Below, piece by piece: positions 1 through 64,000 of a stretch of DNA of 64,000 nt. A program made the position numbers and the translations under genes. The notes under the pieces are model-generated. The model did no database searches and had not been told where the DNA came from. It worked only from the letters and a program-made list of their open reading frames with translations. This stretch comes from Paraspadella gotoi (Eukaryota; Animalia; Chaetognatha), in the NCBI GenBank assembly GCA_051294375.1, contig CM119264.1, forward strand, positions 29,517,182 to 29,581,181, read 5' to 3'. How positions within the stretch are numbered: the first letter of the stretch is position 1; each line of letters opens with the position of its first letter.

Positions 1-1600
1 TCTCTCTCCATCCGGGGAGGACGAATGAGAGGGCAGACTAGTATTGATATAGTACGATAAATATTATTTGAGGGAGCGCAATGGTCCATGTACACAAGTC
101 AAACAATCTTTGAAATATTATACCACTTCACTGATAGGAAAATCAGGTACTATTTTATTATCTTTTAAGAGGGATAAAGGCCAAAGTCAGGGGCAAGATA
201 GCTTATTAATTAAATGAATGCATCATTTTCATACCGGTCGTACCAATTTCATAAGGAGAGTACTATATAATAAGTTATGTATGAATAACAAAAAGTGTTA
301 TGTATGAAACTCAGCAGAACTGCCACCTGAAAGACTCCCCCTAGTGGAACCGCCGTCGCCATGACGACCATCATCACGTGACGTCGTTTGGCGGGAAAAG
401 TTTCGAGGACCAAAACGAAAGCCGAGGTCGCCACGCCCACCTGTATCGGCGAAATCTATCAATCAAAGCAATCAATCAATGAAACAATCAATGACTAAAA
501 TCTAGCATGAATCAATTATTAAATCAATTAATCAATCAAGCCATCAATCAATCAATCAACAAAATCAATTCTTGACTCACGTGAAGACATCCTTGAATTC
601 CCCGGATGAAGAGGTAAGACCAAAAGCTTCGAGAGAAGTTGGCGAGGATGTGGGAGATCCCGATGATGGCGAGAGACAGGAAGTGGAGTGGCTTTCGTCC
701 GAATCTGAGAAGAGAGCAAATTGTTTTACAAAGTGTCGATCCAAAGTTAAATAAGTATATATTTTCATTTAAATTAAATTAATTAAATTAATCGCTATTA
801 AATCTTAATAAAACTGTCCGCAAAATAATAAAAGATAAGTTGTAACAGAACCGAATAAAAAAAAAGAAATAATTTAAACAGCTACAATATGCAAATGAGA
901 TTAAGGAACACAACTGTAGAGCTTAATTATACCTGTCGGCCAAAGGCAGGAGCAGCGCACCGACGCCGCAGCCGACGTAAAACAGCGTCTGACACAAACC
1001 GAAGGCGTCCAACTCTTCATCGCAGTCAAGACTTAAATCTTTTAAGATGTTGTCGCTGTGACTCGAAGGCGTTTTGGCGGGAAGGTCCGTGCCCGAGGCA
1101 GAGCGGGCCGTGCCGTTTAGGGTCAAGGCGGAACGGGCCGTGCCGTTCGGGGCAAAGGTTGGGCGAGTAAGGTTTCCGTCGTCTTTGTCTTCTTTGTCGT
1201 CGTCGTTTGCCGATTCCAAGCAGAGCCATCGAGTGACAAGCGGTTCCATCTTCGCGGTGCCATTGGCTCGATGCCATTCCAACGGCACCATTGCTTCCAT
1301 GACCTCATTTCGCATCGCTCTTCCATCTGATTCATTTGATCTTTCGCCAAGATCCGTTTCCTTCTCTACTTTCAACGATTCTCTCCACGCGGCGCCAATC
1401 TCTCTCCCAACGCAGCGCCGTGGCGTGTCGTTGCGTTGAACTACGCAGCGCAGGCGCGTCGCGTCGTCGATACGCGTCGTGAAGTGAGGGAGGAAGATAT
1501 TGGAGGAGGAAAGGAGGAGATTGAAGAAGAGGAGGAGGAAAGGGATGGAGGAATAAGAGGAACCGAGACGACGGAGAATCCAGTCGAGATCACCGAGCAT
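1..1600 (-). CDS. SLC22-like organic cation/anion transporter (MFS), 5' portion; gene continues off the left edge
   Basis: Phase-consistent GT-AG exons 1600-933, 704-581, 440-327, 37-1. Translation: MLGDLDWILRRLG... large first loop ...LSLDC...GLCQTLFYVGCGVGALLLLPLADR|FGRKP...IRGIQGCLH|VGVATSAFVLVLETFPAKRR...|SALSFVLPGWR. This includes MFS motif A (ADRFGRK) and the SLC22 layout. Confidence 0.9.
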
Positions 1601-2049
1601 TGCTGGAGTCGATGGAGCTGGAGTTGACAAGGATTATGGCAGCGTCGCTGGCGATGATGTCGGGGATGTTGAAAGGGAATGTTGCTGTATAAAGTTGATG
1701 TAGTTGAAAAATGAGGGCGAGTAAAAGTTGCTAAGAGCGACGTCGACTTTCACGACGTAGGGATGAAGTCGACTCGTGAGAATTAGTTCTCACAAAAACG
1801 ACGAAAACGAAAATTAATGAGACTTTGATATCAAAAGAAGTTCAACCGTCAGAATGAAAATTTATCAAAACAGGACGATCGCAAACTCATTTGAAATAAT
1901 TCGCAAATTAATCTGATACATTCACCCGATGATATATTTAAATGACTGAATTGATTTTAAGTTGAAAAACAAATGAATAAAAACAAAGTTTTTTTGGTTT
2001 TTTGTTGATGTGGATTTCAACGGGAGTCGTACAAGTAGATAATTTGTTC

Positions 2050-2122
<73 letters not shown>

Positions 2123-3789
2123 AAACTTGTGCCCTAGTTTTCATTTAGCTATGAGCTGAAAATAGGTGAAACTTATGTTTTATTGCTTTGGTTCAATCAG
2201 AGCTACGTAGAATTTTTAAAATAAACTTTACCTTATAAATAAACTTTTTTATCGCTGTGCCTAACTAATGTTTGGCAATAGGCCCATTTCCGTTTACTTT
2301 AAAGGAAGTTCAATCTTATCCTTTTTTATTTTATTCAAAATTAGCAATTACTTATTCATTATTCATTATTGAATATTAGGCCTAAGTTTTGCAGCTGAAC
2401 TGAGAACTGAGAACTGAGAACTGTGAACTGAGAACTAAGAACAACTGAACTGAGAACAACTGTTTTAGATTTTTACATGTTTCCTATTTCTTTATCATTA
2501 ATGAAAAAAGCGTTAATCGATTTTTATTCATTTTAATATAACCAACGATGATACATTAACTGACAATAAGAATAAGACAATTTACAATCGTAAACATTCT
2601 CAATTCACTTCATAGACACACAATAATTGGTAAAGGTTAAACATAAACGTACATTACCGATGCATAAAAAGAAAAAAACTTTTTTTTGTCCGTTTCGTAA
2701 GCTTGTTTCAATCATTTTAATTAATAATTTGAGTAAGACAAAGAGAAAAGTAGAAACGAGATAGAGACAGAGACATCATTTTTCTCTACTCAACTTTAAA
2801 AACATCGAAAACGTAGGAAATAAAAAAGACGGAATTTGTTCTTTTGTTGAAAATAAAAGATAATGAAAAATTTTATCCCTCAATCCCTCTATCGGTAACA
2901 AAGTAAATTAAGTATTCGATAATCTTTTTTTTTTTTTTTTAGTATTCATTGAAAACAATCTCGGCTATATTAATTAGTTTTTAATCGTTTATTTCTCTAA
3001 TCAAAAAGACAATTCACAAAAAAAAAAGTTTGACGAGTGAAAACGGAACGAATCGCGTGAGAGATATGAGATATGACTAGTAAAAAGAACAACTCATTTT
3101 AACAAAATGAGACAGAAATAAACAATTGAAACTGGAACGAGTAGGAAGATGAAAGATTTGGTGAAAAAAAAATTATCGATGAATTTATTCAACTAATAAT
3201 TAATTTAATCAAATCAAATCGGGCAGCGAGAAAATCTCTTCGTTTTTTGTTTTTTTTAATGCCTTGGGGTTTGAAAGAGAATCGCGTTTTTTTTTTTATT
3301 CTTGGCCTTTTTTTAGAGGAGTCTATGTTTTTGTTGCAAATGTTTTGGTTGTTGTGGTTGTAATTCTTGTTTTTGTTTATTCTTTTCGTGGTTTGTAGTC
3401 GTTATTGTTGTTGTTGTCGTCGTTGTTGTCTTTGAACTTTCCTTGTCGCGAATTTCTTTATCCGTAGATCTTTTCGCCGCGAGACGACAAGGCCCCTTTT
3501 TTTTTCGAGACGTCGCGCCATCTGTATCTTTTTTTTTCGATCGAGGCCACGCCCTCTTTTTTCTCGTCGACGTCACGCCTCCTTATTTTTTCCTCCTTCG
3601 TACGCCATCTTGTTTTTTTCAGAATCCAATGGGCGTGTCCGTGGGAACAGAGGTGGTCGATCTGCGATTCGGGGATAATTTCGTTAATCGGCGATTTTTC
3701 GAGATCAAGGAATTTTCTTTTTTAATCGCCAGTGGGAAAAAGTGCGTTTACATTGTGCGAAATAGCAGGGAACTCATCTCTCTCTCTCT

Positions 3790-3895
<106 letters not shown>

Positions 3896-4900
3896 ATCCG
3901 ATTTTCTGTGTGCAAAATTTAAACGATTTCTGTCAACTAGATCTAACAATCGTTATTTGGCATTCAAATAGAAAAAAGAAAATGTGAACATTCTTCTTAC
4001 TTTTTTCCTCTCTCGGAATTCAGAACATTTTCGTAAACTAACAAGGACTTATAATGTTTTAAAAATCAAAATAGTAGTTTTTTTGAGCGGGGAAATCACG
4101 TGACTCAAAGTGACTCCAAGATTAAAGTTCACAAGAAAATCTAAAGAATCGAATGTCCCATTAACGCTTACGCTTATGAGTCCGACTAGACATTAACTAC
4201 GAAACGAAATATTCACGGAGTCACTTACAGCTCACGTTGATGAAATTATTGTTGTGACAGTGCAAATCATTTTTTAAACTTCTCTGTTTCTAGTTAAAAA
4301 AAAAGTTCACTTAGCTTTTTTTCATGCAACTCAAGATGGACAGTTTGCATGAAAACGTAGCTAACTCGTGTAAGAAAGTGTGCGGACGATCGTTAAGAAT
4401 ACTTGAAAAATTATTACTGATGATAAAATGAAGAGAAAAACACCGACGTGCATTTTTTGTTTGTTTGTTAATTCTTTAATTATTAACTGACATTACCTCC
4501 GTTTTTTTTTACTCTTCTGAATTAAGAGTCTACAATTTTCTATCTGGTGCTTTAAAACCATTTGGGTTTTCTGCGAAAAATTCAATTCAATCGAAAAGTG
4601 TGAAAAATGTTCAGTTATGAAATTTGGGTGAATTTTTAAAATTAATCTCACTCCAATAAAAATGAAGGCTCCTCCGTAACAACAATGACACTGTGAAATG
4701 TCACGGCGGTGACACGGCGGTGACAAATTCACAACCTCCGCCTCGTGGTGGTTATATAAAAGAGTAATATAAAAAATTAAACAAAAATAAATCTTAAATA
4801 AACCGAATACAATAAAATAAGCTCTAGAATCGACTGAAAAGGGTGGCTTGATTGTGCCTTTCCGCACGAGTGGCTCGTCCACTCGCTCCCACCAAGCGAT

Positions 4901-7900
4901 TCACCTGAAAGCCTCTTCTTCCTCCTCATCCTCCCTCATTCCTCCGTTCAGCTCGATGTCCGCAATTTCCTCCAAAGAATCCAGAACAAGATGAAGGCGT
5001 CGATGGTGATCGAATCCGCCGAAGCAGTCCTTCAGGAAGCCTTAATTAAAAGTATAATTAAAATGTTATGATATTTGAAATAATAATTATTTAATCGTTA
5101 ATTGAACCACAAATAAAAATCATCTTTTGGCAATGAAAAATACAATTGTTACACGTTAAAGATAATAGAAAAGAAATTAATAAATATTTTATTAAAACAC
5201 GACAATATGTAAATGATATTGATGACTCATAGATTGATTTCAACGATTGATTAATTGGGTTGAATTGATTTAATTAATTGAACTTTTATAGTTTTCCGTT
5301 CTCCAATTCTCTCACCGGTAATGAGCTTGTAAAGATGCTTCCTCGTGGGATCCCCGACGAGCCCGTGATGCTTGTCTGGATAGACTTGACTCCTAAATTG
5401 GATTCCTTCTTCGATCATGCTTTTCGTCAGCATCGCCGAGTGTTGGTAGTGGACGTTGTCTGAAACGAAAATGATATTTAGTGCGACAAGTTCACAATAT
5501 TTTACTCAGGACAATTCACCAAAAAAAAATGAAAAATTTAAAGATTTGCAATATTAGGATACCTTAGCCTAGGGGAGATGTCCTTGTAAACCATTGAAAC
5601 AGTTCGTAAGAAGAGTATACAACTTCATTTATATTGCTTCTCTAAGAGTTAATAAACTAGACCCTAGACAGTAAGGGAGCTTACAGGTTAAACTGGTTAG
5701 AGTCCTGCTAGGTTATTATCCTGTAAGACGGAGGAGGGTCTTAACCCATCGATTGATTGATTGATTGATTGATTGTTGATTTATTAAAATAATGAATAAT
5801 TTTATTTTGTAGAATGTATTATTTGATTTAAAACTATTCTAAATACCATCTGCCGTCCCGTGAATGAGAAGGAATTTGACTTTCTGGAAGTTACTGGCCA
5901 GCGAAGAAACGTTGGCGTTCTGAGGAAAAAAAAACATAAACATTATAATATAAAAGGATATATATATATATAAAGGATTTTTTTTAAATGCCGTCAGCGA
6001 GACTCACTCTATAATTGTAGAAATTGTCTTCTTTGGACGGATTGCCCATGTATCGCTCGGTGTATATGCTATCTGAAATTTGAAAGAAAGATTTATTGAT
6101 TGATAGATTCATTGACTGTTAGATTGATAGATTGATTGATTGATTTACTGAAAGATTGATAGATTGACTGACTGATAAATTTTTTAATAGATATATTAAT
6201 TAATTGATTGATTGATCGATTCCATCCACCCTTCACCATAATAAGTCCAGTCGGTCACGGGTGCTACTGCGACGCCGCACTGGAAGAGGTCGTGCTCCAC
6301 GTTGCGGCCGAGGACGGAGGCGGCGACGAAGCCTCCGTAGCTCCAGCCCATGATCGCCATCTTGAGGGGATCCACGTAGTGGACGTTGTCTTGGAAGTAT
6401 CTGGATTAGAAACTATCTGGATTAGTATCTGGATTAGAAATAAAAGGATTGTGAGGCGAATTGAACAGATGGCGCTCTTAAAAATTAACATGAATTTAGC
6501 GAAAAAGGAATTTGTGGTGAAAGTTAAATTTATAAAGAATCATTAAATAAAACGGAAAATGTAAAATGTAAAATCTACAAGTTTTGCCGTTTGATTTCTT
6601 TAGCCAAAAAAACTCATGAAGCACAAATTTGAAAACACAATTTTTCATTTATTTCCAATTTACAATTTGTTTGAAATGACTAAGAAAGAATTTATCAATG
6701 TTTGCTTCAGCACCATTTTTTTAGTTTTACAACAATTTAGAAATAAGTAAATCAGCGACCAAATTTCACAAAGTCACTTTCACCACAATATTAGAACTTA
6801 ACAATAGAACAACGTCCTTCATCGGATTCACCTCGCTGCCGCCATTTGATCGTCGACCTCCAAAGTCCCCAACTTCCGGTAGATGGCGTGAAGGAAGGCG
6901 TCGCCACGACCTCCAGTTCCTCGTCCGTCGACAGTTACGACGATGACGTCGTGATAAGAGGCCAGGTAGTGATCCCAATCCAATTTCCACTCGTAGGTCA
7001 CTTTTTGAGACCCGGGTCCGTTGTAGACTTGGAAGAGGGTCGGGTAGCGGACGATCTAATTGGGGGGGGGAGAGTCAGGAAATGAAAATGGTAATTGTAA
7101 ATGGTAAAAGTTGTTAAAAATTGTGGATCAGGGTTAAAGGTTTGGGTTAAGGGACAGGGTTTAGGATTAGGTTAGGATTAGGGATTATGGTTATTGGTTA
7201 GGGATCAGGGTTAAGGGTTAGGGTTTAGGATTAGGGTTAGGATTAAGGATTATGGTTAGGGATAAAGGTTAAGGGTTAGGGGTTAGGGTTTAGGACTAGG
7301 TAAGGATTAGGGATTATGGTTAGGGATCAGCGTTCGGTATTAGTTTTTAAATATAAGAACATCATCGCAGGATTATCAAGTCACCAAAAGCAAATCGGAT
7401 CGGAGACTCGGGCGATCTTCGGGGAAATGGAATCGCCGAATCCTGATTGGTCAAGTATAACATTGAGTTCCTCAATTTCTTTTGAGATAATCCACTAATT
7501 AATCTGGTCCACAAGCATGGAAACGGAATTGACAAATCAGCTTGCAAAATCATTGGAACTGTAAATTATACCCGTGTCGCCGATCCTCTTCCTTAGTTAT
7601 AAATAAACTTAGCTTGTTCTAGTTTCAGTAGCATTGATCAAGACTCCTGCCCGTGTCTCACCGTCACCTTTATTCTCAGAATAAAATCTCATCTCGATTT
7701 CGCTTCTAGAAATCCATGAGTTTTTCCTTCAATGTGGTGGCAGCGGTGGGATTCGAACCCTCGTCTCCGAAGAGACTGGTTAAATATCAAGGTTAAAATC
7801 AAATTCTGGGATAAACGAACAGAAACTGGGACCTCTTGGAATAGAGAGCCAATCTTTTTTGTCCTCATGTGACTCTTCAAAAGCTCACCCCACACTACCC

Positions 7901-9710
7901 CGTATCCATCGCAACGACCTTACCTCTTTCTTGTTGAGGACGGGAGGAAGGATGACCTGCGCCCAAAGGTGAGTATCGTCTTCGTCTCCCAAAGGAATCG
8001 ATATCCACTCGGTCGTCGACATCGCCGTTCCGTTGAGGAGACCCTGCAGGTCCGAGTTGTCCTCCAGCAAGAGCAAGGCTGTCGAATAGCGGTTGAGTGT
8101 GGCTGATTTTATTGGATTTTTTATGGTTTATTTGATTTGATTTTTGATTTGATTTTTGATTTGATTTTTGATTTGATTTTTGATTTGATTTGATTTGATT
8201 TTTGATTTGATTTTTGATTTCATTTTTGATTTCATTTTTGATTTCATTTTTGATTTCATTTTTGATTTCATTTTTGATTTCATTTGATTTGATTTAATTA
8301 ATTTAAAACATCTAAGGATTAATTTCCTATCAAATTTAATCTACCAGTATCGTTGGCGTCCAGATCTATATCTGCTCGATGCAATGTGACACTCGGCAAC
8401 GCAGGACCGTGACACGTAAGGATGTAGTGTTTTGCGGCGGGCGAGAAGTTCACGCTGTTTAAGGTCGAGTTAATAAACGTGAATCGTGATTGAAATGTAC
8501 AGTTAGTGGTTAAGGTTTATGATTAGGTTAAGGAATAGATTTGTAATTAAGATTTGGGATTTAGTTTGTGATTAGGGTATTAGAGATTGATTAAATTTAT
8601 GTAGGTTAAATATTGAAATTAAATTAAATTCTGGGAGAGAAGAACAGAAATGGAGCACTTATGGCAACTGCCGGGTTGCCTGTGATGCCCATTGGGATGG
8701 GGCATCTCACTGTTGGCTTTGGGGCTTCCGACCCTCAGTGACGCATCCAGTCACTGGCGCGGTTACCCTAGGACGGTCTCGCTTTGCCAACGCAGAGGGA
8801 AGTCATTAAGAACTGTGGATGGAACACTACGCCTGGGATGGTGTGTTCCCCCTCTGAGCCAATGGATTTGGCTGAACGATGGTGGACGTGAGGCGGTGTG
8901 AATATACCGCCACAGGATCCCCGGACCAAGACATCACTCAGGTTCCTCAAGCCTGAGAGGTGTCTGACAAGACTGTCACCATAGTGGGAGAGAGAGAGAG
9001 AGAGCGCGAGTTGTGGGGGCATAGGCGTTTGTCTTAGCGTACCCAGGGGCATAGGCGTTTGTCGTAGCTACCCAAAGTCGGCAGGGCATAGGCGTTTGTC
9101 GTAGCGTACCCTGAGAAGGTTGCGTGTTCGATAGTAGGGCTCACCACTTATGGCAACAGCCGGGTTGCCTGTGATGCCATTGGGATGGGGCATCTCACTG
9201 TTGGCTTTGGGGGCTTCCTGACCCTCAGTGATGCATCCAGTCACTGGCGCGGTTACCCTAGGACGGTCTCGCTTTGCCAACGCAGAGGGAAGTCATTAGG
9301 ACTGTGGATGGAACACTACGCCTGGGATGGTGTGTTCCCCCTCTGAGCCAATGGATTTGGCTGAACGATGGTGGACGTGAGGCGGTGTGAATATACCGCC
9401 ACACACTCTCGGAAAAGAGAGCATTTTTTTTTAAATTGCGAACGTTCAATAATTTTTTTTTTTGCAAATCACTCACATCTGATAATTGTCTTGGAAAACG
9501 TCATCGAGAGGAGACTAATAATATATTATATTTATTTTTATAAATCGCCAAATATGAAATATCGAATGTCACATATATATTGACCCGCGTCATGAGACTT
9601 TTTTTCCAGTTGAGCGAATCAACATTCGCTTTGCCTTTTTTGACTCAAGGTCATAGAAATTCTGTTCCGCAGTCTCTCTTTCTCTNNNNNNNNNNNNNNN
9701 NNNNNNNNNN

Positions 9711-9796
<86 letters not shown>

Positions 9797-12700
9797 AGAC
9801 TGCGGAACAGAATTTCTATGACCTTGAGTCAAAAAAGGCAAAGCGAATGTTGATTCGCTCAACTGGAAAAAAAGTCTCATGACGCGGGTCAATATATATG
9901 TGACATTCGATATTTCATATTTGGCGATTTATAAAAATAAATATAATATATTATTAGTCTCCTCTCGATGACGTTTTCCAAGACAATTATCAGATGTGAG
10001 TGATTTGCAAAAAAAAAAATTATTGAACGTTCGCAATTTAAAAAAAAATGCTCTCTTTTCCGAGAGTGTGTGGCGGTATATTCACACCGCCTCACGTCCA
10101 CCATCGTTCAGCCTAAATCCATTGGCTCAGAGGGGGAACACACCATCCCAGGCGTAGTGTTCCATCCACAGTCCTAATGACTTCCCTCTGCGTTGGCAAA
10201 GCGAGACCGTCCTAGGGTAACCGCGCCAGTGACTGGATGCATCACTGAGGGTCGGAAGCCCCCAAAGCCAACAGTGAGATGCCCCATCCCAATGGCATCA
10301 CAGGCAACCCGGCTGTTGCCATAAGTGGTGAGCCCTACTATCGAACACGCAACCTTCTCAGGGTACGCTACGACAAACGCCTATGCCCTGCCGACTTTGG
10401 GTACGCTACGACAAACGCCTATGCCCCTGGGGTACGCTAAGACAAACGCCTATGCCCCCACAACTCGCGCTCTCTCTCTCTCTCTCCCACTATGGTGACA
10501 GTCTTGTCAGACACCTCTCAGGCTTGAGGAACCTGAGTGATGTCTTGGTCCGGGGATCCTGTGGCGGTATATTCACACCGCCTCACGTCCACCATCGTTC
10601 AGCCAAATCCATTGGCTCAGAGGGGAACACACCATCCCAGGCGTAGTGTTCCATCCACAGTCTTAATGACTTCCCTCTGCGTTGGCAAAGCAGACCGTCC
10701 TAGGGTAACCGCGCCAGTGACTGGATGCGTCACTGAGGGTCGGAAGCCCCAAAGCCAACAGTGAGATGCCCCATCCCAATGGGCATCACAGGCAACCCGG
10801 CAGTTGCCATAAGTGCTCCATTTCTGTTCTTCTCTCCCAGAATTTAATTTTAATTTCAATATTTAACCTACATAAATTTAATCAATCTCTAATACCCTAA
10901 TCACAAACTAAATCCCAAATCTTAATTACAAATCTATTCCTTAACCTAATCATAAACCTTAACCACTAACTGTACATTTCAATCACGATTCACGTTTATT
11001 AACTCGACCTTAAACAGCGTGAACTTCTCGCCCGCCGCAAAACACTACATCCTTACGTGTCACGGTCCTGCGTTGCCGAGTGTCACATTGCATCGAGCAG
11101 ATATAGATCTGGACGCCAACGATACTGGTAGATTAAATTTGATAGGAAATTAATCCTTAGATGTTTTAAAATTAATTAAATCAAATCAAATGAAATCAAA
11201 AATGAAATCAAAAATGAAATCAAAAATCAAATCAAAAAAAATCAAATCAATAAAATAATCAAAAATTTCAAATTCAAAAATCAAATCCTCTCTCTCTCTC
11301 TCATCCCCCGGATTTGTTCCCGACCTTCGGCTTTTAAATATTAAATCAATGTCTCATTCAAAAGTAAAAACTTGTTCGCATATTTCCCATTTTTCCTCAT
11401 TCTTTTGCCATATATGCATCTCATATATTCTCTTTCCCTCTCACACTTTCTTCCTCACATCTTCCTTTTTCACGACCTCACCTGTAATATTCACAGTTTT
11501 TCTTCATGTTGCAAGTGACGCATTCTGGAGTCACAAGTGACGCGCGAGAGGACGCCACAAATATTCTGTCAAAATAAAAATAGATTTACAAACCAAATAA
11601 TCAATATGATTGAACTAGTTATTATGTCGTTCAAATCTAAATAGGATTATCATTTTATAATTTTATAGAGAGAATTCCAGCTCAGTTCTTTTTCACTTAT
11701 GTTAAGACTTTTTCAAAGTTGTCCCGCCAACAGATTTGAGATAACCCCTAATTGTCGACATGCTTTTTCAGTCTCACCAATGGTGATACCCTTCGAGATT
11801 GTACAGGTGCTTTTTTTTTTCAGATAGAGATGTCTTTACAGACGATCTCCTACCTGTAGAGATGTCTTTTGAGAGGATTGCCTCCCGTGCCGATGAAGTA
11901 AAGGATTCCATTGACTTGGTCGTAGGCGGCGAGTTCCATCACATCCCAAGGCTCGTGCGTAAGAATGTGTTGCGCCCCGGGTTTGTCCAGAGTCTAAATT
12001 ATAATTCGCTTTCAATTTGACGAGGGTCAAAGAAGGTGGTGATGCTTTGATTTTACAAACAGGTAATACTTATTGAATTTTTTTAAAGGTTTCTTAAGAG
12101 CTACTTAGGTCTCATTTTAATGTTAATTAAGTTAATAAAAACATTATTATATCGTGGATTAACTTATTCGCCATCTTTGCTTTTACGCTTTTTAAGACAA
12201 ATAAACTTCAGACCTTTCATACGAAAACAGTTTACAAAATCAATCTTTTTTCCATTATTTGACGCGCTGCAGACTTTGCGCCTTGTGCATCAACACCATT
12301 AGACACTGTGGAGCAACTACTTCAATCACATTCGCCACTGTGCCGCACAGACATTTTCTCTCACCGACGAATTGACGAGAACTATTTGCTTGAAGGCGCC
12401 GCGAATTCCGTCCTCCACCGGAAGTAGTAAGAAGTAGGCGTCGCCGGATGGAACGAATAGAGGCGGTCGCGTCGCCTCCACCCATCCGCGTTGGACGCCA
12501 TGAGCCACTACCTCGGCGCTCTGAGCGGTGAGGGAATGGGTCTGTGGCTTAGAGATAGACGGATAGACAGACAGAAAGATTGAAGGGTGAAAGGACACAC
12601 AGATAAAAAGATAAAACTGACAGACGAACAGTAAGACGGACAGATAGACGGACTGACAGATAGACTGAAAGACTACAAGATGAAACGGCGAAAAGAACAG

Positions 12701-15700
12701 AGAGACGAACGGATAGTTTGAAGAACAAACAGACATACAGACAAAAAAAACACCCAGACAGTCAGACAAAAACAACCAGAAAGACCAAGAGAGAGAAGAC
12801 AGAGAGACAGATAGGCAGACAGACAATCTGACAAATAATGACTCTGACAGACAGAGAGACAAACAAGCATTAAAAAAGTTAAGCAGTCCAACAACCAGAG
12901 AGACCGGAAAGGAAGAGACGGACTGACCGACCGATTAACGCCCAGACAGACGGACCGACCATGAGGATTTACCCCGTAACAAACTCCGCCTTCGATGACG
13001 TTGCAGATGGAGATGATGGAATGATTCTGGGCTCGATTGAGCCACGTCACCGCCACGTGACTGGCGTCGCGCCACACGACAGCAGTGACGTAGAAGTCAC
13101 TGGAAATGAGAGCGACATGTTAGGGAATGAATGAATGAATGAATGAATGAATGAATGAATGAATGAATGAATGAATGAATGAATGAGCGAACGAAGAAAT
13201 TATTTAATGAAAAAAATGTATGTATGAATCAATGAGTGAATCAAAGAATGAATGAATGAATCAATTAATTTATCAATGAATGTATGAATGAATGAATGAA
13301 TGAATGAATGAATGAATGAATGAATGAATGAATGAATCAAAGAATCAATGAGTGAATAAAAGAATGAATGTTTGAATGAATGAACCAATAAATAAATGAA
13401 CCAATAAATGAATGAATGAATGAATGAATGAATGAATGAATGAATGAATGAATGAATGAATGAATGAATGAATGAATGAATGAAAATCAAAACAACTAAC
13501 CCGTCGGCAAACTTCTTGGGCGGAGGGAGTTGGATCTTCTTCTTGGTCTCCAGGTCATGAACGAGGACCGTGACCTGGGGATTCGTGGCGCCCGGTTTGG
13601 GATACCGGATGGATTGCTGTCGGTTGTAGGGGTCCCCGCTTCCGTAGAAGGGAAACGTGTAGAGGGGCACCTGTGAGGGGGGGGAGTAGAAGGAAAGAAG
13701 GAAAGATAAAAGGGTCATCCATCCTTAATGTTTCGCCGCCTTTCTTTCTTTTCTTTCCTTCCTTTCCTTCCTTTCCTTCCTTTCCTTCCTTGCTTCCTTC
13801 CTTTCTTCCCTCCTCTCTCCCTCCCCTCCTCCCTCTCCTCTCTCACTCCCCTCCTCCTCGCCCCCTCCCTCATCTCCTCCCTCTCCTCTTCCCCGTCCTC
13901 CCGCTCCTCCTTCCTCTCATCCCCTCCCCCTCTCCCTCTCCCCTTCCCTTCTCCTCCCCCTCTCCTCCCAACCTTGGAATCGTCAAACTTGACGTAGCAG
14001 ATTCTCCTCAGATCGGGCGCCCACCAGAGGGCGTGGTCTGAGGCGAAGACTTCTTCCTCGTAGACCCAATCTGGGATCCCGTTGTAAATCACATCCGGGT
14101 CGCCGTCGTCTGGAGATGGGATTGGATAGGAGGGATAGGATAGGATAGGATAGGATAGGAGGGAGACAGGGATTTTATATCGAATTAGTTGGTTTCGATA
14201 TATATTTCAATTGTATTTCGTTAAAAAACGAGGCTTTTTAACATTATGATGTCATTTTCGAAGTTTACGTTAATAATACGCTCAATATTACACTTAAACC
14301 ATCATAGGCTGTCCAAAGACGGGGCCACTGTCTATCGAGCTTTTTTTGAAAAGGCTAAACCTGAAACAAGAATTGTTAAACGATGGAATTTTATTTACTT
14401 TTAAGTTTTGACAGTTTTTACAATTGATAATGAAATCGTAATATTTTTAGTTTTAAACACAAAATCGAGTATTTTGTGCTTCTATTCTGGGCGAACAATT
14501 GACAAAAAAAAAACAGATTAAAGTTTTATCAAGCCTCGACCGTAGAATTATTATAAGTTAACATTTAATGAACATTTTTTGGCGAACCAAAACAATTCGT
14601 TCCATAGCAACAACACCAATAACAACAACAACAACAACTTCCTCACTGGTGATCGGCGTCGGTTTCGCCGTCGGTGACGTCATCACGTAGATGTCGTTTC
14701 TAAAAATAAACAAAAGCCTCGATCCGGCGCCCGGCGCCCAATCAGCGAATTGAAGGCGCGCGTAGTCGCCGTTTTTTGGCGGCGTCGTCGGCGGCGTTCG
14801 GGGTCGCGGCGCTCCCGGGTTCGGCAGCGCCGGTCTCGGGCGACGCCGGCGAAGCCAAGTAGCGTTTACGGCGCCCGATCCGACCCCTTTTTCCTTTTTG
14901 GGCCCAGCAATGTAGATGGTTTTTCTGTTGGGGGGAAAAAAAGAGAGGAATTGGTCAAAAATTTGATTGTTATATAAGATACATAGATATAACTTTGTTA
15001 TTATTCACATCACATATAATGAAGAGACAGTGATTATTGTTATGTTTTAGTGACAGAACCGTTCAATATAAGCAGTCCCTGAGCTTCGATCAGGCTGTAA
15101 CACCATATCATCACGCATAAAACGGGGTATATTTTTTCGCAATCGTGTAAACAAAAAGATTTCGGAATCTTCTTTTACCGGTTTTTTTAAATTTCAGATT
15201 TTTTAAAAATTTCTTTTTCCTTAATTTTTTCTTTTTTTTCTCAATTCTTTTTTCTCAATTTTTTTTCAAATAATTAATTCCTAATTACTATTGCATAAAA
15301 AGGTTTTTATTCAATAATTCATACAAAATATCGAGATTGGTTTATTTTTATTAAACATTGCATTCGAAATTCAAATCATTTCAAATCAGATGAAAAGGAT
15401 GAAAATCAGAGAGAGAGACAGTGAGAGAGAGAGAGAGAAAGAGAGAAGAGAGACTCTCTTAGAACTTCTTCAAGTTCAAAGCAAACATCTTGTTAAGGTA
15501 TAGTTGCCGCTAAAAAACCATTGTCAGCAGAATATTGGACTCCGGTATCAATAGAATCTAAAATTTATGATAAAAAGACAGAATTTATCGAAAAGGAAAG
15601 TAAAAACAACTAAATATGTTCTCAAAGATTTTCAAGAAGACTGTTCTCATTTTGTGCGGGCCATACCGTGAGACATATCATGAATTTCAGTAACGAGTTG

Positions 15701-17369
15701 AAAGGTCTTTTCATCCTCTTGAATTCGCCGTATGCGAACGAAAAATTTTTCAGGGAAAAATCAATAAAATGAAGAAAATATCACTTAATTCGCGAATTCC
15801 AACGCGGTAAACGTTTAAACTATTCCTTTTCGGTTTTACCCCATTTTATGCGTGATGTTTACAGGCGGGTTAAGCGCCCCGTCCCTCTTAACTGCCAGAC
15901 GACCACCGGCGAGAACCCCGGACCTTGGGGTTGGAGGCGAATGACTTGCCTCCGGCACCAATGGCCGCAGATGAACGGTTGGTGGATTTAGTACACCATA
16001 ATATCGACATATTTTTAAGCCAACATCAGTGGCTAAAAGAGACAAAACTATTTACTTTATCTTGATTCATAATCATCTTGAGCGACTTTTTTTCTTCAGC
16101 TCATTTCTCAGCATCACAACTTAAATTACGAACTAAAATTTCTCACAAAATAATTGTAAACGCACAATCAAGTTTCAAACTAACCTGGCATCTCTGACGT
16201 AAATGGCGTATTTTGCCAGCGTTGTGTGACGGTACACCTGTAAATGAAAATGTAAAGAGATCAAACTTAAAGACAAGGATGATTCACTCTATCAGCGATC
16301 CAATCCATCACAGAAAATCCATCACAGAAAATCCATCACAGAAAATCCAACACAGAAAACCCAACACAGAAAATCCATCACAGAAACTCACGCTTTCGAT
16401 GTCGTATGAAAGAAGAACATATTTTTGGTCTGGCGAAACTTTAAAACTCAATGAATCAACGTTAAGGCGTCTCTGAAAACAAAAAATTCATTTCGCTGAG
16501 CAGATTTCACTGACAAGAGTTTAGTCTGATTTATGCAAGACTTTGTTACCCCGATTGTTGCTATCCCTTGAAATTTTTACTTTGGTCTGCTATCTGGATT
16601 GCTTTGCCCCATGGAAAGGAAAATTGTACTTCCGACTATCACTACTGATATTCAATAGCTATCCCGAAATTTTGTCAATATTATTTCGATAGTTAATAGC
16701 TATTTCGATAGTCAATTTTAATCTGATAGTCAATAACAATTCTGATAGTCAATAGCAATCCCGATAGTCGATTAAAATTCTGATAGTTAATTTTATTCTG
16801 ATAGTCAATAACAATTTTAAAGTCAGTGGTAATCCCGATAGTCAATAGCTATCGCGATATTCGTTTGCAACACCGATCTTCATTCCCCTCATTCAACTCA
16901 CGAATGTCGTGTTGTCCATTGAAGCTGCCGTCTTCTTGCTCCAGTGACCCGCGTTGTCTCGAACGACGGCTCCGTTTCGATCTTGAAAAATGTATTCATC
17001 GTCTGTGAAAAAAAGAGAGACGATGCTCTTTTATTTTTTTGAACATAAATAATTTAAAATTAAAGAAAAATAGCATATCAATATCATGGAGATTAAATAT
17101 ATTATACGCATATATTTAAACAAATACCGGCTACGTATAGACGATTTTTTTTCGTCGTAAAACCACAAATTAACTCAACAGTCAACGAGTCACGAGTTAT
17201 GTCACAAAAATACGCGACAAAGAAAAAAATGTGTTTTTTTTTCTTTTCGTTTTGTCTTTTCATTTATAAAAAAAGCAACAACGGATGACGACGGTTGCCA
17301 AGGGCGACGGAGTGGAAACTTGAATTTTTTTTTTTTAAATTCTGGAAAAAGGGACGACGACAACGACGC

Positions 17370-17459
<90 letters not shown>

Positions 17460-17573
17460 CGATTGTGACGATGACGATGACGACCACGGCGACGACGACG
17501 ACTACGTCATTTTAACGTGACAAAAAAAAAACGAATGAAAAAAGATAAAAACGACAAAACAAAGAAGAGGAAA

Positions 17574-17641
<68 letters not shown>

Positions 17642-19192
17642 AAGAAAAATGGTGAAAATATTCTCGCGGTTGCGTAAGCTATACGACTGAGAATCTGCGC
17701 ATGCGCGAGAAACTGACGATGGAAGGTAAACAGGGTTGCCACTTGAGAGATTTCCCCTTTGCGTAATATTTGATGTAACATAATAGAAGATTCTCAACGA
17801 CTGAAGTCAATAGTGAAATAAGTTGCCCTTGATACCTACGGAAAATTAATTAAGTTAATTTTTTTATTTATTTAAATTAATTTATTTATTTATTTATTAA
17901 ATTTATTTATTTATTTACGTAGTTTATATATGTATTAATTTATTAGCTTAATGAATTTTCGATTTTTCGAATCACTGATCAATCCAGTCACACCGGAAAA
18001 AGACTAATCATAAACGAGACCGCGAGATATCGTTTCGATAGCGCTCGCTAAAAATAGTTCGCTAGAGCGCAAAAAAGCGATTGAGAGAGAGACGATTGGG
18101 ACTGAGAGCGAGAGGCCTTGACGCGGACGGGGCCTTTGGGGTTTTTGCTTCTCGCGAAAGGAAGGACGAATCGCTATTACGATGGAAATGTAGTAAATAT
18201 TACATTGTAGTACAATTAAGTATAACACAAGCGACTCCCCTCGTTATTACATTGTAGTACAATTAAGTATAACACAAGTGACTCCCCTCGTTATTACATT
18301 GTAGTACAATTAAGTATAACACAAGTGACTCCCATCGTTATTACATTGTAGTACAATTAAATATAACACAAGTGACTCCCCTCGTTATTACATTCTAGTA
18401 CAATTAAATATAACAGAAGAGACGCCCCTCGTTTTTATTTTTAGATAATGTATTATGTAGGCTTTTTATTATCTCTTAAGAGCCGTTGATTGGAGTTTTA
18501 CTAATTATAAAAGTATATAATTATGCGATAATCCTTTCTTTTTCGTTGTTTATTGGTATTAGAGAAAGCAAAGAATTTTGAATTTTTAACAACGATTTTT
18601 AATTAATAGTTGGACATGTTTCGGCTTGTTTACTTCAAGCCTTCATCAGCTTGAAGGCTTGAAGGCTTGAAGTAAACAAGCCGAAACATGTCCAACTATT
18701 AATTAAAAATCGTTGTTAAAAATTCAAAATTCTTTGCTTTCTCTAAAGTATATAATTAAAAAATCGATTGTAAAAACTTAACGGACGCTGAACACATGCT
18801 TGCTAGAGACAGTTTTGGCCTGTAATCTCTCCGCTCTAACTCACCCAAAGCCTATCTGATTTTGGCTTGAATCCCCCAGCCCCAACTCACCCGAAGCCCA
18901 ACTAGCTTGAAAGAGTTTGGGCTTGAATCCCCCAGCCCCAACTCACCCGAAGCCCAACTAGCTTGAAAGAGTTTGGGCTTGAATCGCTCATCGAAAATGT
19001 CCCTGAATTTGAGTCTTTTCCCTTTGAGTCGCTTTTCTTGGTCTTTGGGCCAAACGAGGATGGCCGAGGAAACTATGAGACCTGAAGGGTTTGGGGTAAA
19101 GGGTTTGGGGCAGAAAAGAGGTTTGGGGGAGAGAAGTTGGGGTGGTGAGTGATCGGTTTTAGGGGGGGGTGGACTGTTGACTGTTGACTGTT

Positions 19193-19238
<46 letters not shown>

Positions 19239-20845
19239 CCTAGTAGTACACTAGTACACTTTAGGTGGAAGCAAAAGAATGGAAAGAAGTGAGGAAAAGG
19301 TTTATCAATTGTTTAGGGAAGAGATAATGTAAAGCATTAAATTCAAGATAACTTGAAAAGTTGAAATAAAAATCTTTCTTGCAAGCCTCAGCTTCGAATC
19401 GTATTGTATTTTTGATTAAAACTAAAGTCGGACAAAACTTAATTAGTTTTCATTTTAGCCATGTTGACAATATGTTTTTAGTTAAGATCGATCCGCGAGT
19501 AAAATTTTGTTTAAAACAAATTTGTACAAATCAAAAATGTAATCACGTGGACAAAGACTTTTGTCAAAGAGCTCCGAATCTGCCTTCTGAACTTTAACTT
19601 AATTAATTCTAAAACTAATTTTTTTTTTGGGGGGGGGAAGCCCCCCTTCCGGCAGTTTTAAAGACTGATCCTTCCCCTACGCAAGGCCCCCCCCCCGCGC
19701 CAAACTTGATTAAAGCGTAAAATAATGAAGTCACGTTTTTCCCCTTCCTTCAAGTGGCGCTTACCTTCTCGGTTCCACGGCCTTACCAAGAAAATTTTAT
19801 AAGAAAAAAACATCTTCTTGAAAGAAAAGAAAAAAAACTTTCCCGCCAGGCCGACTTAACTTAACTTACTTAAAACCAATTAGATTAACTTACCTTCCAC
19901 TAGATTAACTTACCTCCGATTAGATTAACTTACCTCTGACTAGATTAACTTACCTCCCACTGCTATGATAACGAGAAAAGCGATCGTGATGCCTTTCCAA
20001 TTCCTGTCCGGTCCGTTTCCGCCCATCAGCTCCTGTGGGACCAAAATGAAATTGTTCGTCAATGGACTTTGAACTGAAAGGAAAATCTTGAAATTAATTT
20101 AATTAATAATCTTTGTTGTATTTTTAATCCCGAAAGAAAAAAAACTAACGTAAAATGAACAACTAAAGCTGAAAGCAAAAGGAAGATACTAAGTATCACA
20201 TGACAGGTTCCCAGAGTGACCGTGTTTCGTTTTCGGTAAAACAAAATAACCGACAACATTAAACAACATAAACTCTGAGCTAACTTAATTACCACGAATC
20301 AGTCAATATCCAGATAGAAATTAATATAAAGAGATGAATATAAAGCAACGTAGCTAGGGTGACAAGCTTACGGTAAAATAGACGAAGACAAAAGCAATAT
20401 CCAAAATGAAGACAAGAAACGAACACCATTCGAACGACATTCTAAAAAGGCTGCAAGACTATCAGACAGCTAAAATGACAAGTTAACAGCAAAAAATGAC
20501 AGGCTGATTGGAAAAAATGACAAGCTGACATCAACAGTGGCTAGGTGACATCAACAATTACAAACTGACTGAAGCGACATCCAGCGACGTCCGAGTTAAA
20601 ACAAAAGACACAGATAGCTCCGAAGAGCCTTGTTTTCGTACTTTGTAGTACTGAGTCCTGTCCATTTTAACTCCTGGCGCCAAAAGTCGATCACCGGCGC
20701 CGACGTGGTTTTGCAGCGGCGCCTCGGTACGGGCGGCGTCGGCGGCGGCGGCATCAGCGTCAGCCGCGGTTCTGCAGGGCTGAAAGTTGGGTTCCCAAGC
20801 GGAGATTTCTCGTCGGCCTCCTTTCACTAAGTCGATGGCGCTCAT
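4901..20845 (-). CDS. Peptidase S9B dipeptidyl peptidase IV family type II membrane protein (DPP4/DPP6/DPP10-like), 21 exons, about 947 aa
   Basis: Exons 20845-20642, 20032-19954, 19081-18947, 17002-16902, 16472-16392, 16237-16185, 14924-14647, 14109-13973, 13670-13501, 13099-12973, 12520-12365, 11993-11854, 11565-11482, 8454-8345, 8102-7924, 7055-6832, 6400-6237, 6072-6008, 5919-5847, 5459-5316, 5040-4901; all GT-AG and phase-consistent. Motifs: RNWKGITIAFLVII (TM), NGIPDWVYEEE, YPKPG, YNGPGSQ, DGRGTG, GWSYGG, HGTADDNVH, YPDKHHGL. The first exon is the least certain. Confidence 0.95.
7355..7780 (+). mobile_element. 5'-truncated LTR ending ...TTCCTTCA followed by an over-extended tRNA-Leu PBS
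   Basis: Flanked by direct repeat (T)TAAATAT at 7347-7354 and 7780-7787; internal AATAAA near 7602; CA at 7730-7731; then ATG and TGGTGGCAGCGGTGGGATTCGAACC... Confidence 0.65.
7735..7780 (-). pseudogene. Reverse-transcribed 3' half of tRNA-Leu including CCA
   Basis: Minus strand reads ACCAGTCTCTTCGGAGACGAGGGTTCGAATCCCACCGCTGCCA-CCA: anticodon-stem 3' strand, long variable arm, T-loop and acceptor of eukaryotic tRNA-Leu (AAG/TAG type). No 5' half. Confidence 0.9.
8712..8791 (-). ncRNA. Twister ribozyme candidate, type P5 (family A, 3' LTR)
   Basis: GTTGGC-AAA-GCGA-GA-CCG-TCCTAGGG-TAA-CCGC-GC-CAGTGA..TCACTG-A-GGG-TCGGAAGC-CCC-AAA-GCCAAC, giving P5, P2 (one C-A mismatch), L1 UAA and GA, P3, P4, T1 CGG/CCG and T2 GC/GC. 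Confidence 0.75.
9200..9281 (-). ncRNA. Twister ribozyme candidate, type P5 (family A, 5' LTR)
   Basis: Same fold as 8712-8791. This copy has one extra base in L4 (TCAGG) that its mirror copy at 10192-10272 lacks. Confidence 0.7.
9711..11286. repeat. Inverted copy of about 8200-9685 across a 25-N gap, with a mirror family A element (10069-10811, +) and mirror DPP exon (about 11018-11127); probable assembly artefact
   Basis: Near-exact reverse complement differing by single-base indels, centred on the N run 9686-9710 and bounded by CT/GA microsatellites. Confidence 0.85.
15020..16000 (-). mobile_element. Solo LTR of family B, split by a TIR element
   Basis: 15020-15108 and 15858-16000 match the LTRs at 60269-60500 and 60684-60916 end to end (tgaagagac...caccata). 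Flanks are ATAA/ATAT. Confidence 0.88.
15109..15857. mobile_element. 749-bp non-autonomous DNA transposon (MITE) with 21-bp TIRs
   Basis: CATCACGCATAAAACGGGGTA (15109-15129) versus TACCCCATTTTATGCGTGATG (15837-15857), one mismatch. It interrupts an otherwise contiguous LTR. No clean TSD. Confidence 0.85.
18200..18433. repeat. 47-bp minisatellite, about 5 copies
   Basis: Head-to-tail unit ttacattgtagtacaattaagtataacacaagtgactcccctcgtta. Confidence 0.95.
18524..18744. mobile_element. Penelope-like retroelement terminal fragment forming a hairpin of about 87 bp
   Basis: Inverted arms at about 18559-18645 and 18660-18746; 14-bp direct repeat aaagtatataatta at 18510-18523 and 18745-18758; contains a minimal hammerhead core. 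Confidence 0.75.
18613..18649 (-). ncRNA. Minimal type I hammerhead ribozyme core (Penelope-type)
   Basis: CTGATGA-A-GGCTTG-AAGTAAA-CAAGCC-GAAA-CATG-TC: conserved boxes, stem II and a palindromic minimal stem III. Stem I is not evident. Confidence 0.75.
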
Positions 20846-21651
20846 AGTATCTAGAGTTGGTCGGTCGATCGTTTGTTAATTGTCTCTGTCTCTGTATCGT
20901 TTTGTTTTACTGAATCTCTCTCGCTCTCTCTTCCAAGGCGGTAGGTGGAATCCCGTTTTATCTCCCTTAATTTAATACTATATAGTTTATATATACATAT
21001 ATTTTAACTTAGATACTTAGATATTAAAATTTTGCATACGTAATTACTAATTATAGTAGTAGGTCCAAATAACTAATCCGAGTTCATCCCGTTTTGTTTA
21101 AAAAAAAAAGGGAAAAAAAACATTTTTTGTTTCCGAGGAAGAAAAATGTTTTGTTTTTTTTTGCCAGAAATCTCAAAGGATATGAGCAACGAGAGAAACA
21201 TGCAATGATCAGTTCCGAACCAACGAGAGAAACTAGGAAAAACGACGATGACGATGAAGCCAAAGACAACGACGATGATGACGACGACGAAGACGACGAC
21301 GATGAAGACGATGACGACCAGACCATAAGGTTAGAGAGTTTCAATCCGCATGAATTCCTTTCTGCTTTTTCCGCTAAAAACACTTTTTTTAAAACTTTTT
21401 TTAACAAAAATGTAATGAACCGTATTAGTAAGGTTACTCTCTTAATAAGTTATTTCTTTTTTCGTTTTCTTTTTTTAGACCAAAGTAGTTTTACTCTATT
21501 CTTGGCTCTTTTGTTTCTTGTCTTTCTACGCACAGTTAATGGGATCATTGAGTTCAGCGACATCTCGAGGGTCAACGACGACGACGACGACGACGACAAT
21601 CGTAAAAAATGAAACAAGATTCGAAATTCGGCGAAAAGATGAAGACTTTTT

Positions 21652-21730
<79 letters not shown>

Positions 21731-22420
21731 GGAATTTTATTCGTGGGAAAATTAAAAAAGGGGAAAAAAAATAATTCAGTGACTTGAAAAAAATTTAGGT
21801 TGTAACTTGTATATTTCGGTATAATTAAGTACGAATTTACAAAACAATCTGTTATACTTGACTGGTAATGTCTTTATCTTCGCTGTAACTCTCTCTCTCT
21901 CTCTCTCTCGTTGGTTTTCCTGGTTGGATTCAACAATTTGGTTAATGCTTTCCATTTTAGCTCAGCTCGATAACGTGAGGTAATAAAGTGAGTTGCATTT
22001 GCGATGCATTTTGAGCTCAAATTCACACATTGCTGTCTACACCTGGATTCAAGTACGTACGTTTACATTGTACGTCTCAACCACACTAATATCCAAAGTC
22101 CCTATTTGCTTTGCATCTGCTAACTTCAGTACCTGATTGTATCCAACACCTGCATTGCCTTCCACCATCTGCAACATACCTGGATCTGCATCTGAGCGTT
22201 GGTAGCCGCTCGACGTTGCATCTTTTCCGGATCCACAATTTTTTTCATTCGTTCTATTTTCTTTTCTTTTCCGCGTAATAATTTATATTTTTGTTTTTTT
22301 GAAAATAGTATAAATTACATAAAAATAATGAAGAAATTAACAGCGGCTTAGATTCGCCTTTTTTTCGTTTAAAAAAAAACGGTTTTTGTTGAGAGAAAAG
22401 TGGTGACAGGATAAAGAAAG

Positions 22421-22512
<92 letters not shown>

Positions 22513-23579
22513 GGTGTTAGCACTAAGCAGCTATCGCCGGTTTAATTCCTAATGACGTTCCATCTTGTTTTTTTTCTTTTTTGTTTCTTTTTGGTTACTG
22601 GTTTTGTTTTCTTCTTCTTCTTTTTGTTTCAGCTTCGATTTTGTTTTGTTTTTGGTGGTTTTTTTAACATTTCTCATGTGTAGAATCAAGATTAATAATA
22701 TTTTCTTTGTTGATTTGCTTGTCAGTTTTTTTGTGTGTTTTTTTGTGGTTTTTTTATTTTTACGTTTTTCTACCGATTTTTATCACCGAATTCGATTTCA
22801 TCAATTATTGCACAGAAGCCGACGAAAAGACTTCTTACTCACGAAATCAACTGTTTTCTTCCTTTAAATTGCTGACTTCTTATTCAATTACATTTTTTTC
22901 TGATACTTTTTATTTACATACATACAGATTTTTACGTTTCGCTCTTTCTCTATTTTAAATTTGTTTCCGTTTATTCTTAATTTCTTCCACATTCGCTTTT
23001 CCCAATTTCCTTAAATTTCACTTTCCTCTTCCTTGTCTTTTCTTCTCTTTCTTTTTCTTTTCTTTTTTCTCTTTCTTTTCTTTTCCTTTTCTTTTTCTTA
23101 TCTTTCTTTTCTTTTCCTTTTTTCTCGCGTCCTCTTTCCTCTTCGACAAATGTCGGTCTCTTGTCGGTCACGATTGTCGGCCAAAATGTCGTCAATGATT
23201 TAGGCGACGAATTAAAGTAACGAGAGGCGATGATATAAGAGATATTTTATAAGAGATGTCAGCGAAGATGTCAGTGAAGATGTCAGCGATGTCAGCGGCG
23301 AAATCCGCGCGGTAGAGAGAGTCAATGTTGTCAATATCAAATACCTTGACTCTCTTTCCCCAAAAATGCCGTACTATCTTCAGTATTCCATTATGCCGTC
23401 TTTCTCTGCCTGATGTCGTCCTATGTGTATCCCAGATGCCGAATGCTCTCCTCTCTGTCTCTCTCTCATAAATACCGTCCTCTTTTCTTTCCTTCTTTCC
23501 TTTCGTTTTTCCAAAACTCTCTTAAGTTTCTCGTCCTAAGCTTCGATGCCGCGTTTCAGCATTTCATTATCTCGTACGG

Positions 23580-23678
<99 letters not shown>

Positions 23679-25675
23679 TGAATAATTCACCGCCGGCTGG
23701 AAACCTTTAAAGAGTCTCGCCAATCTTCGACTCCGGGAAATCTCTTCGCAAAACCGTCACCTGAGATCCACGAGGTTGGAATGCAGAGACGGCGTAGCAG
23801 ATACGGAAATGCCGTAGCAGAGAAAGGAATGCCGTAGCAGAGACAGAAACGCCGTACCAGAGACCAGAATGCAGTAGCTCAAATAACGATGCCCCACACG
23901 AGATGACGATAGCAAATACTATAGTTCTGAGATTGGAATGCCGTAGCCAGAGACAGAATGCAGTTGCAAATTAGAAATTTCCCTATTTGCTACTGAGAAA
24001 CCGATATAAAGATTTTGTTTGCAGTTCTCGAATGGCCTAAATAAGACTAGGTTGCCTTAACGAAGGCCTGAATGCCGTAGCTGCGTCTAAAATGCCGTAG
24101 AATGGAGCAGTATTTTATCAGCGGAAGTAGTGAACATTACAAATTGGCGAATTGAATGGTAAAATTAAGTCAGCCAGAAAAACGACATTGCTGAAACTGA
24201 AAAATTAGTCAGACCGAGAAAGTCGGAACGAAATGGAGATTGTTTCCGACAATTTCCAGAAGTGTTCGAGAGTGTTAACTGTTAAGAGTGAGACAGAGAC
24301 AGAGATGTTTTCACAGTGAGACAGAGACAGAGATGTTTTCACAGTCTTCACTCCACAATACCCTTATCGGTCGATTGTGGCTTCGTCGTCTCTGCCGTTT
24401 TTAAAACTCGTTCGTTTGTTTAGTTATAACTTGTATTTTTTTAAATTTAGTTTCGCGCGAGAATTTTTATTGGTTTCCTCTCTCGACTTTTGACGATGAT
24501 GACGAAGGAAAAGAGAATTCAAAGTAGGTGACTGATTGGTTGTGTAGCCTTGATTGGTTGTCGTCGATTGGTCCGGGGGGAGGAGAATTGATTGGTGGAG
24601 AAAGACAATTTATTGGTTGGGAAAGAGAATTGATTGTTTGGCTGGAGAATCTTTCGGAAGGGTGATTAGTTTGATTGGGGACAGGAAGGTTGTCGGTGGC
24701 CGGTTGACTGTGGGAATTTCTCCAGTGATTCAGCGGATTTGAGCCAATCGATAGATCCAGTGAAATTTTTCTACGTCCAAAGATGAAGAAAGAGAAAAAG
24801 AAAGATGAGGAAAGAACAAAGATGGCGGTCGTGGTCACGTGATCCCGATATTCCAGATGAATAAGAAAACAAAAGGGAAATTCGAGGTGGAAAAAGATTT
24901 TGGAATAAATTTTTTGGGGGAGAAAAGAAGAGAAAAGAAGAGAGGAAGAGAGAGAAGAGAATTTTATAAGGGGGGGTGGTATTAAAATGAGGTGGGAGAA
25001 TGAAAATACGAAATGTAATATAATATGAAGTAAGATTAAAGAAAGAAAATAAATTGAAAAGCGAAGAAAGGCAAAAAGGAGGAAGGACGAGGTTGTATGA
25101 GGCGGAGGAAAGAAAAGAAGAAAAGGAGGAAAAGAAAAAAGAAAAAGAGGAAAGAAAATTAAAAAGGAGGATAGGAAAGAAGAAAGGGAGAAAAGAAAAT
25201 AAAGAAGGAGGCAAGAAAAGAAAAAAGGAGGATAGGAAAGAAAAAAAGGAAAGAAAAGAAGAAAAGGAGGAAAGGAAAGAAGAAAAGGAGGAAAGTAAAG
25301 AAAAAAAGGAGAAAAGAGAGAGAGAGAGAAAGGTAGAGAGAGAGAGAGGAGCGGAAAAAGGTCAGAGAGGACAGACAGCTTTTATGAGCAATGAGAAAAA
25401 AAAAGGACCAGGAGAGGAAAAGGGGAAGATGAATTAAAGAAAAGAAAAAAAGTTAAAGAAAAAAGAAAGAAAAGAAATAGAAAATAGAAAGAAAAAAGGA
25501 AAGAAAATTGAAATGAAAAAGAAAAAGAAAAAAGAAAAAAGTTAAAGTGAACTGAAAAGGCGAATGCGGAGAAAAGAGGGAGAGATAGGAAAAAAAAGAT
25601 AAAAAAAAAGAAAAATAAGGAAAAAAAGGAAGCGGAGAGTCTGAGAAGGTCAAGGCGAAGATTGGCGAGAGAGAG

Positions 25676-25767
<92 letters not shown>

Positions 25768-26667
25768 AGAGCAAGGCAATTCGCGCGGGGATTAAAGACT
25801 CATGTTTAACGAGAGGGCGTGTTCGTTTTTGAGCCCCGTCGGGGTCCAAAGGGTCAAAAGTTTGACGATGGGCGGATGACGCGAGAGGGCGCGGTCGAGG
25901 TGTCTAATTTAATATAGGGAGTGTTCGACGCCTTTTGTTTTTTTTTTTTTTTTCAAAATGACGACTTGATTTGAATCGACGTCTACAAGGCAATTTAATT
26001 GAAGTAGACTTTTACTGGGGGATTTTATGATAATCCAAGTCTGCAGGGCGATCTGATAGGGAAGGTCCTTTACAGGGCATTCTTGTTGAAATAAACTTCT
26101 ACAGGACGATATGCTTGGAATCCAGTCTAAAGGGCGGTCTGGTTGAAAGAAGACTTTTACAAGGCGAACAGATTACAATTTAAGTCTGCAAGGCAATCTA
26201 ATTGGAATAGACTTTTACAGGGTGATCTGGTGGAAATTCACTTTTATGAGGCAACTTCATTGGAATCCAAGTCTTGAGGGCGATATGATCAGTTCAAAAT
26301 AAACAGGGTGATAAGATTGAAATATATCTGTAGTCGGGCATGGCATAAGTTCACCCCGCACGACTACATATATTTACATGTGAGCCAAAATTAGACTCGT
26401 CGACTTAGTTTTTTCCTTTGCATTAAGCAACAATATTAGAATCCAAAATTGATTATAACACTTTATACATACATATCAAATACATGGCAAAATTTTAATG
26501 GATGAAGCTAGATTTCTACAGGGCCACAGTATTAAAACCGACTTTTACAGGGTGGCAGAAACGAAATACATCACTACGAGGAGACTTGATTAGAACTACT
26601 CTGTGGAGCGAGATTCGATTTCAATGAATTCTTCCATCGCGACGCAAACGTAACAATCTGCAATTTC

Positions 26668-26751
<84 letters not shown>

Positions 26752-29095
26752 GCAAATTCGCGCACGGGTGACGTCACGGCCGTTACGCCTGAGAATCGGT
26801 GATGGAATCACAGAAATTTCGTTGTCGTGACGTCGACGATGAAAAAAAAAGTAAAAGCGATGACGTCGACAGGAACTTTTGGGGTTTGAGTTCGCCGCTT
26901 GTGACGTCACCAGAGATTTCGCTATTTTTTTTTATCATGTAGAGTTTTTTTGTTGTTTTTTTCAAAATAGTATTTCTTATTTCAGATTTTAATGGTCCGG
27001 ATGGTCTGGATATTTGTCTTCATAGATCTAACAATGAATTAATAGTTTTATAACTTGATAACTTGATTTAATAATTATTGCGATCTTTCGGAAGCTTTGA
27101 ATATTTTGTAATAAAGACTGTTTTCTGTTGCTGTTTTTTTTAAGGGGCGGTTTCGTCCTTTTGTGAAAACGCGTTTCAATTTGATTATTTATTAACAGTT
27201 TTGTTTTTTACTCGATATTTTTTAACTGTTGCTGTTTTCTCTTCGTTTTGTTGCTGTCGATGTTGTTTCTTGCAGGCGGATCTGATAATTTAAACGAAAA
27301 TAGTTTTTTTTAACAAAATCTATTTTATTTTTAAATGTATATTTTTATTTTTAGACTTTGCTAATGATTTGAAGAAAAAAAACCGCAAAACCGCGCATCT
27401 AGAAAAAATTGAAAGACAAAAAAAAATGACGAAAGAAATAGAAAGAAAAAAAAGAATAAAGAAAGAAAAAGAAAGAAAGAAAGAGAAAGAAAAAGTGAAG
27501 CGAAAACTTTACGTCATTTTTCATTGGTTTCTCCTCCTCCCTATTTTTATTTTTTTTTGACAGAGAATTTTATTGCCCTTCTCGTCCCCCCCGCGTTAAT
27601 TATTGATTTTTTACGAAGTACAAATAAAAAGATATTCTTATAAATAACTCATATTTGGAATAAATATAAATTGCTAAATGATATTATCCTTTTTTAATAT
27701 ATATTTTTTTAAAAATTTTTCGCTATTAATACCAAAATTATAAATGCATCTTTAAACAAATTATTGATAAAAAATATCTTTAAATAAATTTTTCTATCAT
27801 ATTATTAAAAATTTAAAAAAGAATCAAACCATTTATCTTAGATGGACAGACCAACCAAAAAAGAGGTTTCTCGCGACGCCCTCCAGCGCCCCATTTTTGT
27901 ATGATGTATTCGATCCGTTTTATCCCAACGATAAAACCCTAGAGCCCGAATTGCCTGGCCTGCCTCTGCCATGCCTCCTAGGCATCTCCCCCATGTCTCG
28001 GGATATCCATCATGCCACGCCAGACATTGCCATGCCAAGCCGGCCTTTTCAATGCCATAGCGGGCCACGCCTTGCCAGGCGGGCCCCCGCCAATCCTTTC
28101 TAGCCTCCGCCATGAATCCCCTACCATGCCTCTCCACCCTCCGCCATGCCTCCTCTACCCCTGCAATGCCTCTCCGGCCCTCGCCATATCTTTCCGGCCC
28201 CCGCCATGCCGCCCCGACTCCCGAGAACCCTTTTAATTTACGAGGCTGGTTTTTCTCTGCAGCGGTTGGTGCCCTCTCTCTTGTCTCTATCTCTCGTTTT
28301 TATTTCGTTTCGTGTTGTTTTTTTGTTTTTTGTTTTTTTTTTGTTTTTTTTTTTTTTTTTTTTTCTTTTGTTTTTTATTGCCTCCTTATCGCGTAATTTG
28401 TGAGAATTCCTAAAAGAATTGATGCAAAAGAAAAAAGAAAATAAGTCGTTCAACTCGGATGTAACCAGAGATAGCTTCAAGTCATTGATCCTTGTTCCGT
28501 AACGTTAGGGATATAATTCATCCTAGATTGCGGGGCTGTAAACGTTTTCCCTACGCAATTTTGACCCTTGAGTGGCTCAAAAATCTGGTTTGGTATTCCA
28601 TCCGTTTTCCTGTTTTGAAAAATTCTTATGATGGATGGGATTACTGATTTTTTTTGGGAGGAAGGGATTATACTAGTGTAAAATAGAATATGCAATATTA
28701 AGTCTTTTCTCGACGAATTCTAAAGGGAGTCCTGGTAAATTGAGACCGTTTAAAAATGTTTAATCATTTCATATTTAATCATTTCATAGCCTAGCTATCA
28801 CTGGTTTTATTACTAAAGGAATAAAAACAAATGTATATATTGGTTGTACCAATGATAAGAATATGATAGTTCATTAAAGACATAAACTTTCTCTGGATCA
28901 ATTTTTGTTTTGTGTTTTCTGTTTTGTGTTATGTTTCCCCAGAGAAAATGAGGCTTTCCCCCTTCCTCCTACTTTTCCCGCTTCTTAAGGCGAAGACTTA
29001 ATTGTTTTCCCCTTCAATTTTTTTACGGCCCCATTATCCGTCGCAAAAGGATATTAACGCGTCAACTTTCCTGGAAACATTGTTATGTTAGTTGA

Positions 29096-29267
29096 TAAGG
29101 CGCTAAGAGGACTGAAGTCTACTCTCCGAATCCTCCGAGCCTCCACGGCAGCAATGGAACGGGCGCAAGGCTTGGAACCGGGCTGAAGGGTTTTCCACGC
29201 AATGGAATTACTCAATCAACCACCGGGTCATGATTGCAGGCGGGGTGATCTTATTGCAAGGTCATTA
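29096..29267 (+). mobile_element. 5'-truncated non-LTR retrotransposon 3' end (family C)
   Basis: TSD TTAGTTGA at 29088-29095 and 29268-29275; homologous to 42127-42399 at peptide and 3' UTR level. Confidence 0.65.
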
Positions 29268-30487
29268 TTAGTTGACGAGTAAAGTTATATTTCAGAATAT
29301 TTATAGATCTAATTCGACTAATTCGATTCATAGGCCTAATTCGACTTGAGAAAATCTTTTGGTTGTTTACTATTTCCGTTTTAATTTTTAGTTGTTATTT
29401 CACAATATTCTTTAGTTTGGTTTTTAAAAAGAGAACTTTTTTTAATCAAACATTTTTTTGTTTAAATGCGTGTCTTTGTACTTAGTAATATTCCAACATT
29501 TTTTGCCTCAAAGCCTAAGATCGATAATTTTTTCGAATTATCTTGTTCGACAACCGGCCGACACTTTTTGTAAATCTTATGTGATTACCATTGCTTACCT
29601 TTGATTGTCTTTGCTTTACATATTTTGGCGATGGAACAAAATGGGAGGTCTATGGTTTCCAATTTTATCTCGATTGGCGATGATCGCTGATGGCGACTCC
29701 ATTTGAGTAGTTTTCTTGGCGCTTATTTTTGATGGTCGCAAAAATAAAGAGTGACCTTTTATTTTGATCTGAGTTGTGAGAGAGGAAGAAGCTTAGAAGT
29801 TTATCAATGTTAAGTACAATTCATCTATTTAAAAACCGTCATATTATGTAGTTAAATACATATTTCAGTGTCTTAGTCAACAAGGTCAATACAAATTTAA
29901 AGTAATAAAAAACCGGATTCAAATGTCAAATTGAAACTGGCGCGGAGGTCATAATTTATCAGGAAAAATTAAATAAAATAATTAAAAGCATTAAGTTAAA
30001 TTAAATTAAAAGCATCCATCTGTCCATTTTTATGTCAATCTCTTTGTCCTTTTAATCTAGGAATTCGTTACGCGAAGAAAAAAGATTTCACCCAAAAATA
30101 AAAGATGAGAAAGAAAACGTGAATCTTCACGCGAGGGAATCTCACGTGGAGGAGGAAGAGGAGGAGGAGGAGGAGGAGGAGGAAGAGCAAGCTACGAGGA
30201 GGTAAAGAGACATCGAAGTTACTGGAACACGCCACTAAATGAGGCCTTGGGTGAGAAAGAAAAAAAAATATTCAATCAAAACTCGATTTTCCGTTTTTAA
30301 AATTCAATTCGAGATTCCGCGAGATTGAAAGTGAAGGTAAAGGGTTTTAAAGGTAAAACATTCGGCACATAGATATGCAGACATCTATACACGTGTATAA
30401 TATAGACAATTAGACATGGTAGACATTATTTTAAAAAATAGAGCCAGTTTGAATTAGTTTCAACAACGATTTTATTATTAGTATCGG

Positions 30488-30522
30488 GACAAGTTACGAC
30501 TTTTATTTCAAGTCTTCGTCAG
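30488..30522 (-). ncRNA. Degenerate Penelope-type hammerhead remnant
   Basis: CTGACGA-A-GACTT...AAGTC-GTAA-CTTG-TC followed by AAAATCGTTGTT, the same tail as the 18.6 kb copy. The GAAA box is mutated. Confidence 0.6.
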
Positions 30523-30929
30523 CACTTGGAAATAAACAATATTTTTCACATTTTAAGAAATGTGTGAGAGAGAGAGAGAAAAAGACAGGTAAATTTTTTT
30601 GTTAGAAAGATTTATAAAGCGTTATATTTTACCGTTCGTAATCACGGTGCTACGCTGATGCTACGCTGATGCTTCTTGAAATTTGGAATCTATCACTGGT
30701 TTTTGGTTTGTTTTTTTCAATTCGATGGCTGAACTTTTTTTTCTTTTTGGTTTTGTTTTGTTTCAAAAAATGGAACCGAAATTCCGTTTCTAGAAAATCT
30801 CTACGAAGAGAAGGAGGGAGAGAGAGAGAGAGAGATGAAGAGAGAGAGAGAGAGAGAGAGAAGACATTCCCTTTAAGCTCGTCGTCTTCCCCTCGGCGTC
30901 TACCCAAGATAGAGAGAGAGAGAAGAGAG

Positions 30930-30973
<44 letters not shown>

Positions 30974-32795
30974 ATTAAATAGTGAAAAAAGCATCACGGC
31001 TGATGACGTAATTACAAAGCACGAGGTCAAAAGGGGAAAGAAGGGAGAAGGTAATGGGAGGAAAAAAGAAGAGGAAATAGAAAGAAAAAGAGGGAAAGAA
31101 AAGGAGGAAATACAAAGAAAAAAGGAGGAAAGTACAGAAGGAAATAGAAAGAAAAGGGAGGAAAGAGGAGGAGGAAATAGAAAGAAAAGGGAGGAAAGAA
31201 GAGGAGGAAATAGAAATAAAAAGGAGGAAAGAGTAGGAGAAATAGAAAGAAAAAGGAGGAAAGAAGAGGAGGAAATATAAAGAAGAAAGGAGAAAAGACG
31301 ATGAGGAAAAAGAAAGAAAAGGGAGGAAAGAAGAGGAGGAAATAGAAAGAAAAGGAAGGAAAGAAGAGGAGGAAAAGAATGAGTTAAAATGGAGTTTTTT
31401 ATCTCAAGAGTGACTGAGTAAAAGAAAATTAATATGAATATGAATAGAAATACTGCATGTTTATATGGATATGCATCATCTGGAAGCGTGACCACTTAGA
31501 TATATTTTAATTATTATTTTTTTATCCTCCTTTTACCCATTTTGTGGACATGATTTTTGTATATTTTATTTTTAAATTGGACTGAAATTTTTATTACTTT
31601 TCAAACCTAATGCATTAAAATCTTTGCAGTAAAAATCATGGAGTGAGAAGAGAATCTCAAGGTGAATGTTTTCGTCGTCGTCGTTGTCGTCGNNNNNNNN
31701 NNNNNNNNNNNNNNNNNNNNNNNNNNNNNNNNNNNNNNNNNNNNNNNNNNNNNNNNNNNNNNNNNNNNNNNNNNNNNNNNNNNNNNNNNNNNNNNNNNNN
31801 NNNNNNNNNNNNNNNNNNNNNNNNNNNNNNNNNNNNNNNNNNNNNNNNNNNNNNNNNNNNNNNNNNNNNNNNNNNNNTTAACGCTAGGCTTAACCAAAGG
31901 TGAAATGGCCGACGGTGTCGGGTCAAGGTTGGGGTCATCGAGGTCAAACTGGCCGACAAATCTTGGAGAAGGTTTGAACGAAAAGCCGACAACACGTGAA
32001 GGCGCTTGTGAAGGTCGTCGTCGATGGCGTCGTCCTCGTCGTCGTCGTTGTTGTCNNNNNNNNNNNNNNNNNNNNNNNNNNNNNNNNNNNNNNNNNNNNN
32101 NNNNNNNNNNNNNNNNNNNNNNNNNNNNNNNNNNNNNNNNNNNNNNNNNNNNNNNNNNNNNNNNNNNNNNNNNNNNNNNNNNNNNNNNNNNNNNNNNNNN
32201 NNNNNNNNNNNNNNNNNNNNNNNNNNNNNNNNNNNNNNNNNNNNNNNNNNNNNNNNNNNNNNNNNNNNNNNNNNNNNNNNNNNNNNNNNNNNNNNNNNNN
32301 NNNNNNNNNNNNNNNNNNNNNNNNNNNNNNNNNNNNNNNNNNNNNNNNNNNNNNNNNNNNNNNNNNNNNNNNNNNNNNNNNNNNNNNNNNNNNNNNNNNN
32401 NNNNNNNNNNNNNNNNNNNNNNNNNNNNNNNNNNNNNNNNNNNNNNNNNNNNNNNNNNNNNNNNNNNNNNNNNNNNNNNNNNNNNNNNNNNNNNNNNNNN
32501 NNNNNNNNNNNNNNNNNNNNNNNNNNNNNNNNNNNNNNNNNNNNNNNNNNNNNNNNNNNNNNNNNNNNNNNNNNNNNNNNNNNNNNNNNNNNNNNNNNNN
32601 NNNNNNNNNNNNNNNNNNNNNNNNNNNNNNNNNNNNNNNNNNNNNNNNNNNNNNNNNNNNNNNNNNNNNNNNNNNNNNNNNNNNNNNNNNNNNNNNNNNN
32701 NNNNNNNNNNNNNNNNNNNNNNNNNNNNNNNNNNNNNNNNNNNNNNNNNNNNNNNNNNNNNNNNNNNNNNNNNNNNNNNNNNNNNNNNNNNNNNN

Positions 32796-32831
<36 letters not shown>

Positions 32832-34870
32832 ACATTCCAGACATTAATTCTTGTCGTTATTTTTGTCGTCATAAGAATTGCGTTATCGGGTATTTTGTCA
32901 TCGAAATTGTCTTGTCGGCTTTTATATTCCATTCTCTCCTTTGTCACTATTGGACGACACTTTGTCACTAGCGTTTCCTCGATTTCTTTCACATTTGACT
33001 CATTTGTTTTGCTTGTGTGATATTTGCCTTTGTTATTTTCATCCACATTCTCTTAATCTTCATTTCGCCTTCGTGACTTCATCTCTGTATTTTCTTCGTC
33101 ACTTTGCTTCGCCCTAATTTTCTCATTTATCTTCGCACTTTTTTCATAGTCGTCGTCGTCGTCGTCGTCGTCATCGTCGTCATTATCGTCGTCGTCGTCG
33201 TCGTCGTCGAGGGTGGGGTTTATCTTCCTCCTCATTCTTGTCGTCACTGCATTTTTTTTTTCGGCAATCTTGGGCGTTGCTGCTTAGAAGGGCTTTCTCG
33301 TCGTTGTCGTTGTCGTCGTTGTTCCAGTCTTGTAATATTAGTTAAAATAGTTTTCGTTGACGTCTTCTTCCTCATCCTCTTCGGCGTCGTCGTCGTCGTC
33401 TTCATCGTCATCTTCGTCGTCGTCGTCGTCGTCGTCGTCCTCTTTGTCATCGTCGTCTTCTTCGTCTTCCTATTTTTTCGTCGCTTCCTTCGTAGTTATC
33501 GTCGTCGTCGACTTCATCGTCATCTTCGTCGTCACCGTTGTCATCGTCGTCGTCGGCGTCATCGTCGTTAGCAAACAAACCAAGATTTAAAGATGGCGGA
33601 GATTGTTGACTTGGGTTCAGCTCCCTCTTTCGTCGCGAATCGAGAGACAGAGATACATTTATCCTCTTCTATTTAAAAGAGATGGTTGCTCTCGCAGGAA
33701 CAAGAGGTCGGAGAAAACCTGAACAGACGGACGGACAGAAGGACGCAGGATTGGAAAGACCGATAGACTGACTGCGAAATATTTTGATGTTTCACGTGCG
33801 CAGAGTCACGCCTTCGAGACGTCGCTCGTTCCGTGTAATTTGACGAGAGAGATTTAAAGTTGAATTTTCAGCTGAATCACGAGGCCAATTGTGAAGGAAA
33901 AGTCGTGAATCAATTTCTAAGGCTTTTTTTTTAGTAAAATGTCCACAAGCGAATCGTTTCTTTGCTGAGTCTAAATAAGAATTAAAAAATAGTCTCGTAT
34001 CTCTCCAAATAATAATAAAATACAAAATAATAGCAAAATAAGAAAAAAAATACTGACGGGACACAAAAAGACCGGTCAAACTGAATCATAAAGAATTTAG
34101 ACGAATCTGGTTAAATTAAAAACGTGAGAGAGAGAGAGAGAGAGAGAGAGAGNNNNNNNNNNNNNNNNNNNNNNNNNNNNNNNNNNNNNNNNNNNNNNNN
34201 NNNNNNNNNNNNNNNNNNNNNNNNNNNNNNNNNNNNNNNNNNNNNNNNNNNNNNNNNNNNNNNNNNNNNNNNNNNNNNNNNNNNNNNNNNNNNNNNNNNN
34301 NNNNNNNNNNNNNNNNNNNNNNNNNNNNNNNNNNNNNNNNNNNNNNNNNNNNNNNNNNNNNNNNNNNNNNNNNNNNNNNNNNNNNNNNNNNNNNNNNNNN
34401 NNNNNNNNNNNNNNNNNNNNNNNNNNNNNNNNNNNNNNNNNNNNNNNNNNNNNNNNNNNNNNNNNNNNNNNNNNNNNNNNNNNNNNNNNNNNNNNNNNNN
34501 NNNNNNNNNNNNNNNNNNNNNNNNNNNNNNNNNNNNNNNNNNNNNNNNNNNNNNNNNNNNNNNNNNNNNNNNNNNNNNNNNNNNNNNNNNNNNNNNNNNN
34601 NNNNNNNNNNNNNNNNNNNNNNNNNNNNNNNNNNNNNNNNNNNNNNNNNNNNNNNNNNNNNNNNNNNNNNNNNNNNNNNNNNNNNNNNNNNNNNNNNNNN
34701 NNNNNNNNNNNNNNNNNNNNNNNNNNNNNNNNNNNNNNNNNNNNNNNNNNNNNNNNNNNNNNNNNNNNNNNNNNNNNNNNNNNNNNNNNNNNNNNNNNNN
34801 NNNNNNNNNNNNNNNNNNNNNNNNNNNNNNNNNNNNNNNNNNNNNNNNNNNNNNNNNNNNNNNNNNNNNN

Positions 34871-36430
34871 ACGCCATCTCTATTTTTTTTTATCGGAAAT
34901 CGATTCTTTCGATTTCGAATTCTCGAGAAAAGTCGACGGCGTCATTCAACCCCCCCCCCTCAAAGTATTGTACCGTAACTGCCCAATGGAATATTTCACT
35001 TTTAACTTATTACGATATTTATCTAATACAAAATTCAGCCAATTTCTGACAACATTCAGCCAATACAACATTCAGCCAATACAACATTNNNNNNNNNNNN
35101 NNNNNNNNNNNNNNNNNNNNNNNNNNNNNNNNNNNNNNNNNNNNNNNNNNNNNNNNNNNNNNNNNNNNNNNNNNNNNNNNNNNNNNNNNNNNNNNNNNNN
35201 NNNNNNNNNNNNNNNNNNNNNNNNNNNNNNNNNNNNNNNNNNNNNNNNNNNNNNNNNNNNNNNNNNNNNNNNNNNNNNNNNNNNNNNNNNNNNNNNNNNN
35301 NNNNNNNNNNNNNNNNNNNNNNNNNNNNNNNNNNNNNNNNNNNNNNNNNNNNNNNNNNNNNNNNNNNNNNNNNNNNNNNNNNNNNNNNNNACATTCAGCC
35401 AATACAACATTCAGCCAATACAACATTCAGTCACCTTCCGACGACATTCAGCCGCCAAGGACGAAATAAATTGAATGTAATGAATCAAGTGCAACGACGA
35501 TAATGAAGACGCGAGTGGAATGAAACTCTCTCTCTCTNNNNNNNNNNNNNNNNNNNNNNNNNAGTGGGGGGAGGAAGGAAAGGGAGAGGAAGGCAGGCGA
35601 AAGGGGGAGGGTAGGAAGGGCGAGGAGTGGGGGAAAGGAAAGGGAGGAGGAAAGAAGGAAGGGGTGAAGGAAAGAAGGGAGAGAAAGGGGAGGGAGGAAA
35701 AAGGGAGAGAAAGGGGCGGAAGGAAGGAAGAGACGGAGGGAGGAAAGGGAAGAGGAGAGGGATGGGAGGGAGAAGGGGAGGAAAGGGGAAAGAAAGGGGG
35801 CAGGGAGGAAAGGGAGAGGAGGGAGGGGAGGGAGGAAAGGGGGAGGGAGAAAAAGAAGGAAGGGTGAAGGGAGGAAAGGGACAGGGAAAGAAGAAAAGGG
35901 AGGAAGGTGAGGAAAAATTTTGAGGAGGCAGAAAAAACGGAAACGGGAAATGTAGGGAAGAGAGGAATATTAAGAAAGGAGAGAGAAAGTAAGCAAAGAG
36001 CGAAGGGAGAAGAAGAGAAAGTATAACTAAGATTAGAAATTACGAAAAAGTAAAAAGGTGAGTTTGATTTAAACAAAAAGAGGGAAAAACAAAGAAGTAC
36101 GTCTAATGGGTTTTTTTTTCTATTAATCGTGGGATGAGCGAACGGGGAACAAAGAAGAAAGTTAGCAAACGAAATAAGGTGAATGATGTCTAAAGTTAAA
36201 GTTTGGCGATAGAGGGTGTGAGAGGCGAGAGAGAGAGAGAGAGAGAGAGAGTAGAGAGAGAGAGAGAAGAAGAGAGAGAGAGAGGAGGAGAGAGTGAATT
36301 GACAAAACAAGGACAAGAGGGGCATAATGGAAACGAGGCAACCTCAATGACTCGAGACAACTCTAGGCGCTCGAAAGAAATGAACATTTTCAAACATCTG
36401 GATGACGAGAGAGAGGAGAGAGAGGAGGAG

Positions 36431-36474
<44 letters not shown>

Positions 36475-37135
36475 TTCATTTCCACTCGCGTCTTCATTAT
36501 CGTCGTTGCACTTGATTCATAACATTATTTATTTCGTCCTTGGCGCTGAATGTCGTCGGAAGTGACTGCATGTTGTTTAGGCTGCAGAGAATGATGTATT
36601 AGCTGAATGTATGTAATTGGGCTGATGTTATTGGCTGAATGTTTATTGGCTGAATGTTGTTATTGGCTGAATGTTTGTTTGGCTGAATAAAGTTGTATTA
36701 AGGCTGAATGTTGATTGGCAGATGCTTAGTATTGGTGCATGTTGTATTGCTGAATGTTGTATTGGCCTGAATGTTGTATCGGCTGAATGTTGTATTGGCT
36801 GATTTGTATTGGCTGAATGATTGTATTGGCTGAATGTTGTATGGCCTTGAATGTAACTGTAAAATTGGCTGAATGTATTAATATGGCTGAAATGTTGTAT
36901 TGGCTGAATGTTGTATTGGCTGAATCGTTTATTGGCTGAAATGTTGTATTGGGCTTGAATGTTTGTCAGAATTGGCTGATTTGTATTAGAATAAATACGA
37001 ATAAGTTTAACAGTGAAATATTCATTGGGCGTCTTACGGTACAAACTTTGAGGGGGGGGGTATGAATGCGCCGTCGACTTTTACTCGGATCGAAATCGAA
37101 GAATCGATTTCCGATAAAACAAATAGAGATGGCGT
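34871..37135. repeat. 16-bp satellite (acattcagccaataca)n and flanks, present as an inverted pair (34871-35537 versus about 36450-37135)
   Basis: Reverse-complement match around the 25-N gap 35538-35562; the second copy is indel-rich. Confidence 0.8.
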
Positions 37136-37262
37136 CTATTATGTTGTATTTCATTCTCGCGGTTGTAAGATAAATTTCTTTCATTGACCATCGACATACT
37201 CAATATGAGCCAGTTTTGTAGAAGAAGAGAGAGAGGGAGAAGCAAAGAGAAGAGATGAGAGA

Positions 37263-37294
<32 letters not shown>

Positions 37295-37896
37295 CGAGAT
37301 GAAGAAGAGAGAGAGAGAAAGGTGAGCGCTGGACTTAACCTCATTCTCTTCCTCTTCGTCTCGTATATCTTCGTCGTATCCTTGAAGACGTCGGCGCGAA
37401 GTCTTTAGCGTCGCTCTCAATCATCTCCTCTCTTCTCCTCTCTCTCTCTCTCTCTCTCTCTCATCTCTCTCCTTCATCTCTCCTCTCTCTCTATACGTCT
37501 CTCATCTTCTCCTCTCCTCTCTCAGCTTCCCCTCATCCCCTTTTCACTAATTTCTCTCGTGAGTCTTTTGTTTCGAATTTTCTTCCGTTCGGAAAAGTCG
37601 ACGCAATCAATTCGCAAGGAACGAGTAGAAGAGAAAAATGGGCTGAAATGTCTTTTTTTTAAATATTTACATTTTATTCGCACTTGTCTCGGTTATTGTA
37701 GTTGTAATTGTAACTTGTAAAGTAATTATTTAATGTCCTACTTTGGTTCGTCCTTTACCATTTTACGCCCATTAAAATTGAAAAAAAAAATTACAACTTC
37801 ATGTATTTAAAAAAAAAGTTATATTATGAAAAGGTCGAATTTATTTAAATGGTTTCATTTCAGTTCAATACTACTTCTTTGTTCCTTCCTTTCCTT

Positions 37897-38025
<129 letters not shown>

Positions 38026-39412
38026 ATCATCCCAAGTGAATGTGCTCCAAATTTGTGGAATTCCTCATAGAGTTACTCTGCCTCGCGTCCGCTTGGAATC
38101 TCGTTATGAAGGAAGGAGCTTCGTCTCGTCTCTTCGTGTAGGGAAAGACTTCCATCTGAGGAGCGAAAGGATTCCAGGCGAAGGTCCGCTGACCCCAGGC
38201 GCCTGAATCCCCGCGGAGAATCCAGGTGGGTGCCGCCTGATTGAGGAGAGTGTGAAGAGGGCGTGTGCGTGAGAAGGGGAGGGATGAGAAGGGAAGGGAG
38301 GAAAGGATCGTTGGGGAGAAGGAAGAAAATAGAAAGGAAGGAAGAGAGGAAAGTAGGATAGGAAGTCAAAATAGGAAGGAGAAAAAAACAAGTCTAAAGA
38401 GAGAAGAACTGAAATGAAGTTGAAAAATAGAAAGTATAAATACGGAAAAAAATAAAAGGAAAAAAAAGGAAAAAAACAAGAGAAAAGAAAACAAAAGAAA
38501 ACAAAATAAAGAAATAAGAGGAAGGGAAAGAAAAGAGAAAGAGAAAGAGAAATAAATTATAAAAAAAAGAAAGAAATGAAAAAAAGATAAGAAAAGAAAA
38601 GAAAAGAAAAGAAAAGAAAAGAAAAAAAAAGAAATAAAAAAAAAAGAAAACCAATGACAATAAAATAAAAGCCTCGCCAAGGATAGAGAGCGAGTGCCTT
38701 CCAAAGAAAAGCCTCGCCAAGGATAGAGAGCGAGTGCCTGCCAAAGGGAATCACCGTGATGTATCCACCCAATTTGTTGTGATCGACGAGATAAGGAATT
38801 CGCGACACGGGGTTGTCCGTCACGCGGAATCTGTGACGTCACGCCAAAAAAAGTGACGCTGATTAAATTTGGGTCATTCAGAATGACGTCATTGGGTCGA
38901 ATGGAAAAAAGACTCCATCCAAATAATGGTGGTGGTGGTGGTGGTTGTTGTTATTGTTGTTGTTGTTGTATATAAAGCACTTAGTTTTGGAGTGATGAAC
39001 CTTAGTATGAAATTGGTACAACCAATATAAGTATTTTATTTCAGTCCGCATAGCGTAATTTTATACGATGAGTTGTAATCTTATATTCTGTATTTGTACG
39101 ATTTTACGATTGTACGTAACTCCCACCGACCTGTTCCAATCCTGTGCGTACGGCATCGTTTTGTCCTGACGCGAATAACTCGAATCCATTTTAACTCCGT
39201 CGTAATGACTTATGGGTCCGAACGAGGGGTACTTGCTTGGGGGACAACCTGATCACCCGCCCCCCCAAGGAATCGAGAAAGTGAGGAGTGTCAAAGGGCG
39301 GGTAGGTTGGAGTTAAATAGGGTCATTGGCTTTGGGTGGGCGGGCGGGTGACGTCAAATGAGAGACTCGTGAAGAATTTAGTCGGTAGGGGTCACTTTGA
39401 AGGAAAAGAAGA

Positions 39413-39531
<119 letters not shown>

Positions 39532-41786
39532 GGACGGCAGTGAATCAAGTGAGGGGTAAGTGACAGTCTCGACGGCGTGAAGAAATAGAGGAAGATCAGC
39601 GAGTGAAAGACAAGAGGAGAATACTTGGCGTGAACTTTAAAAGACTTAAGTGTGAATTACGAGTCGACCTGGTGTGAACCTTGAGTTAACCTTTTGTGAA
39701 TGATGGGTTGATTCGGAGGAAAAAACCATAAAACAACGCGTGAGAAATGAGATGTGAATATCACGAGGAAATAAAGATGAAAATTGGATTTAACTACGTA
39801 TCTAAAAAATTTGGGAAAAAGTTTATGAAAGTTTAATTTAAAATAAGAAAAGCATTTCACCTTTTAATTTGTTAGGACTTAAATTTTCAAAAATAGTTGT
39901 ACATTTTTTTGTAAAAAAAATCTTACTGAAGTTGATATTTTTTTCTTATATAATTTATACATTTTTAGAATGACAGACCGACCAAAAATGTCTCTTTGAG
40001 AGGCCACATGACGCGACTAAAAAAGGATTCCAGTCACCTTGTCTGCACGGATCCGGCGGAGGCGGCCGATTCATGATCGTGTTCAATTTCAGCGCCATCT
40101 TGAAAAAAAGGGAGGAAATGGAAAATGAAGAAAAGAAATAAAAGGGAGTAAAGGAAAATGAAGACAAAGAAAAGGAAGGAAAGTAAAGAGAAGACAATAG
40201 GGAAAAGGAGGAATGGAAAATGAAGAAAAAGGGAAAAGGGAGGAAAATAAAAGGAAAACAAAAAGGAAAAGGGAGGAAATGTAATAAGTGAAGTGCAGAA
40301 AAGCAAAAAAAGAAAGAACAAATGACAAGGTGAATAGAAAAAGTGAGAAAAGAAACGGAAAAAAAATAGAGGCGGGAGAAAAGGAAAGGAAAAAAAAATT
40401 AAGATCGAAGGAAAAAAGAAAAGAAAAGAAAGGAGTCAGGGAAAAAGATAAGAAATGAAAAAAGAGAAAAGAAAAGAAAGGAGGCAGGAAAATAAAGGAG
40501 TAAAAAAAGGAAAAGAAAGAAAGCACAAAAAGAAAAGAAAGAATGCGAGTGTAAAAAATGGAGGCGAGAGAGAGGACAGGGGTAGAAAAAGAAAAGTGAA
40601 GAAGGAAATAAAAAGAAAAAAAAGGTGTCAAAGAAAAAAAAGAAAGGAGGCAAGAAAATAAAAAGAAAAAGAGAAAAGAAAAGAAAAAAATAACAGAAAG
40701 GAGTCAAAGAAAAAGAAAAAAAAAGAGGCAAGAAAAAAATGAATGCAAAAATAAAAAAAAAGAAAAGAAAAGACCCAAAGAAAAAGAAAAGAAAGGAGGC
40801 AAGAAAATAGAAAAGAAAAAAGAAAAGAGGAAAGAAAAGAAGAAAAGGAAAAAGAAAAAAAAGGGAAAAGAAAAGGGAAATGAAAAGAGAAAAGAAAAGA
40901 GGAAAGAAAAGAAGGAAAGAAAAAAAAGAGAAAGAAGTCAAAGAAAAAGAAGAGAAAGGAGGCAGGAAAAAAGAAAAGAGAAAAGAAAAGAGAAAAGATA
41001 AGAAAGGAGGCAAGAAAAAAGAAAAGAGAAAAGAAAAGAAAAAAGAAAATAGAAAATAAAAGAGAAAAGAAAAGAAAAAAGAAAATAGAAAAGAAAAGAA
41101 AGGAGGCAAGAAAAATAAAAGAGAAAAGAAAAGAGAAAAGAAAAGAGAAAAGAAAAGAAAGGAGGTAAGAAAAAAGAAAAGAGAAAAGAAAAGACAAAAG
41201 AAAAGAACGAAGGATGAAAGAAAGGAGGCAAGAAAAAAGAAAAGAGAAAAGAAAAGAAAAGAGAAAAGAAAAAGAGAAGAAACGATGATTAAACTAAAGT
41301 CTGGAATGGAAATGGGTTTTTTTTCCGTCTCTGCTTCTCGTTGGTCATCAGTCATAATTATGCGATTAGCATAAGAACGAGACGCGATCACTCTTTGCCT
41401 TTAACGTTTCCCTTCTGTTCTTTCACTCAAATTAACCTTGGAACGGTTATATACGGTTCATTTCGGTTAAACGTCAGGTGATATTAGAAAATTTTAATGA
41501 TAAATATTGATTCGATATTCGATATTCGATATTCTGATATATCGAAATTTTTGTAACAATATGCAAATAAAGGTGTTTGCTGTTTTTGTATTTTGTATGA
41601 TTTCGTAAATCTGGTTTTCTTAATTTCACGTCTCTCAGTCTGTCCGTCCGTCCGTTTGTCCACCGAAATCTTTCATCCACCAGAAACTCACAGATCTGTG
41701 ACACTTGGTCGGGTGAAAGGTTGTGAGTGAGAAAACTCGGATCACGAGAGCGCGAGACCCGAATTACTTTCTTGACGAGCCCCCAC

Positions 41787-42470
41787 GGCCTTATTTTCCA
41801 AGAACGCCCCTTTTTATCTTATATTCGGAATTTGATATTTCGTTTTTGAATCGGAATTAGGTCTAATTTTTTTTTAATTTATTAAGTAAAAGGTTAGAGT
41901 TTGGGATTTAGTTTAGGAATTTAGGTTAGGGATTTAGGTTAAGGATTTGGGTTAGGGATTTAGGTTAAGGATTTAGGTTAGGGACTAGCATTAAGGGTTG
42001 GCGGTTAGGGTTAAAAATTAGGGGTAAGAGTTAGGGTTAAGTTTCAGGATTAAGTTAGGGTTAAAATTTAAAATATGAATTTGGGTTAGGGATTGGTTAA
42101 AATCAAAAATTAAAACTAAAAAATTATGGACAAAGTGCTAAATAGGCTGAAAACTACTATCCGTAACTTCTATACCCCCTCAGCAACCATGGAAAGTGTC
42201 TTAGGCTCAGAACCAGGCTTGAAGGTTTTCCACGACCCTAAAGCGGTTTACGGCCATCCTCACACTTCCCGCAGGGCAGGTACCGGGTTAGGATTAAACC
42301 GGAAGGTCATGAGCTGATGGCTTTACTCAATGAACCACCGGGTCATAACTGAAGGGATCATGCTTATAGGCGGGGTGAACTTAGGCAATGCCCGACTATA
42401 AATTAAAAGTTAAAATTAAATTTTAGGAAAACAAACGAAAAAGAGGGGGGCACACTCGGAAAAAAGAGCC
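41787..42470 (+). mobile_element. Complete MITE with imperfect TIRs of about 24 bp and an internal degenerate TTAGGG array
   Basis: Left end GGCCTTATTTTCCAAGAACGCCCC; reverse complement of right end GGCTCTTTTTTCCGAGTGTGCCCC; telomere-like repeats at about 41890-42100. Confidence 0.75.
42127..42399 (+). mobile_element. 5'-truncated non-LTR retrotransposon 3' end (family C) nested in the MITE
   Basis: Flanked by AAATTA at 42121-42126 and 42400-42405. DKVLNRLKTTIR...MESVLGSEPG aligns with DKALRGLKSTLR...MERAQGLEPG* at 29.1 kb. Confidence 0.65.
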
Positions 42471-43779
42471 CATCCCACCCCGACATCCATTTCATCCATT
42501 TTTTGCCTGATCGTCCGTCGGCAACAAAGGACGCGATGAGTAGAACTGATATTTGGAACAACTTCTCGTCGCCTCCCAATCGTGAGAGAGGTTGGGTTGA
42601 GTGTTGACGCCCGCAGCACAACTGTCGCATTTGACTTTGGTTGGGGGGAGGATGCGGGCGGGGGGGTGGTGAGAGGATTTCCAAGTCATTTACCATGGCA
42701 ACGAAGAAAGTTTATTACGTGAGAAATAGAACGAGTTTTATTGACATAATAACACTTTGGGATGACGATAATTGACATACAAAGTATTTAGACGATGCAG
42801 AGAAAAATCAGGCGGTAAACAATATAACAAATAGTCCTTAAGGAGTTTGATGTTAGTTTCTTGAAGGTAAGTCGAAGAGTGATCTCGTTCCTTCTCTGAT
42901 TGGTCAATCAGAAGAAAAGACGGAGAAGAAAAAAGAAGGAAGCTGCTTGAGAAGGCAAGCTCTCTGATTGGTCAAGAGAGATAATCCATTCTCTGCGATG
43001 ATGATATCAGAGAAAATGAGGAAGATAATTTCCAGACATGTATGCAAACTTTTAAAATTTAGAAAGGCAAAGTATATTTTGAAATGCTATATTTATTTTT
43101 CATAGTAGTAGATACATTTTTTTACTAGAAAATTATTCTAAAAACCAACAGCGCGAACGATGTGAAAAGAGAATAGTGCATTGTGATGCAGTAATACTAG
43201 TAAAAAAAGTAAGTAAAGAAAGTAAGTAAAGAAAGTAAGTAAAGAAAGTAAGTAAGTAAAAAGAGATAAAAGATTAAAAAATCTTCACAGCGAAAGAAAA
43301 GTGAAAATAATCGAAAACATCGTAATCGGCATTTGAAAAAAAATGAGAAGAACTGGTGAAGTTCACGAATGCAGAAAGAGAGTGAAACGTGAAAAGTGAG
43401 AGTCGAAGGTCATCCGTCGTCCGTCGTCGCATCCATCACATTGTCGTCGTTCGTACGTCATCGTCTGTTGTCGTTCGTCGTCGTATCATCATCATTGTCG
43501 TCGTCCGTAGCTCATCGTCTTTTGTCGTCCGTCGTCATCATCATCATTGTCGTCGCGTCCATCTCGTCGTAGTCATCGTCTTGTCGTCGTCGTCATCATC
43601 ATCATTTGTGTCGTCGTCGTAGTCTCGACGTCTTGTCGTCGTCGTCATCATCATCATTGTCGTCGTCGTCATCATCATCATTGTCGTCGTCGTCGTCCAT
43701 CGTCGTCGTATCATCACATCGTCGTTTGTCGTCGTCATCTGTCGATCCACACGTTGTCCGTCGTCGTCCATCCGTCGTC

Positions 43780-43958
43780 GTTCGTCATCATCTTCATTGT
43801 CGTCGTCGTCGTGATGCTCGTCTCGTCTCTTCTTGGTTTTCGATTCACAGAATTTAAAATCTTCAACCGAAATTTAATCAAATTTCACAAAAACCCTACT
43901 CTGTCTTCGCATAGCCTATTTTCAAAATCAAAACGTCTCCTCTCTCTCTCTCTCTCTC

Positions 43959-44035
<77 letters not shown>

Positions 44036-44738
44036 CTTTTCACCCGTTTTCCATTTTTTCCAATTTTAATTCAAGAAATATCAAATGGAATTTTTCAACT
44101 CGGAGACTTTGGGAAAAAACAAAAGAAATATATGTATAAAACAAAAAATGGTTATGCTTTTTTACTGGGACTTTAAAACGTTCAAAATAGTAAATCCAGA
44201 ATAAGTTCAGCAATAAATCTTTCGATAGAGTTTTGCAAATTTCGTTTCACAAGATAAGATCGCAGAAATAATGTAAATACGTGAAAGAATAGAATCTCAC
44301 AGAGTGGAAAAATTGGCGGACAGGGTGAGACTTTCACAAAAGCGTAAAGTTGGGTCCAGCTTCGTTATAACTTGAAAGAAAGAATGAGGCCCAACAAACG
44401 CCAAAGTTTGTTCCCAAAGTGTGTCCCAAAGTGTGTCCATAGTATGTCCACAAAGTTTATATCCAAAGTGGGAGAGAAGGTCGTTTTTATGCTAATTAAA
44501 AGAAAGTGTTTACATTGGCTCTAACAATTTGACGTATTCAAGCTTTGGATTTTCGATATGATTCGCGCCAAACTTGCTTTTGCCCCAAAACAAACAAAGA
44601 GAAAAATAACCAGAGAAGACAAACTTGAGGGACGACTCAGAGGCTCAGTCAACACCATAAAGGTCTTGAGAAAAACAGGGACGAAAGAGTGGCTTTGCTC
44701 ATTGTGGAAATATGATGGGCGATAAAGGAGCAGAGAGA

Positions 44739-44806
<68 letters not shown>

Positions 44807-44896
44807 ATTAGAAAATTCCGCGAAAAGTCAACTCATCAAAAAAAAATCTTGCTTGAAAGCAAAAGGACGTCTGGTGCCATAATTACGAGGGAGGCA

Positions 44897-44927
<31 letters not shown>

Positions 44928-45619
44928 AGAGAGAATGATATGTCAAAGGATGGAAGATGAAATGTTTCAGACGTAATTCACCATGAAATGTTCCTCTTCA
45001 AATTCAATTCATTGGTTTGATTTGTCTTTCTCACAAACTCGGTTTTTAAACTCCGAAAAAAATCATTACCCAACAAAAATATGTTCACAAAAAAAAAAGA
45101 TGTAATTATAGCAAAGAGCAATAAAACAGCCTTAGGACGACTAGGCGACGTTTATATATATAATCCATAAATAACATTAACAAAAGGAGCCAACGCAGCG
45201 AATTAAAAAGAGCTGGAAATCTCTTAATCGCCAAGAGGAAAACGTCTTTAGCTTCGAAGACCTTGAGTCGAACGCCCTTCCAAAAAAAATATTCCACTGA
45301 AAAACTCACGCAGAGCATTTTAGTTGTTTTTTTTTTTACTTCACATTTAATGATTTTTTTTTCTTCTATTGTATTTTTTTTCCGATCGAAAAAGAAGATA
45401 AGGCCGCTCAGAAGTTTGTTTTAGTGAGTTTTTTAAAAGTGACTTTCCAATTCCAACCGTGAATGAACTTGTTGTGAAAGGCCGTTGTGAAACGATTGCG
45501 ATAAAATCAAGCTTTCCTCTCTCAATCTCCTCTCTCTCTCTCTCTCATCTCTCTCAGCTTCTGTCTCTCTCTCCTCTCTCTCTCTAGTCTCTCTCTCTCT
45601 GTCTTCTCTCTCCCTCTCA

Positions 45620-45651
<32 letters not shown>

Positions 45652-47462
45652 CAAAACTCTTTTCTCTCTCTCTCATCAACCTTGAAAACGCTCTTCAGTC
45701 TGCCACTTCTCATTCATTTCTTCTCATTCTTCTAAAATCCCCACAATTGCAATTCTGCTTGAACTTCTCTCCACTCAATTGCCAGGAAGGCGTCTCAGTG
45801 TGGGCGGATTGCAAGGTGACCCTTCGTCTTTGGTTGGGCCAATGGATGCAGTAGATAGGGTAGGTAAATTGCAATCAAGGGTGGTGAAATGGAAATTGTT
45901 AAAAATAAAAGGGTGGAAAAGACAAAATTGGGAATCGTCAGGAATTTCGTATTTTTTTGAGGAAAGTTGATGTGATGCTGATGTTGATGTTGATCGGTTG
46001 ATGTTGATGTTAAGGTTGATCGTCAAAGTTGGGATTTCATTTATTATGTTTGTTCTTTCTTTTATCTTCATATTTCCTTTTGTTAGGTTTTTTTTTTCTT
46101 TGTTTATTTTTTATGTTTTTATTTTTGGCACAAATGAAAAGCTACCCTTTTCATTTCCTAATCCTGGAACTTAGTTTTTTTTATTGAAAGATGTAACTCT
46201 AAATATTTTACCATAACTTTTTTTAACTTACTCCTAACCTAATTTTGATACTATTTTCCCTGAGAAGCGTCTATTTAGATTTATAATCCATACATATAAT
46301 CTTAAATCTAATATTTACTTAATTTTAAGTTTGATATGGGGCGCTTTAAAAAAAGGCCCTTATCCTATCTCTAACCTTTTTTATTTATTTTTAAATCTTA
46401 AAAAGTAACCGAATTCTGAGTTTAAACTAGAACGGGGCGCGATTGGAAAACATGGCCCTCGTTTTTGTGGCTCTCTTCCTTTTTTCTTCTTTTGTTTTTT
46501 TATTTCATTTTTTTTTTTTTTTATCCAGGAAGAAATCCTCAATCAGAAAATGAGGCCGTTTGATTTCTCTTGTTTTCCGAATCGCAATTGTTTTGTCTGA
46601 CGCTTTTTCCGTCTTACTAAGCCGCCCGACGACGACGAGACGACGAACGACGACAATCGACGTTTTAAAAAATTGGGGTCATTGAAACGTCTCAAAACGA
46701 CAGGGCAAGTCGAGAGAAAAATGACAGACGACGGACGACGACGACGAAAATATTTCTTGGGAAAACTTTCACGTGGAACTGCGACAATTAATGAGGAGAG
46801 AGAGGGAGAGAGAGAGAGGAGAGAGAATTTGGTTTTATCTTCCATCTGCCCTCAATCTCTTCAGATAATTTCCTTACGCCCTTTCTCGTTCCAATCTAAT
46901 TCTTTTTTTTTCGTTTGTCTTTTTCTCTCTTCTTTTCTTTTCTTTCATTTCTTTCTTCTCTTGCTTCTTTTCCTCTTTTCTCTTTTTTTTTCTTTTCTTT
47001 CCTTTTCTTTCGTTTCCTTTCTTTCCTCTTTTTTTTTTTCCCTTTCTTTTCTTTATTCTTTTCTTGTTCCTTCTTTTTCTTTTCTTTCTTTTCCTTCTTT
47101 TCTTTTTCTTTTCTTTTCTCTTTTCCTTTTCTTTTTTTTTTTTCCCTCGTCTTTCTTGGTAAATTATCTTTCTTTTTCTTTTTTTGCTGTCTAATATTTT
47201 TTAATTCTTTGTCTTTTCTTTCTTTACTTTTCCTTTCTAATATTTCCAACTGTTTCCTACTTATATTGTATAATCTTCCTATTTTTGACCTAAATATTTT
47301 TTTTATTACTTCTTCTTGTCAGAAATTATCTATCTGAAGTGTTTATTCATTTCACTTCATGCCTTTTCAATGTTTACCCCAATTTTTTTTTTTTTTTTCT
47401 TTTCTTCTTCTTTTTTTTTTTCATTTCCTTGTTCTCTCTTTTTTTTTTAGTTTAGCAATGTT

Positions 47463-47499
<37 letters not shown>

Positions 47500-50400
47500 C
47501 TCTCTCTCTCCTCTCCCTCCTCTCTCTCTCCTCTCCTGAATCGTTTCAACGGTCGGTAATGTTCAGGTACCTTGAGGCCTTCGTAGCGGGATACTGAGTA
47601 AGTCCATTCTTTTTACAACTTAATGTTCACGTTTCGAAAGAATAATAAAAAAGGAAAATAAAAATATAATACAAAAAAAAAAGAAAACTTTGTCTCATTC
47701 GATGTATAGTTAAACTTTAGGCCTCATTTTTATAAGATGAAATTAATAACAACGGGAGATACTCTGAATGATTTTTTGAAGAGTTGTTCAATATTTTCCC
47801 GTCCCGATTTTTTAAAAATCTTCCGTGAAATTTATCCCAAAATTAGGAATCTGGAATTTCACAAAATCGTCGGCGCCAACGACGGCACATTCTCTCTGGT
47901 CCAATCACATTAAAGCGAGGACCGTGAAATTTTGTGGCGATGATCCACATCACAAACCAACGGGGGGTGATCAGGTGAAATATAAAAGTCGTAAATCAAA
48001 ACAAAAGCGGAAAAAACGAAAAATCGGTCAATTTAGGAAGAAATGTGAACAACAACGACGTCGTGAACCAAAAACAATATTCACGTGAAGTGAGGCGCTT
48101 GTTTTGTGAAAAGAGGACTTACCTGACCGCGGTGAATCCAAGAGAAGAGAATGCGTGAAAGAAAATACTAAAAAGAAAAAGGATTAAATTAACTGGTTAA
48201 TCAATTCAGCATAAATATATAAATTAGTATAATAAGTTAATAAATCAAGTATATGCAGTAGATGGATTGATTTAACAATGATAAGCATGTGTATTNNNNN
48301 NNNNNNNNNNNNNNNNNNNNCGTCGTCGTCGTCATCATCTTCATTGTCGTCGTCGTCGTGATGCTCGTCTCGTCTCTTCGTTTTCGATTCACAGAATTTA
48401 AAATCTTCAACCGAAAATTTAATCAAATNNNNNNNNNNNNNNNNNNNNNNNNNNNNNNNNNNNNNNNNNNNNNNNNNNNNNNNNNNNNNNNNNNNNNNNN
48501 NNNNNNNNNNNNNNNNNNNNNNNNNNNNNNNNNNNNNNNNNNNNNNNNNNNNNNNNNNNNNNNNNNNNNNNNNNNNNNNNNNNNNNNNNNNNNNNNNNNN
48601 NNNNNNNNNNNNNNNNNNNNNNNNNNNNNNNNNNNNNNNNNNNNNNNNNNNNNNTTAATTCAAGAAATATCAAATGGAATTTTTTTCACTCGAGACTTTT
48701 GGGGAAAAAACAAAGAAATATATGTAATAAAACAAAAAATGGTTATGCTTTTTTACTGGGACTTTTAAAACGTTCAAAATAGTAAATCCAGAATTAAGTT
48801 CAGCAATAATCATTTCGATAGAGTTTGCAAATTTCGTTTCACAAGAGTAAGATCGCCAAGATAAGTAAATCGTGAAAGATAGAATCTTCACAGAGTGGAA
48901 AATGGCGGAAGGTGAACTTTCACAAAGCGTAAAGTTGGGTCCAGCTTCGTTATTAACTTGAAAGAAAGAATGAGGCCAACAAACGCCAAAGTTTGTCCAA
49001 AGTGTGTCCAAAGTGTGTCCATAGTATGTCCAAAGTTTATCCAAAGTGGGGAGAGAAGGTCGTTTATTAATCTAATTAAAAGAAAGTGTTACATTGGCTC
49101 TAACAATTTGATCGTATTCAAGCTTTGGAATTTTCGATATGATTCGCGCCAAACTTGCTTTGTCCCAAAACAAACAAAAGAGAAAAATAAACAAGAGAAA
49201 CAAACTTGAGGGACGGACTCAGGGAGCTCAGTCAACACCATTAAGGTCTTGAGAAAACAGGGACGAAAGAGTGGCTTTGCTCATTGTAAGAAGAGAATCA
49301 TAATTAACGACGAGGGAGGCAAGAGAGAGAGAGAGAGAGAGAAGAGAGAGACGAGAAGAGAGAAGAGGAGAGGAGAGAGAGAGAGAGANNNNNNNNNNNN
49401 NNNNNNNNNNNNNNNNNNNNNNNNNNNNNNNNNNNNNNNNNNNNNNNNNNNNNNNNNNNNNNNNNNNNNNNNNNNNNNNNNNNNNNNNNNNNNNNNNNNN
49501 NNNNNNNNNNNNNNNNNNNNNNNNNNNNNNNNNNNNNNNNNNNNNNNNNNNNNGAGAGAGAGAGAATATATGTCAAGGATGAAGATGAATGTTTCAGACG
49601 TAATTCACCATGAATGTTCCCTCTTCAAATTCATTCATTGTTTGATTTGTCTCTCACAAACTCGTTTTTAAATCCGAATAAAATCATTTACCCCAACAAA
49701 AATATGTTTCCAAAAAAAAAAGATGTAATTATACAAAGCAATAAAATCAGCTAGGACGACTAGGCGACGTTTTTATATATAATCCATAAATAACATTAAC
49801 AAAAAGGAGCCAACGTCCCGAATTAAAAGAGCTGGAAATTCTTAATCGCCAAAGAGGAAAACGTTTTAGCTCGAGACCTTGAGTCGAACGCCCTTCAAAA
49901 AAAAATATTCCACCTTGAAAAACTCACGCAAGCATTTTTAGTTTGTTTTTTTTTTACTTCACCAATTTAATGATTTTTTTTTCTTCTAGTATTTTTTTTC
50001 GATCGAAAAAGAAAGATAAGGCGCTCAGAAGTTTGTTTTAATTAGTTTTTAAAAGTGAATTTCCAATTCAACCGTGAATGAACTTGTTGTGAAAGCGTTG
50101 TGAAACGATTGCGATAAAATCAAGCTTTCCTCTCTCTCTCCCTCTCTCTCTCTCTCTCTCACCTTGAAACGCTCCTTCAGTCCTCCACTTCTCATTCTTT
50201 CTTCTCATTTCTTCTAAAATCCCCACATTGCAATTCTGCTTGACTTCTCTCCACTCATCCAGGAGGCGTCTAGTGTGGGCGGGATTGCAAGGGTGACCCT
50301 TCGTCTTTGTTGGCCAATGGATGCAGTAGAAGGGTAGGTATTGCACAAGGGTGGTGAAGGAAATTGTTAAAATAAAAGGGTGGAAAAGACAAAATTGGGA

Positions 50401-51962
50401 ATCGTCAGGAATTTCGTATTTTTTGAGGAAAGTTTGATGTTGATGCTGATGTTGATGTTGATGGTTGATGTTGATGTTAAGGTTGATGTTAAAGTTTGGA
50501 TTTCATTTATTATGTTTGTTTCTTTCTTTTTTTATCTTCATATTTTTCCTTTTGTAGGTTTTTTTTTTCTTTTGTTTTATTTTTTATTTTTATTTTTGGC
50601 ACAAATGAAAAGCTACCCTTTTCATTTCCTAATCCTGGGAACTTAGTTTTTATTGAAAGATGTAACTCTAATATTTTACCATAACTTTTTTTTAACTTAC
50701 TCTCTAACTTAATTTTGATACTATTTTCTGAGAGCGTCCTATTTAGATTTATAATCCATACATATAATCTTAAATCTAATATTTAGCTTTAATTTAAGTT
50801 GATATGGGGCGCTTTTAGAAAAAAGGGCCCTTATCCCTATCTCTAACCTTTTATTTATTTTTAAATCTTTAAAAGTAACCGAATTCTGAGTTTAAACTAG
50901 AACGGGGCGCGATTGGAAAACATGGCCTCGTTTTTTGTGCCTCTCTTCCCTTTTTTCTCTTTTGTTTTTATTTCATTTTTTTTTTTTTTTTAATCAGGAA
51001 GAATCCTCATCAGAAAATGAGGCCGTTGATTTCTCTTGTTTTTCCGATCGCAATTGTTTTGTCTGACGGCTTCTGTTTCTTACTAAGCCGCCGACGACGA
51101 CGAAGACGACGACGACGACAACGACGTTTTAAAATGGGGTCATTGAACGTCTCAACGACAGGGCAAGTCGAGAGAACAAAATGACGACGACGACGACGAC
51201 GACGAAAATATTTTCTTGGAAAACTTTCACGTTGGAACTGCGACAATTAATGAGAGAGAGAGGGAGAGAGAGAGAGAGAGAGAGAATTTGGGTTTTATCT
51301 TCCATCTGCCCTCATCTCTTCAGATAATTTCCTTACCCTTTCTCGTTCCAATCTAATTCTTTTTTTTCGTTTTGTCTTTTTCTTCTCTTTTCTTTTCNNN
51401 NNNNNNNTTTTTTTTCGTTTTGTCTTCTTCTTCTCTTTTCTTTTCTTTTCTTTTCATTTCTTTTCTTCTCTTGCTTCTTTTCCTCTTTTCTCTTTTTTTT
51501 CTTTTCTTTCCTTCTCATTTCTTTACCTTTCTTTTCCTCTTTTTTCTTTTCTTTTCTTTTCTTTTCTTTTCTTTTCTTTTCTTTTCTTTTCTTTTCTTTT
51601 CTTTTCTTTTCTTTTCTTTTCTTTTCTTTTCTCTCTTTTCTTTGGTAAATTATCTTTCTTTTTCTTTTTTTGCTGTCTAATATTTTTTTTATTTCTTTCT
51701 TTTCTTTCTTTACTTTTCCTTTTCTAATATTTCAACTGTTTCCTACTTTATATTTTATATCTTCCTATTTTTTGCACCTAAATATTTTTTTTTATTACTT
51801 CTTGTCAGAAATTATCTTATCTGAAGTGTTTATTCATTTCACTTCATGTCCTTTTCAATGTTTTTTATCCAATTTTTTTTTCTTTTCTTTTCTTCTTTTT
51901 TTTTCATTTCCTTTGTTCTCTCTTTTTTTTTCGTTGCAATGGTTCTCTCTCTCTCTCTCTCT

Positions 51963-52012
<50 letters not shown>

Positions 52013-52750
52013 CGTTCACACGGTCGGTAATGTTCCAGGTACCTTGAGGCAGTCGTAGCGGGGATCTGAGTAGTCCATTCTTTACAACTTAATGTTCAAC
52101 CGTCGAAAGAAAAAAAAAGGAAAATAAAAAATATAATACAAAAAAAAAGAAAACTTTGTCTCATTCGATGTATAGTTAAACTTTAGGCCTCATTTTTATA
52201 ATGATGAAATTAATACAACGGGAGATACTCTGATGATTTTTTGAAGAGTTCAATATTTTTCCGTCCCGATTTTTTAAAAATTCTTCGTGAAATTTAATCC
52301 CAAAATTAGGAAATCTGGAATTCACAAATCGTCGGCGCCAACCGACGTCACATTCTCTGGTTTCCAAATCACATTAAAGCGAAGGACCGTGAATTTTGTG
52401 GCGATGATCACTCACACCACGGGGGTGATCAGGTGAAATATAAAAGTCGTAAATTCAAAACAAAAGAGGAAAAAACGAAAATCGGTCACATTTAGGAAGA
52501 AAATGAAACAACAACCGACGTCGTGAACCAAAACAATATTCACGTGAAGTGAGGCGCTTGTTTTTGTGAGAGTGACTTACCTGCCGCGGGTGAAATCCAA
52601 GAGAGAGAAAGCGTGAAAGAAAATATAAAAAGAAAAAGGATTAAATTAACTGTTTAATCAATTCACATAAATAAGTATAAATTTAGTATAAATAAGTATA
52701 AATTCAGTATATGCAGTAGATGGATCTGATTTACAATGATACAGTGTATT
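43780..52750. repeat. Direct duplication of about 4.5 kb (about 43780-48295 versus 48321-52750) across a 25-N gap; probable assembly artefact
   Basis: Colinear copies differing mostly by single-base indels; the junction is exactly at the N run 48296-48320. Confidence 0.85.
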
Positions 52751-54925
52751 CTAAATATTCCTTTTCCTAAACACTAAATTTGAGAATACATTAATTATCG
52801 GATTTGTTGAAGGGCTATTTTTAAAATTTATAAATTGTAATTATTCCGTAAATTAAAATCTCTGTTCGTTTTACTAGAATCACAAACGGTGAAGCGAATT
52901 ACTGATGTGAAATGTGAATGCATCTAAGTGACTCAAAAGAGAGAAGTTGGTATAAATGTACAGTACTTCAATTAAACTTCAATCAAACATTAAGCTCAAT
53001 AGAAAATAAAATTGAGTAAAAATTAATATTTTCTCTCCCTCCCTCTCTCCCTCCCTCCCTTCTTCCGACTCCCTCCCACCAATATGTCTCTCCTTTCCCC
53101 CCTCCTTCTTTCTCTCTTTCCCTCCCCCTACACGCCCTCTCCCTCTCCCTCTCTCTCTTCTCTCTCTCCATCTCATTCTTTTTACCTCTGGGATTCTCTC
53201 TTTTCTGCCTCCGATTCGACTTGAGATTCATCGCCCTTCAATTCAGTCTTGTTTCTATTTTCGTTTCGTTTTTTTTGTCCCGAGTTTCTTTGTTTCTTTA
53301 TTACTTTTTTTATTTATTTCTCACTTTGGTCAGCTCGGTGTTAAAACTGACTCTTATTCTTATTATTCTTTAAACTTATCAATAGTTTTTTCGGTTTTTC
53401 TTTTTACATCTCTCACACAGTTTTAAATACCAATCGCCATCATTGCATTCCGTGTTTATAGATTTTTAGATCATTACTTCATTATATCACTACATCATTA
53501 TATCATACTCCTGCGATGATATTTATGTTCATTTATCGATTTCCCTTTTGTTTCGATTTAATTTTTGTTTATTTTGATTTACTTCGCCCTTAGGAAAATA
53601 ATTTATTCGATCGCGAAAAATATAATTGTTCTTATTAATATCGTCTTCTCTGGATCATAATATTCGCGACAATATATAGAAAAAGTTAAAAGAATAATTC
53701 AGTAAATCAAAGGTTCGAAATTAATTAAAAGTAACCAATTTTGTATTACTCAGCCTCACAGGCTCAACAAAATTAGGTCTGTTCAGTTGTTAGGTTCCGC
53801 CGAGTGAAACTTTAGAGAGAGTTAAGACGTCCCATCCAATCAGAAAAGGTCAGCCATAGAGCCGAGAGCCCACCACCGCTTATCCAACCCGGGCTGCTTA
53901 CGTAGATTAAGTCAAGCGGATGGCCAGAATGCTTTTAGTTCATTAATTATTAAACTAAAAAACATAATCCAAATTTCTTCTTGGAAAAAAATGTACGAAT
54001 GAGTTTGTTTTAAAATTGAAAATATATAGATAGAGCATTTTCCAATTTGAGACAAAGAATTTCTCTTTTTTTCTTTTTTTAAGGACGAAAAATAAAAAAA
54101 AAAGAAAACTTTCCTTTTTTTTCGTTTTCCGACTTCACGAATGATTCAAGTTCTGTGAGAAAAAGAAAAGGGAGGAAATCGCTTAAGCCTTTTTCTTTTC
54201 TTCTTTCCTTCCTTCCTTTCCTCTTCCTCTTCCTCCTTTTTCTCCTGTCATAATTTTTCTCTTTAAACTGTTTCGTTGAGTTTTGCTCTTTTCTTCTTTC
54301 CTTCTTTTCTTATTTACTTCCTTTCTTTGGTTCTTTCCTTATTTTTAATTCTAAAATTGGTACAATCAAATAAAAAAATTATCCATTCATTTAATAAATA
54401 CCTTTGGACAGGCTTTGGTGGTTTAAGGCCTCCATCACTCTTTTAATCAAGAATCTCTCACAGTCTCGTTTATTCACTCCCAGAGTAACTGGCTTACCTA
54501 TCAATGAAGTGGTATAATATTTCAAAGAATGTTTCAATTGTATGAAAAGACCACTCCCTTAAGTATTAGATCGGGGAATACTATATTGTACTCCGCCCAG
54601 CATCAAAATATTTACATTAAATATTTTCCTTTCTTTTCTTACAGCTCTCTTTCTGATCTTCCTAATATTATCCTCTTCCCTAATATCTGTATTCATTCTT
54701 TCTCTTTCGTCGGATCCTCGTCGACTAGATTTCCGTATGTTAATTACCCAATGCCTCTGCCGAGGGATGTAACCTGTAATTCACGGTGAAATCTAGAACG
54801 GATCAGATTCCCAAAGTCATCATTCACTTTGCAGAACGAGGCGGAGATCGTAAATAAGGGAGTCAAGGTCAACGAGCCATGCTCTTCTTCTCTCTCTTTT
54901 TTTTTTCTCTCCTCTCTCTCTCTCT

Positions 54926-54995
<70 letters not shown>

Positions 54996-55168
54996 ATCTC
55001 TCTCTCTCTACTCTCTCTCCTTGTTTTCAATTTCTACTAGTTTTAGGAAATAAATTTGAACGTAACTTGTGATAAAACTTAGATTTTCACGCAAAAAACT
55101 GACCTTAAAATCTGGTTCATTTCGGCGACGAGGTGACCAAAACAGATTTTGACCTCAAAGCAGCTTTT

Positions 55169-55263
<95 letters not shown>

Positions 55264-56037
55264 CATAACTTTTCTCCCCACGTTTTCCTCACAGTCAGAA
55301 ATTAATCCGCTCAAAAATCCAAAACCTGTTGTTGAATGACTGAACTTCAGTCTTCGTCTTTTAACTTCTGACTCATTCGGGATTAAAAACCTTTTTTTTC
55401 CTTTTTTTCATTAAACATTTTTCTTTCGGTCATCGATTTCAATTTCGTTTTGACAGTTTTTCTCACTCAACCGTAGACGACGACGTCGACAACAACGACG
55501 AATTTAATCACGGCCTTCACACCTTCACAGCTGATCGAAAATTCACGGGAGCGAAAGAAGAAAACAAAGTCACCAGACGAATCTGGAGTTTTTGTGATTT
55601 TTCAAGTTTGAAATTCGTTTCTTCGAGTCACAAGTCGGACCCAAAATTTAATTCCGCTTCCAAAAAGCAAATTGCGACACTATTGCGTATTTTACTGGTA
55701 AAAATTGATACTTAACGGGTGATGTTATTATTTATCTTTAGATATTTGGATATCGCTAAAATTAAAATTTAGTTTTATTTTTAGAACAATTATTATTGAA
55801 TAACTATTTTTTTTTGGTGTTTCTTTTAATAAAGAGTTTTTTTTAAAAGATAAACAGGATATTTCATTTTTATATTGATTTAAATGATTGATTTATAAAA
55901 AAAAAATTAATTAAAGATTGTTTTTAGCATCACCCATTATCTCTCACTGTATATCCCAGCCTCTCCATAAGGCGACATACTCGGAATCTGTCTCTCCTGC
56001 TCTTTAATAACAAAAAACAAAAAAACTTGAATAAACA

Positions 56038-56415
56038 ATGAGGTGGGAATTCAAAGAAGCCCACCCCTTCGAGTCGCGCGTGGCCGAGTCGGCCCGGATC
56101 CGTCTCAAACACCCCGACCGCGTCCCGGTCGTCGTGGAACGCATCCCGGAATCCCTCATCCCGGACATCGACGTGAAGAAGTTCCTCGTTCCGGCCGACG
56201 TCTCCGTCGCCCAACTCATGTGGATCATCCGGCGCCGGATCAGTTATCCGGCGGAGAAGGCCATGTTCCTCTTCGTGGGCCGAGTCTTGCCAGTGAGCAG
56301 CGCTTGCATGGGAGCAGTTTACGAGAGGCATAAGGAGGAGGACGGGTTTTTGTACATCGCCTACAGCGGTGAAAACACTTTCGGTGGGGATTTGGGGATC
56401 AGCGGGGATCGATGA
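56038..56415 (+). CDS. GABARAPL2: ATG8-family ubiquitin-like protein, GABARAPL2/GATE-16 type, intronless CDS
   Basis: MRWEFKEAHPFESRVAESARIRLKHPDRVPVVVE...FLVPADVSVAQLMWIIRRRI...EEDGFLYIAYSGENTFG followed by a 9-aa extension. Confidence 0.95.
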   Translation: MRWEFKEAHPFESRVAESARIRLKHPDRVPVVVERIPESLIPDIDVKKFLVPADVSVAQLMWIIRRRISYPAEKAMFLFVGRVLPVSSACMGAVYERHKEEDGFLYIAYSGENTFGGDLGISGDR

Positions 56416-57972
56416 CAAGGGGAGGGGATCAGCGGGGATCGATTACCATGGGGGCAATTCGGTATAAGCGTGTCGATGCAGCAGAAACGGGGAATCGGAT
56501 CTTTGTGGCCGGATTCCTTGCAGTTTCTCGTTGTCTTAGTTTTCTACTTTTTATTTACAAAAAAAAAATGGCTTTGGTTAAACGCTTAGCCTATTGGAAT
56601 CTTATCGGTTCTTTATACATTTGACTATTTTTTATTTCTTTTAATTCCATAAACTTTTGTATTAAAATATCATGGAGGTAAGGAATTTTAACAGAGAATT
56701 TCAATTCCTTACTTTTTTTTTATTCGCATTCCTGAAAAGTGATGTAGCTTGTTTTATGAAACTTTGTTTTCATTTCATTTCTTATTATTAAATCCTGTGG
56801 TTAATTGTTTGATTAGTTGTTTAATTTTTATTATAAAAGACAGTCAGATAAAGAACTATGTACATTACGAGAAAGTATGACACCGATCTCAAAAATAATT
56901 TAATTGTAGATATAAGCTAAATTAAAGATTAACCATCCAATATCAATGCTATTCTTTAAAAAATCGTCCTCAGCTCGACCAAAGATATTTCCCTTTTTAA
57001 AATTTTCCCGCCAAAACCTGAAAACTGATCTCGTAAATTTGCTAGATTCGGTGATCCAAACTCTATTATGGTGTTTATTTGGGCTACGAGCTTCTCGGCC
57101 TCTTTCGATTTGACTAAACGACGTTAACCACGACGACGAAGATTGGGTGAAAGTTTATCCCTGAAATTAAAACATTTTCAAGTCACTTTCGGTCGGTCGG
57201 TCGCTCTGTCCCAATTACGTTAAAAATAGCTCGACTATAGTTGGTTGCTCATTTGTTAAGACTGGAAAAAACCTCCAATGTAAGTAACTGCTAGCGCCGC
57301 CTTGAGGAAATCCTTAAAGAATAAAACACAATATTTCTATGCAGTGCTATTCAAACATACACGGGCGAAGAAAGTTACTGCGGCGCAACACATATTTGAA
57401 TTTCTGTTCTTGTTTCCATAAAAATTAAGCTTCATTTCTTCGTTGCATATTCTATTATTGTTTTGCTTGCAGACGAGCGAAGTCACGTGTCTATGAACTA
57501 TTCTTCTATGTATGTATATTATATTATATAAGAATCTATCACATCCAAGACTATTCAATCGTTCATGGCTAACTTTAATGTCGCTAGTAGAAAGAAACCT
57601 TTCCGCTATAAAAGATTTTTCTTGTGAATCGTGAACTTTTGATGTTTTGACAGTCAAGTCACCACGACAGTTTACACTGTCCCGAGTCTGCGGGTCGCTT
57701 CTTTCTACTGTAATTCAATTACATCTAATTCTCTTTCAATTAATTTTCTTTATTTTTTACACAGATGCTTTTTTCTTCGTTAGCTATTTTGTTTCTTTTT
57801 TAATTCATCGGCAACAGTTTTCTTTTTTTTTTCATTATGGTGAGTTTTGTCTTGTGGAAATGACTTAATTTCGCTTTTTTCTTCTTATTACAATTACAAT
57901 TATTATAATTACATTTTTTTTGGTCAGAATTACATCGTCGTCCTCTCCTTATTAACTATTTTTGACGAATCG

Positions 57973-59981
57973 ATGGCTAAGGTTCGTATTCCATTGAACA
58001 ATGCTTAAGTTTCGATGTCTATTCATACATATTAGATGCATACTAAGTTGTAACAATTCAATAACCCAGAGGTTTGACTGGATGGCGCACAATTTTCGAC
58101 GCCAATGCAGCAAAGGCAACGTGACTGCCATCGAACTGTTGATGGCAGAATACGGAGTTGATGCCATCGTCAACGGACGTGATCCTCACAATGGAGGAAC
58201 TTGTCTTAACTTTGCGTCTCACGGACTTAATGTCGCGAGAAGGTGAGGTATTTTGGGTACGAGAGAGACGTTAAAAATAAAAGAACAAGCTGCGGGACTT
58301 AGCTTTTGAATATAACCTTATGAAAATTTGCAAATTATATTATTGAAGTAAATTACATTCATTTTTAGTTGTTTTTTTTTAAATTATAGTAAAACTAGTT
58401 GTCTTGTTGAATTGTTGTATTTTCTTTTTTTCTTTTTACATTTTAGTCAATTTTTCTTTTATTTTCTTTTACATTCTATTCTCTTTTATTCTGTTCCATT
58501 CTGTCCAATTAATTAATGTTCTATTCTATTCTCTTTTATTCTGTTCCATTCTGTCCAATCAATTAATGTTCTATTCTATTCTAAATATTCAATATCGCAT
58601 TCTATTCCTTTTCACACGAAGAAATTTACTTTCTACATACATACATATCCAATTTATATTTCCATTCCATTTTTAAATAAATTTGCGACGATTGTCATCA
58701 TTTATCATTTTCGCTCGATTTGGTTACAAAATGACAGGAAAAACCGAATTAAACGAAAATAAATTTGCTAAATTAAACTTTTTTTATAAAATGTTCTCCT
58801 TTGCGCTGACGACGACAACGACGACGACGACAACGACGACGACGACGACGACGACAGCCTTCGCCTCATGGATCTTCTGTTGAGATCTGGCGCCAGTCCT
58901 AACGTGAAAGACTCCAATGGAAAGACCGCCCTTCATTACACTGTGAGCAGAGAGAGTTGTGAGGATGATGATGATGATGATGATGATAATGATGATAATT
59001 GATGAAGATGATGACAATAGGCATGACGATGTTGATAATAGTAAATAAATGATAATGCCCACGAAGATATTGATCAAAATAATTGTTCTTATCTTTGTAA
59101 ATCCATCTAATGTCGGAACGCCTTTTTGGCACCCGCCCCCTCTCGCCCTTTCTTACTTCTTCATCCTCCTCCTCCTCCTCCTCCTCTTCCTCCTTCCAGT
59201 TCTTCTACGGCGGCAAGGTGCAACATCTGCGTCGCCTTTTAGAAGAGGACGACGTCAACACAGAAGTGAGAGAGTATTACGGAGAAACGCCGCTGCGAAT
59301 GGCGATCAAGAGTCAAAGGTAAGTTAATTGTGGTCGTCGTCTTTGATATTGTTGTAATATTTGTTATGTTGATCCTTTAATCGTTGTAGTGGATTTTGTT
59401 CTTTTGGGGTTTCATGTTGTATTTGAAATGAAAATTGCAGTCGTTGTTCTTCTTGTTATTGTTGATTTCTTAATTGTTGTATTTGTTATTGTTTTCTTCT
59501 TGTTGTTGTAAATGGTGTGGTAGCTTTTACGATTGTTATAGTTGTAAATGTTAGAGAGGTTTTTGTTGTTTTTTACATTTTGTTTTGTTCTTGTTGTCTC
59601 TGTTGTTTATATGTAATTTTTGTTGTTGAAATTGTTTATGGTTGCTATTGTTATTTATTGTTTTCGTTTTTTTTTAATGGCTTTTGTTGTTGTTATTGTT
59701 GTGATCGTAGTCGCTAGAACAGCGCTGATTTGTCTTCTCAGTCGATGTCGATATCATTTGTTAACGTCATGTCACGTCGATATCATTTCCTAATTAAATC
59801 ACCCCGCTTTCCATTTCACAGGCCTTACTTCATTGAAGAGCTGGTCGCTCACGGCGCCAGCATCTCCAACTCGAAATCTGCCCGAAATTCTCAAAGAGAC
59901 TTTGATGATTCGCTCGGGAATCCGGAAGTCAACGAAGCCCTTTTGATAGGATTGAAAAGTAACTGCTGCTGCTACTGGTGA
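57973..59981 (+). CDS. Short ankyrin-repeat protein
   Basis: Phase-consistent exons 57973-57981 (tentative), 58070-58242, 58858-58942, 59200-59318, 59822-59981. ANK motifs GGTCLNFA, LLLRSGASPNVKDSNGKTALHY, GETPLRMA, ELVAHGA. Confidence 0.85.
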
Positions 59982-60319
59982 TGCTGCTTCGGCTGCTGTT
60001 GCGGTGGCTGCTGCTGTTGTCTTTGTTGTAGATGAACTTTAGGCCTTATTTTTTGAGAACGCCCTATTTAATCTTAAACTCGGAATTAGTCTAGGGATTG
60101 GCATAGTAATTAAGGTTTTAGGGATTAGGTTAGGGACTAGGGTTTAGGGTTAGGGTTAGGCTTCAGGATTAGAGTTTGAGATTACGATTAAGGATAAGGG
60201 TTATAAATTTAAGAACGTATAAAAGTTAAAATTTAATTTCGGGATAAAGCAACAGAAATATAGCGCACTGAAGAGACAGTAATTATTGTTTATGGTTAGT
60301 GACAGAACCGTTCAATATA

Positions 60320-60394
60320 AGCAGTCCCTGAGCTTCGGATCAGGCTGTAACACCGAGTTACAGGCGGGTTAAGCGCCCCGTCCTCTTAACTGCC
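60320..60394 (-). ncRNA. Twister ribozyme candidate, type P5 (family B, 3' LTR)
   Basis: Same fold as 60734-60809 with one fewer G in the P2/L1 strand. Confidence 0.65.
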
Positions 60395-60733
60395 AGACGA
60401 CCACCGGGCTAGAACCCCGGACCTTTGGTTGGGAGGCGAATGACTTGCCTCCGGCACCAATGGCCGCTGATGAACGGTTGGTGGATTTTAGTCCAACATA
60501 CATCCCCCCCTCCCGTAGGGAGAAGTCTGTTGCGTCTCTTCAGTGAATTGTTGTTGTTGGTGGAAAGTTCGTCACCAAGTTGAGCATGTCGCCTGATGTG
60601 TTTTGGGCGGAAAGTGCATCGCCAGGTTGAGGCATGTCGCCTGAAGTGTTGTTGGTGTTGTGTTCGGAAGTCGGGCTCACCAATGAAGAGACAGTAATAT
60701 TGTTATGAGTTAGTGACAGAACCGTTCAATATA

Positions 60734-60809
60734 AGCAGTCCCTGAGCTTCGGATCAGGCTGTAACACCGAGTTACAGGCGGGTTAAGCGCCCCGTCCCTC
60801 TTAACTGCC
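60734..60809 (-). ncRNA. Twister ribozyme candidate, type P5 (family B, 5' LTR)
   Basis: GGCAGTT-AA-GAGG-GA-CGGG-GCGCT-TAA-CCC-GC-CTGTAAC..GTTACAG-CCTGA-TCCGAAGC-TCAGG-GACTGCT, giving P5, P2 (bulged), T1 TCCG/CGGG, T2, P3 and P4. P1 is reduced to a loop. Confidence 0.75.
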
Positions 60810-61056
60810 AGACGACCACCGGGCTAGAACCCCGGACCTTTGGGTTGGGAGGCGAATGACTTGCCTCCGGCACCAATGGCCGCTGATGAACGGTTGGTGG
60901 ATTTTAGTCCACCATAGCACTTCGAAAAGAGAGCCGACCTTTCTATCGGTGACTTTGTATTCATTTGTCCAATTTGTTTTTAAGTTAAGAGGAAGTTAAC
61001 TTACGAAATTCATTATTTATTAAATAGATTATTTCATTTCTTGAATCTCCGGACAG

Positions 61057-61570
61057 GATTCTGCTCCGCCTGCATCAAAGGGGAGACTTGCGTCGTTGAA
61101 GACATCGACAACTCTTGCGCTTGCCAAGAGGGTTGGGTGGGAATCAAGTGCGACAAGGGAGTGTGCGATCCAGGGTGGACTGGAACCTATTGCAAACAAG
61201 GTGAACTACGAGGATTCAACCATGTCCAATATATCAGAAAGCTTAAATTTATATACTTTACTTATTTAATACAATTTTTTTGTTCAGACATCAACGAATG
61301 CTTGCAACTTCCCTGCCATCACGGAGGGACATGTCACAACAGCCTTGGTTCTTTCTCTTGCGCGTGTCACGAGCAAATCATTGGAGAATACTGTCAATAC
61401 AGTAAATGATTGTGTTTCGTAATTAATAATTTATTTACTTAAAAATTAATTAATAAAGCTTGTCTTCAGAACTAACTCAGAGTGGACAAAACGGAATTTT
61501 CCCGCCAAACTTCGTCGTCGTCTTCGTCTCTTCAGTCGCCACTTTGACGTTAATGTTAAATTCTCTTTGA
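61057..61570 (+). CDS. EGF-repeat exons (including a calcium-binding EGF) ending in a hydrophobic tail; 5' exon uncertain
   Basis: Phase-1 exons 61057-61200, 61288-61401 (DINECLQLPCHHGGTCHNSLGSFSCAC) and 61470-61570 (...PPNFVVVFVSSVATLTLMLNSL*). Confidence 0.85.
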
Positions 61571-62449
61571 GCTTATATGAAATTAAACTGTTAAACGATT
61601 TTAACAAAGCATTCTAAGCATCTAACTTAATTTCTCTTCGCTCCATATAGCTGAGCGCCCGCTGAGTTTGAGGCCATGCTTCTGTCATACACTTTGTTTT
61701 TGCTATTTTTACTGTTTAATATTTAATTGCAATGTTTAGTTCCCCCCTTTCTTGCCATTCAATTTTATTGTACGTAATAAATTTTTTTCCTATTTTCTTT
61801 AAAAATGCTAAATGCAAAATTCCTTAAAAAATATTTAAATCTAAATTGATAAATCGCAACATGCGAAAATGTGACAACATTTTTGGCTTAGATGCTCGAT
61901 TGTTAATCGATGGCGGCCCTCTAACAGGAAAATACAAAAGCAATTTCAACAAATGACACAGTATTTTTTTTTATCTATAACTTGTGAAAAAAAATCGTTT
62001 TTAAGTTTAAATGAAAAAAATTGTTTCAAAAATCATTTTCGAACAAATCGCGGTCAGTTTTAAATTACTATTCGATTTTCAAGGAAGGCAAAATAAGAAT
62101 GTGTTATTTTGTTAAAGCCATTTAAATTTAACGTTAGAGGTCGTAAAATGGCAACTTTTCTGAGTTCAACAAAATAGCAATGACATCTTGCGAACTTATT
62201 CACGAACTTGTGGACAGTTTGTACACATTGTACACTCTGAAGGCTGATGTAATTAATAATAATAAAACGGATTTTAGGTAAATTGAATGAAATTTATTTT
62301 TCAATTTTGTTAATTTTTTTGATAGATAAATTTTAGTATGTACAACAGATATTATTCAAACAAATCTTAGTTTAAGAAAAAGGTCAATTTATACTAATGA
62401 ACTAGCAATCTCTTTTCAAAAAAAACCTCTTTGGCGGCAAATAAGAAAT

Positions 62450-63200
62450 CCTTTCCATTCCTTTTCCTTCCATTTCCTTTCCTTTCCATTTCTTTTCATC
62501 ATTTCCATTCCATCCATTCCATTCGAACCTTTCCATTCCATTTTCATTTCCATTCCATTCTATCCTTTCCATTCCTTTTCCTACCAATCTTCCTTCCATT
62601 TTCATTCCATTCCATCATTTCAATTCCATTTCCATTCCTTTTCATTATTTCCATTCCATCCATTCCATTCGAACCTTTCCATTCCATTTCCATTCCATTC
62701 CATCCTTTCATTCATTATCCTTCCATTTCCTTCCCTTTCCATTCCATTCCATCAATTCCGATACTTTGTCACTTCTATTTGAACCTTTCCATTTCCATTT
62801 TAATTCTATTCCATTTCCATTCCACTATTTCCATTCCATTCCATCTTTTCCATTCCTTTTCCTTCCAATTCCTTCCATTTCCTTTCCTTTTCATCATATT
62901 CCATTCCATTTCCATTCCATCCTTTCCATTCTTTTTCCTTCCATTTCTTCCATTTCCTTCCCTTTTCATCATTTCCATTTCATTTTCATTCCAATCCATA
63001 ATTTCCAATCCATTTCCATTCCATTCGCACCTTTCTATTCCATTTCCATTCCATTCCATTTTCATTCCATTCCTGTTCCTTCCATTTTTCTTCCCTTTTA
63101 TTCCATTCCATCATTTCAATCCATTCCATACCATTTCCATTCCATTTTCATTCATTCATTCCAATACGTTTCCATCTCATTCCCGTTTCCATTTCGCGCT
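62450..63200. repeat. Degenerate (ATTCC)n pentamer satellite
   Basis: Continuous ccatt/cattc repeats. Confidence 0.9.
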
Positions 63201-63560
63201 CTCCCGATTTCCTGACTTCGATGTCGTTAACTCACCCTCGACCCCTTGACCTTACCTTTCCGTTTCTTGGCGTCCACGCGGCTCCGCCGTCACCGTAAAC
63301 GTCACCAGGAGTCGGCCAACCCATTCCGACCGTCATTGGCAGGTTCGACTCTGGGTCCGTTCGGGGAACGAGTTTGGTTCAGTTTATAATATTATATTTA
63401 TATAAATATATTATCTTATTTAATAATTATATTATATTGTATTATATATATATTAGTAATATATATCCTCTTCATTATTATTTCTTATTTGGTAATTTCT
63501 CGAGCTTGCATGACAGAAAATAAAAATTAACGAAAACCTTAACCTAATTTAAATTAAAAA

Positions 63561-64000
63561 TTTTTAGTCGCGATCTGCTTATCAGCAGATCCCGACTCTA
63601 TAACTCACTTTTTATAACTCCACTTTTTCGGTCCGTCGGTCCGCCCCCTCAATATTGTCGGGCACACACTTATATCATGTCAGAACATCGAATTATTGAT
63701 AAATTATGCAAAAAAAATGATGTCCGTCCGTCCGTCTGTCCCTGTCCGTCCGTCCGTCCGTCGTCCGTCCGTTCCCACCTTAGCAAAAAACACCAATTAC
63801 TCGTGATTGGATGGATGGATTTAAATGAAATTTTGTGTGTGGATAGGTAAGTGTGTGATTGAGCTGGATATTAGTTTTCGATGGAATCGTCCGAGTGGAA
63901 ATGAGTTTAAATGGAAAAAACAAAAAAAATATATTCACTATTTTGAACACCAATTTGCTCATGAGTGGATGGGCTGATTGACCTGGAATTTTGTATGTGG
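63561..64000 (+). mobile_element. Possible Helentron-associated (DINE-1/HINE-like) non-autonomous element, left part
   Basis: TTTTTAGTCGCGATCTGC..GCAGATCCCGACT subterminal hairpin followed by (GTCC)n microsatellite blocks. Confidence 0.45.

What the first reader, a model, noticed from the sequence alone, without database searches (positions are those of the whole stretch)
8660..9403. Second LTR family (A) carrying the same twister fold with compensatory changes
Seen: 744-bp element with 255-bp LTRs that I cannot align to family B outside the motif, yet with the same order P5-AAA-P2-GA-T1-(P1)-UAA-P2-GC-P3-P4(TCNN AAGC)-P5. Pairing is kept with different bases: T1 TCGG/CCG versus TCCG/CGG, P4 GGG/CCC versus CCTGA/TCAGG, P3 CAGTGA/TCACTG versus CTGTAAC/GTTACAG, P5 GTTGGC/GCCAAC versus GGCAGTT/GACTGCT. 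Inference: structure is under selection across a diversified class of elements. Predicted monomer is 490 nt (8765/8764 to 9255/9254). P2 has a C-A mismatch.
Basis: partly seen in the sequence, partly recalled or inferred. Interest (0 to 1): 0.92.

Follow-up and report, generated by a model that had tools for sequence, protein, structure and literature searches.

The report
Twister-ribozyme LTR retrozyme in an animal
This is a 744-base gene-less jumping element, inserted at many places in an animal's genome, whose two terminal repeats each carry the sequence pattern of a self-cutting 'twister' RNA that would likely release a 490-base RNA predicted to close into a circle, a design that in the papers I could search is described only in plants and with a different ribozyme.

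Summary
Confirmed. 8660-9403 (minus strand) is a young non-coding LTR mini-retrotransposon (TRIM). It has 255-bp LTRs, a 4-bp target duplication, a primer site complementary to tRNA-Trp and over 150 different flanks in one related run. The host is an animal. Each LTR holds a type-P5 twister pattern with all core bases (descriptor: 1 of 5000 shuffles). Common variants among copies avoid it (0 of 73 positions, against 13 of 123 upstream). Family B shares the fold through compensatory changes. Additions and corrections: B's LTR carries a tRNA-derived Pol III-type promoter (Helenus-like); A and B share the primer site and weakly align upstream of the motif; P1 is a self-complementary 6-8-base linker in both; P2 is imperfect in both; a competing fold is 4-6 kcal/mol more stable; Rfam does not call the motif. 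Best reading: an animal LTR retrozyme that uses twister instead of hammerhead, circularised by a host ligase and copied by a tRNA-Trp-primed Gypsy element. Cleavage, transcription, circles and the partner are untested.

The parts
8660..9403 (-). Element A, non-coding LTR mini-retrotransposon (TRIM), ends TG...TA
   Evidence: ends marked by loose contig ends at 8659/8660, 8914/8915 and 9403/9404; longest ATG frame 94 aa
9149..9403 (-). 5' LTR, 255 bp
8660..8914 (-). 3' LTR, 255 bp
9404..9407 (-). Target-site duplication, upstream copy (4 bp)
8656..8659 (-). Target-site duplication, downstream copy (4 bp)
8712..8791 (-). Type-P5 twister motif of the 3' LTR; predicted cut between 8765 (U) and 8764 (A)
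9200..9281 (-). Twister motif of the 5' LTR; predicted cut 9255/9254; one extra base in L4 as assembled, probably an error
8766..8773 (-). P1 linker, 8 bases, wholly self-complementary; too short for a stable hairpin, could pair with its twin
   Evidence: centre varies at 2-3% per allele
8765..9254 (-). Predicted cut-to-cut monomer, 490 nt
   Evidence: prediction only
9114..9146 (-). Primer-binding site complementary to the 3' half of tRNA-Trp, 2 bases after the 5' LTR, extended into the T arm
   Evidence: 29 of 33 columns identical to a tRNA-Trp(CCA) gene of another organism, plus CCA; best of 98 tRNAs
8918..8922 (-). Short purine run before the 3' LTR, weak polypurine tract
   Evidence: only 5 purines
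8850..8861 (-). Pol III A-box-like 12-mer in the LTR, at the place homologous to B's A box
   Evidence: not significant alone
8817..8825 (-). B-box-like 9-mer, overlapping one arm of a 7-bp hairpin (8849-8843 with 8827-8821)
   Evidence: inconclusive
9017..9111 (-). Three internal repeats of about 30 bases, each a predicted small hairpin
8968..8990 (-). Internal stretch complementary to the LTR end and start of the primer site (predicted long duplex)
10069..10811 (+). Mirror copy of A, most likely the same locus assembled twice
   Evidence: 0 substitutions and 8 indels in 1375 columns
60269..60916 (-). Element B, 648 bp, LTRs 233/232 bp, ends TA...CA, 4-bp duplication
60734..60809 (-). Twister motif of B 5' LTR; predicted cuts 60785/60784 and 60371/60370, monomer 414 nt
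60821..60879 (-). tRNA-derived stretch (A and B boxes) in the B LTR, upstream of the twister
   Evidence: 0 of 200 shuffles as good; nhmmer E 1.7e-6
60660..60682 (-). B primer-binding site, tRNA-Trp, 13 contiguous bases counting CCA
60503..60514 (-). B polypurine tract, 12 purines
15018..16000 (-). B solo LTR split in the P3 loop by an insertion of about 750 bp with terminal inverted repeats

Best explanation
A is a high-copy, non-coding LTR mini-retrotransposon of an animal with a type-P5 twister pattern in each LTR, and it likely works as an LTR retrozyme: the RNA would cut itself in both LTRs, would be closed into a 490-nt circle and would be copied back to DNA by a borrowed enzyme. Shown: LTRs, 4-bp duplication, tRNA-Trp primer site, many insertion sites, the twister pattern and its conservation among copies, and a tRNA-derived promoter in family B. 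Inferred steps: (1) transcription starts in the 5' LTR, by Pol III in B and perhaps in A, or by read-through; (2) the twister cuts at U/A, probably slowly, given the imperfect P2 and the competing fold; (3) cutting at the same place in both LTRs leaves no terminal repeat for the usual strand jump, so the 5'-OH and cyclic-phosphate ends would be joined by a host ligase such as RtcB; (4) a Gypsy reverse transcriptase primed with tRNA-Trp copies more than one turn of the circle, rebuilds two LTRs, and its integrase makes the 4-bp duplication. My odds: TRIM 0.95, true twister fold 0.9, cleaves 0.7, circle is the transposition intermediate 0.5.
For: Anatomy. Primer site: tRNA-Trp best of 98 tRNAs for both families (48.0 vs 29.5; 32.5 vs 23.0). 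tRNA-Trp priming with 4-bp duplications marks the CsRn1 lineage of Gypsy (PMC3630058, passages). Motif beyond chance, with the same core as 13 distinct type-P1 twister candidates from viral contigs, 8 of which (one related group) also have one P2 mismatch. Conservation among copies: none of 5 core CpGs is listed as variable against 6 of 8 other CpGs, and the two listed stem changes at 8715 and 8721 keep a G-U pair. P1 is dispensable in vitro (PMC5408937, passages). The layout equals that of plant retrozymes (PMC4918200, passages). Twister-cut ends are circularised by RtcB in animal cells in engineered constructs (PMC11263348, PMC7229834, passages). Animal host: GABARAPL2-like gene with named hits all animal, best a sponge at 71%; EGF and DPP-IV exons.
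Against: No cleavage assay and no circle seen. Rfam gives only a partial twister-P1 match of 14.2 bits (cut-off 67.2, E 9.3) for A and none for B. P2 is described as four Watson-Crick pairs whose length may be critical (PMC5408937). A has C-A next to the active-site A-G pair, a position paired in all 13 viral-contig candidates. B has 3 bases in P2 and A-U in place of the near-invariant G-C of P4. A competing nested fold is more stable by 3.9-5.2 kcal/mol in A and 6.3 in B, against 0-2.2 in 7 viral-contig twisters (pseudoknots not modelled). The monomer is not unusually stable (z -1.09), unlike the highly paired retrozyme RNAs. The 52 bases downstream are as conserved as the motif. A's purine tract is only 5 bases. 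The autonomous partner was not found, and no genome was held.
Confidence: 0.55

Rival explanations
1. Linear TRIM route with the twister as a 3'-end maker. The ribozyme is weak, so some RNAs are cut only in the 3' LTR. They keep about 100 bases of terminal repeat (promoter start to cut site) and transpose as ordinary linear templates, with no circle needed.
For: Weakening features and competing fold. No run of four T on the sense strand of A or B and no AATAAA in the LTRs, so no evident terminator. Helenus elements are described without a ribozyme (PMC10886601, passages).
Against: Lack of T4 is not significant (38% and 27% of shuffles). Both LTR copies are nearly identical, so nothing explains a preference for the 3' copy.
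Confidence: 0.2
2. Double twister (a variant of how cutting happens, compatible with circles). The self-complementary P1 linkers of two LTR copies pair with each other, so cutting needs both LTRs in one RNA, as in double hammerheads.
For: The linker is fully self-complementary in A (8 bases; 1.5% of windows are) and in B (6 bases; 3.1%). Predicted duplexes of -11.0 and -8.3 kcal/mol, with no hairpin predicted for the linker alone. Dimeric hammerheads occur in animal retrozymes (PMC7761336, passages).
Against: Any P1 hairpin is partly self-complementary. The centre of A's linker varies (8769: 2.4% and 3.2%; 8770: 2.2%) at unequal depths, so at least some forms are uncompensated. P1 is dispensable in vitro. 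The co-fold of two copies does not use this duplex.
Confidence: 0.25
3. Inactive relic: the LTR captured a twister module from another retroelement and keeps it as a structural or protein-binding element without cutting.
For: Defects in P2 of both families; competing fold; Rfam silent; the neighbouring 3' LTR part is equally conserved.
Against: The unpaired catalytic bases and both pseudoknots are kept in two families whose stems differ; a purely structural role would not need them.
Confidence: 0.15
4. Not an LTR element but a non-autonomous Penelope-like or other non-LTR retrozyme with pseudo-LTRs.
For: Animal retrozymes are described as Penelope derivatives (bioRxiv 10.64898/2026.07.22.740005, passages). 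Unchecked AI notes report similar P5 twisters in Naiad pseudo-LTRs.
Against: tRNA primer site directly after the 5' LTR, purine tract in B, 4-bp duplications, sharp ends at many loci and a solo LTR. Animal non-LTR retrozymes lack these (PMC7229834, passages).
Confidence: 0.03

Closest known systems
Plant LTR retrozymes (Cervera et al. 2016, PMC4918200; passages read)
   Same: Non-coding, two LTRs each with a self-cleaving motif, primer site, purine tract, 4-bp duplication, Gypsy-type dependence, GC above the host (0.57 in A)
   Different: Twister instead of type III hammerhead; animal host; tRNA-Trp instead of tRNA-Met; smaller; tRNA-derived promoter in B; cleavage and circles not shown; monomer not unusually stable
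Helenus / TRIMp3 (Kojima 2024, PMC10886601; passages, section 3.3 and a supplement term search)
   Same: TRIM with a tRNA-derived stretch in the LTR (shown for B), 4-bp duplication in animals, tRNA-Trp among the primers used
   Different: No ribozyme described. Four twister-loop 8-mers gave 3 hits in the supplement, all in internal parts and none in a twister context. A's tRNA-likeness is not significant.
Type-P5 twister ribozyme (class of Roth et al. 2014, not held; described in PMC5408937, passages)
   Same: U-A cut site, general-base G, L4 bases, pseudoknots T1 and T2, stems P3, P4, P5
   Different: P1 reduced to a self-complementary linker; imperfect P2; not scored by Rfam
Twister T-variants of Schistosoma Perere-3 (PMC8501958, passages)
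   Same: Twister used by an animal retroelement; weak or absent P1
   Different: Single type-P1 motif at the 5' end of a coding non-LTR element; no LTR pair and no predicted circle
CsRn1 lineage of Gypsy (as described in PMC3630058, passages)
   Same: tRNA-Trp primer site and 4-bp duplication
   Different: Autonomous and coding; only a candidate partner, not found here

Membership tests
Twister ribozyme | Conserved core bases (U-A-A, G-C, U-NNN-AAGC, G-A) in order | tested here: met
   same core as 13 viral-contig candidates
Twister ribozyme | Pseudoknots T1 (3 pairs) and T2 (2 pairs) can pair | tested here: met
   A and B, with one compensated pair in T1
Twister ribozyme | P4 stem with near-invariant closing G-C | tested here: met
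   met in A; B has A-U there
Twister ribozyme | P2 of four Watson-Crick pairs | tested here: not met
   A 3 of 4 with C-A; B 3 bases; 8 of 13 viral-contig candidates also have 3 of 4, at the other end
Twister ribozyme | P1 stem (conserved, dispensable in vitro) | tested here: inconclusive
   2 pairs at most as a hairpin; self-complementary linker
Twister ribozyme | Rfam twister model at gathering score | tested here: not met
   14.2 bits partial for A, nothing for B
Twister ribozyme | Self-cleavage at U/A | not testable with these tools
   needs a bench assay
TRIM | Under 1 kb, non-coding, two LTRs, target duplication | tested here: met
TRIM | Primer-binding site | tested here: met
   tRNA-Trp; the host's own tRNA was not available
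TRIM | Polypurine tract | tested here: inconclusive
   12 purines in B, 5 in A
LTR retrozyme | Type III hammerhead in each LTR | tested here: not met
   no hammerhead in Rfam scans; twister pattern instead, so it works like one rather than being a member as defined
LTR retrozyme | Self-cleaving motif at the same place in both LTRs, 4-bp duplication, primer site | tested here: met
   by pattern only
LTR retrozyme | Circular RNA accumulates | not testable with these tools
   only contigs were available
Helenus / TRIMp3 | tRNA-derived sequence in the LTR | tested here: inconclusive
   met for B (0 of 200 shuffles); not significant for A (78 of 200), though A aligns weakly to B there (28 of 2000) and its box-like positions show 0 of 21 listed variants against 24 of 102 (post hoc)
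Helenus / TRIMp3 | Pol III transcription | not testable with these tools
   needs RNA ends or polymerase inhibition
Partner: CsRn1-type Gypsy | Autonomous element with the same primer site and LTR ends in the host | not testable with these tools
   no genome held; pattern scans found none

The most novel reading that the evidence does not exclude
An animal class of Pol III-driven LTR retrozymes: tRNA-promoter mini-retrotransposons whose LTRs carry a circularly permuted twister that cuts only when two LTR copies swap their palindromic P1 strands, giving natural twister-made circular RNAs (a natural counterpart of the engineered Tornado system) that serve as templates for a tRNA-Trp-primed Gypsy enzyme.
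Probability: 0.2. Interest if true: 0.9.

Novelty: new variant of a known kind. Interest (0 to 1): 0.74.

Why it matters
In the papers read, LTR retrozymes are plant elements with hammerheads, and animal retrozymes lack LTRs, primer sites and purine tracts. This element would break both rules and show that ribozyme classes are interchangeable in the retrozyme design. It would also give twister, a widespread ribozyme with few known roles, a concrete job. B joins a Pol III promoter to the ribozyme, which suggests how such an RNA is made. With many copies and two families in one window, in vitro cleavage, the dimer idea and the circle are all cheap to test.

Tried and rejected
No whole genome was held. 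Rfam over the whole window gave only low-complexity noise. No RNA holder was listed by the run search; X9 and X10 are only guessed to be RNA, and X9 shows many genomic flanks, so I drew nothing on expression. Variation among B copies could not be obtained, so whether B's 3-base P2 and its lost G in the 3' LTR are typical stays open. No match of A in phages. Primer-site pattern: 0 hits in viral contigs; 70 hits in metagenomes, none resembling A or B by BLAST and mostly GC-rich bacterial-type DNA. A tRNA-half pattern gave 2 viral hits without a tRNA gene. L073/L076 carries a full tRNA-Trp-complementary box upstream of broken reading frames but showed no LTR pair and no twister, so it was dropped as a partner. 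The search for short-P1 type-P5 twisters in viral contigs gave 84 loci; 2 passed the filter and neither has a short palindromic linker. The lack of T4 terminators is not significant. Joints 'going back' are explained by the two LTRs and are no evidence of circles or tandems. The energies of fixed structures had mis-set P5 pairs and were redone. The mirror comparison failed and was redone. Depth sums were not used as copy numbers. Roth et al. 2014 was not held; numbering of twister bases, the A/B-box consensus and RtcB end chemistry are partly recalled.

Full report
1. The observation. The element runs on the minus strand from 9403 to 8660. Its two 255-bp LTRs differ by 3 substitutions and 4 one-base indels, it ends TG...TA, and it is flanked by a 4-bp duplication. 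The longest ATG frame is 94 codons. Positions 8791-8712 read P5, AAA, P2', GA, T1', an 8-base linker, U-AA, P2, GC, P3 (7 pairs), A, P4 with loop U-CGG-AAGC, and P5'. The predicted cuts are 8765/8764 and 9255/9254, giving 490 nt. A descriptor built from the published twister features, relaxed to 3 pairs in P2, hits three places in 64 kb, all in A or B LTRs. Chance level is 0.017 per window (60 shuffles) and 1 of 5000 shuffles of A. Four of the seven LTR copies fail it, three through a one-base indel and one through an insertion. The mirror region 9786-11287 differs from 8192-9685 by indels only (0 substitutions, 8 gaps in the 1375 columns compared), so it is probably one locus assembled twice and such indels are probably errors. 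Rfam does not call the motif: 14.2 bits, partial, for A and nothing for B.

2. What the element is. It is mobile and abundant. Contigs of three runs of organism A stop matching exactly at the LTR ends with unrelated flanks: 96+75 and 128 (capped) in X3, 40+43 and 69 in X5, 21+9 and 30+7 in X9. One contig from organism B carries the motif with an unchanged core. X3 holds both junctions of this locus and may be the source data, so it is not independent. Two bases after the 5' LTR starts a primer site. It matches a tRNA-Trp(CCA) gene of another organism in 29 of 33 columns and scores best with that tRNA among 98. B has the same primer (13 contiguous bases counting CCA), a 12-purine tract and its own 4-bp duplication. 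These are TRIM features. tRNA-Trp priming with 4-bp duplications is described for the CsRn1 lineage of Gypsy (PMC3630058, passages), which is my candidate partner; it was not found. The host is an animal: the ATG8-family gene has only animal names among its named top hits, the best a sponge at 71%, and EGF exons are present. This does not identify the phylum.

3. The upstream half of B's LTR is tRNA-derived (score 53.5, best of 200 shuffles 40.5; nhmmer E 1.7e-6 on a two-sequence target). That is the mark of Helenus/TRIMp3 elements (PMC10886601). A does not pass this test (78 of 200 shuffles). It does align weakly with B over this half (28 of 2000), and it keeps an A-box-like and a B-box-like stretch with 0 of 21 listed variants against 24 of 102 around them (post hoc, and the B-box-like stretch overlaps a hairpin arm). 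A and B therefore probably share an ancestor of the form promoter-twister-LTR end, rather than only a fold.

4. Is the fold under selection? In X3 (7401 contigs laid; 40 of 74 variant rows shown), alleles at 5% or more fall on 0 of 73 twister positions outside the P3 loop, 2 of 7 loop positions, 13 of 123 upstream positions and 0 of 52 downstream positions (p 0.009 against all outside, 0.002 against upstream). At 2% six twister positions appear and the first contrast fades (p 0.22). Two of the six keep a G-U pair, two are CpG changes at helix ends and two are the centre of the P1 linker. None of 5 core CpGs is listed, against 6 of 8 others (one by a transversion). Contig depth is a rough weight and variants are unphased. 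Between A and B, T1, P4 and P3 show 1, 2 and 2 compensated pairs and P5 is wholly different. The equivalent within-family test for B could not be made.

5. Reasons for caution. P2 is described as four Watson-Crick pairs whose length may be critical (PMC5408937, passages). A has a C-A at the pair next to the active site, apparently fixed in the family. B has three bases in all three window copies and A-U at the near-invariant P4 pair. Among 13 distinct type-P1 candidates from viral contigs (29 of 84 loci), 8 related ones have one P2 mismatch, but at the far end. A competing nested fold beats the twister-compatible one by 3.9-5.2 kcal/mol in A and 6.3 in B, against 0-2.2 in 7 of those candidates (pseudoknots not counted). 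The monomer is not unusually stable (z -1.09). The ribozyme may thus be slow or conditional. Plant retrozyme RNAs are also predicted to hold their hammerhead in a blocked form (PMC4918200).

6. Mechanism. If both LTR motifs cut, the RNA has no terminal repeat, so the normal first strand jump is impossible unless the ends are joined. Twister-cut ends are joined by RtcB in engineered animal systems (PMC11263348, PMC7229834, passages). A circle primed at the tRNA-Trp site and copied for more than one turn rebuilds two LTRs, as modelled for plant retrozymes (PMC7761336, passages). All of this is inferred; I put it at 0.55 overall. Rivals: a linear route with the twister as 3'-end maker (0.2), a relic (0.15) and a Penelope-type origin (0.03). 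A further question is whether cutting needs two copies. The P1 linker is wholly self-complementary in both families, but its centre varies in A and P1 is dispensable in vitro, so I give this 0.25. Unchecked AI notes describe similar palindromic P5 twisters in Naiad elements of other genomes. I had this idea before that call (note 32); they are a lead on where the module came from, not support.

7. Novelty. Ten literature searches listed no twister in an LTR and no animal LTR retrozyme with a primer site. I read passages only of PMC7761336, PMC6765202, PMC8501958, PMC5408937, PMC4918200, PMC7229834, PMC3630058, PMC3587641, PMC13725137, PMC11722881, PMC11263348 and bioRxiv 10.64898/2026.07.22.740005, and passages, outline, section 3.3 and a six-term supplement search of PMC10886601. 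The 2026 preprint says LTR retrozymes are 'primarily' in plants, and PMC7761336 alludes to unpublished insect elements with type III hammerheads and to twisters at RTE 5' ends. Roth et al. 2014 and its supplement of eukaryotic twister loci, preprint supplements, Repbase and most subscription journals were not seen and could hold prior examples. By the strict definition (hammerhead) this is not a member of the retrozymes; it works like one. Verdict: new variant of a known kind, interest 0.74.

Noticed in passing
window 8400-8659/9404-9425, 60010-60268/60917-60935, about 7780-7850 and 42400-42471 (all minus strand): The full copies of A and B sit at the same site, offset by one base, in two copies of a host repeat followed by CCCTAA-like runs (downstream flanks: score 93, 0 of 1000 shuffles). 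Two empty copies of that site are in the window. Other copies have diverse AT-rich flanks, so this is at most a hot spot (2 of 2 full elements).
   Followed up: partly
window 8192-9685 and 9786-11287: A 1.5-kb inverted duplication around an N gap with no substitutions and only one-base indels; probably an assembly fold-back.
   Followed up: yes
window about 15105-15858: An insertion of about 750 bp with terminal inverted repeats (MITE-like) splits the P3 loop of a B solo LTR.
   Followed up: partly
window 9114-9146 and 60660-60682: Both primer sites are bipartite: the tRNA-Trp 3' end, a gap of about 3 bases, then a box complementary to the T arm; in A the match runs about 33 bases into the tRNA.
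   Followed up: partly
window 8843-8849 and 8821-8827: A 7-bp LTR hairpin whose two listed variants (8844, 11%; 8826, 4.5%) hit the same pair, giving G-U or, if linked, G-C.
   Followed up: partly
window 8660-8914: Many low-level variants are C>T or G>A at CpG sites, which suggests methylation of the copies.
   Followed up: no
window 56041-56391 (+); 13203-15004 (-); 60984-61406 (+): A single-frame GABARAPL2/ATG8 gene, DPP-IV-like exons and EGF-domain exons right beside element B.
   Followed up: partly
window 44149-48295 and 48740-52750: A tandem duplication of about 4 kb at 77-93% identity, real or an assembly duplicate.
   Followed up: no
L073/L076 (G001:C523) and L074/L107 (G002:C172): Two genomes labelled bacterial hold eukaryote-like contigs: a tRNA cluster, and a full tRNA-Trp-complementary box upstream of broken reading frames.
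   Followed up: partly
L133, L135, L136, L139, L147, L157, L164, L192: A related group of type-P1 twister candidates in viral contigs with a fixed G-A mismatch in P2 and varying P3; L133 and L136 score below the Rfam cut-off.
   Followed up: no
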